Of a stretch of DNA of 64,000 nucleotides, positions 1 to 64,000 are shown piece after piece (within the stretch, counting starts at the first letter, position 1; the number at the start of each line of letters is the position of its first letter). This DNA is from an uncultured Bacteroidales bacterium. GTDB lineage: Bacteria > Bacteroidota > Bacteroidia > Bacteroidales > VadinHA17. The notes under the pieces are model-generated. The model was given only the letters and a program-made list of their open reading frames with translations, did no database searches and had not been told where the DNA came from. The stretch is from contig CAVTPX010000004.1 in the NCBI GenBank assembly GCA_963736735.1, forward strand, positions 51,941-115,940. The letters are read 5' to 3'. Position numbers and translations under genes: made by a program.

Positions 1-490
1 TTGCGGTTACCCCGGCAATGAACAGCATCGCGGTAATGAATGCCGAGATATAAAGGAAAAGTTTCTTCCCGCTGTGTGTCTCTTTCCAGAGAACCGTCAG
101 TGCTGACGGCATGAAAACGAAAGCCAGCGTAAAGCCCCCGAGAGATAACATAAGACCAGCACCGGCCAGGTGATTGATCTTGAACATTGCAGCGAAAGCA
201 AGCAATACCGTGCCCACTATCGCTGAGAATTTCATTGTTTTTTTCATTTGTCTGTATTTTGTGTCAACAGCATAAAGCGTTTCCTCCTGAATCACCTTAA
301 TCCTGCGGCTGCCCATCCTTTCCTTAACCCGCAAATAGGCTTCATGAAAGCTAAGCCCGTATTGCATTTCATTCTCCACATCACAACATACATGATCTAT
401 CAGCTCATCAAGAAGGTGCGATACAGTGATCTCCTGCTTCCTGATATCATTGCTGATCCGGTCAATGTCATGGAGACTCAGTTCAGGCAT
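1..490 (-). CDS. PadR-associated membrane protein with GldL-like hydrophobic segment; 3' end outside the window
   Basis: Translated by hand from ATG at 490: MPELSLHDIDRISNDIRKQEITVSHLLDELIDHVCCDVENEM...FAAMFKINHLAGAGLML. Open to the window edge, several hydrophobic stretches, overlaps the PadR stop by 8 nt. Not in the ORF track. Confidence 0.7.
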   Translation of the reverse strand, partial: MPELSLHDIDRISNDIRKQEITVSHLLDELIDHVCCDVENEMQYGLSFHEAYLRVKERMGSRRIKVIQEETLYAVDTKYRQMKKTMKFSAIVGTVLLAFAAMFKINHLAGAGLMLSLGGFTLAFVFMPSALTVLWKETHSGKKLFLYISAFITAMLFIAGVTA

Positions 491-827
491 GGCTCAGACC
501 GGGTTGTGGATCAACAATTTTCTGAAGAGACTCAATGAACTCTTTCATCTCTTTTAACCTCTCTGCCACAACGGAGTGACCTTCCTCCGTCAGGCTGTAA
601 TAAATGCGGATACGGTTATTGAAATTCTCCGATTCAGTTACAAGTACTCCTTCTTTCTCCAGCTTATGAAGCACGGGGTAAAGTGCTCCGTATGTAAGCT
701 TAATTTTGCCGGTAGTGAGATCCTCAACTTTTCGGGTTATCTCATAACCGTACATGCGGCCATTCTCCTTCAGTAGTTTAAGTACAATTGTCTTAAGTGA
801 ACCCTTTATAAGATCTGATGCTATCAT
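483..827 (-). CDS. PadR family transcriptional regulator
   Basis: LKLLKENGRMYGYEI...GALYPVLHKLEKEG...RIYYSLTEEG, a typical PadR wHTH. Confidence 0.93.
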   Translation of the reverse strand: MIASDLIKGSLKTIVLKLLKENGRMYGYEITRKVEDLTTGKIKLTYGALYPVLHKLEKEGVLVTESENFNNRIRIYYSLTEEGHSVVAERLKEMKEFIESLQKIVDPQPGLSHA

Positions 828-1055
828 CTTGTATATATAATGAACTTATATATTACAAATATAGAATATTAATGATTTCAAATACAAATATTTTCAGGAA
901 ATATTTTTAGGGGGTTGCAGGAAAAGATATCTGCTCCTGCAGGCAACGAAGAGTTAGCCGGAAGAAATTCAGTACTTTCCGCCTGGATCACAGGGAGTTC
1001 CGGCAGTGATATGATGACGGAAAGGTGATCTGTTATACCTTAAGAATCAGCGATT

Positions 1056-2267
1056 TTAAGGCTTGAATCTCCTTTTAAATCCGCCGCGTTCATTTCTGGG
1101 TGAGGAGGGATGGTGTATCGGGCCGGGGTCGTGCTGCTGTGCAATGAATTCAGGCAGCGGGGCCTTGTAGACCTCGTAGCCGATGAGTTTTTCAACGCGC
1201 TGCATCTTGGGTATATCGAACCTGTTGACGAGGGTGATTGCCACACCTGTGGTATCAGCTCTGGCGGTACGGCCTACACGATGCACATAGTCTTCGGCAT
1301 CGGACGGGGCGTCAAAATTAATCACCAGGTTGATATCCTTTATGTCGATGCCGCGGCTGAGAACGTCTGTTGCCACCAGCACACGGGTCTTGCGTGACCG
1401 GAAGCGCAGCAGCATCGCTTCGCGCTCCTTCTGTTCAAGATCGGATGAAATGCCTTCGACCAGGTAGTTTTTCGACCTGAGACCACGAACAATCTCGCTC
1501 ACCTTCTTCTTCGTGGAGCTGAATATCAGGATGCTGCCGTATTCAGGATGATCGGCAATGAGGCTGTTGATCAGGGGCAGCTTCTGATGGTCGCCAAGCA
1601 TGTAGGCAGCCTGCACGACACCTTCGGCAGGTTTAGACATTTCAAGGGCTATTTCAACCGGTTTTTTCATTATATGCTTTGACAGTGCCCTAATGTTCTG
1701 CGGCATTGTTGCGCTGAACATAAGTGTCTGACGCTCTTTCGGGACGTAGGAGATTATACGCATTATATCGTCATGAAAACCGATATCAAGCATGCGGTCA
1801 GCCTCATCAAGGACCAGCACCTCTATTTTGTCAAATTTAACATAGCCAAGGTTAAGATGCGAGATGAGTCTTCCCGGGGTGGCCACTATAATATCAGCTC
1901 CCTTCGAGAGGGCTTCCCTCTCCTGGTCCCAGGCCCTGCCTTCGCCTCCGCCGTAGACGGCCAGTGACGTTATGTTAAGTGTGTATGCCAGCCCCTGTAT
2001 CTGCTGATCTATCTGTATGGCCAGTTCGCGGGTAGGGACAAGTATCAGGGTGTGAGTATGGCTGGGCCGGAAGTCGATGATGTCATTCATGATGGGCAGG
2101 AGGTAGGCCGCCGTTTTTCCGGTGCCGGTCTGCGCGCATGCTATGAGATCGTCACCGTCCATTATTACCGGAATGGCTTTTTCCTGTATAGGGGTGGTTT
2201 CCCTGAATCCCATGTATTCAATTGATTCCAGTAGTTCGGGACCCAGGTCCAGTTCGTCAAATATCAT
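1056..2267 (-). CDS. DEAD-box RNA helicase (RhlE-like)
   Basis: Q motif, AQTGTGKT, PTRELA, TPGR, DEAD, SAT, HRVGRTAR. Confidence 0.96.
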   Translation of the reverse strand: MIFDELDLGPELLESIEYMGFRETTPIQEKAIPVIMDGDDLIACAQTGTGKTAAYLLPIMNDIIDFRPSHTHTLILVPTRELAIQIDQQIQGLAYTLNITSLAVYGGGEGRAWDQEREALSKGADIIVATPGRLISHLNLGYVKFDKIEVLVLDEADRMLDIGFHDDIMRIISYVPKERQTLMFSATMPQNIRALSKHIMKKPVEIALEMSKPAEGVVQAAYMLGDHQKLPLINSLIADHPEYGSILIFSSTKKKVSEIVRGLRSKNYLVEGISSDLEQKEREAMLLRFRSRKTRVLVATDVLSRGIDIKDINLVINFDAPSDAEDYVHRVGRTARADTTGVAITLVNRFDIPKMQRVEKLIGYEVYKAPLPEFIAQQHDPGPIHHPSSPRNERGGFKRRFKP

Positions 2268-2304
2268 TTAATTCCTGTGAATTTCGTAATAGTAGAATAA
2301 GTCG

Positions 2305-2312
2305 CAAAGTTA
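2305..2312 (-). promoter_or_regulatory. Bacteroidota primary-sigma -7 box (TAACTTTG)
   Basis: Matches TAnnTTTG ~40 nt upstream of the helicase start. Similar boxes at 856-863, 4342-4349 and 15849-15856 (all minus strand) and 54782-54789 (plus strand). Confidence 0.6.
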
Positions 2313-2340
2313 GGGCAAAAATCGGCATCAGGCAATTGAA

Positions 2341-3274
2341 TTATCTTTTTGGCAGGAAGCTTTTACATGATTCCTGAATACCGGCGAGCCAGGGGGTGGC
2401 AGTGATGCCAAAGCGGGAGGTGAACTTCGAGGAGTCGAAGAAATAGTCCCGGTCATACTGGTACATCATCTCCGGCATCTCCCTCATCACCGGAATGAAA
2501 AGTCCGAACAGGCGGATCATCAGCGGTGACACAACTGTTATTTTCGGTTTGACATTCAGCTCTCTGGCACACATCTTAATGAATTCTGAACCTGTCAGCC
2601 TGCTGCTTTCTGTGGGGAGGTGCCATACCTGTCCGTATGCATCGGGCGTATTTCCAAGCAGGGCTGTGGCTGCAGCGGCATCAGGGGTATATGTAAATGA
2701 GTGAACGAAGTTTTTATTCATGAACCACATCGCTCTCTTACCGGCAGCAAGGTTTTTCAGGACCATCTCGTTCACGAAGCTGTTTTTACTGTCAGGCCCG
2801 TAGAAGTCTGCTGAGCGGGCAATCAGGGCTGTGACCTTTCCCTTCCTTTCTGCGGTGAGAAGCATCTCAGAAATACGTTTCCTGACGTGACCTTTGCGGC
2901 TGGCAGGTGACACGGCGCTCTCCTCAGTCATGTGCGGGACAGCATTTTTATCGTACATATAGACGTTGTCGAAGAAGACAAGCTTCGGCATTGTGTTTTA
3001 TGCATGCATCTATTGTCTCCCGCATAAGCAGGGGCCACTGCTGCTCCCATACTTTAAGCTTGTATTCCAGTCCCACAGTAAGGTAGACCACATCTGATCC
3101 CTCCACTGCTTTGTCAACTGCTCCCGGCTTCAGCAGGTCGAGGGGATACAGTTCATCTGATTGGTTAATACGGCGGGGATTTCGGCTTACAAGCCGTACT
3201 TTGTCGGTGTACTTCGATAGTTCTTTCGCCAGTATCCTGCCTATCGTTCCGTTGGCACCAAGGATCGTTTGCAT
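2341..3274 (-). CDS. NAD-dependent epimerase/dehydratase (SDR) family; one apparent +1 frameshift near 2987
   Basis: ILGANGTIG Rossmann motif in 2948-3274. Removing one base gives ...KHNAKLVFFDNVYMY... continuing into 2341-2991. Confidence 0.85.
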
Positions 3275-3394
3275 CGCTCTGTCGGTTTAAGTTGCTCAAT
3301 ATTATGTAATAACAATCTGAAAGAGGGAAAGTTGACCGGGAAAGGAGTGGGGAGCATGGAGCAAGAAGAATGAAAGAACGCTTTCAGTAATGGA

Positions 3395-4295
3395 TCACTC
3401 TTCGCTGATATCAATATAGATGTATTTCGCATGGGGATAATGGCGGAGGATGTCATACCTGATCTGTTCCGTCATGCTTTCAATTTCTGAGCCTCGTTCA
3501 GAATCCACGATGTCGACGGAAATCAACAGAATAAAATCGTTTCTTCCGATGTACATTGAACGGATATTGTTTATGTGCCTGACAGTCCTGTGCTTCAGGA
3601 CAAGTGACCTTACAGTGTTTTTAATTTCGCGGGGTATGCTCTCACCGATCATCAGATTCCTGAGTTCATTAGACAGGAAGTATGACATTGTGATGAGGAG
3701 GCAGCCCACCATGAATGTTCCGATAACATCGAATATCGGATTTATCAATGAAAGAAGGCTGGATATCAAGTACGATAGTTAATCCCGTCAATGCTGAAAA
3801 ATCTTCGACGAGAATCACGAATATATTTGTGTCGGTGGAGTCTTTGAGCGATTTCAGAAGTCTCAGTTTTGATGTCTTACGGAATTCGGTAAGTGCTACA
3901 GAAAACGATTTAGCCTCGATAAGCAGGGAAGCAACAAGTACTATGAAAATGTAAATATAATTGTCGATCGGCTCAGGGTTATGCAGCTTGTGTATCCCCT
4001 CATATATCGAAAAGCAGCCTCCCAGGAAGAAAAGGAGAACAGCGACAAGGAACCCCCAGAAATATTCTTCCTTGCCGTATCCGAGTGAATGGATCTCATC
4101 AGCGGCTTTTCCTGACCGTTTTCTGCCTATCAGGAGGAATACCTGGTTGGTGGTGTCGGCCAGCGAGTGAATAGCCTCTGCCAGCATTGCCGAGCTGCCT
4201 GAGATGATTGATACAATATATTTGATAACTGCAATGGTGAAGTTCCCCACCAGAGCATATAATATGGCACGCAGTGAATTACCTTCGTGTTTCAT
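3395..4295 (-). CDS. Cation diffusion facilitator family transporter; +1 frameshift near 3768
   Basis: SSAMLAEAIHSLADTTNQ and HSLGYGKEEYFW motifs. The C-terminal dimerisation domain lies in the second frame (3395-3769). Confidence 0.88.
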
Positions 4296-4368
4296 TGATT
4301 GACGTTTCTGCAAACAATTTTCGGGAGTGCAATTGAGATACCAAATTTAGACAAATGTATTAAAATAA

Positions 4369-4406
4369 AGTGCCCCGCATTTACCGTTTGGCTTATGCGG
4401 GGCACT
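4369..4406 (-). terminator. Intrinsic terminator
   Basis: AGTGCCCCGCAT...ATGCGGGGCACT 12-bp stem followed by a T-rich tract on the minus strand, just after the stop at 4437. Confidence 0.75.
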
Positions 4407-4436
4407 GAGGATATAATTGTGTCAAAAATCTACATC

Positions 4437-5888
4437 TTATCTCCTGCGCGATGAGCTGCCTGATGATGATTCCTTCGAGCTGCTACTGCTGCTCTTGGTG
4501 CTGACGTTGCCGCTGCTGCTACGGCCGCTGTTGCTGCTCCGGCTGACAGATCCGCTGCTGCGGCTGTTCCCGCTGCTGCTCCGGCTTACAGATCCACTGC
4601 TGCTGCTTTTGGGACTGGAGGTCCTGGCTGCGGGGGCTGACTGCCTTGAGGGAGCTGAAGACTGTGTCCTTGTTGCCGGTGCAGACTGCCTGGTTGAAGC
4701 TGATGTCTGTGTCCTGGTTGCAGGTGCTGACTTGCTTACAGATCCTTCGGGAGCCCTTCTCTGGGTTGCCGACGTCTGGGTCTGGGTTCTCTGTGCAGGG
4801 GCGGAACCTGTATTGGTCCTGCTGCTGACAGTCGAACCTGACCTTGATGAACTCTGTGTTCTCTGTCCTGCTGCAGGGGCGGTGGTGCTTCTGCTCGTTG
4901 CTGCAGTGCCTGACGACCTGCGTTCTGTGCCGTTACTCTGTGATGCTGAAGACTGGCCTCTTGAGGTTGGTGCTGAGGTTGAGGCTGATCTCCTGCCGTC
5001 AGTGCTTACCGAGGCAGTGCCTCTTGGGTTGGCGCTGCGGCTCTCCTGGACTCTGGCGCCCATTGCTGCACCTTCTCTTCTCTGATCGGGACGCGAGTAG
5101 GTCGACTTATAGTTGCCTTCCCTGATATTAGTGCTGACGTAGCGCGAGTGTGACCTGATACCGCCGTAGTAGAAGTCGTTGTAGCGGTTGTACCTGTAGT
5201 GGTCGCAGTAGCGGTAGTGTCTGTAATAGGTGGGGTACCAGTGTGAATGATATCCGTAGTAGTAGTCCCAGTAGTAAGGCCTCCAGGGGTTCCAGTATGC
5301 AGGGTAGTATCCCCAGTACCAGTTCGAGCGCCATACAACGTAGGTGGGTCTGTAGATGAATCTTATAAGCGGCCATGCGCCAACTTCTACGTATGTGGTG
5401 GTTACCACTGTATTGTTAGCCCTGTACTTAACGTTGCCATTGTATCCGGGATTGGGTGTCTCGGCGTAGTTAGGCTCGATGATGTAATTCTTTCCGTACA
5501 GGTCCGGATCACCTATTAACTGTATCTGCACCTCGCCGTTACGGAGCTGCTCGACAGTAAAGACTGCCAGGTCCTGGTTTTCATTCCTGTTGAGGGCGGT
5601 GCGCATCACTATAGTATGTACGTTACCGTCAACGTAATCCTGGACCATGATGTAGTCGATAAGATTATCGTTGTTAAGGTCGAGGTTATTGATCCTGGAA
5701 TTTTCATCATTCAGGGTTTTTTCGAAACCTTCGAGTGTTTCAGATTCCTGGAACAGGTTCATCACGGCGTAAAGGTTGAGGTTGTCTCCCGGCAGTCCAA
5801 GGTACTCTGCAGGGTAGTCCTGTGCTCTGGCTGTGCTTCCTGCTGCTACCAGCAGTGCGAGGATTGATGTGATGATTAACTTTTTCAT
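4437..5888 (-). CDS. Secreted hypothetical protein with a Tyr/Trp/Pro-rich middle and a Ser/Arg/Thr-rich disordered tail
   Basis: Signal peptide MKKLIITSILALLVAAGSTARA-Q; EF-hand-like DLNNDNLIDY; WYWGYYPAYWNPWRPYYW region; low-complexity C-terminus. Confidence 0.75.
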   Translation of the reverse strand: MKKLIITSILALLVAAGSTARAQDYPAEYLGLPGDNLNLYAVMNLFQESETLEGFEKTLNDENSRINNLDLNNDNLIDYIMVQDYVDGNVHTIVMRTALNRNENQDLAVFTVEQLRNGEVQIQLIGDPDLYGKNYIIEPNYAETPNPGYNGNVKYRANNTVVTTTYVEVGAWPLIRFIYRPTYVVWRSNWYWGYYPAYWNPWRPYYWDYYYGYHSHWYPTYYRHYRYCDHYRYNRYNDFYYGGIRSHSRYVSTNIREGNYKSTYSRPDQRREGAAMGARVQESRSANPRGTASVSTDGRRSASTSAPTSRGQSSASQSNGTERRSSGTAATSRSTTAPAAGQRTQSSSRSGSTVSSRTNTGSAPAQRTQTQTSATQRRAPEGSVSKSAPATRTQTSASTRQSAPATRTQSSAPSRQSAPAARTSSPKSSSSGSVSRSSSGNSRSSGSVSRSSNSGRSSSGNVSTKSSSSSSKESSSGSSSRRR

Positions 5889-5930
5889 GACTTTAAGTTT
5901 TAGAAGAACTGTCTCTTCGTTCAAATTAAA

Positions 5931-5945
5931 TCAAACAGTGTGCCA
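5931..5945 (-). promoter_or_regulatory. Candidate sigma54 -24/-12 promoter (TGGCACACTGTTTGA)
   Basis: TGGCAC-N5-TTGA (GG-N10-GA), ~43 nt upstream of ATG 5888. Confidence 0.6.
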
Positions 5946-6081
5946 AAAAATCTGGCATTTTTGTAAATAGCTGACAGATAGCGAAATATAGATATGAACA
6001 TCAGGAATTGCCCCGGTTGGTTATTACGGAGGGTTGCCCTGCGGCAGGGGAGAGAACAAGTAAAAGGTAATAGTGACTGTG

Positions 6082-7026
6082 TCAGATGCGGACAATTATC
6101 TTGCCCCTCGGGTTTCCGTGTTCTGCCATTTGGAAGGCCTCAGCTGCCCTGTCAAGTGTGAAATAGTTTTCAATTACCGGAACCAGCTTCTGCTCACTGA
6201 AGAGCTGTTCCATTTCTTCCTGATCTTCGGGAAGGGCCCGGAGGTTTGACGAGGTCAGTTTCCTTCCGTACAGAAGCTGAGCCCAGGCCGATGTCACAAA
6301 GAGGAGTGGCTTAACCATTGTGGTGGCATAGATCCCGTTCCGTTTTAACAGCTTCATTATATATTTAAAATGCATTTTCCCGGCGGCATCGAAGATGGCA
6401 TCGAAGGTTTTATCACACTGTGCAAGTTCTTCTTCAGTGTATCCCATTGTCTCATCAGCGCCGAGTTTTATTGCCAGTCCGGCATTTGCCGGGTTGCATG
6501 TAGCGGTAACGACAGCGCCCTTTGCCTTTGCTATCTGTATTGCAAAATGACCCACTCCACCGGTGCCACCGTTGATAAGCACTCTTGTGCCTGAACTGAC
6601 TGCGCATCTCCTGAGACCGTTAAGGGCAGTCAGAGCTGCTATGGGAAGTGATGCTGCCTCTTCAAATGACATATCAGCTGGTATTTTACGGGCATTTTTT
6701 ACATCTACAGCCAGCAACTGCGCCAGTGCACCTGCACTTTTGAATATCACCGGTGTGACGCCATAGACCCTGTCGCCGGGTTTGAACCCTCTGACGTCGC
6801 TGCCAGCCTCCCTGACTCTTCCTGAGAAGTCTGAACCGAATATCCTGGGGAACTTTGCGCCGGGTATGAATTTAAGATCGCCACGTTTAATTTTGAAGTC
6901 GACAGGATTGATTGAGACTGCCCTGACTTCGACAAGCAGTTGTCCGGCGCCACAGACAGGATCAGGATAATCACCGTATTGAGATGCCTCTGCCCCGCCG
7001 AATGATGTCGAATAGTATGCTTTCAT
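6082..7026 (-). CDS. NAD(P)-dependent MDR-family oxidoreductase (alcohol dehydrogenase/quinone oxidoreductase-like)
   Basis: SINPVDFK, GSDFSG, LINGGTGGVGHFAIQIAK, C-terminal GKIIV. Confidence 0.9.
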   Translation of the reverse strand: MKAYYSTSFGGAEASQYGDYPDPVCGAGQLLVEVRAVSINPVDFKIKRGDLKFIPGAKFPRIFGSDFSGRVREAGSDVRGFKPGDRVYGVTPVIFKSAGALAQLLAVDVKNARKIPADMSFEEAASLPIAALTALNGLRRCAVSSGTRVLINGGTGGVGHFAIQIAKAKGAVVTATCNPANAGLAIKLGADETMGYTEEELAQCDKTFDAIFDAAGKMHFKYIMKLLKRNGIYATTMVKPLLFVTSAWAQLLYGRKLTSSNLRALPEDQEEMEQLFSEQKLVPVIENYFTLDRAAEAFQMAEHGNPRGKIIVRI

Positions 7027-7080
7027 GTAATTGTTTTTTGTGTAACATTAACTTAAACAATGTAAAGGGGCTTATTGTTG

Positions 7081-7365
7081 CGGGGAGCAGGGAGCAAGGG
7101 GCATGGAGCATGGGGCATGGAGCATGGAGCATGGAGCCGAACGTAAGAAAAATGCCCTGTGGGCATTTTTAGAGAGGGGACAGACAGTGGGGAGTCTGAG
7201 GGAGATGGCAACTCCGAAGGAGTGGCATTATGATAGCATGGAGCATGGAGCAGGGAGCATGGAGCATGGAGCATGGAGCATGGGGCAGGGAGCAGCATGA
7301 AGCAGGGCAACTCCGAAGGAGTGACATTATGATAGCATGAAGCAGGGAGCAAGGAGCAAGGAGCT
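7081..7365 (+). repeat. Composite intergenic repeat: GGAGCAT heptamer runs, element B (7138-7193) and two copies of hairpin element A (7209-7237, 7308-7336)
   Basis: Element A = AACTCC-GAA-GGAGTGACATTATGATAG; element B contains AAAAATGCCC-TGT-GGGCATTTTT; both recur at about 44.5, 52.5 and 54.6 kb, and A also at 8.1 kb. Confidence 0.9.
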
Positions 7366-7405
7366 GTGGGGAGAAAGAATTATCTTTATACAACCAAAAA
7401 CAAGT

Positions 7406-8011
7406 ATGATGAGATTCTCTCTGAAAGGTTATCTATACCAGGTAACTGTTGATCCATTGATTGCACGGCTCCATACGAGTGTGCTGCCCCTTATTGAACC
7501 ATCGCACAGAGTTCTGGATGTGGCTTGCGGAACAGGATCCCTGTCGCTTTCGATTGCAAAGCGGGCAAAACACGTTACGGGTATAGACCTCGCGGAAGAT
7601 ATGATAATTACCGCACAGAGGGCTGCACGTAAGACCGGGACTGAGAACACGCTTTTCGAGTTACGTGATGCTTCGGACCTTTCGTGCTACAGTGACAACG
7701 AGTTTGACGTGTCTGTCACAACCATGGCTGTACACCAGTTTGACGCTGACCTGGCGGTTAAGATACTGAGGGAGATGAAGAGGATCTCAGGAACGGTTGT
7801 AATCGTCGACTATAACTCTCTGATGCCGAAAGGACTGTCAGGTTCGGCTGCACGGAGCATCGAACGTCTTGCAGGCGGGGAGCATTACAGGAATTTCAGA
7901 ACCTTTATGGAAAAAGGGGGAATCAGCTATTTCGCATCAGAAGCAGGTCTGACGATGAAATCAGAAACTGAAAGGGGCGGGGGAGTGTTTTCAGTTGCAG
8001 TCTGCGGGTAG
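7406..8011 (+). CDS. Class I SAM-dependent methyltransferase
   Basis: VLDVACGTG motif I and VTGIDL. The upstream ORF extension runs through repeat DNA, so ATG 7406 is preferred. Confidence 0.9.
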   Translation: MMRFSLKGYLYQVTVDPLIARLHTSVLPLIEPSHRVLDVACGTGSLSLSIAKRAKHVTGIDLAEDMIITAQRAARKTGTENTLFELRDASDLSCYSDNEFDVSVTTMAVHQFDADLAVKILREMKRISGTVVIVDYNSLMPKGLSGSAARSIERLAGGEHYRNFRTFMEKGGISYFASEAGLTMKSETERGGGVFSVAVCG

Positions 8012-8193
8012 TGAGCAAGGAGCATGGAGCATGGGGCAAGGGGCATGGAGCACGGAGCATGGAGCACGGAGCAAGGGGCATGGAGCATGTAGCGCGGAGC
8101 GGGGCAACTCCGTAGGAGTGACATTATTATAGCCAGAAGCCAGACAGGGATAGGGCAAGCCTCCGAAGGAGTGACATTATTATAGCAGGGAGC
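8012..8193 (+). repeat. GGAGCAT/GGAGCAC heptamer run plus two element A copies (8105-8133 with GTA loop; ~8160-8186)
   Basis: caactccgtaggagtgacattattatagc and ctccgaaggagtgacattattatagc. Confidence 0.88.
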
Positions 8194-8210
8194 CCTGAAA
8201 GGACCCGGAG

Positions 8211-8498
8211 TCAGTTAGCCCGGAGACGCGAGACCCTGGTGAGAAGTGACTTCTGATGTTCTTCCTCTGTCGAATTGGGATCCTTCATCTCCCGGAACAT
8301 CTTGCAGGGCAGCTCGTCACACTCGCCACAGTCCTTATATTTCCTTGTATTAACCGAGCAGTCGTACAGGGGACATACTTTGGTTGGCATCATCTCTTTG
8401 GCCCAGAAAGTTGAGCCTTTTACATTCCTGCAACCTGTGCAGGTTTTGTTGTAAAATTCACATTCGTCGCAGACTAATCCGCAGGTTGAGAGGATCAT
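8211..8498 (-). CDS. DUF3795-like cysteine-rich protein
   Basis: CGLVCDEC...CTGC...CPLYDC...CGECDELPC pattern. Confidence 0.8.
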   Translation of the reverse strand: MILSTCGLVCDECEFYNKTCTGCRNVKGSTFWAKEMMPTKVCPLYDCSVNTRKYKDCGECDELPCKMFREMKDPNSTEEEHQKSLLTRVSRLRAN

Positions 8499-8546
8499 GG
8501 TTTTAAAGGTTTATAGGTTTATTGGGTTTATAAGTTTATAGGTTTA
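8499..8546 (+). repeat. Degenerate 8-mer tandem repeat (GGTTTATA)
   Basis: ggttttaaaggtttataggtttattgggtttataagtttataggttta; reverse-complement copy at 54721-54752. Confidence 0.7.
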
Positions 8547-8556
8547 GCAAGAAGGG

Positions 8557-9530
8557 TTATCTGGCGGACAGGGGGGCGGCAGGAACACCTGTAGTGGTGA
8601 TGACTACGGGTTTGATTTTTCCGTTTTCGTCAAATTCCATCCTGTCAATGCAAACGACCCTGGCATTCCGGTCGGTCTCCTCCGGGGGACGCCTGTGGTA
8701 AACAATGTACCACTCATCCGTGTCCGGCCGGCGGATCACAGAATGATGCCCTGCACCGGTCCCGATTGCCAGGATCCTGCTGAAGAATCCTGCCAACTCT
8801 CTCAAAGGGGCCGAAGGGCGAATCTGAAATGGCATAGGCAACGCAATAGTCAGGGCCGGTCCATCCGCCTTCAGACCACATAAAGTAGTACCTGCCATCA
8901 CGCATGAACATGAACGGACCCTCGACATAGCCCTCAGGGGTGATCTCGCGGAATAGTGAACCGTCGGGCAGGGAGTCAAGGCCTGAAAAATCATCATTTA
9001 GCTTCGCGATGTTGCAGTGCCGCCATCCTCCGTAGATGAGCCAGTACTCTCCGTCGGCGTCCCTGAAAGCAAACTGGTCTATTGGCTGTGCGCCGTTATG
9101 GAACCTGTCTATCAGTGGCCTGCCGATATGATCACGATAGGGACCTTCAGGTCTGTCGGCCACCGCCACGCCAATGCCCCCGGTCTCATCATCTGACTGT
9201 ATGTCATTTGCCCCGAAGAATAAAAAATACTTACCGTTCTTTTCAGTTACCGAGGGGGCCCACATCGCCTTATGCGCCCACTTTACCGAGGAAGTGTCAA
9301 TTATCCTGTCATGCTTTTCCCATGTAACCAGGTCATTTGAGGAAAAGGCATCGAGAAAAACCTGCTTCTCATAGGGTGCAGAGTAAGTAGGAAAGATCCA
9401 GTACCTGTCGCCGTAAACAATGCCCTCGGGATCGGCGTACCATCCCCCGAAAACAGGATTACCGGAGAGACTGAACTTCATTCCGGCATCCGGCCAATAG
9501 AAGCAAAAATAAAAAGAGAATAAATTTCAT
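8557..9530 (-). CDS. Glycoside hydrolase family 43 lipoprotein; apparent +1 frameshifts near 9470 and 8772
   Basis: Lipoprotein signal MKFILFLFLLLLAG-C from ATG 9530; GH43 motifs YADP, WAPSV, IDQF, EGPFM; C-terminal GHHS...YIVYHR in the third segment. Confidence 0.85.
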
Positions 9531-9549
9531 ACTTCAGTTTTTAAGGAAA

Positions 9550-10926
9550 TTACCTCATGAACATTCTCACTATCCTTGTTTTAATTTTATTATACGGCGG
9601 ATAGCGAAGCCACATATCAAGCAGGTTCGACTTGACAAATACTGACCTGCAATTGGAGAAGGTTTCGAAGGTCTTCCTCCCGTGATAACGACCCATTCCG
9701 CTGGGACCAAGTCCACCGTAGGGCAGGTAAGGCGATGCTATCTGCATCACTGTATCATTGATTGCTGCAGTGCCCGACTGTGTGCGGGCAAGGAATTCAC
9801 GGGCCTTCTTTTTATTGGTTGTAAAAATATATATCGCTATGGGCTTGGGATTCCTCTCAATTATCGTGTATACCTCCTCCAGGTCATCGAAGTCTATCAC
9901 CGGCAAAACAGGTCCGAAGATCTCCTGCTCCATAACCGGATCGCCCGGCATAACATCACTGATCACAGTCGGAGCCACAAAACACATTTCAGGGTCAGTG
10001 ATTCCTCCTGTAACAATTACTCCTGAATTCATGAATCGTGACAGCCTCTTCACACCCTCAGGGTTTATTATCCTGGCAAAATCAGGGTTTTTCTCCGGAT
10101 TGTCACCGTAAAACTTATTAATCTCCTTTGCAAGCATTTCGAGAAAGCGCTTTTTTACCTTTCTGTCAACAAGCAGATAGTCAGGAGCAACGCATGTCTG
10201 ACCTGCATTGAGGAATTTCCCCCAGGCAATACGCCTTACGGCAAACTCCAGCTTTGCATCCGCCATAACCACGCAGGGGTTCTTTCCTCCCAGTTCCAGG
10301 GATACAGGCGTCAGGTTTGCAGCGGCTTTTTCCATAACATATTTCCCAACTGAGGTGCTGCCGGTGAAAAAGATATAGTCGAAGTTGTAACTTAAAAGAT
10401 GTTCGCTCACCGAATGATCACCTGTGATCACAGTGACAAGTTCGGAAGGGAAGTGACCCAGTAACTTTTCGATTACTTTATTTGTTTCCGGCACCTGCCG
10501 TGAGGTTTTGAGTACCACGCAATTGCCTGCAGCGATTGCTCCGATAAGTGGAAGAAAGGCAAGCTGGAAGGGAAAGTTCCATGGCGAGAGTATCAGGACC
10601 TGCCCGTATGGCTCGGGTGTCTTATAGCAGTGAGAAATAAAGTGTACAAGTGGTGTCCGGACACGTCGCGGACGTGTCCAGCTTTGGAACCTTCGAATAG
10701 CCAGGTTCAGCTCCTGCAGAACGAAACTGGTCTCTGTGGCAATCACTTCAAAGGGAGGCTTGTGGAAGTCTTTCCACATGGCAGCAATGATCTCTTCTTC
10801 ATGGCTTATAACCAGTGACCGCAGTTTTTTCAGGGTCTCAAGTCTGAGACTGTTGCTTCTCGTAGCACCGGTTGCAAAGTACCTGCGCTGGTTTTCAAGT
10901 ATTAAACTGATCTCTTCCTTTTCCAT
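9550..10926 (-). CDS. Aldehyde dehydrogenase (ALDH3-like)
   Basis: SPWNFP, FFTGS, LELGGKNPC, GQTCVAPDY, EIFGP. The likely start is MEKEEIS at 10926; the longer track ORF overlaps the upstream gene. Confidence 0.93.
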   Translation of the reverse strand: MEKEEISLILENQRRYFATGATRSNSLRLETLKKLRSLVISHEEEIIAAMWKDFHKPPFEVIATETSFVLQELNLAIRRFQSWTRPRRVRTPLVHFISHCYKTPEPYGQVLILSPWNFPFQLAFLPLIGAIAAGNCVVLKTSRQVPETNKVIEKLLGHFPSELVTVITGDHSVSEHLLSYNFDYIFFTGSTSVGKYVMEKAAANLTPVSLELGGKNPCVVMADAKLEFAVRRIAWGKFLNAGQTCVAPDYLLVDRKVKKRFLEMLAKEINKFYGDNPEKNPDFARIINPEGVKRLSRFMNSGVIVTGGITDPEMCFVAPTVISDVMPGDPVMEQEIFGPVLPVIDFDDLEEVYTIIERNPKPIAIYIFTTNKKKAREFLARTQSGTAAINDTVMQIASPYLPYGGLGPSGMGRYHGRKTFETFSNCRSVFVKSNLLDMWLRYPPYNKIKTRIVRMFMR

Positions 10927-12531
10927 TCCTCTTCGAGAAGTATAAGTTGTTCTGATAACTCCGTATTTTTGTTTCCATCTTTTGCCGGTATGCAACTCAT
11001 CGCATATTCGGCAACCGATGTTATTGTAAGGCTCGGGTTTACCCCAATATTTCCCTGGATAACAGATCCGTCGGTTATATAAAAATCCGGGTACCCGTGT
11101 ACTTTCAGTTCCCTGTCGACCACTCCGGTCTCCTGAGAGTCTGACATTGGGCATCCTCCAAGTATATGAGCCGTGGTCGGCCTGTCAAATAATACTTCGA
11201 GCAGGATATTCTGGGGTATCCCTGACACTTTCTTCGCGTACCTCTCCATAACCTCCTGGCCTATCGGAATGAATGCAGGTACCCTTTTGTGCCCCTGGTT
11301 CACGATTTTCATCCTGCCCCCGAATATATTGTTCTTCCAGTACCATTTTCATTGCATTGTCAACTGTCTGCATCACCAGGAAAATCACCATTGTGGTTGA
11401 CCATTTGAAGTTGAATACCGTTTTAAGGAAGAGCAGTGGGTGGGTTATGGTTTTCTTCAGTAATTTCAAGGTCCTGAGAACCGGGGTTGGAGCACCGCTG
11501 ACTGACAGACCGAAGAACCATTTCATTGCATTAGATCCGTCAGGATATTTTACAATTTCAACATGGGTGGAGGCATCGGGGCTGAAGACCGAGGTTATTG
11601 CGAGGCCGTTATTGAGTTTCCCCCTTGCGCCGGAGACGGCACAAAGTGTTTCTGAGTTTGTACGGAGTTCATAACCCAGCCTGTCGGAAAGCAGCGGCAG
11701 GGTGTTATACCTGTATTTCTGTTTAAGCAGCAGTTTCAGTGTGCCCAGAGCGCCGGCTGCCACAACGATTCCCCTGGCTGTGAATACTTTCCCCTTTCCC
11801 TTGAAAAAGGAGGTGACATGTTTAGTCTCTACCCGGTATAGGTTGTCGCTGAATGTGATCTTTTCCACCCTGGTCTCCGGCAGGATCTCCAGACCCATCT
11901 TTTCTGCGAACCACAGGTAGTTCATATCAAGGGTATTCTTCGCCTTCTCCCTGCATCCAACCATGCATCCTCCGCATTCGATGCACTTTTTCCGCGGAGG
12001 GCCAAACCCGCCAAAGTAAGGGTCACTCTCAGTTTCAGTTCCGTCGAGATTCACTCCCACATCCACCGAGTCGAATGTTCCCTGCCCGCCCATGTCTTTC
12101 GCCACCTCCCTCAGGATGAGGTCTTCGGCATTAAATTTTCCATATTTCTTCCTTCCCAGCATGAATGAAGCCCTTTCGTAAAATGGCTCAAGGATATTCT
12201 TCCAGTCGCCGTACTGCTTCCATTCATTATTGGCAAAGAATTCATCGGGTGGGATATAGAGGGTGTTGGCATATACGAGGCTTCCTCCTCCAACCCCTGT
12301 TCCGCTGAGGATGCTGGCAGTAGAAAAGAATGAGAGCTTCTGGAAGCCGTAGAAACGCAAAGCAGGCACCCAAAGGTATTTGGGAAGGTTCCAGTTTGTC
12401 TTCGGGAAGTCTTCGGGGCGGAAACGTTTGCCCTGTTCGATTGTCAGGACTCTGTAACCTTTTTCAACAAGTCGCAGACTTGCGACACTTCCGCCAAAGC
12501 CGGATCCGATAACGATGTAGTCATAAACCAT
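10902..12531 (-). CDS. GMC oxidoreductase, cholesterol oxidase (ChoD)-like; +1 frameshift near 11341
   Basis: IGSGFGGSV FAD-binding motif, GVGGGSLVYAN, CIECGGCMVGC, C-terminal TTAHILGG and GVNPSLTI. Confidence 0.85.
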
Positions 12532-12681
12532 CTGTATAATTATTTGCTTTTTGGGTCCGGGGATAAATATAGCAAGTCACGGGCATATTCCTGTAACCCG
12601 AAACTGCTACATCAGAAAAAATGCATAATTTTTAAAATATATTTCACCGATGTTCGTCTATGCAATTAAAGACCCCGGTTA

Positions 12682-13242
12682 ATGAGTCCCAATGAGTCAG
12701 AAAAAATAGGAGCTGTTTATAATGGCGAGCGGAAACGTCTGCTTGGCTACATTAAGAACAGGATCCCCGTCAGGGTGGAGGCGGAAGATATTCTGCAGGA
12801 TGTCTTCTACCAGCTTACAGTCGGTTTCCGGGATATAAAGCGGATTGAGAGTCTTACAGCATGGCTCTACAAGGTGGCTGACAACCGCATCACCGACCAT
12901 TACCGAAAAAAGGTGCCCGAAAGAGTCAGCTACCACGGAAATGCTGCCGAAGATGAAGACGGAATGCTCTCACTTGAAGAGATACTACCGTCGCTGGGAA
13001 CGACACCCGGCGATGAAGAGATAAAGGAGATGATATGGGAAACCATAGAAGATACACTCGCGGAGTTGCCGAAAGAGCAAAGCAGTGTTTTTGTTGCCAC
13101 TGAATTTGAGGACAGGAGTTTCAAAGAGATATCTGAAAGTACCGGTACAGGAGTAAATACTCTTATCTCAAGGAAACGGTATGCTGTTCTTGCGCTCAGG
13201 GAGAGGCTGAATGAATTGTATGAACTGTTAAAAAATAACTAG
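12682..13242 (+). CDS. ECF-type RNA polymerase sigma factor
   Basis: AEDILQDVF, AWLYKVADNRITDHYR (region 2); SFKEISESTGTGVNTLISRKRYA (region 4). Confidence 0.92.
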   Translation: MSPNESEKIGAVYNGERKRLLGYIKNRIPVRVEAEDILQDVFYQLTVGFRDIKRIESLTAWLYKVADNRITDHYRKKVPERVSYHGNAAEDEDGMLSLEEILPSLGTTPGDEEIKEMIWETIEDTLAELPKEQSSVFVATEFEDRSFKEISESTGTGVNTLISRKRYAVLALRERLNELYELLKNN

Positions 13243-13243
13243 C

Positions 13244-13543
13244 ATGAAAACATTAAGAGTATTAAAGTATGTAGGATTTGGAATACTGGGTGCAGGTTTC
13301 ATAGTGTTGGTGGTGTTTGGTGTCATGGCACTCTGGAACTGGCTGATTCCGGATTTATTTAACGGACCTGTCCTGACCTTCTGGCAGACAGCCGGATTGT
13401 TCCTCCTGTCAAAGATATTGCTAACGGGTGTTGCCCCGGGCTCGCCAAGTCACAGCAGGAAGAGCTGGAGGAGCAAATATCAGGGGAAATACGGACATGT
13501 CCATTGCGGAGATGAGAAGGTGGTCACTGCAGACCAGGAATAA
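13244..13543 (+). CDS. Small membrane protein downstream of the ECF sigma factor (possible anti-sigma)
   Basis: Two hydrophobic helices with MALWNWLIPDLFNGPVLTFWQ; starts 1 nt after the sigma stop. Confidence 0.7.
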   Translation: MKTLRVLKYVGFGILGAGFIVLVVFGVMALWNWLIPDLFNGPVLTFWQTAGLFLLSKILLTGVAPGSPSHSRKSWRSKYQGKYGHVHCGDEKVVTADQE

Positions 13544-13549
13544 AAGTAA

Positions 13550-13582
13550 GAGGCTGCCCATTTTTAGGCAGCCTCCTTTTTT
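13550..13582 (+). terminator. Intrinsic terminator between convergent genes
   Basis: GAGGCTGCC...GGCAGCCTC followed by TTTTTT. Confidence 0.8.
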
Positions 13583-13636
13583 CGGTCAGAAAAACTCATT
13601 CCCGTTTTAGGCGACGTTGCTTCCGTCCAATCGGGG

Positions 13637-15784
13637 TCAATTGTTGAGGCCCATTTCCTTCAACAGGAATCCTGCCTTCCCAAATTTTTCTGTTATGAAG
13701 AGGACATATCTGAAATCAACCGCTATGCAACGCTGGAGACTGTAGTCATATTGCCAGTTGCTTGTCATGGCTTCCCAGTTGCCATCGAAAGCGATGCCGA
13801 TTATCTCTCCCCGGGCGTTCATGACAGGACTGCCGCTGTTGCCTCCCGTGATATCGCACTGGTTCAGAAAGGCAACAGGTACATCTTTAAGTTCCGGGTC
13901 AATCCATCTGCCCAGATCTTTTGTTTCCGATAGTTTTACAAGTTCCGACGGCGCATCAAATGGCTCTTCGCCAGTGTTTTTTTCGATTACGCCAGCAAGT
14001 GTTGTAAAGGGGGAATACAATACTGCATCTGCCGGTTTGTAACCTTTTACGGGTCCCCACGTGAACCTTATGGTGCCGCTGGCATCGGGGTAGAGTGCAG
14101 ATCCTTTCCAGTCGTATAAGGCTTCCAGGTAGTCTTTTCTCAAAGCCGTAACACTGGCACCAAAAGACCGGCTGTTTTCCGCGATCTCCTCAGACATCGG
14201 GTATATGCCTGCAGCTATCATTATAAAAGGATCTCCTGTCTTTTCGATCTCCGCTACCGGCTTGCCAATGAGGCTCCTGGCGAATTCAGGATCTTTCATC
14301 CTGGAGGAAAGATAGGCGTCTTCAACCCACTCTTCAGTTGTAATATCCTTTGTGTCAAAAATGAAATCGAGGCCTGTGATACGCTGATCAGCAGGAAGAG
14401 CCTCCGCCATCTTCAGCACTCTCAGCAGCATAGCTTTATCCACGGGTTCATAATAGTCGTTGTAATTGTAACTCAGACCTTCAGAAAATTCCTTCAATGC
14501 CTCCTCAGTCAGCCCGGGTTGTCTCTGATCTTCAGGCTTCTCCAGTTCTTTGGCAATATAGTAAACCTGGCTGGCAACCCCTGCCATGGTGCCTGCAAGA
14601 CCCGTGGAGTATATGAAAACATTGTCCCTGTCATTGTTTTGGCAAGCAGGTCATATTGCTTGTTTTTCCCTGGCAAGGATATCAGAATACTTGGATTTTC
14701 TCTCCGGGGTACTGTTTGCCCAGGCCATATACTCTTTTTCGAAATCAAGCTTTTTCTGAAGAAAATGAGTCTTTTTCATTCCCTCGATGTTGCCCTCATA
14801 GTTTTTCATTGCATTGGCAAGGCCTTTTACAAGGCTGGCAACTTTCAGCTCACCGGCAGGATCATTTTTTGTGAGATCCTCACACAATGCAATTACCTCC
14901 CTGAAGTTGCTCACTGAAAATGGATAATTCCGGTCAAGGTTCCATGCTACAGAGTTTGAGGACCGGTATCGGGTTGTGAAACCGGGATAACCGATTATGA
15001 AGTTGAAGTCTCCTTCATCAAGGTCACCCTGTGCAGGTTTCAGCCATACTTCCGGTTTGTAGGGGACATTCGTGGCGCTGTACTCAGTGCCCTTGCCCTC
15101 AGGGCTTACATAGACCCTCATGAATGAAAAGTCACCAGTATGCCTGGGCCACATCCAGTTATCAATCTCCCCGCCATAATTTCCGATGGACAGGGGAGGT
15201 GAATAGACAATCCGGATATCCCTGAAGACCTTATAGGTGTACATTATATACTGCTTTCCTTCAAAAAGTGAGACCACCTCCGCTTCACTGTCGCTCTCCT
15301 TTTCTTTAACCGGCTCCGTCAGTGATGCGATTTTCCCGTTCACTTTCCTCTCTTTTTCCACAGGGTCAGTGACATCTTTTAACCCGGAGAGCACTTCAGC
15401 GGTCACATCTTTCATTTCAAGCATCAGACGTGCCTGGTAACCGGGAGCGCTGATCTCGGCAGTGCGTTCTGTCGCCAGAAATCCATTGGAGAGATAGTCA
15501 CTGCTTGTGCTTGAGGCTCTCTGGAGCGCAGTATAGGCCACATGATGATTGGTCACAACCAATCCCTCAGGTGATACGAACGATGCTGAGCCACCACCAA
15601 GCTGGAGGATGGCATCTGCAATACACGGTTTGTCAGGACTGTAGATCTTTTCCACCGGGATCATCAGTCCTTTTTTTGCAAGATCAAGTTGTCCGAGTTG
15701 TGTAAGCATCCACATTCCCTCCTGGGCAGCAGATGGGAGGATTGTAATTACACAAATGGATAAGAAAATCAGTACCTTTTTCAT
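13637..15784 (-). CDS. S46 family dipeptidyl peptidase (DPP7/DPP11-like); interrupted by two apparently compensating indels at ~14630-14660
   Basis: QEGMW, TNHHVA, DNWMWPRHTGDFS, DITGGNSGSPV, GIAFDGNWE. The two track ORFs share a frame and are bridged by QYDLLAKT in a shifted frame. Confidence 0.9.
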
Positions 15785-15890
15785 GACGCTTGATTTAAGT
15801 TAAGAAACCAAACTTCCCGGCAACCGGGGATTTCAGGAGTAATTCATTCAAAGGTATGAAGAATTGCACCTGAAGTCAAGGGGGAAAGGA

Positions 15891-15950
15891 CGGAAGGTCT
15901 GATCCGCCATTGGGCGGACAAGGGTCTGAAGGTCTGAAGTCCTGAAGGTC
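15891..15950 (+). repeat. GGTCTGAA 8-mer repeat with embedded TCCGCC-N4-GGCGGA hairpin
   Basis: ggtctgatccgccattgggcggacaagggtctgaaggtctgaagtcctgaaggtc; same layout on the minus strand at 23446-23512. Confidence 0.75.
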
Positions 15951-16058
15951 GTGCGGGCTGGGGTTAGGATAATTATTTCAGGACCGAAGTTTCGTTTTTA
16001 TGGAACAATTCAATTATTTTTAAGTCTTTATTATATACCCTATCTTAAAACCCGCATT

Positions 16059-17742
16059 ATGAATTACCGGAATTACCTGAGGAGAATGAGCGCAGGATTC
16101 TTCTTCACAGCAACTTTATTGTTGCTCATGTCAACTGCCGCAAACTCACAGAACCTTAACCCAAAACAGATGACAGCAGAACTTGACCGGATGCTGTCAG
16201 AGCAGTTTAAGCCCGGAGAGCCGGGCTGTGCAGCCCTTGTCGCCGTAAAAGGTCAGATCATATATAAAAAGGCTTTCGGCATGGCGAACATAGAGCTTGA
16301 TGTGCCGATGCAGCCCGACAATGTCTTCAGGATCGGCTCCATTACAAAACAGTTCACAGCAGTGGCCATACTGCAGTTATTGGAACAGGGCAAGCTGAAG
16401 CTTGATGACGAGATCACAAAATTCATTCCTGATTACCCTACTAACGGGCATATTATAACAATTGAACACCTTCTGACACATACTTCAGGAATAAAAAGCT
16501 ATACAAATGTCAAGGAATTTGGCAAGCTCAGCCGCACCGATATGAAACCTGAGGAGGTGGTTGATCTCATCAAATCGCAACCAATGGAATTTGCCCCGGG
16601 AACGAAATGGAATTATAACAATTCGGGCTATTTTCTTCTCGGTTATATAATCGAAAAAATTACCGGAAAGACTTACCAGGAATATATTGAAGAAAACATC
16701 TTCAAGCCTGTCGGAATGACCGGATCACTTTACGGCAATGATATTACTATAGTAAAGAAGCGTGCTTCCGGATACGGCCCGGGAAAGGATGGAGTTGTGA
16801 ATGCCGAATTCCTGAGTATGCTCCTGCCATATGCGGCAGGTTCCATACAGTCGACTGTGGAGGACCTGTTTAAATGGAACCAGGCGCTGCACTCTTACAA
16901 ACTTGTGAAGAAGGAGACTCTTGACATGGCATTCAGGGAGTATAAGCTGGTGAACGGAAAAGGTACCTCATACGGTTACGGATGGTTCCTTAGCGGACTG
17001 CAGGGAAGTCCCACAATAGAACACGGTGGCGGCATAAACGGATTCCTGACAAATGCAATCTACCTGCCGCAGGAAGATGTTTTCGTGGCACTTTTTACAA
17101 ACAGAACAACAAAAGCACCGGACTTCACATCCCAAAAAATGGCAGCACTTGCAATAGGAAAGCCATTTATAATAGATAAGGTTACCCTTACTGAAGCCGA
17201 ACTGGACGAATTTACCGGGATTTATACCGATGAGGAAGAGAAGGAGGTGACTGTTTCACGGGAGGGCGCAGATTTGTTTGTAATGAGATCAGGCGGCCAG
17301 GGAAGAAAAATAATCGCGGCTGGAAAAGACAAATTTTACTTCGAGGAGTCATTCACCTCAGCCACCTTCAAAAGGGATGCTTCCGGCAAGATTGTTTCTG
17401 CATTGTATGACGACAGGGGCAAGACATTCACGATTAAGAGGACCGGCAAGGAGTTGAAGGAGAAGGCTGCATTAAGTGTCTCTGAAACATTGCTGCAGGA
17501 ATATGCAGGCGAATATGAAATTCAGCAGGGCTTTACAATTACGGTTTCAGCCGGAAGGTACCCGACTCTTTGCGCAGGCAACAGGGCAGGGAAAGTTCGA
17601 GCTCTTTGCCGAGAGCGAATCGAAATTCTACCTTAAGGTTGTGGATGCACAGCTTGCTTTTTTCCGCGATGACACCGGAAAAGTATCAAAGATCATTCTC
17701 TACCAGGGCGGACGTGAAATGGAGGGAAAGAAGATTAAATAG
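16059..17742 (+). CDS. Serine hydrolase (beta-lactamase/S12 family) with C-terminal DUF3471-like domains; +1 frameshift near 17551
   Basis: GSITK (SxxK), LLTHTSG, YNN (YxN), HGGG; repeated C-terminal YxGxY domains. Confidence 0.88.
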
Positions 17743-17768
17743 GCTTCAGTGTGCAAGGGTTAAAAAAT

Positions 17769-17796
17769 AAGGGCTGCCTCTTTCGGGGCAGCCCTT
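17769..17796. terminator. Hairpin terminator between convergent genes
   Basis: AAGGGCTGCCTC-TTTC-GGGGCAGCCCTT with an A-rich left flank (a T-tract on the minus strand). Confidence 0.75.
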
Positions 17797-17853
17797 CCTG
17801 TTCCGGAAAATTATTCCGGTTGCTGTGTTAACCTGATTCTATTTTATTAACTG

Positions 17854-18841
17854 TTACTTAACAACTTCAACTACAGCATATTTGGATATTTTCCAGAATT
17901 CTGCCGGATCTTTGATCTCAATGTAAGCAACCAGGTTTTCTGACTCCTGTACAATCGCGTATGATCCTGAGGGATGTTCTGTGATAAGCTTTGCATCTTT
18001 CGAATTTACGGGTATGGTTTTCATCTGTGTGATGTCCACCTGTGCAAACAGCGAATCAATGAAATCTTCAGTAAGGGTCTCCGTCCGTCCAAGTCCTAAG
18101 AAGCCTCCCTCTTTGGAGACAAGGCCCTTTTCCTTCAGGTCTTTGAAGGTTCCTGTGGCAAGCCATGCTGTGTTCATCTCACTTACCTGTTCCCCGATGG
18201 TCTCAGTCTGCTGAGCTACTGTTGTCTGCAGTTCGCTGGCGAGAACATTGAGGTTGCCAATCTCGAGATCTTTCTCGGTAAGTGTTGCCTTCATTGCAGT
18301 AATTTCATTCTCGCTCACAATAATCTTTAGCTTCAAGAGTTGCGATCATTTCCTTCAATCCCTTGATCTCTCTGCCTGAATTTCTCATCTGGGCATTCAG
18401 TGATGCAAGTTTTTTCCTGTTGTCCTCGAGTAAAGTATTTATGGCACTTATATCCTGCATGATCTGCTCTTTCCTTGCCTGAGTAAATTCCACACCTGAG
18501 GAGGAGTTGACAGTGATCAGATTTTCCTTTTCCTTAATTGTATTAAGACCTTTCTGAACCTGATCAAAAGTCTGCAGCCAGTCGTTGAGCGTTGAATCGC
18601 GAACCACAAGCTGATCTGTGAAAGCATTTCTCTCTGTCTCCATCAGTGTAACCTGGCTGACATATGCTTTTTTATAGTGCGAGTATGAGAATATTCCGGC
18701 AGTTATTACCACCAGCAGAATAATGATTGCGGCGGTGAATGCTCCTTTGTTCCGGCCTTCTTTCCTTGCTTTTTCAAGGTCAACGAACGGGGGTTTTTCT
18801 CCTCCTGTGTAGCTGCGGCCACTAATGTCTTCATTTTTCAT
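17854..18841 (-). CDS. Membrane-anchored coiled-coil protein; +1 frameshift near 18327
   Basis: N-terminal TM helix, long heptad region, C-terminal GTFKDLKEKGLV..GGFLGLG..KLITEHPSGSY..DPAEFWKISKY domain of a type seen in Bacteroidota. Confidence 0.75.
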
Positions 18842-18929
18842 AATTTGTTCCTCCTTTAATTGTTATGTGATCTGGATTATTAATTTTATTTCAAGCTCTG
18901 GCTGTTAAAAACAGTCCGAATACCGTATT

Positions 18930-18944
18930 TCAAAGGTTGTGCCT
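18930..18944 (-). promoter_or_regulatory. Candidate sigma54 promoter (AGGCACAACCTTTGA)
   Basis: GG-N10-GA spacing, upstream of 18841 and next to a sigma54 activator gene. Confidence 0.55.
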
Positions 18945-19008
18945 GAAATGTACTAATCCTTAAGAGCCTTATATAAAGGAGGTTAGAATTTTGGCGTAAA
19001 GCAGATAT

Positions 19009-19043
19009 TGTTCAATATGGAAAAATGATTCTCATTTTGAGAA
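19009..19043. promoter_or_regulatory. Candidate enhancer (UAS): TTCTCATTTTGAGAA (19029-19043) plus a weaker site at 19009-19023
   Basis: The same 15-mer occurs inverted at 23416-23430; both lie ~90-110 bp upstream of candidate -24/-12 promoters. Confidence 0.55.
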
Positions 19044-19063
19044 AACAGAGAGGACCCTGGTGC

Positions 19064-20416
19064 CTATTTACTTTTGGCTTCCTTCATCAGACGGTAGATA
19101 GTCGAGACGCCAATATCGAGTTTTTCAGCTACCAGCCTGATATCATTTTTATATTTAGACAGGTAGGCCTTTATGATCTTCATCTCATAATCACGCATTG
19201 TGAGTTCCTCGCCTGAAACGAAGGAGGCCGGGCTGCCAGGGTCAAGAACCAGGTCAGCCGGTTCGATAACCGTCCCATCACATAGCGTGACAGCAAGTTC
19301 AATTACTGATTTCAGTTCTCTTATATTTCCGGGAAAGCGATATGACATCAGCTGTTTCTGTGAAGCCGGTGACAGTTTCTTCAGCGGTATTCCGTTTTCA
19401 TTGCAGAACTGCCCGACAAAATGAACGGCCAGGATCAGAATATCCTTTTCACGTTCGCGCAGCGGAGGAAGCTCAATAGGCAGTCCGAGAAGCCTGTAGT
19501 AGAGGTCTTCCCTGAAGTTGCCCCTGTTCACCTCCTCCTTCAGGTTTTTATTTGTTGCCACGATGATCCGGCAGTCGGTCTTCACAGCCTTGTTGCTGCC
19601 GATGCGGACTATCTCCTTCTCCTGCAATGCACGGAGGAGCTTTGACTGGAGGCTCATTTCCATTTCTCCTATCTCATCGAGGAAAAGAGTCCCGCCGTCA
19701 GCTTCTTCGAATCTTCCCGTCCGTCTGGCCGTAGCGCCTGTGAAGGAACCTTTCTCATGGCCGAACAGTTCGCTTTCTATTAATTCCGAAGGTATGGCTG
19801 CAATATTCACCGGGACAAAAGATCCGTCCCTGCGCTTCGAGTTGTAATGAATAGCTTTTGCCACAAGCTCTTTACCCGTACCTGTTTCTCCCGTGATTGT
19901 CACAGAGATGTTAGTGTTCAGGGCTTTGTCAATAAGTCCGAAGACGGCTTTTATTGCAGCACTTTCACCCAGGATGCTCTGCCGGAAGGTGTACTTCTTC
20001 TGTATCTCCCTGCGCAGTGAGGAAATCTCATTTTTCATCCCGATGCCATTCCGGATATTCTGAACCGTGATATGGAGACGTTCCTTGATGTCGTTTGACT
20101 TGGCAATGTAGTCATACACACCTTCCCTGAGCAGGGTCACTACCGTTTCTATGTCTTCCTGTTCGGAAATAAGTATCACGCTCACCTCACTGTTCACCTC
20201 GCGTATTTTGCGCAGTACCTCCAGGCCCGTCATGTCGGGTAAACGGTAGTCAAGCGTGATTATATCAGGCGATTCATGAAGGGAGCCCAGGAACTCTTTA
20301 CCGTTGTGAAAACCCTTAACCTCATAGTCGGGATTCAATGATAGCGTATGTACGAGGAGCCTGTTATACCATTCATTGTCTTCAACGACAAATATTTTCA
20401 ACGGAGCGTCAGTCAT
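19064..20416 (-). CDS. Sigma54-dependent response regulator (NtrC family: REC, AAA+, Fis-HTH)
   Basis: REC LDYRLPD; GETGTGKE; ELFGHEKGSFTGA; LFLDEIGE; FREDLYYRL; FPGNIREL; C-terminal HTH. Confidence 0.95.
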   Translation of the reverse strand: MTDAPLKIFVVEDNEWYNRLLVHTLSLNPDYEVKGFHNGKEFLGSLHESPDIITLDYRLPDMTGLEVLRKIREVNSEVSVILISEQEDIETVVTLLREGVYDYIAKSNDIKERLHITVQNIRNGIGMKNEISSLRREIQKKYTFRQSILGESAAIKAVFGLIDKALNTNISVTITGETGTGKELVAKAIHYNSKRRDGSFVPVNIAAIPSELIESELFGHEKGSFTGATARRTGRFEEADGGTLFLDEIGEMEMSLQSKLLRALQEKEIVRIGSNKAVKTDCRIIVATNKNLKEEVNRGNFREDLYYRLLGLPIELPPLREREKDILILAVHFVGQFCNENGIPLKKLSPASQKQLMSYRFPGNIRELKSVIELAVTLCDGTVIEPADLVLDPGSPASFVSGEELTMRDYEMKIIKAYLSKYKNDIRLVAEKLDIGVSTIYRLMKEAKSK

Positions 20417-22821
20417 ACCGGCTTTATTTTTTCAATATGTTCATTCAGAAGGGTGCTGACTTCCTTATACTCCCCGGCTGTTTTATCAATCAGTTCTTCA
20501 AGCTGAACCTCATTATTGTTGCCGGAGCAGTTTTTTTCTATCTCCTGCAGCAGGAGAGTGAGGTTTACAGCGCCTAAATGTCTGCATGGGGGCATAAGTT
20601 TATGTGCGATGTCGGCTACCTTTCTCCTCTCACCGGCATATAGTGCCGTTTTCATATCGGCGAGTCCTGTTGCGGTTGTGCCGATAAAGGTCCGGAGCAT
20701 CTGCAGAACGAAATCCTCATCCCCACCAGCAAGGTGGTACAGATTCTGCAGGTTTATTTTTGTGCTTACAGCCTCTCCGGGTACATTGTCCGCTTCATCC
20801 GCTTTATCGATGGGTGTTGTGAAAGTATCACCACCTGTCACTGAAAGTATAGTTGTCAGCAGCATTTTTTCAGTGAAGGGCTTTGGGATGAAGGCATTCA
20901 TCCCGGCCTTCTCGTATACATGCCAGTCTTCATTAAGAGAGGCGGCAGTGATGCATATCACGGGCATTTCAGAGGCTGTGATTTTCAACTCGCCGCGAAT
21001 GAATTCAGTTGCCTTTATGCCGTCAATACCGGGCATCCGGATATCCATGAAAAGCAGGTTATAACGGCCGTTCCTGACCATCTCCAGAGCCTCCATGCCG
21101 TTGGCGGCTTCATCATGCCTTACGCCCCACCGGTCCAGGATAGTCCTGAAGAGCATACGGTTATATTCTTCGTCGTCTACAACCAGAATATTAAGGTCCC
21201 TGATTCTTTCGGGGATCGAAAGAGGTGATTCAGGGTTTGTTTTAAGCTGTTCCTTGTCACCGATCTGGCAGGGAATGATGCACGTTATATCTGTCCCCTG
21301 ATTTTTCCTGCTCTTGAAATCAATGCTCCCGTTATGCAGGTCTACAAGTTTTTTAACAATGGAGAGGCCTAATCCTGTCCCTCCGTATCTGCGGGTAGTA
21401 CTCATCTCTGCCTGCGTAAAATCCTCAAAGATAAAGTCGAGCTTACTCTCGTCGATGCCAATGCCTGAATCAGCAAACTTCAGAATAAGGTCAACCTCCT
21501 GTCCCTCTTTACTTACGACAGATGCAGAAAAGCTTACCGTTCCTTCCCTGGTGAACTTGATTGAATTGCTGACCAGGTTAATAATTATCTGTTTCAGCCG
21601 GTAGGGGTCACCAATCAATACCTGTGGAATATTCTCTTCCGTGGAAAAGCTCAGATGAGTGTTGTTTTTCGCTGCCTGGGCTTCAAACATCGAATATACT
21701 TCTTCGAGGACCCGGGTGATGCTGAAGTGCACTTTTTCAAGTGGCATCTTCCCGTCCTGGAGCTTTGAGAAATCAAGGATATCATTAATTATCCGCTCAA
21801 GATGTGCAGATGTGGATTGAATTACCTTCAGCGAGCGGAGTGTCTTTTCATCACATGGTTCCTGCAGAAGCTGTTCTGTAAATCCTGAAATAGCAGTAAC
21901 CGGCGTTCGGATCTCATGGCTCATGTTGGCCATGAACTGCTCCTTTGTCCTGGCCAGTTTTTCGGCTTCGTTTTTGGAGTTCTCCAGGGCCACCTGGTAG
22001 CTGTTCGTCCGGCGTACATACCTTATAATAATGAAGATCACAAGTAATGCCAGGAGCGTACCGGTCAGGGTGAACATTGCCAGCCAGCGGAAGGTTTTAC
22101 GGGCAAGACGACTGGCATCGTCAGCTTTTCGTTCGATACTTTCCGAAACGGCTCCCTCCATTTTAGAAATAAGGTCATAAAACTGCTCTTTGATCTCGTT
22201 GCCTGTGGCAGCCAGCTGTGACTCCTTCAGCATCATTTTCTCCTTGAGTATCTGATCCTGCCTTTTTATCTGGTTGAGGTCACTTATAATCTCCTCCTCG
22301 TTGAGAAGGCTTTTTTCACTGCGACTGAATACACGTTTTAGTATTCCTTTCTCAGATTTCTGATCAAGTGCTGACGCTGTGTTAAGTTTTTCAGATATCT
22401 GTTTCAGTGACTGCATGACCTGGTGATTATTGTTCAGGAGGAGCAGTTCGTTCCAGATGAAAATGTTCTCCTCAATCAGCGTGCTTATTGTATCTGTCTG
22501 TTCCAGAAGCACGGTATCATTTATACATTCAGCCCTTAATCTGTTGACCTTATCATCGATATTGGAGATGACAGTATAGAAGGGCTGAAGGTCACCGGTA
22601 TCATTTGTAACAGAATAGATCCTTATGCTGTTTTCCGCTTTCTCAAGATCCATGGATATCTCGCGGATTGTCAGCAGGCGGAGATCCGGGCTCATGTCAA
22701 CCCTTATTGAGGATACAATTGACGAGAGATTCAGGTATGATAAATAACCGGTTGCTGACAGCAGAATGACTGCCAGGAACATCAGAAAGCCAATCTTTAT
22801 CTGAACGGATATTTTCTTCAC
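20413..22821 (-). CDS. Hybrid sensor histidine kinase (periplasmic sensor, HisKA, HATPase, REC, Hpt)
   Basis: Two TM helices; MSHEIRTP; NLVSNSIKFT; DSGIGI; GGTGLGL; FMDIRMP; AHKL Hpt. Confidence 0.93.
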   Translation of the reverse strand: MKKISVQIKIGFLMFLAVILLSATGYLSYLNLSSIVSSIRVDMSPDLRLLTIREISMDLEKAENSIRIYSVTNDTGDLQPFYTVISNIDDKVNRLRAECINDTVLLEQTDTISTLIEENIFIWNELLLLNNNHQVMQSLKQISEKLNTASALDQKSEKGILKRVFSRSEKSLLNEEEIISDLNQIKRQDQILKEKMMLKESQLAATGNEIKEQFYDLISKMEGAVSESIERKADDASRLARKTFRWLAMFTLTGTLLALLVIFIIIRYVRRTNSYQVALENSKNEAEKLARTKEQFMANMSHEIRTPVTAISGFTEQLLQEPCDEKTLRSLKVIQSTSAHLERIINDILDFSKLQDGKMPLEKVHFSITRVLEEVYSMFEAQAAKNNTHLSFSTEENIPQVLIGDPYRLKQIIINLVSNSIKFTREGTVSFSASVVSKEGQEVDLILKFADSGIGIDESKLDFIFEDFTQAEMSTTRRYGGTGLGLSIVKKLVDLHNGSIDFKSRKNQGTDITCIIPCQIGDKEQLKTNPESPLSIPERIRDLNILVVDDEEYNRMLFRTILDRWGVRHDEAANGMEALEMVRNGRYNLLFMDIRMPGIDGIKATEFIRGELKITASEMPVICITAASLNEDWHVYEKAGMNAFIPKPFTEKMLLTTILSVTGGDTFTTPIDKADEADNVPGEAVSTKINLQNLYHLAGGDEDFVLQMLRTFIGTTATGLADMKTALYAGERRKVADIAHKLMPPCRHLGAVNLTLLLQEIEKNCSGNNNEVQLEELIDKTAGEYKEVSTLLNEHIEKIKPV

Positions 22822-22852
22822 CTTGATTTTGAAGGATTAACGTACATCAAAA

Positions 22853-23272
22853 CTATGAAAATTTATTGTCAATGAACTGTTCAAGGTAAAGGCGGCAGAT
22901 TGCAGGGGCGAAGCCATCTTTCAGGATGAAGAAATCGTGCTCCCCCCGCTTCTCCTTTTCGGCGATGGCTTTTGACTGTGACATCAGCAACACCTGACTG
23001 CCTGCGTTATGATTTTTAAGGAGTCTGACAATATGTCCGCCAGTTATGCCGTCTCCGATGTAATAATCGACAAAGGCTATTATATCACTATTTCCCAGTT
23101 CGCCTGACCTGATCATACTTATACACTCATTGGCATCGGTGAATGAGTGAATCTTAACCTTGCAGTCGTGCTTCAACTGCAGGTGGTCGCCCGACTTCTG
23201 CAGGGTTCGTGAAAGCAGACTGTTATAGTATTCATTGTCCTCAACCACCAGTACAATAACAGTATTATTCAT
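22853..23272 (-). CDS. Single-domain response regulator
   Basis: VLVVEDNEYYN...AFVDYYI...LMSQ...K. ATG 23272 is preferred because the longer start overlaps a candidate promoter. Confidence 0.8.
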   Translation of the reverse strand: MNNTVIVLVVEDNEYYNSLLSRTLQKSGDHLQLKHDCKVKIHSFTDANECISMIRSGELGNSDIIAFVDYYIGDGITGGHIVRLLKNHNAGSQVLLMSQSKAIAEKEKRGEHDFFILKDGFAPAICRLYLEQFIDNKFS

Positions 23273-23300
23273 GTTTTTGTTATTTGTTCCGGTTGGTTTT

Positions 23301-23315
23301 GCCAATTGTGTGCCA
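23301..23315 (-). promoter_or_regulatory. Candidate sigma54 promoter (TGGCACACAATTGGC)
   Basis: GG-N10-GC, ~30 nt upstream of ATG 23272. Confidence 0.6.
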
Positions 23316-23413
23316 CAATACAGACAGATTCAGTACGCTAACGACAACTGTCTTAATAACAGTGTGTTATAGTTTGACTAAAATCGTTTCAAGGATCTCC
23401 CCGCCGGAAATAC

Positions 23414-23432
23414 TTTTCTCAAAATGAGAAAA
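23414..23432. promoter_or_regulatory. Candidate enhancer palindrome TTTTCTCAAAATGAGAAAA
   Basis: Inverted repeat; its core is the reverse complement of 19029-19043. Confidence 0.55.
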
Positions 23433-23445
23433 TATACAGAATTTA

Positions 23446-23512
23446 CAGACTTTCAGACTTTCAGACTTTCAGACCTTCAGTCCGCCAGCCGGCGGATCAG
23501 ACCCTCAGACTT
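23446..23512 (-). repeat. TCTGAAAG 8-mer repeat with embedded TCCGCC-AGCC-GGCGGA hairpin (23481-23496)
   Basis: cagactttcagactttcagactttcagaccttcagtccgccagccggcggatcagaccctcagac. Confidence 0.8.
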
Positions 23513-24229
23513 CTACATAAACTTCTCCCGGTTCTGAAGGTTGTACAGTGCAAAAAGGAGCGAGATGACAGTGCCAACACCAAGGAAAATGCGGTTTTTA
23601 ACTGTGATTATCGCCCATGTTGCATCGCTGACATCGCGGGCCGGTTCAAAGGGGTTGAGGAAAATGTTCCACTGGCTCCGCTGAAGGGGTTCCTGAAGTA
23701 TAAGGAAAAACATGCCAATGATTATCATCACTACTGCAGTTCCGTTTCCGTTGCGTATAACCGTGGAGAGCATAAATGCCGTCATGCCGAGAAACAATAC
23801 AGGCATCATTACCTGGACAGTCATCCGGAAGACCGGGAACTTTATTATCATCACCGATGAAATGAACGTGAATAAAAGCAGGATCAGGAAAGTGATCAGG
23901 AATATCAGAATTATCCTGACGAGCCATACCTTGTATCTGTAATCGGGTATCCCGAACAGAATCTCTATTGTCCTTGAATCCTGGTCATTCTGTATGCCGA
24001 AAACCGAAGGATAGAAGACCAGGAGCAGTCCCGAAAAGATGAATACACCGTAGAGTTCTTCCATCCTTGAAATATCTTCCGAGAATACATAGATAACTGA
24101 CAACCCCAGGTAGAACAGGGTCGACCCGGCAAGGAACCAGAAGAACCTGCTGGCGAAGATTATCTTGAGGTTATAAAAGATCATCTTCTGAATCAGGATA
24201 ATATAGTTATTTAATCTGCCCGGTTTCAT
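23513..24229 (-). CDS. ABC-2-type permease-like membrane protein
   Basis: About 6 TM helices; DQDSRTIEILFGIPDYRYKVWL resembles the ABC-2 coupling helix; last gene of the operon. Confidence 0.7.
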   Translation of the reverse strand: MKPGRLNNYIILIQKMIFYNLKIIFASRFFWFLAGSTLFYLGLSVIYVFSEDISRMEELYGVFIFSGLLLVFYPSVFGIQNDQDSRTIEILFGIPDYRYKVWLVRIILIFLITFLILLLFTFISSVMIIKFPVFRMTVQVMMPVLFLGMTAFMLSTVIRNGNGTAVVMIIIGMFFLILQEPLQRSQWNIFLNPFEPARDVSDATWAIITVKNRIFLGVGTVISLLFALYNLQNREKFM

Positions 24230-24241
24230 GCTGGTTGGTTA

Positions 24242-27200
24242 TTAATCGACGGGTGAATTTTTATCTTCCTTATTCCGCAGGATCCACAGGTAGGCGTCCT
24301 CAAGGTTGGGGGTGGCACGTATGGCACCTTCCCAGGGGCTCTTTTCAGAGACAACCCTCACCCTGACACTGTCGCCCTCTGACATATGGTGCACAACGAG
24401 GTTCCTGCTTACAAAATCGTTAAACTCCGCTGCCGGGATGTTGAATTGCCAGACGTGACCTTCAGCTTCGTGAGTCATGTCAATAGGTTTGCCGAGATAT
24501 TTCAGTTTTCCCTTGTTCAGCACGGCCACCTGGTTGCAGGAGCTGGAGATATCCTCGATTATGTGTGTCGAGAATATCACAATTCGTTCACGGCTGAACT
24601 CTACGAGGAGGTTCCTGAACCTTATCCTCTCCCTGGGGTCAAGGCCTGCGGTGGGCTCATCCACAACGAGTATCCGCGGCAGGTGCAGTAGTATCTGGGC
24701 GATGCCGATCCTCTGCTTCATCCCACCCGAATAGGAGCCTATCTTTTCGTGACGTCTCTCCTCCATGTGTACCGATTTGAGCACATATGTGACTCTCTCT
24801 TCCCGGGTTTTGGCATCGATAATATTCTTCAGCATCGCCTGGTAATGGAGGTACTCATGGGCAGTCATATTCTCATAGCTTCCGAACTCCTGGGGGAGGT
24901 ATCCTATCAGACCCTGCAGTTCCTCGCGTTTCACCTGTGTATCCATGCCGTTTATCCACACCTTCCCGTAGCTCTGCTCCAGGATGCCGCAGATTATCCG
25001 CATCAGGGTTGTCTTGCCGGCGCCATTGGGACCCAGGAGCCCGAACATGCCGTTGCCGATATCAAGTGATACACAGCTCAGCGCCTTGAAGGGTTTCTTC
25101 TTTTTCCCAATCAGAGGCACTGCAGCAACCACCCTGTATATATTTTTCCGCAGGCCCCTGAACCTGCCTTCAAGCCTGTAAATGTCAATGTTTTCCTCAG
25201 AAAGTTTCTGTCCTGTCTTATAGATGAATAACCCTGCAAACCAGAGTATTCCCATTATAAGCACCACAGCAATGTTCTCCCATCTGAGCTGAAAATAAAC
25301 GAGGTTGAGGAGCGGGATGATCCAGAAGACAGTCAGATCTGCTGCTTTGGATATCTTTTTAAGTATGGGTCTTCTGCCGTCTGCAGTCATGTTGGCAATA
25401 AGGGTCCTGACTGAATTCCATATAGCTGACAGGAAGAACCATGACATGATGCTGAAGAAGAAGATCCAGAATCCTTTTGTCAGGAAGAAATATGTAAACC
25501 AGCACAGAAAGCCGAACAAAGGTATCTGCCATGTAAGGTGTCCCATCTCCTTCCATGACCTGTACCCGTTGGCAAGGCCCAGTCTCTCACGGGTGCGGGC
25601 ACCGGCTTTCCACTCCCTCGCCCATCGTGATTCCCTGTCATAGATCTTCACGAGGCTCTGAACGCGGATCCGGATGTTCTCATCCGCCGGTATGACAGTC
25701 TCCCTGGCTTTTCTCAGGCTGTTCATCAGGAACCATGTTGCCGCCGGGATTACAATCAGCGTCAGGAGGCCGGTGATAAGCTGCCACAGGAACTTATCGA
25801 TATTTGTATATATAAGGAAAATTATGAGTGCGAAAATTACAAGCTGTGCGAGCCTGATCCTGATATCGAGCGATTTGAACCATCCGATTGCATTTTCAAG
25901 TCCGGAGTAAAATGTCGGAATAAAGATCAGTGTAAGAAGGGTGCTGAGAGTTAGTCCTCCGATGACTGTTACCGCGAATGATGCCCCGATTATTGAAACA
26001 TATTCAGCCTGACCCATTGCAAGCGGCAGCATTGCAATCACGGTTGTGACTGCAGTAATAAGTATGGGTCTTATCCTTGCCACCCCAGCAGCCATCAGGG
26101 CCCGTGACCGCCTGTTGCCCTGTTTCCGGAGCAGATTTGTATAATCTATGAGTATGATACCGTTGTTTACAACTATCCCGAGCAGAATCAGAAAGCCTGT
26201 GAGAGTACTGGCGTTGAGAAGTGAGTTGCCGGTGAGAATCAGCGCAGCGAGCGATCCGAGGGCAGCCAGCGGGATGCTGAAGAGCAGCACAAAGGGAATT
26301 ACAAAAGATTCGAAAACGGCTGCAAGGATCATATAAATCAGCAGGAAAGCAATTCCAATGAGTACATAGAACTCCTTCAGCTGGTTTTTCTCCTGTATCA
26401 CCTCGACGGCAATTCCCGGGGAAATATTCAGGCTCGCGACAATTGATTCAATCTCTTCCCTGGCTCCCAGAAGCAGGTCCTTTGAATTCTTTATTTCCTC
26501 ATTGAAGTTATACGTTATTGTAATCCTTTTTTCCTGGTTCTCGCGGTGGATATTCCCCAGTCCCTGTGAGAATATTATGCCGGCGAGTTCTTCCATCTCC
26601 ATCACTGCACCTGCATTATTTGTGACCTCAAGGTTCTTCAGATCGTCTATTGATTTATCAGTGACTGGTGCGGCAACGGTATCAGTGACTGCATATTTGA
26701 TTATGATGTCATAACTCTCCGTTCCCTGCCTGAAGGTTGCACCTGAAGAATATTCAGTCCCGAAGGTAGCCAGGGCTGCTGTAAGGTTTGCAAGTGTATA
26801 ATTATTCCTTCCGATATAGTCCATATCGAAGTGAAGCTGCACCTCGGGCTTATTGTCCTGTACGTTGATATTTGCACCGGTGATTGACTCGAGTTCTTCG
26901 AGATAGGTCCTTATATCGTCGGCAAGGTTTTTCATCTGGGTGAAGTTTTCACCCCTGATTACAACACTCTCACTTTCCGACCCGATGCCCAGCAGGTTCA
27001 TGAAGTCGGCGCCCGGATTCATTGTCCCGCCGGTGGAGCCGCCGCCGGTAAATCCCCCTGATGTCGAGATCTCATCCATTGAGACCTCGGCAGAGGTTAT
27101 ATTTTTTGTTTTATCAGCAATCGCAGTCTTAATCTCTGCCAGGCTTCTCTTGCTGGTTTTGTCCCATTCCTTGGCGAGGTTTACTGTTACAGTTGCTTTT

Positions 27201-28996
27201 TCCTCCTCAATGCGACTGATAATATCTTCTTTTTCTGAGATGGACGAAAGCCGCTCCTCAATATCGGCCACCACGGCATCAGTCTTTTCCAGAGTAGATC
27301 CGGAAGGCATAGTAACACTCAGCCTGAAGCTGGGCGTGTTTATCTCCTGGCTGTTGTTCATGCTGAGCGAAAGGCTTATCAGCAGGGCAGCGAAAAAGAC
27401 CACAAGTGTCCCGATTATAGTGGCTGCAGGCTTTCTCATACTGGCCTTAAGAACGAGATGGTATGCCTGTATCAGCCGGTCGTGTATCGACAGTTTTTTG
27501 AATATCTCCGCCCTCTGCCCCGGGTTGTGCGAGAGAAGAAAATATGTCGCCATGGGGATAAAGAGGATTGCTACTGAGAGCGACACGAGCAGTGTAGAAA
27601 CGATTGAGACGCCAATGTTTTTCCCTATTATTTTGATGAGAAAGTTGGCCGAAAAGATAAATGGAAAGAAGACGACGACTGTCGTCAGTGTCGAAGCAAG
27701 GATGGCTCTCCAGACCTCCTTTGTTCCTTGTTTTACAGCTGTCTCCGGGTCTTTCCCGGCGCCCGCAAGCCGGTAAATGTTCTCAAGCACCACCACCGAG
27801 TTGTCGACAAGCATACCTATGGCCAGTGCCACTCCGACGAGCGTGAGACTGTTTATTGATATATTATACCCGTAGAAGAAGTTGAATGCCGTATAGACAG
27901 AGATAGGAATGGAGACAGCAATAACTGTAACAAGGCGGATATTTCTCAGGAAGAACCAGAGGATAAGTACAGCCAGAATGGCGCCGGTGACCGCCAGGTT
28001 AATAATCTGGTCGATGTTCTTCTCCATCGTTTCGGCAGTGTTGTTCTGGACAACGATCTCCACACCCAGTGATGCAAGTTCACGGTTAAGCTTTGCCACC
28101 TGATCGGTAGCAGAGTGGGAGAGCTGAATAAGGTTTGCCTGGTTGTCATTGACAAGGTTCATTGTCACGGCGTCCATTCCGTTGACGCGGCTGTAAGAGC
28201 TCTCTTCCTTGACCCCGTAGAATATCTCAGCAATATCACGAAGAAGCACAGGTCCTTCCTGCTTCACTATTATATTGCCAATCTCAGTCACATCGGTATA
28301 TTCCGATGTTATATTGACAGATATCCGGCTGTCACCGTCAACGACCTTACCCGCAAAGGATCTTGCCCTGCTGTTGTTGTTGAGGAGCCCCCTGACCTGG
28401 CTCATTGTGACTCCCAGCGCCTTACACGCCTTTTCATTGAGCCTGACCTCGATTGAATTCTCCTGTCCTCCGTACACCTGCACACCCGCAATTCCGTCGA
28501 TATTCTCAAGCTTTGGCTTAATCTCACGGTCTGCAATATTCCTTATCCTGTCTACACCCCCCTCACCCCTGACCTGCAGTGACATGAACTGGTTTGTAAG
28601 CTGTTCGAGGTCGATCTTGATAACATTGATAATGAACTCTTCAGGAATTGATGCTTTAACAGAATTAATCCGCTCCTGCAGTTTCAGGCTTGCATATTTC
28701 AGGTCAGCCTTCTGGTTGTAATAGACCATGATGGTGCCGTAGCGGGAGGTGATATTCGACTCAATCTTCTCGATACCCTCAAGTGTGCCGATGGCGCCTT
28801 CGACAGGCATTATGGCCTGTGTCTCTATATAGGCGGGATCCATTTCAAGCGGCGATCCCACCTGCACTATAAGAGTCGGGAGCTGTGCATTCGGGATAAG
28901 CTCTACGGCCAGCTTTTTGTAAGATACATACCCGAGCATCGTCAGCCCGAGAAAAAGCATGCTTATGAGGACCTTTCGTTTTAAGATGAAGTTCAT
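24242..28996 (-). CDS. RND (AcrB-like) permease fused to extra TM helices and an ABC ATPase domain
   Basis: RND motifs GMLVDNSVVVLENIYR, GIVVNNGIIL, RIRPILIT; C-terminal GLLGPNGAGKTT, YSGGMKQR, VVDEPTAGLD, FSTH. Confidence 0.9.
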   Translation of the reverse strand: MNFILKRKVLISMLFLGLTMLGYVSYKKLAVELIPNAQLPTLIVQVGSPLEMDPAYIETQAIMPVEGAIGTLEGIEKIESNITSRYGTIMVYYNQKADLKYASLKLQERINSVKASIPEEFIINVIKIDLEQLTNQFMSLQVRGEGGVDRIRNIADREIKPKLENIDGIAGVQVYGGQENSIEVRLNEKACKALGVTMSQVRGLLNNNSRARSFAGKVVDGDSRISVNITSEYTDVTEIGNIIVKQEGPVLLRDIAEIFYGVKEESSYSRVNGMDAVTMNLVNDNQANLIQLSHSATDQVAKLNRELASLGVEIVVQNNTAETMEKNIDQIINLAVTGAILAVLILWFFLRNIRLVTVIAVSIPISVYTAFNFFYGYNISINSLTLVGVALAIGMLVDNSVVVLENIYRLAGAGKDPETAVKQGTKEVWRAILASTLTTVVVFFPFIFSANFLIKIIGKNIGVSIVSTLLVSLSVAILFIPMATYFLLSHNPGQRAEIFKKLSIHDRLIQAYHLVLKASMRKPAATIIGTLVVFFAALLISLSLSMNNSQEINTPSFRLSVTMPSGSTLEKTDAVVADIEERLSSISEKEDIISRIEEEKATVTVNLAKEWDKTSKRSLAEIKTAIADKTKNITSAEVSMDEISTSGGFTGGGSTGGTMNPGADFMNLLGIGSESESVVIRGENFTQMKNLADDIRTYLEELESITGANINVQDNKPEVQLHFDMDYIGRNNYTLANLTAALATFGTEYSSGATFRQGTESYDIIIKYAVTDTVAAPVTDKSIDDLKNLEVTNNAGAVMEMEELAGIIFSQGLGNIHRENQEKRITITYNFNEEIKNSKDLLLGAREEIESIVASLNISPGIAVEVIQEKNQLKEFYVLIGIAFLLIYMILAAVFESFVIPFVLLFSIPLAALGSLAALILTGNSLLNASTLTGFLILLGIVVNNGIILIDYTNLLRKQGNRRSRALMAAGVARIRPILITAVTTVIAMLPLAMGQAEYVSIIGASFAVTVIGGLTLSTLLTLIFIPTFYSGLENAIGWFKSLDIRIRLAQLVIFALIIFLIYTNIDKFLWQLITGLLTLIVIPAATWFLMNSLRKARETVIPADENIRIRVQSLVKIYDRESRWAREWKAGARTRERLGLANGYRSWKEMGHLTWQIPLFGFLCWFTYFFLTKGFWIFFFSIMSWFFLSAIWNSVRTLIANMTADGRRPILKKISKAADLTVFWIIPLLNLVYFQLRWENIAVVLIMGILWFAGLFIYKTGQKLSEENIDIYRLEGRFRGLRKNIYRVVAAVPLIGKKKKPFKALSCVSLDIGNGMFGLLGPNGAGKTTLMRIICGILEQSYGKVWINGMDTQVKREELQGLIGYLPQEFGSYENMTAHEYLHYQAMLKNIIDAKTREERVTYVLKSVHMEERRHEKIGSYSGGMKQRIGIAQILLHLPRILVVDEPTAGLDPRERIRFRNLLVEFSRERIVIFSTHIIEDISSSCNQVAVLNKGKLKYLGKPIDMTHEAEGHVWQFNIPAAEFNDFVSRNLVVHHMSEGDSVRVRVVSEKSPWEGAIRATPNLEDAYLWILRNKEDKNSPVD

Positions 28997-31900
28997 AGCT
29001 CTTCTCCCAGAGATGATTGAGTACCGGTTTTCACCCTGTTCTTCCCGGTGATGAATGTGCTGAACGAGTCAGTCACCCAATATACGCATGGTATTACTAC
29101 AAGCGTCAGCAGGGTGGAAGTGACGAGTCCGCCTATCACGGCCATCGCCATCGGTGACCTGAGGGAAGCACTATCCCCAAGCCCGATTGTGAGAGGTAGC
29201 AATGCCAGAATGGTGGTAAGACTGGTCATCAGGATAGGTCTAATACGCTGGCTTCCGGCCATAATGATTGCATCCTTTTTGGGCAGGCCGTCCTTCCTCA
29301 GTTGGTTTATCCTGTCGATGAAAAGTATTGCATTATTCACCGCTATCCCCCCGAGCATTATTATCCCGATGTAAGCCATCATGTTAAGCGATTTACCGAA
29401 GAGGAAGAATGTAAGCACCGTCCCCACCCCGGCAAGAGGGATTGTAAGCATTATAATAAATGGCTGCAACAGTGATTCGAACTGAGCTGCCAGCACCATA
29501 AACACAAGCACAAGCGAAAGAAGCAGTGCAAATGAGAGGTTTGACATCGATTCTTTCCGTTTCAGTTCCTCACCAGTGAATTCAATCTTGTAATCTGTGG
29601 GAAGGGTGAGCGGTGCGAGTGACGCCTGCGCCTCCTTAATAACCTTATCGAGGGGCATGTCAGGTGTTACACTGGCATAGAGGTAGCAGGTACGCGACTG
29701 GTTCCTCCTTGTCACTTCACGGGGGCTCACCACCCTCTTTACCTGTGCCAGGTCGCTCAGCGGTACCTTGACGGACCCGGCTGTAATTATGAGATCATTG
29801 AGCTGGCCGATAGAAATATCCTCAAGCTTTATTGTAATGTCTTTCAGCTCGCCGTCCTTTTCAAAGCTGCCGGCATCGGCTCCCTCAAGGTAACCCTTCA
29901 CCTGGTTTATGATGCTTTCTACAGTCACATTATAATAGCTTGTCCTGAACCGGTCAATTACTATTTCTACCTCCGGTGTTCCCTCATCAAGCGAGGTGGT
30001 GACATTGAAGAGCCCTCTGTTTTGTTCAAGCAGTGCTCTTGATTCATTCAGAATCCGTTCGAGCTCACCGTAGTCTTCACCTGATATCTCGAGTGAGAAT
30101 GCTGCCTCTGCGGTTCCAAGGGCAGACTGCAGTGCTGTCTCCTCCCTTGTGAAAGCCACTTCCATTCCCTGGATGTTTTTCAGGTATTCACCAATCTGCG
30201 CAATTGCCTGTTCGGTCTCTGCGGCAAATTCCTTATCGAGGATGATCCTCAGCGAAGCGCTGTTCTCACCTCTGACGGAGGTACTCTGCCCCAACGACGA
30301 AGTGTTGTCTTCGCCAGCCTGCAAGTATATCATTATAACCTTTTCACCAAGTAATTCCCTTATAATTGCCTCAGTGCGTGTGGCTGTGCTGAAAGTCCTT
30401 TCAAGGCTTGTCCCTTCTGGAAGCTTGATTGTCAGTGTAAATTCTGCAGAAGAAGACTTAGGCATAAATTCACTGCCCAGGCGGGGAATGAGCAGGGCTG
30501 ATCCGGCAAGCAGAACAACAGAAAGAATAATAACAAGTACCCTCCTGTCGATTATCCTTTCAAGTAGGCGGGGATACCATTTGAAAGTTATCGGTGAGCT
30601 GATGACAGCCTTCTTTCTCTTTTCTGAGAAAAATGTCGAAACGAGCATCGGGATGACAAGCATTGCCACAACCAGTGATGATATGAGTGAAAATGCAACT
30701 GTCCAGGCCTGGTCTTTGAACATTTCGCCTGATGCTCCGTGGAGATAGACTATTGGAAGGAAGACGACGATTGTGGTTATTGTTGATGCGGTAATGGCGC
30801 CGCCAACCTGGCCGGTGCCTGTAATAACGGCATCACTGAGAGTCATTCCTTCGTCACGTAACCGTGTAATGTTTTCGAGTACAACAATTGCATTGTCAAC
30901 CAGCATACCTGCACCGAGGGCCAGTCCTCCCAGTGTCATTATATTAAGGGTGAGATGGTTGAAATACATCAGGTTGAAAGTGGCGATTATAGAGACAGGT
31001 ATTGCCACGCTGATTACAAGTGTGGTCCCTATTCGTCTCAGAAAAATATAGAGTACGAAGACGGCAAGGAGGATTCCCAGGATCAGGGTATTCTTTACCT
31101 CACCGATGGCGCTGTCAATATAGGAGCCCTGGTCGGTAACCCTGATAAATTCGTAGCCGGGCAGAGCCTTTTCGAGGCCTGTTATGGCTTCGTTGAGGCT
31201 TTTGACTGCATCAACTGTATTGAACTTGGGTTCCTTGTAAATTGAAATCCCGATGCATCTTTCACCATTGACTGTGACAATGTTTTCCGGATCCTTATTT
31301 GCAAACCTGATAGTGGCCACGTCCTTCAGACTGACAGGTACCCTTGATGACGTTGTTGTTGATGATGACGATGCCTGTGAAGCTGCGGAGGCTGAATTGG
31401 CCGTTGCAGAGGACTGTTTGTACCCGACAATAATATTTTCGAGATCACTGATGTCTTCAAGGACACTTACTCCCTTAACCACGTACCGGGTTCCCATATC
31501 AACTATCGATCCTCCCGACACATTCCTGTTATAATTGCTGATGACGGCCGCAATTCCGTCTGAGGTGAGCCCGAAGGACTCAAGGAGGTATTTACTGGTC
31601 TCAATGACAACCTCACTCTCTTCGATTCCGGTGAGGCGGATATCAGCCACCCCTTCGATCCTTACAAGTTCATTGCGGATATAGTTATCAGCCACTTTCC
31701 TCAGCTCCTCCATGTTGGAGATGCGCTCATTCTTCAGACCGACAACCATTACAGGCGAGGCATTCGGGTCGTACTGCGAGATTGTAAAATCATCAAGGTC
31801 AGAGTTCTGGCTGAAAGAGTTAAGCTCTTTCTGAAGATCGAGGAATGCCTCGTCCATGTCCTTGTTCCAGTTATACTCGACTGTAATGACTGCAGAGCCT

Positions 31901-32160
31901 GTCCGGGAAACGGAAGAGACCTGTACGACATCGCTCTGTCGCATCGCAAGCGACTCTATCTGATCTACATAATTGTTTTCAATATCCTCAGGCGGTTTTT
32001 CTCCAGCCTTAAGTTCGATATAGATCTTCGGATTGTTCAGGTCAGGGAACAGGTCGGTTCCAAGCTTGCCGAACGAAATGAAGCCCAGGAGTACAATTCC
32101 CAGGACGATCATTGTGACCGTGACGGGATATCTGACGGCAAAACGGGCAATAGGGTTCAT
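28993..32160 (-). CDS. RND (AcrB/HAE1-like) efflux permease
   Basis: GMLVDNAIVVLENI, GIAVNNAILFID, RIRPILMTSLTT; 1055 aa. Confidence 0.95.
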   Translation of the reverse strand: MNPIARFAVRYPVTVTMIVLGIVLLGFISFGKLGTDLFPDLNNPKIYIELKAGEKPPEDIENNYVDQIESLAMRQSDVVQVSSVSRTGSAVITVEYNWNKDMDEAFLDLQKELNSFSQNSDLDDFTISQYDPNASPVMVVGLKNERISNMEELRKVADNYIRNELVRIEGVADIRLTGIEESEVVIETSKYLLESFGLTSDGIAAVISNYNRNVSGGSIVDMGTRYVVKGVSVLEDISDLENIIVGYKQSSATANSASAASQASSSSTTTSSRVPVSLKDVATIRFANKDPENIVTVNGERCIGISIYKEPKFNTVDAVKSLNEAITGLEKALPGYEFIRVTDQGSYIDSAIGEVKNTLILGILLAVFVLYIFLRRIGTTLVISVAIPVSIIATFNLMYFNHLTLNIMTLGGLALGAGMLVDNAIVVLENITRLRDEGMTLSDAVITGTGQVGGAITASTITTIVVFLPIVYLHGASGEMFKDQAWTVAFSLISSLVVAMLVIPMLVSTFFSEKRKKAVISSPITFKWYPRLLERIIDRRVLVIILSVVLLAGSALLIPRLGSEFMPKSSSAEFTLTIKLPEGTSLERTFSTATRTEAIIRELLGEKVIMIYLQAGEDNTSSLGQSTSVRGENSASLRIILDKEFAAETEQAIAQIGEYLKNIQGMEVAFTREETALQSALGTAEAAFSLEISGEDYGELERILNESRALLEQNRGLFNVTTSLDEGTPEVEIVIDRFRTSYYNVTVESIINQVKGYLEGADAGSFEKDGELKDITIKLEDISIGQLNDLIITAGSVKVPLSDLAQVKRVVSPREVTRRNQSRTCYLYASVTPDMPLDKVIKEAQASLAPLTLPTDYKIEFTGEELKRKESMSNLSFALLLSLVLVFMVLAAQFESLLQPFIIMLTIPLAGVGTVLTFFLFGKSLNMMAYIGIIMLGGIAVNNAILFIDRINQLRKDGLPKKDAIIMAGSQRIRPILMTSLTTILALLPLTIGLGDSASLRSPMAMAVIGGLVTSTLLTLVVIPCVYWVTDSFSTFITGKNRVKTGTQSSLGEEL

Positions 32161-32165
32161 GTCAG

Positions 32166-33218
32166 CTATTTGATGATTTTCACCTTCGACTTGTTGCTGA
32201 GGGTTTCAAACCCGCTTGTGACAACACGTTCATCTTTCATAAGCCCGCGTGTTACTTCTGCCTCTGTCAGGTTTTCGATGCCTGTCTGGATGATCCTTTC
32301 TGCTGCCAGACCTCTCTCGATGACGAAAACTGTCTTGCCCCTCTGCCTTGAGAGGATTATGTTCTTGGGTATCACTATCACCGAGTCTTTTCGGTTTGTG
32401 ACAATGTCAGCCTTCACGAACATTCCCGGGCGAAGAAGGTAGTCAGGGTTGTCTATTGACACAGTACCGGTGAAAGTCCTGGTATCTGCATTTATTGCCG
32501 GTGACAACTGTGCTATATGCCCTATGATTGTATCATCGGGTATTGTATAGTTTGTGAGACGGGCCTCCTGTCCGGCTTTAATTACATTTATATATTTTTC
32601 CGGAAGCTGAACATCCATAAACATTGTACGGTAGTCCATGATCTTCACTATCGTAACCCCTGTCTCCACCTGGGTTCCCTGGGTATAATAGGGCAGTTCA
32701 ACGATTACGCCGTCAATGGGTGCGGTTATTCTTGTTTTCCCGAGCTGAAGCTTTGCATTCACTACAGTTGTCTTTGCATTTTCATAGTTGATGCCTGCTG
32801 TCTTCAGTTCCTTCAGGGTAACACCACCTTTCTCATAGAGCGACTCCTGTTTTCTGAGTTCCGTCTCCATAAGCTCCATGTTAAGCTGATTGGTCTCCAG
32901 CTTGACAGAATTGACATACTCCTCATCTTCAAGGCGTGCGATGAGTGCTCCTGCCTTAACCTTGTCTCCAAGCTGCCACAGCCGCCCTGTCTGAGGGTTC
33001 GTGCCCAGGTAGTAGGCTGCACCGATCTTTGACTTCATGACTATTTCACCCTTGGGAAAAGCTGTTCCGGTGGTATTAATGAATTCTTCGACTGATCTCA
33101 GTTTCAGATCTTCAACAGATACTGGTATTTCAACATCGGCGGTGAGGGCCTGGTCCTGATTTTTGCATCCGGTTACCAGTGCCAGCGCAACGGCCAGGAA
33201 AATTATATTCTTTTTCAT
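32166..33218 (-). CDS. RND periplasmic adaptor (membrane fusion) lipoprotein
   Basis: Lipobox LVTG-C; ITAPIDGVI; LRPGMFV. Confidence 0.92.
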   Translation of the reverse strand: MKKNIIFLAVALALVTGCKNQDQALTADVEIPVSVEDLKLRSVEEFINTTGTAFPKGEIVMKSKIGAAYYLGTNPQTGRLWQLGDKVKAGALIARLEDEEYVNSVKLETNQLNMELMETELRKQESLYEKGGVTLKELKTAGINYENAKTTVVNAKLQLGKTRITAPIDGVIVELPYYTQGTQVETGVTIVKIMDYRTMFMDVQLPEKYINVIKAGQEARLTNYTIPDDTIIGHIAQLSPAINADTRTFTGTVSIDNPDYLLRPGMFVKADIVTNRKDSVIVIPKNIILSRQRGKTVFVIERGLAAERIIQTGIENLTEAEVTRGLMKDERVVTSGFETLSNKSKVKIIK

Positions 33219-33236
33219 TTTGAAGGTTTTTTCTGT

Positions 33237-34719
33237 TTATCTGTTCTCTTTGACAGGTGCAATTGAAACATTATTCTCGAAATCATAGAGAGTCTGGATC
33301 TTCAGGTTCAGGAGTTCCAGTTTATATGAGATGAGGGAATTTGTATAAGAGAGCTGTTTCTCTGAAAGCTGGTTCTGGTAAATGTTCAGATCCATTCCCG
33401 TGAGGTCACCGTTCTTGTATTTTTCAAGGTTCAGTTCATAAGTCAGCTGTGCATTGGTCACATTCTGTCGTGCTATCTCTATCTGGTTGCGGAGGTTCAG
33501 GAGGCTTCTGTATACCTTCCTTATTGTCAGAATAATATCATTCTTTTCCTCATCAAGGGAGATCTTTGCAGTTTCTATGCCGGCTTCGGAAGCCTTTATC
33601 CTTGATTTTCTTTCTCCCCAGTCCCACAACGGAATTGAGAGCGAGAGAGAGACATCCTCGTTATCCACAGGGCTGGCATACACATTATCGAACCTTTCGT
33701 TATCACCGAAGAGGCCTACTGAAAGACCCAGACTTCCCTTGAACTCATTCATCGATTTTGTTTCAATCAGGTCAAACTGCGATGTCTCGATGCTGATCTC
33801 CCTCTGACGCAGTTCCATCCTGTTGGCAAGACCCTGGTTTGTAGCGAAGGCTACATCAATTGGGATTGTATCGACAGCAATATTTGGCAGCACTATGATA
33901 TCGTCATAAAGGCTCATCCCGATAAGGAGCTTGAAATCGTCCTTTGCATTTTCGAGATCCACCTGTTTGTTCTCGTAGTCTGACCTTGTGGTGGCAAGGT
34001 TCAGTTCTGCCTGGAACATCTCTTCGCGTGCAGAGATGCCGGCTTCGACCTTGTTTTTCGATACTTCATAGCTCTTCTGCATATTCTGGTATGCCTGCCG
34101 CGAGATGTCGAGACCCTGCTGCTTCTGATAGACAAAATAGAAGGCCGTTGCCACCTGCTTCTCGAGAGCAAGGAGCTGAATTGCATAGTTAAGCTCGGCG
34201 TTTTCAAGTGCCAGGGTGAGCTCTTTCAGCATCAGCTTCGTGCGGTTATATGTGAACAGCGGCTGATCGAGATTCAGCGACAGATTATTACTGAACCCCT
34301 TGTTCGTATTATTTGTATACTCACTGTATGAGTCTTTATACCCGAATCTGTTGACAAGGGAGATTACTGCATCAGTCTGGACGATAGGTTGAGACACTGT
34401 GAAGAGTCCGAAACTCTGTGTTGTTCGGGTCGAGTTCCATTCTGAAATCAGGTCGTTGAATGACCTGTTATGACTGTAACCTATCGGGTTGATTGAAAGA
34501 GCGAGGCTAGTCTTACGTGCAGCATGCTGGGCATTCAGGTTCTCCTGGCTGCGCACAAGGTTCAGCCGTGGTCTTCTTAATCGACGGAGAATTGTTTTCG
34601 GCAATTTCCATGGCTGTCTCGAGGACCAGTCCCTGCTGGGCTTTCCCCGTCAGCGATAAAAAGAGCAACAGGCAAGCCGTTAAAATCAATGCTCTGGTAC
34701 CTTTGTCTGAATGTTTCAT
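33237..34719 (-). CDS. TolC family outer-membrane channel; +1 frameshift near 34570
   Basis: Signal peptide then LETAMEIAENNSP in 34513-34719; LDQPLF, LSIPLWDWG and coiled coils in 33237-34604. Confidence 0.88.
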
Positions 34720-34747
34720 CTGTATATAATTCTTTGATTCTCTGTTC

Positions 34748-37700
34748 TTAATTTACTTTCACCCATCTGATGGCGTCTCCAATTATTACTCTTCCGGTTG
34801 ACTGGTTTGTCAGTTCCACTCTGGCGCTGTCAGAAGAGAGATAGTATCTGCCGAGGTTGTTCCATCCGGGATCGACGCTCGTAAAGTCGACTGTTATCTC
34901 ATCCACGCCCTCGTCATGATACACCTTGTAATGCATATCCTTGTATACTGGCTCCGGTGGCTGTCCTTCGCCGGGTATTCCGGGTCCCTCCCCGGCGCGC
35001 TGACCACCCTCACCTCCGGGTGCCCCCGGTCTTTGTCCCATCCGGCCCGTCATTCCTCCGGCCTTCCCGATATAGCAGAAAATGTCATAGTAACCCGGGT
35101 CCTCAATTTTGACTGACCACTTCACAGTCTTGTCGCCGGTACCGGTACGGGTGCTCACTGCAGACCGGATATAATCGCCGTAGTATGCAGAGAAGACTAC
35201 CGGCTGCCAGTATTCGGGTGCGTACCTCTGGTTGCCCTGGCGGTATTCGCTGCCTCTGCGGTTTGTGATACCAAGCAACCTCTTCAGAGGGCTGTCAGTC
35301 TGGTTAAGTCCCGGATCAAACCCGGGGTCTTCGTTATCCACAATAAGTTCACCGGGTTCGGTTGTCTGTGGCATTGATGGCAGAATCTCATCTTCTTCGG
35401 TTACGGTACCCCTGAACTTCAGTTTTCGTATTTCACCCATGGGAAGGGTGATCTCGCCGGGGATATTCTTTGCAAACAGGGTGTTTATCAGCATAGCCCT
35501 GGGCTGTGCATCAAGGATTATGGATATCTTTTTTGCCTGTGCCGGGCCTATGCTGACAATCCTGGTTATATCAGCCGACTCCATCCCGCGTCCCTGCATT
35601 GAGATGCCTGCAATGCCTGCGGGCCGTCCCTGGAACGAGCCTCCCGGCTGTCCACCGCGGCCGCCGCCTCCACCCCCCGGCCCGCCTGTCCGGAATGAAA
35701 CATTGAAAATGCCCGGTACAGGCTCGGGATTAGCCGCTGTAAAAGTCACGAGGTACCTTACACGGTCACCCGCAACAATCTCCTCCGCCTGCAACCCGCT
35801 GAGCAGAAAACCGGGCTGCTCACGGCTGTTGAACCAGTCGTCGAGGAATGGATAAAATGCGAAGCCGAACCTCTCCTTTATGTCGTTGTCAAGCTTTGAA
35901 ACATCAACTCTCCTGAACCTGTTGTCATCAATGTACTTTTTGAACCAGGCGTTGAAATCTTCAATACCCGCCTGTGAGCGTATCAGGTTGAACAGATGGT
36001 CTCCCTTAAGTGTAAGAACGGCCGGAAGCGTGTCACCGCCGGGATTTAAAGCCAGCAGATCCCTGAAGCTGTAATTACGGAGTATTATATTCGCATTGTC
36101 ATTGTCCGACAATTCGTCCTGAGGTGCCCACATTGCCGGACCGGGACGGTTGACCTTCTGAAGGTGAGATTCGAAGACAGCATTGATAACAGGGTATTCA
36201 GCCGAATAGAAATTATTTTTAAAGAAATAGAAACTCGGAGCCAGTCTGTACCGGACAGGCTCATTCAGAACCCTGCCGTTGACATATCTGACATTTTCAC
36301 CGCTTATAAAGGCATTCCTGACAAAGTCATTGAAGAGTCTTATCTGCAGTTCTTTGTCTGTAATGACCTGGCTATTCTTCTCCATCCTCTTCTTCTGCCG
36401 TGAAAAGCGTTTCCCGAATCCTGCATTTTCAAGCGTCAGCAATTTCTCAGGCATCAGCACCATCGAAGGCTGAAGTTCTGCCCTCGTCTGGGTACTCATC
36501 CTGGGATAGGAGTAAAACTGTACGGGCACCTCCACAAAACTCAGCGTTTTGAAGGGGTATCTTGTAGAAAAGGTAGCCTCCAGCTCTCTCATGATGCCTG
36601 ACACCAGGAAGGGGAGTGTGTCCCTGAGTTCAGCAAGGTCCTTCTTATAATAATCGTGGCCCGGGAAATACCAGCTTACATATTTTACAGAGTCGACAGT
36701 GAGGGTGTCTGACCTGTAATCGCCGATGGCCAGAGTAAGTCCGGTCAGGGGTGACTCAGGAGTGAAGACCTGGCGGCCGCCATCACCGGCTCCGGCTTCA
36801 CGGGAGCCTGACCCCTGTGCCACTGCCCGCAGACCTCCTGCTGTCCTGACACGCAGGGTGAAGTTTGTAAAATCGACATTTATCCGCGCCGGGTTCGAGG
36901 GGTAGTAGTTGAGCGATGGCACCGGGTACCAGTGCGTTTCAGGGATGAGCAGTACAAAGTTTTCAGTCAGAAATGACTGACGCTTGCTGATGTTTAGCAT
37001 CGCCACCCTGTACGGTGATTCTTCCGGATTGTCAGTATGATCAGGATAACAAAACGATTCAGCAATGGATCCGGCATACGAAATACTGACGCTGTCCGAT
37101 CCGCCGGGAGCCAGAGGCACCTGAAGATCAATCTCTATAATATGGTTTACCCTCCTGAAATTCTGTGATACCCCACCGAAAGTAACTTCGCTGACAGTTA
37201 AATAAGGATTAAGGGAAAAGAGCAGGGTGTCAAGGCTCTTCACGTTATCATTCCTGAAGACAAGAGTCGCTTTTGCTGCTATTTCTTTGCCCTTGTGTTC
37301 CAGGTCGATGCGCGCATCTGTCAGGCTTGCAAAGTCGCTGCTCTCGTACTTTCTGTTCGTTTCGATCACAAGTGCCTTTTCATCGATGCCATTTTTGTAG
37401 AACGAATATGTATTGAACCCGCAGAAAGCTGCTCCTGCAAGAAACAGTACCAGCAATACCCAGGTAAGTGCGGTATGTGGTTTCGATTGCGGCAGGCGCT
37501 TGAATAACAGGACTGTTGCAAGTACAAGGGAGATCCCGAGGAAAAGGTACAGAAGCCTCTGGTTCAGTATATGGCTGAGATTACCGAACCCTGCCACCGA
37601 TGACTTGAAGAGCGGGAGCCCGAATGCCATATAATCGAACATCGACCCAAGACGGTACCAGCCCCAGAACATATTTAATGCCGCCAATCCGAGCAGAACC

Positions 37701-38239
37701 AGAAATGTAATCGCCTGGTTTCTTATAAGTGACATCAGCATGAATGCCAGACCCAGACTGAACATAAGGGTTGGAACACTTATTAAAAGGATATACCAGA
37801 GATAGGAGAGAAGGTCTACAGACATGTACTCTGATATGATATTAATTACCAGTGCTATCCCCAGAACAATAAGGTTGAGCCCCAGGAAAAGCCTGATGAT
37901 GCCCCAGGTTTTGCCGGTCACATACTCGAAGTTGGAGATGGACCTTGTGTAAAGGACCTCGTTGGTGTCAACTTTTTTATCACGCTTGAGGAAGTCAGAT
38001 GCAAGAAAAATAATTACAAGCGACTGTGCGATATTCAGCAGGTAGAGGTTTACAAGCGGCACTGTCGACGGTGTGGAGATAAATTCCCAGGATTCATCTC
38101 CCACAGGGGAGAACAAACCCATGTTCATAAAGGAGAAAATGAATAATGCGCCTAAGGAGAATAGCCTGAAAAACCAGCTTCTTCTTAGCGTTTTCGCCTC
38201 ATTTTTTGCGACTGTCCTTATCTTATGCAGGAATGCCAT
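34748..38239 (-). CDS. ABC-2-type permease fused to an M1-aminopeptidase-like extracytoplasmic region and a C-terminal golvesin/xanthan-lyase-CBD-like domain
   Basis: About 7 N-terminal TM helices with RDKKVDTNEVLYTRSISNFEYVTGK; ISYAG...WYP...YPFKTLSFVEVP M1-like segments; C-terminal GWNNLGRY...VIIGDAIRWVK. Confidence 0.72.
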   Translation of the reverse strand: MAFLHKIRTVAKNEAKTLRRSWFFRLFSLGALFIFSFMNMGLFSPVGDESWEFISTPSTVPLVNLYLLNIAQSLVIIFLASDFLKRDKKVDTNEVLYTRSISNFEYVTGKTWGIIRLFLGLNLIVLGIALVINIISEYMSVDLLSYLWYILLISVPTLMFSLGLAFMLMSLIRNQAITFLVLLGLAALNMFWGWYRLGSMFDYMAFGLPLFKSSVAGFGNLSHILNQRLLYLFLGISLVLATVLLFKRLPQSKPHTALTWVLLVLFLAGAAFCGFNTYSFYKNGIDEKALVIETNRKYESSDFASLTDARIDLEHKGKEIAAKATLVFRNDNVKSLDTLLFSLNPYLTVSEVTFGGVSQNFRRVNHIIEIDLQVPLAPGGSDSVSISYAGSIAESFCYPDHTDNPEESPYRVAMLNISKRQSFLTENFVLLIPETHWYPVPSLNYYPSNPARINVDFTNFTLRVRTAGGLRAVAQGSGSREAGAGDGGRQVFTPESPLTGLTLAIGDYRSDTLTVDSVKYVSWYFPGHDYYKKDLAELRDTLPFLVSGIMRELEATFSTRYPFKTLSFVEVPVQFYSYPRMSTQTRAELQPSMVLMPEKLLTLENAGFGKRFSRQKKRMEKNSQVITDKELQIRLFNDFVRNAFISGENVRYVNGRVLNEPVRYRLAPSFYFFKNNFYSAEYPVINAVFESHLQKVNRPGPAMWAPQDELSDNDNANIILRNYSFRDLLALNPGGDTLPAVLTLKGDHLFNLIRSQAGIEDFNAWFKKYIDDNRFRRVDVSKLDNDIKERFGFAFYPFLDDWFNSREQPGFLLSGLQAEEIVAGDRVRYLVTFTAANPEPVPGIFNVSFRTGGPGGGGGGRGGQPGGSFQGRPAGIAGISMQGRGMESADITRIVSIGPAQAKKISIILDAQPRAMLINTLFAKNIPGEITLPMGEIRKLKFRGTVTEEDEILPSMPQTTEPGELIVDNEDPGFDPGLNQTDSPLKRLLGITNRRGSEYRQGNQRYAPEYWQPVVFSAYYGDYIRSAVSTRTGTGDKTVKWSVKIEDPGYYDIFCYIGKAGGMTGRMGQRPGAPGGEGGQRAGEGPGIPGEGQPPEPVYKDMHYKVYHDEGVDEITVDFTSVDPGWNNLGRYYLSSDSARVELTNQSTGRVIIGDAIRWVKVN

Positions 38240-38251
38240 GGAAACCTGTGG

Positions 38252-39145
38252 TTATTCAATTATATCAGTGTGTAGCTTATGTTCCATGAAGTAAACATAT
38301 GCATGCTCAATATTCGGCGTGACCGCCTCAGCGCTGTATTCAGGCGGATCGTCCGATACAACCTGTACTTCCCATCCGGATTCCACAGGAATCGTGGAAA
38401 TGACATTGTATTTTTCCTTTACCCTGTCATATTCGCTCTGCGAGAGGGTAAGCCTGAATACGTGCCCTTCAGCGTGTTTAATAAGGCTTTCCGGCTGCCC
38501 TGCGAATACAAGTTCACCCCTGTTCAGGAGTGCCATACCCTGGCAGGTCGATGAAATGTCACCTACAATATGTGTTGAGAGTATTATTGTGACATCATTG
38601 CGGCTGAGCTGAGAGAGGATATTCCTGAATCTTATTCTCTCATCAGGATCGAGTCCGGTGGTCGGTTCATCAACAACTATGATCCGTGGGTTGCCGATCA
38701 GAGCCTGTGCAATTCCAAGACGCCGTTTCATGCCTCCTGACAACTTGTTAGCCTGTCTGTCACGTACCTCCAGCAGTCCCACCTGGTCAAGCAGACGATT
38801 GACTTCATTAAGTCTTTCGCTCTTGTTCTTAATTCCGGCGAGAGCCCCCGAGTAATCAAGGAATTCCCAGGTCTTCAGTGATGTGAAGAATCGAAAATCC
38901 TGCGGCAGGTAACCAAGGATGCTCCGAAGGTCCTTCCGGTGTTCCTGGATGTCACGGCCGTCGACAAGAACCACACCTGAGGTTGGTTTCATGAGGGTAA
39001 CCATAATCCTCATCAGGCTTGACTTGCCAGCTCCGTTTGGACCAAGTAATCCAAACATCCCCGTGCCGAATTCAAGGTTAATCTCTTTTAAAGCATGGTT
39101 ACCATTGGGGTAGATCATGTTCAGTCCCCTGATCTCAATTTTCAT
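38252..39145 (-). CDS. ABC transporter ATP-binding protein
   Basis: GLLGPNGAGKSS, LSGGMKRR, VVDEPTTGLD, LSTH. Confidence 0.95.
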   Translation of the reverse strand: MKIEIRGLNMIYPNGNHALKEINLEFGTGMFGLLGPNGAGKSSLMRIMVTLMKPTSGVVLVDGRDIQEHRKDLRSILGYLPQDFRFFTSLKTWEFLDYSGALAGIKNKSERLNEVNRLLDQVGLLEVRDRQANKLSGGMKRRLGIAQALIGNPRIIVVDEPTTGLDPDERIRFRNILSQLSRNDVTIILSTHIVGDISSTCQGMALLNRGELVFAGQPESLIKHAEGHVFRLTLSQSEYDRVKEKYNVISTIPVESGWEVQVVSDDPPEYSAEAVTPNIEHAYVYFMEHKLHTDIIE

Positions 39146-39361
39146 GTTGCACGGTTTGCGGTATCGCGGAATCAGTTATTAGACCACATAAAGACGGATA
39201 ATATTTCAAATGTAGCATGGATTGCAGACATTTATTTAACTTTTTTTCGAATTAAACTGATTCTCAGTATCAGGTGCCCTTGATTTTTGATTTTAATATA
39301 TCTTTATTGACCCTTTAGAGTGACAATTGATTCCAGAACTTAAAATAATATCAGATTTATT

Positions 39362-41431
39362 ATGAAAGGAATAATCTCCGGTTCCCTGGCGAGGATGAGC
39401 ATTGTGCTCATCTTTGGCGCGGTTTTCATCACCTCAGCCTCAGCCTCAGCCTCAACCTCAACCTCAACCTCAGCCTCAACCTCAACCTCAGCATCCGGCT
39501 CCGGTAAATACGGCGATCCCACAGAGGTGAATAAGAGAATTGATCAGATAAGGCTTAACTCGGGCGGACTCGTAAAAGTGAATAAGCTGGCCGTTACTCC
39601 CGGCGGCGCTGACCTCCTTATGATGGAGATCGGCACCGGGGGGGCGAAGAACCCCGCGGTACTGGTAGTCGGTAACATGTCAGGGGTAACGCCTCTCTCA
39701 ACCGAGGCGGCACTGTCACTGGCTGAGAAAATTGTCGCTGACAAAAAAGCTGCATCCGGCATCACCTGGTACATAATACCATCGGGTAACCCTGATGCTG
39801 CTGCCGGCTATTTCCGTAAACCCTTATACTCCGACACCGGCAACGGCACTCCTTTCAATGATGACAATGACGACCAGACTGACGAGGACGGTTACAATGA
39901 CCTTGACGGGAACGGCATCATAACACAGATGCGTGTCAGAGTGCCCGACGGCACCTGGATACCTGTGACAGCAGAACAGCGTCTGATGCGCAAAGCAGAC
40001 CCTGCGAAGGGTGAGAAAGGGATGTATAAGTTGTACAGCGAAGGCATTGATGACGACGGCGACGGACAGTACAATGAAGATCCGGCAGGAGGCACAAATG
40101 TGAATATTAATTTTCCTCATCTTTTCAAGAGCTTCGGCAAGCGGAGCGGGCTATATCCCGGTTCGGCACCTGAGGTGACAGCAATAATGAAGTTTTCCTA
40201 TGATCATCCTGAAATTGCAATGGTCATGGCCTTCGGTTCGACAAATTTTCTTCTCGAGCCGCCCAAGGGTGGAAGAAAGGGTTCAGTGGACACTGAGAAT
40301 ATAAAGATCCCGGAAGAAGTGGGGAAGGCACTGGGGTTCGACGTCTCCCGTACTTATACGATGGCCGAGATAATGGAAGCCGTGCAGCCTATGCTGCCTC
40401 CGGGAATGGAAATCGATGAGGGGATGATTGCAAGTTTTCTCGGTCTCGGGGCAGTTGTGAATCCGATGCAGGAGGATCTCGCATTCTACAATAAAATATC
40501 GGAGGAATACAAGGAATATCTTAAAACGAAGGGGGTAAAGGAGGAAAGGTTTGATCCGGAGCAACCCGCCGACGGCTCTTTCGAGCTGTGGTCATATTAT
40601 CACCTCGGGGTACCGGTATTCACTATGGATATGTGGGCTCTGCCAAAACCGAAGGAGGAAACCAAAAACGCCAGCGGAATTACGATTGAATCACTGGAGA
40701 AGATGACATCTGACGAATTCATGGCACTGGGGGAGGAAAAGATCAACGCCTTTCTGAAGGAGCGCGGTGCTCCGGCACAGTACAACGCCAAAATGGTAAT
40801 GGGGATGATGAAGAGCGGGCAGGTGAAGCCGGCGCAGATGGCGGGAATGATGAAGCAGATGCCCGGACCTGCAAAGGATGAGCAGAAGGGCGACGCGAAG
40901 GAGGGAGCACAGCTGGCTTTCTCTGATAAATGGCTTGACGGCAAAGGTTTCGTGGCCTGGAAGCCCTATAAGCATCCCACCCTGGGAGATGTTGAAATCG
41001 GCGGTTTTGTTCCTTTCACCGATAATACCCCTCCGCCTGCAATGGTGGACTCACTCACAAACCTTCATCTTCCGTTCGTTTTCGAACTTGTGAAAAAGCT
41101 TCCTGTTCTGAAGATCAGTGAGACAAAAGTTATAAGCAGGGGCGGCGGAGTATACCAGCTGGAAGCATGGATAATGAATGACGGTTACCTTCCTTTCCCT
41201 ACTGCAATGGGCAAGCGTAATAAAATTCCGGCACCGGCAATACTGATCCTTGAAGGCGGCGGCATAGAGCTGCTGTCAGGCAGGATGCGAACGCCACTGA
41301 ATGATCTCGGGGGTAAGCAACTTGTGAAATTCACATGGCTTGTCAGGGCCACAAAGAAGGGCACGGTCACCCTTAAGCTCGAGTCGAAGCAGGCCGGCTC
41401 AGATACAGAAACAGTAAACATCGGAGGTTAG
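39362..41431 (+). CDS. M14 carboxypeptidase-like protein, probably catalytically inactive
   Basis: Paralogous to the next gene (DxDxDG repeats, HPxxGDVEIGG), but has GNMSGVTP, NINF and AFGS where the paralog has GNIHGNE, NRNW and AFHN. Confidence 0.75.
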   Translation: MKGIISGSLARMSIVLIFGAVFITSASASASTSTSTSASTSTSASGSGKYGDPTEVNKRIDQIRLNSGGLVKVNKLAVTPGGADLLMMEIGTGGAKNPAVLVVGNMSGVTPLSTEAALSLAEKIVADKKAASGITWYIIPSGNPDAAAGYFRKPLYSDTGNGTPFNDDNDDQTDEDGYNDLDGNGIITQMRVRVPDGTWIPVTAEQRLMRKADPAKGEKGMYKLYSEGIDDDGDGQYNEDPAGGTNVNINFPHLFKSFGKRSGLYPGSAPEVTAIMKFSYDHPEIAMVMAFGSTNFLLEPPKGGRKGSVDTENIKIPEEVGKALGFDVSRTYTMAEIMEAVQPMLPPGMEIDEGMIASFLGLGAVVNPMQEDLAFYNKISEEYKEYLKTKGVKEERFDPEQPADGSFELWSYYHLGVPVFTMDMWALPKPKEETKNASGITIESLEKMTSDEFMALGEEKINAFLKERGAPAQYNAKMVMGMMKSGQVKPAQMAGMMKQMPGPAKDEQKGDAKEGAQLAFSDKWLDGKGFVAWKPYKHPTLGDVEIGGFVPFTDNTPPPAMVDSLTNLHLPFVFELVKKLPVLKISETKVISRGGGVYQLEAWIMNDGYLPFPTAMGKRNKIPAPAILILEGGGIELLSGRMRTPLNDLGGKQLVKFTWLVRATKKGTVTLKLESKQAGSDTETVNIGG
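39432..39491 (+). repeat. In-frame hexamer repeat (CCTCAR)x10 encoding Ser-Ala/Ser-Thr
   Basis: Ten contiguous CCTCAG/CCTCAA units directly after the signal-peptide hydrophobic core. Confidence 0.9.
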
Positions 41432-41433
41432 CC

Positions 41434-43176
41434 ATGAAGAGACAAATATCATATATGACAGGGATCCTTTTACTTTTCACTTTCGCATTCTCAAATGCGC
41501 AGGAGATAAAGGTCCCGCTGCGGTTCGACCATTATTACAGCTATGACCAGGTGGTTGAGGCCCTGAAGGCTCTTAATGCCGCCTATCCGAAACTTACAAC
41601 GCTTGACCAGGTGGGTAAAAGCGAGGAGGGCAGGATAATATGGGCACTTACAATAAACAATCCTGCCACCGGAGAGCCTCTTTCCAAACCCGGGGTATAC
41701 GCTGACGGCAACATTCACGGCAACGAGATTCAGGCCGGCGAGGTCTGTCTTTACCTTGCAAACCGGCTGCTGACAGAATACGGTAAGCTGAAGGACATAA
41801 CTGAAGTGGTAGACCGCAATGCGTTTTATATTATCCCGGTGGTGAATGTGGACGGCAGGGCACATTTCTTTGAAGACGGCAATACCCCCAGTTCCAACAG
41901 GAGCATCAGGATTGCCGTTGATGATGACCGTGACGGACTCCTTGATGAGGATGGTCCTGACGATCTCGACGGTGACGGAAGCATAACAAACATGAGAATG
42001 CGCGATACCCTTGGCAGGATGAGGAGTGACCCGCAGGAACCGAGGCTGATGGTCGCGGTGAAGCCCGGAGAGAAGGGTGAGTGGACGGTTCTGGGTGAGG
42101 AAGGGATCGACAATGATGGCGACGGCCGGGTGAATGAGGATGCCGAGGGTTATCTCGACGGCAACCGCAACTGGGGATACAACTGGGAACCGCCTTATGT
42201 TCAGAGAGGCGCAGGCAACTATCCCTTCGAGGGCAGGGGGCTGAATGCAATTGCACAATGGATGCTGGCCCGGCAGAATATTATAATGGTATTCGCTTTC
42301 CACAACAACGGCGGAATGTACCTGAGAGGCCCTTCTTTCAAGTCGGCCGGTGAACTGCCGCAGGGAGACCTTGCCGTGTACAATTACCTGGGAGAGAATG
42401 TGGAAAAAATTGTACCGGGATATAAATACCTCATTAGCTGGAAGGATCTTTATACAACTTACGGTGATTTCACCGACTTCGCCAACAACCTTATCGGTAC
42501 TTACAGCTTCGTTGGGGAACTGTTCCAGCAGGAGTCGGAGACGTACGGTCCGGCAGTGCCTGAATCAGAGGGAGAGTCATCAATGTTCGGCAATTCTCCG
42601 GAGGCTGACAGGGCAAGACTTAAATTCAATGACAGGGTCACCCAGGGAGAGCTCTACAGGGTATGGAAGCCTTTTAAACATCCTGTTTATGGCGATGTTG
42701 AAATCGGTGGATGGGTCAAGATGAGTTCACGGCTGCCTCATCCGTTTATGCTGCAGGATCTTGTTCACAGGAATGCTTCGACCGTGATTTTCGCAGCACA
42801 GAACACACCTGATGTAAAGATGAATGTTCTTGAAGTGAAAAAGGTTGACGGGAATCTTTACAGGGTGAGGGTGCGGCTGGTTAACAGCAATGCGATGCCC
42901 TCAGTGACCTACCAGACTCTGAAGAACAAACTTTATCCCAATGACATATTAAGCGTCACAGGTGCGTCGGCGAAGGTTGTCAGCGGAGGAAAGATTACAG
43001 ATATTTACACTGATAAGGTAGAGTACAAGGAGTACAAACCTGAGATTCAGTTCTGCCAGGTACCAGGGATGGGGAAGGTCGAATACCAGTTCTTAATCAC
43101 CGGAAAGGGAAGCGTTGAAATTAAATTTGAATCGCGCAAAGCCGGGACCCGGAAGGTGACAGTGGAGCTGAAGTAA
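41434..43176 (+). CDS. M14 family zinc carboxypeptidase, secreted
   Basis: Signal peptide SNA-Q; HGNE zinc motif; NVDG; NRN; FAFH; Asp-rich DxDxDG loops. Confidence 0.9.
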   Translation: MKRQISYMTGILLLFTFAFSNAQEIKVPLRFDHYYSYDQVVEALKALNAAYPKLTTLDQVGKSEEGRIIWALTINNPATGEPLSKPGVYADGNIHGNEIQAGEVCLYLANRLLTEYGKLKDITEVVDRNAFYIIPVVNVDGRAHFFEDGNTPSSNRSIRIAVDDDRDGLLDEDGPDDLDGDGSITNMRMRDTLGRMRSDPQEPRLMVAVKPGEKGEWTVLGEEGIDNDGDGRVNEDAEGYLDGNRNWGYNWEPPYVQRGAGNYPFEGRGLNAIAQWMLARQNIIMVFAFHNNGGMYLRGPSFKSAGELPQGDLAVYNYLGENVEKIVPGYKYLISWKDLYTTYGDFTDFANNLIGTYSFVGELFQQESETYGPAVPESEGESSMFGNSPEADRARLKFNDRVTQGELYRVWKPFKHPVYGDVEIGGWVKMSSRLPHPFMLQDLVHRNASTVIFAAQNTPDVKMNVLEVKKVDGNLYRVRVRLVNSNAMPSVTYQTLKNKLYPNDILSVTGASAKVVSGGKITDIYTDKVEYKEYKPEIQFCQVPGMGKVEYQFLITGKGSVEIKFESRKAGTRKVTVELK

Positions 43177-43188
43177 AGAAGGAAAAAG

Positions 43189-43225
43189 AATAAAGGGTCA
43201 GCGCAACTGCGCCTGACCCTTTATT
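43189..43225. terminator. Bidirectional intrinsic terminator
   Basis: AATAAAGGGTCAG...CTGACCCTTTATT between convergent genes; followed by AAAACTC heptamer repeats at ~43228-43255. Confidence 0.8.
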
Positions 43226-43252
43226 ACAAACTAAAACTCAAAACTCAAAAAC

Positions 43253-43861
43253 TCAGACCTTTTTCCATTTAAGCGAACAGCCGATGGCTTTGGTTCCTGC
43301 CATGGCTATCGGTTTGCCGCTTATAAGACTGTTTACCGCATCAGCCAGATAGTGTTTGTCAGCCGCCGAAGCATTGTCAGCATTGTTGTCGATGGCTCCC
43401 ACGTACTCAACTTTCAACTTACCGTCGGTTTTAGAAAGCAGATAAACGTGCGGTGTATTTGTCGCACCGTACTTCCTGGCTACATCCTGCGACTCATCGT
43501 AGAGGTACTGAAAAGCATATTTCTTTTCTGCTGCTTTTTTCTGCATCTCTTCATAGGAGTCTCCGGGAGAGACACCCTTGTCATTGCTGTTGATTGCAAT
43601 CACAGGAAATCCTTTACCGGCAAATTCCTCATTCAGTTTTACAAGCCTTTCATCATATTTCTTCACAACAGGACATGTGTTGCACCAGAAGACTACAATA
43701 AACCCTTTCGCATCAGTGAACTGTGCAAGAGATACCAGCTCACCCTTCACATTTTTCAGTTTGAAATCTGAGGCAATGTCACCTGCTTTATAAGCAGACT
43801 GTGCGCCTGCAGTCATCGGCAATAATATGCCTATCAATAATAACCAGAGATACTTTTTCAT
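43253..43861 (-). CDS. Thioredoxin-fold AhpC/TSA-like protein
   Basis: FWCNTCP, YGATNTPH, YVGAID, AIGCSLK; signal peptide. Confidence 0.88.
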   Translation of the reverse strand: MKKYLWLLLIGILLPMTAGAQSAYKAGDIASDFKLKNVKGELVSLAQFTDAKGFIVVFWCNTCPVVKKYDERLVKLNEEFAGKGFPVIAINSNDKGVSPGDSYEEMQKKAAEKKYAFQYLYDESQDVARKYGATNTPHVYLLSKTDGKLKVEYVGAIDNNADNASAADKHYLADAVNSLISGKPIAMAGTKAIGCSLKWKKV

Positions 43862-43887
43862 GATTTTAAGATTTAAATGTTTGACAT

Positions 43888-44385
43888 TCACAAAGATTTA
43901 ATAATCAATTCCCGGAGTTGTTTTTCGTCAAGCTCTTCGGGATGGAAACTTCTGATTTTTTTTGCATTATTTATTACAAGTGTGGCGGGAATGTTACCCT
44001 GCCAGCCTGGATCGACAGTGTCTATCCACAGATTGTAGTCGGTGTCTGTCATTACAGCCACTTCATGGGTGATTTTATTCTTTTTCAGGAATGGTATGAG
44101 CTTCCCTTCAATTTCGCTGGGGAAATCGAGGCTGATGAGAAAGAATGTAACCTCATCCCTGTCAAACTCTTTCGATATCTTTTCAAAGTGCGGCAATTCC
44201 TTTACGCAGGGAGCGCACCAGGAAGCCCAGAAGTTTATCACAGAGAGCTTATCTTCCTTGTTTTTCAGGATCTTTTCCAGGTCAGATGTCTTTATATATT
44301 CAACCTTCTGTCCGGACACAGTCAGAGAACAGGCTAGCCCGGCAACGGCTACAATAAGGGAGAATAACAGAAATCTGGTCTTCAT
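43888..44385 (-). CDS. TlpA-like thiol:disulfide oxidoreductase
   Basis: NFWASWCAPCVKELP, IPAT. Confidence 0.9.
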   Translation of the reverse strand: MKTRFLLFSLIVAVAGLACSLTVSGQKVEYIKTSDLEKILKNKEDKLSVINFWASWCAPCVKELPHFEKISKEFDRDEVTFFLISLDFPSEIEGKLIPFLKKNKITHEVAVMTDTDYNLWIDTVDPGWQGNIPATLVINNAKKIRSFHPEELDEKQLRELIIKSL

Positions 44386-44463
44386 AACAGACTCTTTTTT
44401 ATAATAACCCAAAAATGGCGTATGTGTTCATTTGGTAGGGCTGAATTTCCCTGAAATATGTAC

Positions 44464-44817
44464 AGCATGGAGCATGGAGCATGGGGCATGGGGAACCCCG
44501 AAGGGGTGACATTATGATAGGTAAGGAGAATAGAGTGCCTCTAAACCCCGAAGGGGTGACATTATGATAGGTAAGGAGAATAGAGTGCCTCTGAACTCCG
44601 AAGGAGTGACATTATGATAGGTAAGGAGAATAGAGTGCCTCTGAACTCCGAAGGAGTGACATTATGATAGGTAAGGAGAATAGAGTGCCTCTGAACCCCG
44701 AAGGGGTGACATTATGATAGGTAAGGAGAATAGAGTGCCTCTGAACTCCGAAGGGGGACCGAGCGTAAGGAAAATGCCCTGTGGGCATTTTTAGCGAGGG
44801 GACAGACAGTGGGTAGG
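44464..44817 (+). repeat. Heptamer run, then five 50-bp tandem units containing element A (44493-44742), a partial sixth unit, and element B (44760-44817)
   Basis: Unit RAAC(C/T)CCGAAGG(G/A)GTGACATTATGATAGGTAAGGAGAATAGAGTGCCTCT starting at 44493, 44543, 44593, 44643 and 44693. Confidence 0.95.
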
Positions 44818-45749
44818 CTATAGCTTGCGGAGCATCATATCCCTCTCCGCGAAAATCTCCTGCGCCCTGTCAATCGTTACCTCCCGGAACCGGATTATGT
44901 CTCCCGGCTTCATCTGTGCAACAAGTGTCAGATCGGCGGAGATGACACATGCGATACGGGTATAACCCCCGGTGGTCTGTCTGTCTGCCATCAGGATGAT
45001 AGGCTGACCGTTGCCCGGCACCTGTACTGTACCACGCGAGATACCGGACGAGATAATATCTGCCCCGGCTTCCGTGTGTGCAACTGGACTTTCCGGAGAG
45101 GCGATATCCCATACGGTCACTCTTTTCGGTGATCCTGTATTCAGAAGTGAGGAAGTTGTGAATTCCCTCCATCGTGAAACGGTTTACCTCAGGACCGGAA
45201 ATGATCCTTATAGTCTGGTCTGACTGATATCTCGGTATAAGTCCTTCAGGAATTGCTGCTTCCCTGATTCCGCCCTTCGTCTCCCCCAACTGCAGTTCGT
45301 CGCCTGCTTCAAGTGCCCTGCCAGCGAATCCCCCCAGATTTGCCCTCAGGTAGGTCGAACGGCTTCCCATAACTTCCGGCACGTTTATCCCTCCCGCAAA
45401 AGCGATGTATGTTCTGAATCCGTTTTTCAACCGTGAGAAGGAAAGTGTATCTCCCCGTCCAACCTTCAGAGCCCTGTTGATTGATACCGGCACACCGTTG
45501 AGAGCCGGGCCCATGTCTGCTCCGGTCAGTAGCAATGGCGCCGTCAGCTGTAAACTGAATCTCAGGTCCCGTAAATGTTGTCTCGAGGCATGCAGCATCC
45601 AAGTCATTTCCAACAAGCAAATTGGCAAGCCGGAGAGAGAAGACGTCCATTGCACCTGCAATGGGCATTCCGTAGCGCTGGTATCCGTATCTTCCTTTAT
45701 CCTGGACAGTGGTCAGCATTCCTGCTGACTTTATAATAACTGATGGCAT
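44818..45749 (-). CDS. pxpC: 5-oxoprolinase subunit C; +1 frameshifts near 45530 and 45090
   Basis: TTVQDKGRYGYQRYG, GSRSTY, SDRMGYRL, GTVQVPGNGQPIILMADRQTTGGY. Confidence 0.88.
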
Positions 45750-45751
45750 GA

Positions 45752-46489
45752 TCAGGCGGTTTTGATTCGTTTCAGGTTGTAAATCCCCTTTTTTAATTCT
45801 TCGGTTATGGTCCCGAATTCATTTTCCGTTACCGGTACGAACCGGATACTGTCACCGGCACTGAAGAGGAACTCAGGTTTTCTCTCGGGATTGAAAAGCT
45901 GCAGCGGGGTTTTTCCGATGAGGTGCCAGCCGCCCGGGCTTTCGATAGGGTAGATCCCGGACTGGTTGCCGGCAATGCCCACCGAACCTGCCGGTATTTT
46001 TAACCGCGGCGCCTGTCTTCGCGGCGTATCCAGACGCTTGTCCATGCCTCCAAGATAGCAGAATCCGGGTGTGAATCCGAGCATATATACAAGGTAGGTG
46101 ACCGAACTGTGTATCTTGACAACATCCTCCGGAAGCAGGTAATTATGGTCTGCAACATCCTGAATGTCAGGTCCGTATTCGCCGCCGTAAAGCACCGGGA
46201 CATCAACCGTATAGGCATCGGGTAATTCAACCGCACCGATGTCATTACCGCAGGCACGCAAAATGTCAAGGAGATGACGGTAACCTGTAACAGTCGGGTC
46301 ATAGCAAACCATCAGCTCATTATAGGAAGGGATGAAGTCAGTTACTCCTTCGATTTTCCAGTTTTCCAGGCTCACAAGCAGTTTCCTGACTGTGTTGTTT
46401 ACTTCCCCGGATATGCCTTCGCCGGCTTTTATTATGAATGCTGAATCGCCGGAGGGAATATATTGCAGCGTAAGTTTATCCTTTTCCAT
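45752..46489 (-). CDS. pxpB: 5-oxoprolinase subunit B
   Basis: PVLYGGEYGPD, VYMLGFTPGFCYL, GSVGIAG, SPGGW. Confidence 0.92.
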   Translation of the reverse strand: MEKDKLTLQYIPSGDSAFIIKAGEGISGEVNNTVRKLLVSLENWKIEGVTDFIPSYNELMVCYDPTVTGYRHLLDILRACGNDIGAVELPDAYTVDVPVLYGGEYGPDIQDVADHNYLLPEDVVKIHSSVTYLVYMLGFTPGFCYLGGMDKRLDTPRRQAPRLKIPAGSVGIAGNQSGIYPIESPGGWHLIGKTPLQLFNPERKPEFLFSAGDSIRFVPVTENEFGTITEELKKGIYNLKRIKTA

Positions 46490-47237
46490 AATACTTCAGT
46501 TCTATTCCTCTTTTTTTGAAGGTCTCCGCAAGATTTGAAGCAAATGCGGCGGCCATTTCATTATCGCCGTGGATGCAGACCGTATCTGCTTCAATCGGGA
46601 TTATCTTACCGGTAATTGAAAGGACGGTCTTTTCGGTTATCATTCTCACCGCTCTTTCGATCACGGTTGCGGTATCATGCAGCACCGCTCCAGCAATGCT
46701 TCTCGACACGAGTGTGCCGTCATCGTTGTACGCCCTGTCGGCAAAGACCTCAGAAGCACAATTGAGGCCTGAATCCCGGGCGGCCCTTATAAGTTCAGAG
46801 CCTGACAGCCCCACAAGTGTAAGGGTCTTGTCGAGGTCGCGCACAGCCTGAGCTATTACAGTTGCCATTTCATAATCCGTGGCTGCGGCATTATAGAGTG
46901 CCCCGTGTGGTTTGACATGATGCATCTTTCCGCCGGCAGCTTCAGTTATGCCTTTCACGGCACCGGCCTGATACAGTATAAGGGCCCTGAGTTCTTCGTT
47001 ACTCATCGTCACGGGTCTCCGTCCGAACCCTTCGCGGTCAGGGTAGCCTGGGTGTGCGCCAATGGCAACCCCGTGCCTGATTGCCGACTTAACTGACATT
47101 TCAATTGTCAGGGGGTCACCAGCATGAAAGCCGCAGGCGATGTTGGCTGACGTAATAAACGGCATCACCGCTTCATCTGCAGAGGTGTCACCAGGTCCGC
47201 ATCCTTCGCCCAGATCACAGTTAATATCAATATGCAT
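46476..47237 (-). CDS. pxpA: 5-oxoprolinase subunit A (LamB/YcsF family)
   Basis: DINCDLGE, ANIACGFHAGDP, GAHPGYPD, HVKPHGALYN, CIHGD. Confidence 0.95.
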   Translation of the reverse strand: MHIDINCDLGEGCGPGDTSADEAVMPFITSANIACGFHAGDPLTIEMSVKSAIRHGVAIGAHPGYPDREGFGRRPVTMSNEELRALILYQAGAVKGITEAAGGKMHHVKPHGALYNAAATDYEMATVIAQAVRDLDKTLTLVGLSGSELIRAARDSGLNCASEVFADRAYNDDGTLVSRSIAGAVLHDTATVIERAVRMITEKTVLSITGKIIPIEADTVCIHGDNEMAAAFASNLAETFKKRGIELKYYGKG

Positions 47238-47249
47238 TTTCCGGGTTTC

Positions 47250-48491
47250 TCATATAACCCCGAAGATATGCAAAATGGTTCTCAATCCGAGGGTCACTGC
47301 AACCAAAACTACTGCAACACCCGCAATATTTGACCAGAGGGTGTTTATGCCGGTGCCCATGATCTTCCGGCTGTTCATTACACTCAGAAGATATATGGCT
47401 ATTACGGGCAGAAGTATCCCGTTAGCTGCCTGTGCAAAAACGATTGCTTCGAGAGGTTTGAATCCAGCCAGTGAAAAGGTCACACCCGTAATGAGAATAA
47501 ACATCCAAATTAACCTGAAGCGCCAGGATGTCAGATCCCTCTTCCATCCCAGTATCCCTGAGGTAGCATAGGCTGCTGCCAGAGGGGCTGTGATGGCCGA
47601 CGATATTCCGGCTGCAAAGAGTCCTCCGCTGACGAAATATTTTGCTGTGCTGCCCAGAAGCGGTTCAAGCTGTTTACCCAGGTCAGCGGCACCGGTGACA
47701 GTGTTGCCGGTTCCAAAGAATGCGACGGCAGAGGTCACCACAATTGCCATCGATATTAGTCCGCCCAGAATCACGGAGACAGAAATGTCGAGCCGTGCTT
47801 CGGGGAGATCATCAGGGCTGTTCCACCGCTCCCTGACAGCAGAGGCGTGAAGGAAGAGATTGTACGGTACCACGGTTGTGCCTATGAGACCTATCAATGC
47901 GACTACTGATCCATCAGGGAGAGTCGGGATGAACATACCTTTGAGCAGAGGAAGTATTTGCGGCGCAATTATCACGGCTGTGGTCAGGAAGGTGAGGCTC
48001 ATCACAATAACCAGCCCGATGAGAACTCTTTCGAGCAGTTTGTAGCTTCCAACGAGGAGTAGAATAAATGCAGTTGCCCCGGTTATTGTAACCCAGAACC
48101 TCAGTGTCAGTCCGGGGTTATTGAACAGCCCCTGTATTCCCAGTGATGCACCGAGGATGTTTCCGGTTTCAAAGGCTGCATTGCCGATTGTGATTGCGGA
48201 AATTACAAGCAGGGCAGTCATAAATCGAGGCAGCGGTTTTGCAAACTGTTTTCTGAGAGCCTCGCCCAGCCCCTGATGGGTTATTATGCCGAGCCTCGCT
48301 GCCATTTCCTGAAGTACTATGGTCGCTAAAACTGAGAAGAGCAGCCCCCAAAGCAATGCAAATCCGAAACTGGCACCAGCCAGCGAGCAGGTTGTAATGG
48401 TTCCTGGGCCTATAAATGCGGCAGTTACAAGGGCGCCGGGACCGAATCTGAAAGCCTTTCGTTTCTTAATTTTCTGAGTTTCGCCGTTCAT
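47250..48491 (-). CDS. NRAMP-like (YcsG-type) transporter, probably for 5-oxoproline uptake
   Basis: GPGALVTAAFIGPGTIT, GTTVVPYN; first gene of the pxp operon. Confidence 0.85.
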   Translation of the reverse strand: MNGETQKIKKRKAFRFGPGALVTAAFIGPGTITTCSLAGASFGFALLWGLLFSVLATIVLQEMAARLGIITHQGLGEALRKQFAKPLPRFMTALLVISAITIGNAAFETGNILGASLGIQGLFNNPGLTLRFWVTITGATAFILLLVGSYKLLERVLIGLVIVMSLTFLTTAVIIAPQILPLLKGMFIPTLPDGSVVALIGLIGTTVVPYNLFLHASAVRERWNSPDDLPEARLDISVSVILGGLISMAIVVTSAVAFFGTGNTVTGAADLGKQLEPLLGSTAKYFVSGGLFAAGISSAITAPLAAAYATSGILGWKRDLTSWRFRLIWMFILITGVTFSLAGFKPLEAIVFAQAANGILLPVIAIYLLSVMNSRKIMGTGINTLWSNIAGVAVVLVAVTLGLRTILHIFGVI

Positions 48492-48583
48492 AAAAGCTGA
48501 CTAATTTTTCAATGAGGATGATAAAAGTATAAAGAATAATGAGAAAAGCTGTAATTTAGATATTGAGTACGCAATCGAATATC

Positions 48584-51133
48584 ATGAGAAAAATTATTAC
48601 ATTTTTTATCATTCTGACCATCTGGCCAGGGGCGGTCTTGTATGGACAGGGAAAACCTAAAAATCAAATTGATCCAGTGGGAATTGAAGGCGTGGTGACC
48701 CGGCAGGATCTAAAACCTGTGGCTGTCAGGGCTAATCCTGTAGCCACCAAAGCCGTTACAAACGGCGAAAAACCCGGTGCATTTCAAAACGTCAGCTACA
48801 GTTATGCCGGAAATGTAAGAGCCCTGACGGCTGCCCAGAAGAGCCAGTTAAGTCTTAAGGAGGATGGCATTCTGGACCTGACAGGCAAGACTTTCGTGCC
48901 CAATCCGGATACAGTGTATATTGATCCGCAGAGCGACCTCGTCTTTCAGACTGAGCCGGTAGATGAGACCCAGATGATAATCTTGAGGCCGAAAATGTCA
49001 GCAGTTTTTGATGATATTGAGATTCCCCGGCAGGAGGTGAAAGTCACGCTGGCAAACACGGTTTCACTGGCTGAAGGAATTGTTGCCAGTGCAATGCAGA
49101 CCGGTGGTGATTATGCTGTTAACCTGCAGTTTGACAGTATTAAGTTCCTGCTTGATGAGGCTAAGGAAGGCACACTAACGGCAACCCTTGTGGGGCAGGT
49201 GCTTCTCACCAACCCGCGTGTGGAAGGCAAGTACTCAAAGAACGGAGGCTACCAGCTGGTCTTTAAGACCTCTGAACAGGTAGATCTTAAGGTTTACACC
49301 ACAGTAAAAGCGAAGAAAGAGATAAAAGAACCTATATGGGGTACTGTCATCAGTGCAGGAGACCTTGGAAAGTGCGAACTGGGACTGTTCCTTCTCATAA
49401 ACATGGAGGGTGAAGTGACCCTCGCCTTTGAGATTCATCAGGGACTGGAGTTGGCCCTGGGGGCAAAGGGAAGCACCTTTTATTATATTCCTACAAGCAT
49501 AAGGAATATCTCTGAGCTGGAACAGTGGTGTGATATTAATTACAACATCCAGGCAAAGATGAAAGCCTTCGCAGGGCTTCAGACCACTGCAAACCTAAAA
49601 ATTAAGGGCTACAACGCTCTTGATGTCTATGTCAACGGAGGCATGGAAGGAACTGTAGAAACCGACGGAAGCACCCTTGATGCTGATATCGGATTCAGGA
49701 TCAAGGCCGGAGGCAAGGTGGTCTCAAAGAAATTTACTCTTGTTGATAAGTACTATTCCCTTTGGAAGTTGCAACAGCCTGATTATAAGGGATACAACAT
49801 GCTCATTCATGAGGCTTGCGCCTACGGTGATTATGTGGTGGGAGAGATACAGTCGATTACTGACAGCAAAACTGTTTCGGGGCTTAAAGATACAGTGCCT
49901 TATACCGGATCGCTCTCAGTTATTGTGAAGCATCCTGACAGTAAGACAAACCAGTATCCTGCACAGTCAGATGCGAAAGGGTTATTTGTCGCCAGGGATG
50001 TTCCTCTGAGAAAGGGCGACATTGTAATGATAAAGCTGCCGGATGTAGGTTTTCCGAGCCCGGCCATAGTCGCTACAATTCCCTTCATGGGGATTAGCCT
50101 TTATGCAGCCGATTACTATGCCGGGGTGGCGGAAGGATCAGTGGCAGGGAGTAAAAGTGAGTGGGCAAAACTCGCCAACAGGCAGGCCGCAGGACAGGTT
50201 CCGGGTGTTGTGAAGGATATGTTGCAGAATGGTCCTGCTGCTAAACTAAAGGGTACTCTTTCACAAAGCGAAATTATCAAACGTCTTGACGAGTTTAAGA
50301 ATAATCTAATCGTGTACCGTGGTCCTATAGAATTCATAATACAGCAGGCTCCTGCCATGGCACTTCAGCCCGGCGTCAGACCCCAGGCCCAGGGAAGCCG
50401 TACCGCTCCTGCTGCTGCTGGGAAGGCCCCGGTCAATATGGGGTCGGTTAACTCTCCGTTAGGATTTTTCAATATATCGGGATTGACTTTTGAACCGGGG
50501 CAGAAGGTGAAAGCACGGATCCAGGTCGAAGGATTTACAGTCGAGTCAGATTGGGTGGAGACGGAAGGTCTTTTGGTTTCAGAGATTGAGCATGACGGAC
50601 TGCAGTTTGCCGCTGGACTAAAGACTGAAAGTTTTTCGGCGCAGAACAGCTTTGTGTTAGTTAGTGCCATCAGGAGTGAGACTACTCCCACGGGAGTTGT
50701 AAAGATGATCAAAGGAGAAGATGCAGCTCATGCATCTCTGACTATGGCGAAGGCAGTGCCGGAGTTTCCGGAAGCCAGGAAGGCGATAGTATGGTTCACC
50801 AGAAGCGTCAGTCTGAAACCGCTTACAGGTTATCCGGGCTCTGCGATAGCAGAAACAGGACCATGGAGTGTGACATCAGGGTATTCCTCACCGGGAGACA
50901 TAATCATTCCTGCAAAGAACAGGAAGCACCCGTTTGAGATGGTGACATATGTCTATAAGAATAAAGACCTGGGCTACAGTCTCTTTGTCGATGAGTGCGC
51001 ATCATGTACCTCGCCGTCGAATGTTGTTGACAGGATTGGCACTATGATCAAGCCGGGTATTCCTCTGCAACAGAAGATTGTTGTGCCAGTTAAAAAGGCC
51101 CCGGTGATTCAGGGCAACACCGGGAAGTTCTGA
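48584..51133 (+). CDS. Large secreted hypothetical protein
   Basis: Long ORF with a signal peptide (LYG-Q) and a beta-strand-like central region; no family recognised. Confidence 0.7.
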   Translation: MRKIITFFIILTIWPGAVLYGQGKPKNQIDPVGIEGVVTRQDLKPVAVRANPVATKAVTNGEKPGAFQNVSYSYAGNVRALTAAQKSQLSLKEDGILDLTGKTFVPNPDTVYIDPQSDLVFQTEPVDETQMIILRPKMSAVFDDIEIPRQEVKVTLANTVSLAEGIVASAMQTGGDYAVNLQFDSIKFLLDEAKEGTLTATLVGQVLLTNPRVEGKYSKNGGYQLVFKTSEQVDLKVYTTVKAKKEIKEPIWGTVISAGDLGKCELGLFLLINMEGEVTLAFEIHQGLELALGAKGSTFYYIPTSIRNISELEQWCDINYNIQAKMKAFAGLQTTANLKIKGYNALDVYVNGGMEGTVETDGSTLDADIGFRIKAGGKVVSKKFTLVDKYYSLWKLQQPDYKGYNMLIHEACAYGDYVVGEIQSITDSKTVSGLKDTVPYTGSLSVIVKHPDSKTNQYPAQSDAKGLFVARDVPLRKGDIVMIKLPDVGFPSPAIVATIPFMGISLYAADYYAGVAEGSVAGSKSEWAKLANRQAAGQVPGVVKDMLQNGPAAKLKGTLSQSEIIKRLDEFKNNLIVYRGPIEFIIQQAPAMALQPGVRPQAQGSRTAPAAAGKAPVNMGSVNSPLGFFNISGLTFEPGQKVKARIQVEGFTVESDWVETEGLLVSEIEHDGLQFAAGLKTESFSAQNSFVLVSAIRSETTPTGVVKMIKGEDAAHASLTMAKAVPEFPEARKAIVWFTRSVSLKPLTGYPGSAIAETGPWSVTSGYSSPGDIIIPAKNRKHPFEMVTYVYKNKDLGYSLFVDECASCTSPSNVVDRIGTMIKPGIPLQQKIVVPVKKAPVIQGNTGKF

Positions 51134-51145
51134 CCCAACCTCCCC

Positions 51146-52376
51146 TTATTCGACATCTATTTCGAAGAGCTTTTTATATGACTCAGCAATGTAACTGTCG
51201 AGCCATTTGTAATGCTCCTGTATCGCAATTGTCCGGTTTTTTCCTTCAGGCATACGTGAAAGCAGTTCCCTGGTCTTTATAAATATTTCATTTTCAACAG
51301 GTTCTATCTGCTGCATTATGCCTGTTTTCTCAGCATTGATTACAGCTGCAAGGTTTATGTATTTTCCTCCTGATCCTCTTGTAATCGGAAAGCACAGGCT
51401 TTTCAACTTCATTGCGGCATCACAGAGCGGTGCGTGGAAGTCAGGTTTCATGCTCATCAGTCGCGGCAGATTCCTTACCGGCTGAGATCCATACCGGCAC
51501 TGCAACGGTGACAAGCGGAAATCCGAGAACCGTCCACATCATTGTTTTGTCAGGATCTTCACCTTTTTTTACGCCTGCCACCACGATAACGGAGGCAGTA
51601 ATGTTGCGGGGGATGTAGTCTTCAAATGCACGGAATGCGGGCTGACTGTTGTCTGCCGGGATGCCTTCGCGGAGGTTCACCTTTGTCAGAGAGTGAGTGA
51701 GATTACGTGAGATGTTGTTGATAAGATACTGAGGTTCAAGTTTGTTCATTGCGGCTGCCATATTCAGTACTCCGCTTGCGGTTGCGTACCTTATATATCC
51801 GAATCCCTTATCGATCGGCCCTGTGAATGAATGGTTGGTTCTGATGAGGTATCCGAAGGGAGCGACGGCAGGGTCATTGGCATCGATCTTTTTAAATCCC
51901 TGCTGACCGGTCTCGTAATAGGCGGCACCGCCGGAGGCATCAATCACACCGAAGTTGGCATCCACGCCCAGAGGCTTGGGGAGCTCGGTCAGCATCTTTT
52001 CAAAATCTGCCAGCGTAGCGCACTTCTGTAACGCCAGTTTCATTACAATGCCTTCACGGTCAAGCAGTTTTGCTGTATCGCCGATATTGTTGTTGTATGC
52101 TGCCGAGTTCATTATTGCAAAGCCGGCGGAGTTGTAGCCTCCCCATACCGTTGACTTGCCTTCTGATGTGGCATCGACGAGCCCGATGTAAGGGTATTTG
52201 CCGTCGGTGAAAAATACAAGGGCGTTATCCAGTGTGCCGGTGTCACGGTGTTTGTAGAGTATCGGCCGTCCGTCAGGGGTATATTTGCCGGAAATAATGA
52301 AGGTGGTGCAGGCTGACGCTTCGTTTGAGAGCCCAGCCTGGAGCAATGCGAGAAGAAGAAATATAAGTTTTTTCAT
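51146..52376 (-). CDS. Ntn-hydrolase (C45/C69-like cysteine nucleophile); +1 frameshift near 51474
   Basis: Signal peptide then A-CTTFIISG, YKHRD, GYNSAGFAIMN, RTNH. Confidence 0.8.
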
Positions 52377-52410
52377 GGATTGGAAATTTCACGATAAAGA
52401 TATTTAAAGT

Positions 52411-52674
52411 GAGGCAATAGGCAATAGGCAGTAGAGGAGCGAGCGTAAAGAAATGATCCGGTGAATCATTTTAGCGAGCAGACAGACGGTGCGGAGGCTT
52501 AGTAGCTTGCGGCATGGAGCATGGGAACTCCGAAGGAGTGACATTATGATAGCATGGAGATCAGGGGAAAGATATTATTTCCCCTCCTGAGTCAGAGCCC
52601 TGCCCGTCCGCCAGCCGGCGGACGGGAGGGGTCTTCTCCGCCCGCTGGCGGGCGGAGAAGGGAGGGGCTGTCAA
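52411..52674 (+). repeat. Left composite repeat arm: GGCAATA heptamers, element B variant, element A (52525-52553), GC-rich double-hairpin element C
   Basis: 52437-52674 aligns by eye along most of its length with the reverse complement of 54463-54693. Confidence 0.88.
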
Positions 52675-52735
52675 CATCGCAATTCCTAAAACCTCAGACA
52701 ATTGCCACTTATTTGTATAATGATGCATTTTTCAC

Positions 52736-52743
52736 TACCTTTG
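52736..52743 (+). promoter_or_regulatory. Bacteroidota -7 box (TACCTTTG) for the second helicase, implying a ~170-nt leader
   Basis: TAnnTTTG consensus with TTTG upstream (~52711-52714). Confidence 0.6.
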
Positions 52744-52920
52744 TCGCGATTTAAGCCTAAGTTAGATCTGTATAGACAGCTTAACTCCTTGTCAATCACT
52801 TTCAAAGGAGTCTTTCTACAATCACTAGTTTACGCTGACCAATTCGCCAAAGGAACATTACCCTATTGAACAGATACCCGGTTAATGTAATTTTCAGCGG
52901 CATTAACCAATTAATATATA

Positions 52921-54126
52921 ATGGAATATAACAAAGAACCTCGCTGGAGGGAAAAAAAGAAATTTGACAACAGAAACACAGCAAAGAAAAGAACTCCTGA
53001 CAAAAAGAAGAGCAACACAAAAAGCCTGAATCCTGACCTCTTTATCAAAAAGGCCGGGGCAGTAGCGAAGAAGGAGTATAAATCGTTCAGACTCATTGAT
53101 CAGCTTCCGGTAAGCCGGAGTATAATCACCAACCTGCAGAACAAGGGATACACTTCCCCCACAGAAATCCAGGACAAGACAATAGATGCAATCCTCAGTG
53201 GCAAGAACCTTATGGGACTTGCACAAACTGGTACCGGTAAGACGGGAGCATTTCTTATACCACTGATACACAACCTGGTGCAAAAGGAAACAATGTTCCA
53301 GGTACTTGTAGTCTCTCCCACCCGTGAGCTCGCGATGCAGATAGACGCTGAATTCAAGAGTATAGCAATAGGGCTGCATCTTTACAGCACCTGTCTCATT
53401 GGCGGTACCAGTGTTCAGCGCGATGTAAGCAACCTTAGAAGACCGAGTCACATTGTCGTCGGAACTCCAGGCAGGATAGCCGACATGGTACGTCAGAGGG
53501 CACTGCGGCTGAACACATTCACAATTCTGGTACTCGACGAGTTTGACAGGCTCCTCGATATGGGTTTCGCAACCGAAATACAGAGGCTGGTCGACGGTAT
53601 GAATAACCGCCGACAGACTATACTTTTTTCTGCAACAGAGGATAAAAGTCAGCGCAAGCTTATAGGAGAACTGCTTGATAATCCGTATGAGGTGCGTGTG
53701 CGCAATGAAAATATGTGCGCTGACAATATCGAACAGGATATTGTAACCGTTAAGGACGGGGAGAAGAAAATTGATCTTCTGCTGAAAATGGTACGCGACA
53801 AGAGCTTTGAGAAGGTGCTTGTCTTTGCCGACACCAAGCGAGTTGTGAGCCGTATCTGCAGGGACCTGCGCAACGGAGGCATAAAGGTCGACGAGATTCA
53901 TGGTGACAAGTCGCAGAACTACCGCATAAAAGCGCTTGATTCATTCAAGAACCGGAAGATTCAGGTGCTTGTTGCAACTGATGTGGCAGCACGCGGGCTG
54001 GATATTTCGCATGTATCGCATGTGATAAATTTTCAGCAGCCGAAGGATATGGAGAGCTATATTCACAGAATCGGACGTACCGGGAGAGCCGGTGCCTCAG
54101 GAAAAGCACTTACCTTTGTTAACTAA
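52921..54126 (+). CDS. DEAD-box RNA helicase (DEFD variant)
   Basis: AQTGTGKT, PTRELA, TPGR, DEFD, SAT, ARGLD, HRIGRTGR; basic N-terminal extension. Confidence 0.95.
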   Translation: MEYNKEPRWREKKKFDNRNTAKKRTPDKKKSNTKSLNPDLFIKKAGAVAKKEYKSFRLIDQLPVSRSIITNLQNKGYTSPTEIQDKTIDAILSGKNLMGLAQTGTGKTGAFLIPLIHNLVQKETMFQVLVVSPTRELAMQIDAEFKSIAIGLHLYSTCLIGGTSVQRDVSNLRRPSHIVVGTPGRIADMVRQRALRLNTFTILVLDEFDRLLDMGFATEIQRLVDGMNNRRQTILFSATEDKSQRKLIGELLDNPYEVRVRNENMCADNIEQDIVTVKDGEKKIDLLLKMVRDKSFEKVLVFADTKRVVSRICRDLRNGGIKVDEIHGDKSQNYRIKALDSFKNRKIQVLVATDVAARGLDISHVSHVINFQQPKDMESYIHRIGRTGRAGASGKALTFVN

Positions 54127-54137
54127 ACACACCGACT

Positions 54138-54347
54138 ATGGCAGGACCGAATAACAGCTACATCAAGAAGCAGAAGACCGAGAAACGCCTCAAGAAGAGG
54201 CGTGAGAAGGAACAGAAAAAAGTGCAGCGCAAGGAGAATTCACCGGGCGGAGGCCTCGAGAATATGATCGCGTATGTTGACAAGTTCGGGAAGATCACCG
54301 ATGAGAAACCCGAGGAACTGGTGGAAGAGAAGGACTCGGAAAAGTAG
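54138..54347 (+). CDS. Small basic protein resembling the N-terminal extension of Bacteroidota cold-shock proteins
   Basis: KKQKTEKRLKKRREK...LENMIAYVDKFGKITD; no cold-shock domain follows. Confidence 0.7.
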   Translation: MAGPNNSYIKKQKTEKRLKKRREKEQKKVQRKENSPGGGLENMIAYVDKFGKITDEKPEELVEEKDSEK

Positions 54348-54352
54348 GGAAA

Positions 54353-54450
54353 GATGCGATTCGCGATTTGCGATTTGCAATGTGCGAATTGTGAATGGGG
54401 TGAGATTTGCGAATTGCGAATGTAATATGTGAATCTGCGATTTGCAATTT
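54353..54450 (+). repeat. Degenerate TTGCGAW heptamer repeat
   Basis: tgcgattcgcgatttgcgatttgcaatgtgcgaattgtgaat...tttgcgaattgcgaat. Confidence 0.75.
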
Positions 54451-54462
54451 TGGAGTTAATTA

Positions 54463-54752
54463 TTGACTGACTACCCCCTTCTCCGCCCGCCATCTGGAGG
54501 GAGAAGACCCCTCCCGTCCGCCGGTTGACGGACGGGCAGGCTCTGACTCAGCAGCGGAATTAATATCTTTTACCGTTATCCATGCTATCATAATGTCACT
54601 CCTTCGGAGTTTAATGAACAATATTCTCCTTACCTCCCCACTGTCTGTCTGCTCTCTAAAAATGCCCACCGGGCATTTTCTTTACGCTCGCTCCCCATGC
54701 TCCATGCTCCATGCCCCATTCCATAAACCCATAAACCTATAAACCTTTAAAC
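54463..54752 (-). repeat. Right composite repeat arm (C, A at 54584-54611, B at 54633-54693) plus GGAGCAT heptamers and GGTTTATA 8-mers
   Basis: Inverted relative to 52437-52674. Confidence 0.88.
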
Positions 54753-54814
54753 TCCCTCTTGCCCGCGATATGCAAAAAGTGTAAATTTGCCCTGCACTTT
54801 AAAAAAGCATCAGT

Positions 54815-55096
54815 ATGATCAAGGTAAATGAATACTTCGAAGGGAATGTGAAATCAATGGGTCTCGAGAATGAAGAGGGCCGGGCAACAGTGGGGGTGAT
54901 GGCACCCGGAGAATACGAATTCGGAACTTCAACTGTAGAATATGTGACTGTTGTGTCAGGCAGCATGACCGTGCTCCTGCCGGGAGAGACCAAATGGAAA
55001 ACGTATAAGCCTTTCCAGACCTTCATGGTGCCTAAGGATGCAAAATTCAACCTTCGCCTGGAGGAGGCTTCGGCATATAAATGCATTTATAAATAG
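54815..55096 (+). CDS. ppnP: Pyrimidine/purine nucleoside phosphorylase
   Basis: VNEYFEGNVKS...ATVGVMAPGEYEFGT...YKCIY (YaiE/DUF1255 family). Confidence 0.92.
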   Translation: MIKVNEYFEGNVKSMGLENEEGRATVGVMAPGEYEFGTSTVEYVTVVSGSMTVLLPGETKWKTYKPFQTFMVPKDAKFNLRLEEASAYKCIYK

Positions 55097-55120
55097 TATT
55101 CCTGCTATATTCTTCAGATC

Positions 55121-55513
55121 ATGGCTGGTCACAAGGGTTCACCCTATTATGATATTTTTCTCCGCTACGAGATATGGCTTGAGTCAGTCATGAAAAAGAC
55201 TGTACTCAATGGAGAAGGGTTCAGTCTCCTTCAGGAGATAGAGAAGTCAGGATCCCTTTCAGGAGCTGCAAAGAACCTTCAGATAAGTTATCGCAAGGCA
55301 TGGGGATTACTACGGGAGACGGAACAACACCTGGGATTTTCGCTGGTCGACAAACGGCGCGGCGGGGCCGCAGGGGGCAGGTCAAACCTCTCTGACGAAG
55401 GACTCCAGCTTCTAAGGGCTTACCGTAGCCTGCACCATGAGACTGACATAGCGATGAAAAACATTGCAAAGGTCTTTTTTGCCCGGATCAATGACATTCC
55501 TGACAACCGATGA
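55121..55513 (+). CDS. ModE-like wHTH regulator without a molybdate-binding domain
   Basis: LLQEIEKSGSLSGAAKNLQISYRKAW...LVDKRRGGAAGG. Confidence 0.88.
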   Translation: MAGHKGSPYYDIFLRYEIWLESVMKKTVLNGEGFSLLQEIEKSGSLSGAAKNLQISYRKAWGLLRETEQHLGFSLVDKRRGGAAGGRSNLSDEGLQLLRAYRSLHHETDIAMKNIAKVFFARINDIPDNR

Positions 55514-56472
55514 AGAAATTACTGATTCCCGCAATAATCCTGGTCATACTCCTTTCAGGATGCGGCAATACCCCGAAAACCAGGAATATAATAATCTTCC
55601 ATGCCGGCTCACTGTCAGTCCCGGTGAAGAAACTCAATGAAGCTTTTGAAAAAGCTAATCCCGGCGTCAGGATACTCTCCGAAGCTGCAGGATCACTTGC
55701 CTGCGCCCGAAAGGTGACAGAGCTTGGCAAACCCTGTGACATAATTCTTTCAGCCGATTATTTTGTAATTGACAAGATGCTTATCCCTGATTATGCTTCG
55801 TGGAATATCAGGTTCGCAACAAACGAAATAGTTATCGGATACCGTCCTGAGTCGAAATATGCGGCAGAAATTACCGGCGAAAACTGGTATGATATTCTGC
55901 TCCGCAGGGATGTCATTTACGGGCGGTCTGACCCCGATGCGGACCCCTGCGGATACCGTACGGTCTTCACCGCTCAGCTGGCGGCAGAATACTATCGTCG
56001 TCCGGGAATTGCGGACTCACTGCTGAACAAGGACCGTGATTATATAAGGCCCAAGGAGGTCGACCTGGTTGCCCTTGCGGAGACGGGGGTCATCGACTAT
56101 ATGTTTCAGTATAAGTCGGTTGCAATACAGCATGGATTCCGGTACCTGGAACTTCCTGACTCAATTAATCTTTCTGATATTGCGCTGAAGGACCATTATA
56201 TCAAAGGTTCCTACATGATCCCCGGGTCAGAACCCGGTACGCGCACGGAGGTGAATGGTGACTACATTAGTTACTCGGGTACCGTTCTCGGCAATGCACC
56301 GGAAAAGGATCTTGCAATAAAGTATTTCCGGTTTCTGCTGAGTGAAGAGGGCCGGAACATATTTCTCGGCTCCGGCCAGGAGCCTGTCATACCGGCGGTA
56401 ACAGAGCAGTCGGGTTCCATTCCTCAGGAGCTTCAGCCCTTTATTGCTGAAACTGCAAACATTAACAGATAG
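55510..56472 (+). CDS. wtpA: Tungstate/molybdate ABC substrate-binding lipoprotein, WtpA type
   Basis: Lipobox LSG-C; FHAGSL, EAAGS, SADY, FATNE, DPDADPCGYR, RPKEVDL, YKSVAIQH. Confidence 0.85.
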   Translation: MKKLLIPAIILVILLSGCGNTPKTRNIIIFHAGSLSVPVKKLNEAFEKANPGVRILSEAAGSLACARKVTELGKPCDIILSADYFVIDKMLIPDYASWNIRFATNEIVIGYRPESKYAAEITGENWYDILLRRDVIYGRSDPDADPCGYRTVFTAQLAAEYYRRPGIADSLLNKDRDYIRPKEVDLVALAETGVIDYMFQYKSVAIQHGFRYLELPDSINLSDIALKDHYIKGSYMIPGSEPGTRTEVNGDYISYSGTVLGNAPEKDLAIKYFRFLLSEEGRNIFLGSGQEPVIPAVTEQSGSIPQELQPFIAETANINR

Positions 56473-56473
56473 G

Positions 56474-57286
56474 ATGAAGCAGCATACCCTGTTCCACTGG
56501 GTTTTCATGGTGCTCGCGGCACTGGTGCTGCTGTTTATAATCGCCCCGCTGGCAGGGATGTTTATCGATTCTTCCTTCGGGGAGATATTTAAAACCGCCG
56601 TCGACGAAGAGGTTCAGCGCAGCATCTGGCTCACCCTCTCAATAGCTTTCTGTGCCACGCTGTTTTTTGCCGTCGGCGCTGTGCCACTGGCATGGATCAT
56701 GGCCCGCAAGAGCTTCCCTTTCAAGAAAGTTGTTCAGGGCATCATCGACCTGCCTGTGGTATTGCCTCATACGGCTGCCGGCATAGCCCTGCTTGGATTC
56801 ATTTCCAGGGAAGGATTACTCGGCGGTGCGGCTGAGAAGGCCGGCATCATGCTTGTCAACAATGCGGCCGGCATAGCCCTGGCGATGGCCTTCGTCAGCC
56901 TGCCCTTTCTGATAAATGCCGCCCGCGACGGCTTCGCTGCGGTGCCTGAGCGAATTGAAAAAGCCGCGCTCACACTCGGCGCCTCACCCGCAAGAATATT
57001 TTTCACAATATCAGCGCCGCTGGCGTGGAGATCAATCGTCTCCGGATTCATAATGATGTTCGCCCGCGGCATGAGCGAGTTCGGCGCCGTCGTGATTATC
57101 GCCTATCATCCCATGATCGCCCCCGTACTCATCTATGAACGCTTCAACACATACGGCATCAATTATGCACGCCCGGCATCAATAATATTCATTCTCGTGG
57201 CTCTCTTCTTCTTCGTCCTTTTCAGGTTCCTGGCAACGGAACGGCGCATTTCATTCATTAAATGGGAAGACGATGTTACGGACTGA
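56474..57286 (+). CDS. wtpB: Tungstate/molybdate ABC permease
   Basis: IDLPVVLPHTAAGIALL, EKAALTLGAS, FARGMSEFGA. Confidence 0.82.
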   Translation: MKQHTLFHWVFMVLAALVLLFIIAPLAGMFIDSSFGEIFKTAVDEEVQRSIWLTLSIAFCATLFFAVGAVPLAWIMARKSFPFKKVVQGIIDLPVVLPHTAAGIALLGFISREGLLGGAAEKAGIMLVNNAAGIALAMAFVSLPFLINAARDGFAAVPERIEKAALTLGASPARIFFTISAPLAWRSIVSGFIMMFARGMSEFGAVVIIAYHPMIAPVLIYERFNTYGINYARPASIIFILVALFFFVLFRFLATERRISFIKWEDDVTD

Positions 57287-58352
57287 GAACCTGAACCTCC
57301 GCCTGGGCGAATTTGCCCTCAGGGATATCTCACTGGAGATCAGCCGGGGAGACTATTATGTACTGCTCGGCCGGTCAGGAGCCGGCAAGACACAGCTGCT
57401 TGAACTAATATGCGGCCTCACCAGGCCTGACAGCGGCAGGATCTTTCTTGACGGCGCTGATATTACCGAAACGAAAGTACAGGAAAGGAACATCGGACTG
57501 GTCTTCCAGGACTTCGCACTGTTTCCGCATTATACAGTCAGGGAAAACATCACTTATCCGCTTATAATAAGGCATCTGGAAAAAAGGGAAATTAGCCTGA
57601 GGGTGGAACGTGCAGCGAAGGAGATGAATATTACACATCTCCTGGCGCGCAAACCGGACCTGCTCTCAGGGGGTGAGAAACAGCGTGTTGCGCTGGCACG
57701 CACCCTTGTCACCGATCCTGCGGTACTTCTGCTCGATGAGCCGATGGCCTCCGTGGATGCAAGTCTCAAGGACAGCATCCGCCGCATGCTGCGCCGTCTT
57801 AACAGGGCAGGACAGACAATCGTTCACGTGACACACGACTTTGACGAGGCCATCAGCCTGGCAAACAGGGTGGGCGTGATTCACAACGGCAAGATAATTC
57901 AGGAGGGAGCGCCGCTGGATGTGTTCAACCACCCTGTCAACCGCTTCGTGGCAAGATATGCAGGCATCAAAAACTTTTTCAGGGTGACCTTTATCAAGTC
58001 CGGAAAAATGTGGTCAGGCATCACCGAAAAAACTACCAAATTCAAGTTGCTGCCGGGTAATTATCCTGCATCGGGACTGTTGATTGTCGGCAGCACGGAG
58101 ATACTTCTTTCACGTCAGGGTGCTCCGGGCATACAACTAAACAATGTCAGAGGCGTTATTGAAGATATAGTCCCCTCGGCAACGGGTTATGAAATCACAG
58201 TCGATGCAGGTGATTATTTTTATGTCGATATCACTCACCGTGATATGGAACAAAACTTATTTAAGACAGGGGAGAAGGTTATCGTCTCGTTTTCCCCGGA
58301 AGCCCTCAGACAGGTAGGCGAGACGGAAGAAACAAGATATCAACCATTCTGA
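57273..58352 (+). CDS. wtpC: Tungstate/molybdate ABC ATPase with C-terminal TOBE-like region
   Basis: GRSGAGKT, LSGGEKQR, LLLDEP, VTHD. Confidence 0.82.
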   Translation: MLRTENLNLRLGEFALRDISLEISRGDYYVLLGRSGAGKTQLLELICGLTRPDSGRIFLDGADITETKVQERNIGLVFQDFALFPHYTVRENITYPLIIRHLEKREISLRVERAAKEMNITHLLARKPDLLSGGEKQRVALARTLVTDPAVLLLDEPMASVDASLKDSIRRMLRRLNRAGQTIVHVTHDFDEAISLANRVGVIHNGKIIQEGAPLDVFNHPVNRFVARYAGIKNFFRVTFIKSGKMWSGITEKTTKFKLLPGNYPASGLLIVGSTEILLSRQGAPGIQLNNVRGVIEDIVPSATGYEITVDAGDYFYVDITHRDMEQNLFKTGEKVIVSFSPEALRQVGETEETRYQPF

Positions 58353-58354
58353 AA

Positions 58355-59530
58355 ATGATAAAATTCGAAGAGGCATACAAAATTGTGATGGGGGCTTCGT
58401 TCTCAACAGGAACCGAAAGTGTACCGTTCACTGAATCACCCGGACGTGTGCTGGCAACAGCTGTAAAAAGCGATATGAACATGCCGCCGTGGAACAGGAG
58501 TTCAGTCGACGGTTTTGCCTGCCGTCACTCAGATCTTGGGAATTGGCTTAAAGTCCTGGAGACCGTTGCAGCAGGCAAAATGCCATCTCAGACTATAACG
58601 CCCGATACATGTACGCGTATAATGACAGGCGCAGCGGTACCTGAAGGAGCTGATTATATCTTCATGCTTGAAGATTCTGAGACCGGCACAGACGGCACAG
58701 TGAAGTTTACCGGGAAGGAAGGAAAGCAGAATATCTCGAAGGCCGCCGAGGATGTAAGAAAGGGAGAAACCATCCTTACTTCAGGCAGGTTTATCAGGCC
58801 CCAGGACGTTGCAGTAATGGCCATGGCAGGAGCAACAACTGTGACCGTGGGCTGCAAAGTCAAAATAGGAGTGATTAGTACCGGCAATGAACTCGTCGAG
58901 CCCGATCAGGTACCCGCGGAGGCGCAGATACGCAACAGCAATGCATGGCAGCTGATGGCACAGATTGCCAGGGCCGGCGCTGAGGGCAGATATTACGGTA
59001 TTGCAACCGATGATATCGCGTCAACGGAGAACCTGTTGAAGAAAGCTGTAGGCGAAAATGATGTGGTTCTGATCTCAGGTGGTGTCTCAGCAGGCGACTT
59101 TGACTTTGTTCCAGAGGTGATCACATCGATGGGACTGACTATCCATTTCAATGAGGTTGCAGTACAGCCCGGCAAACCTCTGACTTTCTGCACAGGCGAC
59201 AGGAAGATAGTCTTCGGTCTTCCGGGAAACCCCGTTTCGACATTCGTCCAGTTTGAGATCACTGTAAGGCCGCTGATAGCCAAAATGATGGGGGTGACAG
59301 TCGAAGAACCCCCGGTATTGCTGCTTCTCGGTGCAGACTGGTCCAGGAAGCGAGCCGGCAGAATGGCGTGGATACCTGTGATACTGAATAAGGAGGGTGA
59401 GGCAGTACCAATCGAATACCATGGTTCGGCACATATTACTGCAATGCCGCAGGCCTGGGGAATTGTTGCAATACCGCAGGGACAAAGCTGGATACAAAAA
59501 GGAGAAACTGTAAGTGTTAGACAGGTTTAA
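58355..59530 (+). CDS. moeA: Molybdopterin molybdenum/tungsten transferase
   Basis: PPWNRSSVDGFA, RIMTGA, STGNEL, SGGVSAGDFD, QPGKP, GLPGNPVS. Confidence 0.94.
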   Translation: MIKFEEAYKIVMGASFSTGTESVPFTESPGRVLATAVKSDMNMPPWNRSSVDGFACRHSDLGNWLKVLETVAAGKMPSQTITPDTCTRIMTGAAVPEGADYIFMLEDSETGTDGTVKFTGKEGKQNISKAAEDVRKGETILTSGRFIRPQDVAVMAMAGATTVTVGCKVKIGVISTGNELVEPDQVPAEAQIRNSNAWQLMAQIARAGAEGRYYGIATDDIASTENLLKKAVGENDVVLISGGVSAGDFDFVPEVITSMGLTIHFNEVAVQPGKPLTFCTGDRKIVFGLPGNPVSTFVQFEITVRPLIAKMMGVTVEEPPVLLLLGADWSRKRAGRMAWIPVILNKEGEAVPIEYHGSAHITAMPQAWGIVAIPQGQSWIQKGETVSVRQV

Positions 59531-60314
59531 CAGAAATATAAATTATCTGCGCATCTCAGTCACCGACAGGTGCAACCTGAGATGCCGCTACTGCATGCCA
59601 GAGGAGGGCGTCACACTGCTGCGGCATGAAGAGATACTGACTTTTGATGAGATTGCCGCTTTCACCCGCGAGGCGGTGATTATGGGAATCACGAAGGTCA
59701 GGATCACCGGCGGTGAACCGCTTGTCAGGAAGAATATGACTACACTGGTTGCAATGATTGCAGCGATTGAAGGCATCACTGACCTCTCAATGACTACCAA
59801 CGGTACAAGGCTGGCAGAGTTTGCCGGAGGCCTTGCAAAGGCAGGGCTGATGAGGGTAAATGTGAGTCTCGATACTGTTGACCCTGAAAAATACAGGTAT
59901 GTGACACGAGGCGGAGATGTGAACGAGGTGTTGCAGGGTATACGGGCGGCACAGGAAGCCGGGCTGACGCCTGTAAAGATAAACTGTGTCATCAAGAGCA
60001 CACCGGATGAGGACGATGCACGGGCAGTTGCAGAATACAGCATGAAGAACGGCCTCGAGGTGCGTTTCATCAGGCAGATGGACCTTGCCAGCGGAAGCTT
60101 TTCCGTGGTACACGGCGGCAGCGGCGGCAACTGTGCGAAGTGCAACAGGCTGAGGCTGACTCCCGAAGGTATTGTGAAACCGTGCCTCTTCAGCGATATC
60201 GGTTTCAGCGTAAGGGAACTGGGAGCACGCGAGTCCATCATGAGGGCGCTGGGAAACAAACCGCAGGCCGGTACATCAAACAGCAGCAACGGATTTTACA
60301 ATATAGGAGGTTAA
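59514..60314 (+). CDS. moaA: GTP 3',8-cyclase (compact radical SAM MoaA)
   Basis: YLRISVTDRCNLRCRYC, TGGEP, CAKCNRLR...PCL, C-terminal IGG. Confidence 0.92.
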   Translation: MLDRFNRNINYLRISVTDRCNLRCRYCMPEEGVTLLRHEEILTFDEIAAFTREAVIMGITKVRITGGEPLVRKNMTTLVAMIAAIEGITDLSMTTNGTRLAEFAGGLAKAGLMRVNVSLDTVDPEKYRYVTRGGDVNEVLQGIRAAQEAGLTPVKINCVIKSTPDEDDARAVAEYSMKNGLEVRFIRQMDLASGSFSVVHGGSGGNCAKCNRLRLTPEGIVKPCLFSDIGFSVRELGARESIMRALGNKPQAGTSNSSNGFYNIGG

Positions 60315-60317
60315 CAT

Positions 60318-60774
60318 ATGGCAAAACTGACACACACTGACGAAAGCGGCAGGGCTCACATGGTGGATACGGGAAACAAGCCTGTCCAGCAACGGATTGC
60401 CACAGCTTCGGGCATGATCAGCCTGAAGCCCGAGACCCTGCGCCTGATAAGGGAAAACCTTATGAAGAAGGGCGATGTACTCACAGTTGCAGAGATTGCC
60501 GGCATACAGGCAGCTAAAAAATGCAGCGAGCTTATACCCCTGTGTCATAACATCGTGCTCGACCAGGTAAGGGTGACGCTGACAACCGATGAGACTGGGA
60601 GCCACCGCTGTAAGTACCGTGCACTCGACCGGCCGCACCGGCGTGGAAATGGAGGCGCTGACGGCTGTCAGCGTGGCGCTTCTTACTGTGTACGACATGT
60701 GCAAAGCTGTTGACAAGACCATGATTATAAGTGATATAACTCTCATTAATAAGGAAAAGCATGACATTGCCTGA
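60318..60774 (+). CDS. moaC: Cyclic pyranopterin monophosphate synthase; +1 frameshift near 60598
   Basis: KKGDVL, LIPLCH, then TGVEMEAL and YDMCKAVDK in the shifted frame. Confidence 0.92.
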
Positions 60775-61265
60775 AAAATTCAAAGTGCTTGTAATTACTC
60801 TGAGCGATCGTGCTTCGAGAGGAGAGTATGAAGATCTCAGCGGTCCTGCTGTGGTAAAGTATGTCAGATACGTAATGGCTTCGGCGGGATGGGAGAATGA
60901 GATAAAGACAGTTATAATCCCCGATGATCCTGACGGGCTTCAGCGACTTCTTGTCGGTGGTGACACCGTATGATCTGATTATTACAACCGGAGGCACCGG
61001 AGTAGGTCCGCGCGACATTACGGTAGATGTTGTAAAACCCCTCCTCACAAAAGAGCTCCCGGGGATCATGGAGCAGATCAGGGTCAAATACGGGATGAAG
61101 AAGCCGGGGGCCCTCCTCAGCAGGGCTGTAGCCGGCGTGATGGGCAAAACCCTGATTTATACCCTGCCGGGATCAGAAAAGGCGGTACACGAGTATATGA
61201 CAGAGATAGTCAAGACTATGGAACATACTTTTTTCATGCTCCATGGCGTTGACAAACACAAATAA
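60761..61265 (+). CDS. MogA/MoaB family molybdopterin adenylyltransferase; +1 frameshift near 60950
   Basis: [42 protein letters not shown]. Confidence 0.88.
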
Positions 61266-61273
61266 GTTGATTA

Positions 61274-62551
61274 TTACTGCTTTTTGCCTCTTGTATTGAC
61301 AACGGCGGCGCCTGTCAGGCGGTCATAACGCTGTGCCGGGTCACGAAAATAAGTCAGGATCAGGTAGTCATTCTCAGTCTCGTAATGGCTGCCTTCAAAA
61401 TGAAGACCTGAAGGCTGAGTGCTTCCCCCGGCCACGAAAACATATTCATAGTTATACCATCCCTGTTTAAGGAGCATAACAGCCTCATAACTCCCTTTCG
61501 AAAGGCTGTATGTCATCCGGTTATGAGGTCCGTAGGTCCAGTCTGTGAATGCCCCGGCAACATAAAGCGATCCGCCACGAATTTCTGCAGAAACAGGCAG
61601 GGTGAAATATACATAAACGTAGTCTGCATCCCTGTCGGGCGTATTGCTCTCTTCAAGTGCTATCCAGTATTTTCCGTTAAAGTCATCAGAGGAAAAATAC
61701 TGCCTGAATTCGCGGTCCTCGGAGGGAAGTAAAAAGACGTGATAATTGCCTGTGAAGAACTCGATTGCCCTCACATTCTGTCTCTTCTGCCTTATCGTTT
61801 TAATGTCGAAGAATCGGAATTCATTGCCTCCCGGAAAAAGTGTTTTGTCTGAAAGGGAGTTATATTCGAGTCTGCCGTTGCCAACAAAGTCGGGTTTCAG
61901 GTTCATCTTCGCCATGTCAGGACGGCCGTTCTGCAATACTGAAAGAGTTATGTCGCGGTATGGGTCATTTATTCGCAATGATCCGGTGGATATAGTTATT
62001 TCAGGCTGCTGGTGGCTTTCAGTGGTCCCCGGAGTCATCGGCCTGCGGAAGGTTACGCCGGCAGTGGTCACACCTTCATGAACATAAAATCTCCTTGTAA
62101 GCAAGAGTTTATCCGGTTCGCCTTCGGGATAAATATTAATTATGTAGTTGCCTGATATCTTGAACTGAATATCCTCATTGGGCAGGGTGAGGTAATAATG
62201 GGTATAGCTGACTGTGGTATTGAACGAGGCCTCATAGGAAGTAATCCGGTTTTCCTCGAAACCTTCAAGGTAGTCACTGCTGAAAAGGTCAGAGCTGTTC
62301 CATTCGCGGTTGCAATGAATTATCCTGTAAGAAAGTGCACCGTAATCACCTGCTATTATGTCGAAATGAAGAGTCAGCTGTTCGTCGCTGGCCAGCATCA
62401 AAACAGGGTATGCAATCCGCAATTCTTCCTTTTCGAACCACACGCTTTTCACATTTTCAGCCGATATGTCGCGCATTTGTAAGTCCTGTCCTGCCAGGTA
62501 AAAAAGCGGGAACAAAAGAAATGATACTGATAAACTTAATGTTTTGATCAT
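61274..62551 (-). CDS. DUF5103 protein (type IX secretion system plug-like)
   Basis: IIHCNREW, SFNTTVSYTHY, ISGNY, GGNEFRFFD, DFNG, LLKQGWYNY, EGSHYETENDY. Confidence 0.82.
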   Translation of the reverse strand: MIKTLSLSVSFLLFPLFYLAGQDLQMRDISAENVKSVWFEKEELRIAYPVLMLASDEQLTLHFDIIAGDYGALSYRIIHCNREWNSSDLFSSDYLEGFEENRITSYEASFNTTVSYTHYYLTLPNEDIQFKISGNYIINIYPEGEPDKLLLTRRFYVHEGVTTAGVTFRRPMTPGTTESHQQPEITISTGSLRINDPYRDITLSVLQNGRPDMAKMNLKPDFVGNGRLEYNSLSDKTLFPGGNEFRFFDIKTIRQKRQNVRAIEFFTGNYHVFLLPSEDREFRQYFSSDDFNGKYWIALEESNTPDRDADYVYVYFTLPVSAEIRGGSLYVAGAFTDWTYGPHNRMTYSLSKGSYEAVMLLKQGWYNYEYVFVAGGSTQPSGLHFEGSHYETENDYLILTYFRDPAQRYDRLTGAAVVNTRGKKQ

Positions 62552-62725
62552 TGTTATTCTGCAGCGCCTAAATTATTTTCAGCTTAAAAATACAAATATC
62601 CTGCCGTTCTTCCGGGAATGCAGTCAAAAAAACTAAATTTCGTGATTTATGTCATTTAGGGATGTGAAAAGAATAACAATGTATTAATATTGCAGGATCA
62701 AATTCCGTTTTAAGCAGAATCATAT

Positions 62726-64000
62726 ATGTCATCACCAATCAGATTACGTAAAGGCTTGGATATCAAGCTAAAAGGCAAAGCCGAGAAGATACTTCTTCCG
62801 GAGGTTGCAGTGACCCGTTTCGGGGTCAGGTTTGCCGATTTTGAAGGTCTGACAGCGAAACCTGTGGTAAAGGAGGGGGATACTGTCAAAGCCGGTACCA
62901 CCCTGTTTTATGACAAGAGCTTCCCTGAGATAAAGTATGCCTCACCTGTCAGCGGTGTTGTGAAGGAAGTAGTCAGGGGAGAAAAAAGGCTCTTACTTGA
63001 GGTAGTAATAGACCAGGAGGGGAATGAAAAGGAGATTTTCGGTCCGGCAGCTGATCCTTTAAGCCTGACCCGTGAGCAGGTAAAGGAGAGGATGCTTGAA
63101 TCAGGTCTGTGGCCCGTCATGAGACAGAGGCCATATCATATTGTTGCAAGGCCTGCGGGTGCGCCCAAGGCAATCTTTATATCAGCCTTCGATACTGCTC
63201 CGCTGGCACCGGACATCGACTTTATAATGGCCAACACTCACGGCAATTACCTGCAAACGGGTATCAATGCACTTACCCGTCTGACTGACGGCAGGGTGCA
63301 TCTTTCATTTGATTCCAGCAGGATCAAGGGTTGCAGAGGTTAAAAACCTTAATAATGTTGAGGTGCATAATTTCACAGGTCCGCATCCGGCAGGCAATGT
63401 GGGAGTTCAGATACATCATATAGACCCTGTTTCAAAGGGAGACGTTGTCTGGTATATTGATATTCAGGATGTTGTGGCACTGGGTCGGCTCTTTGCAACA
63501 GGTGTTTATGACCGGGAGCGCATCATTGCCCTTGCCGGCGAGGGAGTACTTCATCCGAAATATCACAGGATAAAACCCGGAGCCTCTGTGAGCAGCATCC
63601 TTAAGGCCAACCTCGCTGAAGGCAAATTTCGTGTAATCAGCGGCAACATTCTTACCGGAAAAACAATCGGGCCGGAAGGTTCACTAGGGTTCTATGACAA
63701 CACTGTAAGTGTCATTCCTGAAGGAGATTACAGTGAGTTTTTCGGATGGGCGCTGCCGGGGTTTGACAAGTTCAGTTACTGGAAGACATTTATGTCGAAG
63801 CTGCTGCCGCGGAAGGAATACACACTTGATACGAACGTTCATGGCGGACAGAGGGCATTCGTGATGACAGGTCATTATGAGAATGTGCTGCCTATGGATA
63901 TTTACCCGATACAGCTTGTGAAAGCAATTCTTGCCGAAGATGTCGAGCTTATGGAGAACCTGGGTATTTACGAGGTGGCTGAGGAGGACTTCGCACTGTG
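62726..64000 (+). CDS. nqrA: Na(+)-translocating NADH:quinone reductase subunit A; +1 frameshift near 63328; 3' end outside the window
   Basis: IRLRKGLDIKLKG, SPVSG, RGEKR, RQRPY; after the shift FTGPHPAGNVG...HGGQRAFV...LGIYEVAEEDFAL. Confidence 0.92.

What the first reader, a model, noticed from the sequence alone, without database searches (positions are those of the whole stretch)
23513..39145. Operon for a hybrid RND-ABC trans-envelope machine
Seen: seven tightly spaced same-strand genes (gaps of -4 to about 30 nt). In order: ABC ATPase, ABC-2 permease fused to a large M1-like/golvesin-like ectodomain, TolC, one membrane fusion protein, RND permease, RND-ABC ATPase fusion, ABC-2 permease. 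Established: tripartite pumps normally use either a proton-driven RND (AcrAB-TolC, MdtABC) or an ABC (MacAB, type I secretion), not both. Inference: two RND subunits, two related ATPase domains, two ABC-2 membrane domains, one adaptor and one TolC fit a single complex with a heterodimeric ABC covalently tied to a heteromeric RND. The peptidase-like partners point to a peptide or protein substrate. I know of no characterised example, but uncharacterised homologous clusters may exist in other Bacteroidales.
Basis: partly seen in the sequence, partly recalled or inferred. Interest (0 to 1): 0.82.

Follow-up and report, generated by a model that had tools for sequence, protein, structure and literature searches.

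The report
Conserved RND–ABC fused efflux gene cassette
A seven-gene operon, conserved in many environmental Bacteroidota, joins a proton-type RND efflux pump subunit to an ATP-driven ABC engine in one protein; no such pump has been studied.

Summary
Seven minus-strand genes (23513-39145, gaps -4 to 28 nt) encode, in order: an ABC ATPase; a 7-TM ABC-2-like permease with an M1-aminopeptidase-fold ectodomain lacking the zinc motifs, plus Golvesin_C; TolC; a lipoprotein adaptor; an RND permease; a 1584-aa RND::ABC fusion; and a small 6-TM permease.

The fusion is not an artefact. The 120 best database clusters all carry ACR_tran and ABC_tran. All 14 full-length representatives that contain the linker place it at about residue 1021-1295. 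All seven genes lie in the same order in 4 of 4 complete distant loci. In 5 further genomes, including cultured Prolixibacteraceae, the ectodomain-permease gene keeps the window's spacing from the fusion.

The join is six extra TM helices, four of them inserted between strand beta1 and the rest of the NBD. The cassette is rare: 4 of 400 sampled phylum genomes.

New points: the TolC gene carries a 1-nt frameshift in this assembly that three relatives' contigs lack. The non-canonical TM4/TM10 residues of both RNDs also occur in an unfused RND. The neighbouring M14 peptidases are not conserved.

A single physically coupled machine is plausible but unproven; the only complex test gave weak support. 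Seven literature searches found no description.

The parts
38252..39145 (-). Free ABC ATPase (297 aa), with Walker A GPNGAGKS, signature SGGMKRR, Walker B IIVVDEPT and H-loop STH. It is the closest paralogue of the fused NBD.
   Evidence: GldA/DrrA-like, below equivalog cut-offs; 42% identity over 273 aa
37349..38239 (-). Membrane domain of the 1163-aa protein (residues 1 to about 297): seven predicted TM helices, ABC-2/NosY-like.
   Evidence: helices; hydrophobic segments; ABC2_membrane_2 weak in 2 of 5 orthologues; JGI name NosY-type permease on some homologues
35687..37342 (-). Periplasmic M1-aminopeptidase-fold domain (residues about 300-851) without zinc-binding or exopeptidase motifs.
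   Evidence: IRAP/ERAP1/PepN E about 1e-14; tricorn F3 E 0.004; Peptidase_M1 weak in 5 of 5; HExxH/GxMEN in 0 of 50
34760..34939 (-). Golvesin_C domain (residues 1101-1160), preceded by Gly-rich low-confidence linkers.
   Evidence: (5 of 5 orthologues, best E 3.6e-18)
33237..34719 (-). TolC-family outer-membrane factor. The signal-peptide exon-like piece starts at ATG 34719. A 1-nt frameshift at 34569/34570 separates it from the 455-aa body.
   Evidence: contigs of three runs lack one base there; orthologues intact at about 500-535 aa
32166..33218 (-). Periplasmic adaptor (membrane fusion protein), a lipoprotein (LVTGC).
   Evidence: TIGR01730 188 bits, over cut-off
28993..32160 (-). Unfused RND permease (1055 aa). 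TM4 reads VDN and TM10 reads VNN.
   Evidence: (best solved relative MdtB, E 2e-87)
25904..28996 (-). RND domain of the fusion protein (residues 1-1031). TM4 reads VDN and TM10 reads VNN.
   Evidence: (28% identical to the unfused RND)
25715..25864 (-). Extra TM hairpin TM13-TM14 (fusion residues 1045-1094).
   Evidence: helices 16-36 and 40-65 of the 555-aa module, pLDDT 85-91; conserved W, P and F columns
25640..25669 (-). Detached first strand of the NBD (IRIRVQSLVKIY), whose Y is the A-loop-type aromatic residue.
   Evidence: strand 81-90; V87, K88 and Y90 invariant in 61 sequences; pattern matches the start of the free ATPase. The A-loop assignment is inference.
25196..25540 (-). Four-TM insertion (TM15-18, fusion residues 1153-1267) between NBD strand 1 and strand 2.
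   Evidence: the positive-inside loop RRPILKKISK is read from the sequence
24245..25090 (-). NBD core plus C-terminal beta domain (residues 1303-1584): Walker A GPNGAGKT, SGGMKQR, ILVVDEPT, STH.
   Evidence: TM_1403, NosF, ABCA and LptB folds
23513..24229 (-). Small 6-TM permease (238 aa), always directly downstream of the fusion gene.
   Evidence: (56 of 56 loci); weak-support complex with the fused module

Best explanation
The cassette encodes one composite envelope exporter.

Shown:
- A two-RND pump of the MdtBC kind, with one adaptor and one TolC.
- One RND subunit continues, through six additional TM helices, into a catalytically complete ABC-2-type nucleotide-binding domain.
- A second, closely related free ATPase and two ABC-2-like membrane proteins are always encoded with it.

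Inferred:
- The fused NBD pairs with the free ATPase, and the two permeases form the membrane dimer. A heterodimeric ABC module therefore sits tethered beside the RND trimer.
- A 2:1 trimer (two unfused subunits, one fused) would give exactly one fused NBD per pump. That would reconcile three-fold RND symmetry with two-fold ABC symmetry.
- The ATP-driven module extracts or flips a substrate at the inner membrane, or works its periplasmic M1-like pseudo-peptidase domain mechanically as NosFY works NosD. It then hands the substrate to the proton-driven RND/adaptor/TolC duct for expulsion.
- The substrate is unknown. A peptide-like or amphipathic molecule is a guess.
For: - Fusion real: one open frame of 1584 aa. 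The 120 of 120 best clusters carry PF00873 and PF00005 at 76-100% identity over residues 1030-1584.
- Fusion obligatory: of 100 representatives matching the 271-aa linker, all 14 of full length (1550-1585 aa) have it at about 1021-1295.
- Structured join: the AF2 model has pLDDT 83 and pTM 0.69, with two plus four TM helices and a detached beta1 strand. Many W, P and F columns are invariant in 61 sequences.
- Both NBDs keep every catalytic motif. They are reciprocal best paralogues in the genome: 230 bits against 141-145 for the next hit.
- Cassette order is identical in 4 of 4 complete distant loci at 30-62% identity. The ectodomain-permease gene lies 8.8-9.9 kb upstream on the same strand in 5 of 5 further genomes. 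The small permease is directly downstream in 56 of 56 loci.
- Complex test of the fused module with the small permease gave weak support. Score 0.58, best of 3 controls 0.00. The mark was reached by 58 of 80 solved complexes and 2 of 110 mismatched pairs. At 0.60 or under it was reached by only 7 of those 80 and by both mismatches that passed. Runs agree in at least 82% of contacts and partner pLDDT is at least 74.
- The NBD fold is nearest to ABC-2-type ATPases: TM_1403, NosF and ABCA.
Against: - No test of RND-RND, NBD-NBD or permease-permease contacts was possible, because of size limits and one complex job. The one test run is 'more often wrong than right unless likely beforehand' by the tool's own calibration.
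- Stoichiometry is pure inference.
- Only one adaptor is encoded, of the RND type, so nothing shows that the ABC module reaches the duct.
- The ABC-2 assignment of both membrane proteins is weak at sequence level.
- One representative (526 aa) begins with Met at the linker. It could be an unfused form or a split gene.
- The TolC gene is broken in this assembly.
- No expression or phenotype data exist.
Confidence: 0.48

Rival explanations
1. Two working units that are only co-expressed and co-localised. An ordinary proton-driven two-RND tripartite pump is one unit. A separate ABC-2 transporter or mechanotransducer, which serves the periplasmic M1-like domain, is the other. The covalent link fixes location or stoichiometry but passes neither substrate nor energy.
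For: - ATPase-permease gene pairs sit at the two ends of the cassette in the usual ABC-2 order.
- ABC-2 permeases with M1-like ectodomains exist in clusters from other phyla with no RND named (Atlas rows at 0.87, leads only).
- The adaptor is of the plain RND type.
Against: - The linker-bearing NBD is fused in all 14 full-length representatives.
- The join is a conserved six-helix membrane structure rather than a loose tether.
- All seven genes keep their order across distant lineages in 4 of 4 complete loci.
Confidence: 0.27
2. ATP-gated or ATP-driven RND. The NBD pair, anchored by TM13-18 and the small permease, regulates or powers the conformational cycle of RND subunits whose proton relay is altered.
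For: - Both cassette RNDs have Asn where MdtB has the second TM4 Asp and the TM10 Lys.
- This holds in every fused-family sequence in which the motif was found. TM4: 33 DN and 1 DS among the 34 of 86 that the pattern matched, plus 9 of 9 read by eye. TM10: N in 78 of 78 matched of 86.
- The other RNDs of the same genome read DD (4 genes) and K (3 genes) wherever the motif pattern matched.
Against: - The same DN/NN signature occurs in an unfused RND of a genome without the linker (G283, loci L107/L109). It therefore marks an RND subfamily, not the fusion.
- The first TM4 Asp and the TM11 Arg are kept.
- No precedent is known to me (recalled).
Confidence: 0.13
3. The fusion is an assembly or annotation artefact or a decaying pseudogene.
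For: This assembly does contain frameshifts: TolC, an S46 peptidase split at 14587/14651, and split RND genes elsewhere.
Against: The same uninterrupted 1550-1622-aa frame is found in many independent assemblies from several sources and lineages. The NBD shows very strong conservation.
Confidence: 0.01

Closest known systems
MdtABC-TolC (E. coli), a two-RND heterotrimeric pump
   Same: Two tandem RND genes sit behind one adaptor gene and use a TolC-family duct. MdtB is the best solved relative of the unfused RND (E 2.2e-87). The heterotrimer MdtBC is noted in the review PMC8277102 (passage seen).
   Different: Here one RND carries six extra TM helices and an ABC NBD, and TolC is encoded in the operon. 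TM4 and TM10 read DN/N instead of DD/K. The heteromer is not shown here.
YbhGFSR (E. coli), an ABC-2-type efflux system with two different permeases and an adaptor-like YbhG
   Same: Two NBDs and two distinct ABC-2 membrane subunits (abstract of PMC13739795 seen in the listing). That YbhG is an adaptor is recalled.
   Different: YbhF fuses the two NBDs to each other, not to an RND. It has no RND partner and no M1-like ectodomain.
NosDFY, an ABC-2 ATPase and permease that works a periplasmic partner
   Same: NosF is among the nearest folds of the fused NBD. JGI names some homologues of the 1163-aa protein after the NosY-type permease. A mechanical role for a periplasmic domain is the analogy (recalled).
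   Different: It has no RND, adaptor or TolC, and a different periplasmic fold.
MacAB-TolC, an ABC-driven tripartite pump
   Same: An ATPase-driven module with a periplasmic domain in an adaptor/TolC context.
   Different: No FtsX/MacB-type domain was found. Here the duct partner by family is an RND.
'ABC transporter permease/M1 family aminopeptidase' proteins (database name only)
   Same: An ABC-2 membrane domain followed by an M1-fold ectodomain (Atlas rows at 0.87; fold).
   Different: The family here lacks the catalytic motifs, adds Golvesin_C, and is locked into the RND cassette.

Membership tests
RND HAE-1-type tripartite efflux pump | Full-length 12-TM ACR_tran permease | tested here: met
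   Both RNDs cover profile positions 1-1019 and 3-1018 of 1021.
RND HAE-1-type tripartite efflux pump | Adjacent adaptor (MFP) and outer-membrane factor genes | tested here: met
   TIGR01730 is over its cut-off, and OEP has E 4e-40. The OMF is frameshifted in this assembly only.
RND HAE-1-type tripartite efflux pump | Canonical proton relay: TM4 Asp-Asp, TM10 Lys, TM11 Arg | tested here: not met
   TM4 reads Asp-Asn, TM10 reads Asn and TM11 Arg is kept, aligned to MdtB. The same variant is seen in an unfused RND.
RND HAE-1-type tripartite efflux pump | Trimeric (or 2:1 heterotrimeric) assembly | not testable with these tools
   The proteins exceed the size limits of the fold and complex tools.
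ABC-2 (type V) ABC transporter | NBD with Walker A, Q-loop, signature, Walker B Glu and H-loop | tested here: met
   Both NBDs have them. They are invariant in 61 fused-family sequences.
ABC-2 (type V) ABC transporter | NBD fold of the ABC-2/ABCA class with a C-terminal domain | tested here: met
   Foldseek hits are TM_1403, NosF, ABCA7, ABCA4 and ABCA1 at E 1e-14 to 3e-17.
ABC-2 (type V) ABC transporter | Six-TM ABC-2 membrane domain | tested here: inconclusive
   There are six hydrophobic segments. Pfam ABC2_membrane models hit only 4-6 of 60 orthologues of the small permease and 2 of 5 of the large one. An Atlas cluster name is the other support.
ABC-2 (type V) ABC transporter | NBD-membrane domain contact | tested here: inconclusive
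   Weak support only: score 0.58, best control 0.00, with the calibration counts given in the For line.
M1 zinc aminopeptidase | M1 fold (N-terminal beta domain plus thermolysin-like domain) | tested here: met
   Foldseek E 7e-15, probability 1.0, to IRAP, ERAP1, PepN and two-domain M1. The model pLDDT is 68.7.
M1 zinc aminopeptidase | HExxH-E zinc site and GxMEN exopeptidase motif | tested here: not met
   0 of 50 family members have either motif.
MacB/FtsX (type VII) ABC transporter | FtsX-type 4-TM domain with MacB periplasmic core | tested here: not met
   No such Pfam hit was found in any of the seven proteins.

The most novel reading that the evidence does not exclude
A dual-energy export machine. 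One polypeptide couples an ATP-driven ABC-2 half-transporter to a proton-driven RND trimer. A 2:1 RND heterotrimer supplies exactly one tethered NBD, which dimerises with the free ATPase. This would give a cytoplasm- or inner-leaflet-to-outside relay within a single complex, a route that known tripartite pumps achieve only through separate cooperating transporters.
Probability: 0.3. Interest if true: 0.9.

Novelty: new variant of a known kind. Interest (0 to 1): 0.72.

Why it matters
Tripartite pumps are taught as using either an RND, an ABC or an MFS engine. A conserved covalent RND-ABC fusion with its own dedicated partners would add a fourth, hybrid design.

It also raises two concrete questions: how three-fold and two-fold machines are joined, and whether ATP and proton energy are used in series on one substrate.

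The cassette occurs in cultured, non-pathogenic Prolixibacteraceae. Genetics, biochemistry and cryo-EM are therefore feasible. The four-TM insertion splitting an NBD after its first strand is itself an unusual piece of ABC architecture.

Tried and rejected
- Sigma-54 promoter upstream of the operon. No match to TGGCAC-N5-TTGC lay in 39146-39361. Window-wide matches (55) were not above shuffles (mean 60). The consensus was recalled.
- Cassette as a clean insertion between conserved flanks. In a same-genus genome the flanking M14 and histidine-kinase orthologues lie about 148 kb apart, so no simple empty site was found.
- Conserved neighbours as functional clues. The window's REC/kinase/NtrC genes and M14 genes have no counterparts beside the four other loci. 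Peptidases of other families and Sortilin/BNR proteins recur nearby but not consistently.
- Proton-relay loss as evidence for ATP drive. Rejected as diagnostic, because an unfused RND shares it.
- Literature. Terms 'RND-ABC', 'ABC-RND', 'AcrB-ABC' and 'RND ABC fusion' gave 0 papers. 'ACR_tran' with 'ABC_tran' gave 3 unrelated papers. 'ABC transporter permease' with 'M1 family aminopeptidase' gave 0. Broader searches and passages of PMC8277102 and PMC3924187 mention no such fusion. Only the first 300,000 characters of PMC8277102 are held. Supplements were not consulted.
- A full multiple alignment of 86 long sequences timed out and was replaced by motif patterns.
- RNA evidence.
Full report
**Observation.** Seven ORFs lie head to tail on the minus strand between 23513 and 39145. 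The gaps are 12, 28, 18, 5, -4 and 12 nt once the TolC start is placed at ATG 34719. Pfam and NCBIfam identify, in order:
- an ABC ATPase (297 aa);
- a 1163-aa membrane protein whose only hit above threshold is Golvesin_C at 1101-1160;
- a TolC-family OEP protein;
- an RND-type adaptor lipoprotein;
- a 1055-aa ACR_tran permease;
- a 1584-aa protein with ACR_tran at 2-1031 and ABC_tran at 1310-1450;
- a 238-aa multi-TM protein with no hit.

**Anatomy of the fusion.**
- After RND TM12, an AlphaFold2 model built on 61 homologues (pLDDT 83, pTM 0.69) shows a TM hairpin at fusion residues 1045-1094.
- A beta strand (IRIRVQSLVKIY, 1110-1119) follows. It resembles the first strand of the free ATPase and ends in an invariant Tyr.
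- Next come an amphipathic helix, four more TM helices (1153-1267) and the rest of the NBD with a C-terminal beta domain.
- The NBD is thus split after strand 1 by a four-helix membrane insertion. The positively charged loop between the second and third inserted helices fits a cytoplasmic location (read from the sequence).
- All catalytic motifs are present and invariant.
- The nearest folds are ABC-2-class ATPases: TM_1403, NosF, ABCA proteins and LptB.
- The free ATPase is 42% identical to the fused NBD over 273 residues. The two are reciprocal best paralogues in the genome.

**Is the fusion real and conserved?**
- The best 120 protein clusters matching residues 1030-1584 all carry PF00873 and PF00005. 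Most are 1567-1591 aa. NCBI names them only 'efflux RND transporter permease subunit'.
- A search of 1.84 billion representatives with the 271-aa linker alone found 100 hits. All 14 of full length carry the linker at about 1021-1295.
- The rest are fragments, apart from one 526-aa protein that begins with Met at the linker. High-GC versions are also fused.
- Among species-representative genomes the linker is rare: 2 of 24 same-genus genomes, 0 of 16 other families of the order, and 4 of 400 in a phylum sample.
- A pattern scan of 185,579 genomes returned at least 594 relatives of the NBD module. The best 80 all cover linker plus NBD.
- Their hosts are Bacteroidales MAGs, Prolixibacteraceae including cultured Prolixibacter, Mariniphaga, Draconibacterium, Maribellus and Gaoshiqia, and single KSB1 and Calditrichota MAGs.

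**The cassette is the conserved unit.**
- In 4 of 4 loci with enough sequence (three at only 30-62% identity) all seven genes occur in the same order. A fifth locus is cut by a contig end.
- In 5 of 5 further genomes the orthologue of the 1163-aa protein lies 8.8-9.9 kb upstream of the linker on the same strand, as in the window.
- The small permease follows the fusion gene in 56 of 56 loci.
- By contrast, the window's downstream REC-like, hybrid kinase and sigma-54 activator genes, and the two divergent M14 carboxypeptidase-like genes, have no counterparts beside the other loci.

**The partners.**
- The 1163-aa protein has seven predicted TM helices and then a large ectodomain.
- Sequence evidence for M1 is weak. 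Peptidase_M1 is below threshold in 5 of 5 orthologues, and a profile hit to tricorn factor F3 has E 0.004.
- The AF2 model (pLDDT 68.7) nonetheless matches M1 aminopeptidases first and throughout the top list (E about 1e-14).
- None of 50 family members has HExxH or GxMEN, so it is an M1-like pseudo-peptidase.
- The ABC-2 nature of both membrane domains rests on weak Pfam hits, six or seven hydrophobic segments and database cluster names.

**The RNDs.**
- Both align best to MdtB/MdtC-type pumps.
- Against MdtB, the second TM4 Asp and the TM10 Lys are both Asn.
- This holds wherever the motif was found in the fused family. Other RNDs of the same genome read DD and K wherever the motif pattern matched.
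- An unfused RND in a genome without the linker has the same DN/NN pattern. The pattern therefore marks a subfamily and cannot be read as loss of proton coupling.

**Complex test.** The fused C-terminal module with the small permease gave weak support:
- Score 0.58, best of 3 controls 0.00.
- The mark was reached by 58 of 80 solved complexes and 2 of 110 mismatches.
- At 0.60 or under it was reached by only 7 of those 80 and by both passing mismatches.
- Runs agree in at least 82% of contacts, and partner pLDDT is at least 74.

It does not settle the question.

**TolC.**
- In this assembly the gene is split by one extra base at 34569/34570. A signal-peptide piece lies in one frame and the body in another.
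- Contigs of three freshwater-metagenome runs, 95-99% alike, each lack one base exactly there. Orthologues are intact.
- Other genes of this genome are also split. An assembly error is therefore as likely as a real mutation.

**Interpretation.**
- What is shown is a conserved, obligatory fusion inside a fixed seven-gene set.
- What is inferred is that the two NBDs and two permeases form one heterodimeric ABC-2 module tethered to a two-RND trimer. A 2:1 RND ratio would give one fused NBD per pump. ATP-driven work at the inner membrane or on the M1-like domain would then feed the RND/adaptor/TolC duct.
- The main rival is co-localised but mechanistically separate units. A bolder rival is ATP control of the RND itself.
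- Seven literature searches and two papers read in passages gave no description of such a system.
- I rate it a new variant of known kinds, of high interest to efflux specialists and testable in cultured carriers.

Noticed in passing
window 34569-34570: A single extra base splits the TolC gene. Contigs of three public runs from relatives lack it.
   Followed up: yes
window 13637-15784: An S46 (DPP7/11-like) peptidase is split into two same-strand ORFs covering profile positions 1-356 and 383-697. This is another frameshift or stop in this assembly.
   Followed up: partly
G000 C7:353621-356618 and C9:238561-242327: Other RND genes of the same genome are broken into several frames. This suggests indel errors or pseudogenes genome-wide.
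   Followed up: no
window 23301-23315 (minus strand): A sequence one mismatch from the sigma-54 -24/-12 consensus lies in front of the REC-like/hybrid kinase/NtrC-type genes. Such matches are not above chance in the window.
   Followed up: partly
L096, L097, L098, L094, L095 (G016, G018, G079, G283): RND homologues lie in open frames of 1451-1468 aa in genomes without this cassette. They may be other extended RND architectures.
   Followed up: no
L113:225-3278, L115:2423-5683, L116:9944-11257: Sortilin-Vps10/BNR-repeat proteins lie within a few kb of the cassette in three of four distant loci, but none is near it in the window.
   Followed up: partly
protein P0161 (526 aa): A representative begins with Met at the first extra TM helix and runs through the NBD. 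It may be a naturally unfused form or a split gene.
   Followed up: no
L005:3056-7924: In a same-genus relative the fusion frame runs about 44 residues further (1622 aa) and overlaps the small permease gene.
   Followed up: no
window 18305-18841 and 17854-18336; 48563-51133: ORFs of 178, 160 and 856 aa have no Pfam family.
   Followed up: no
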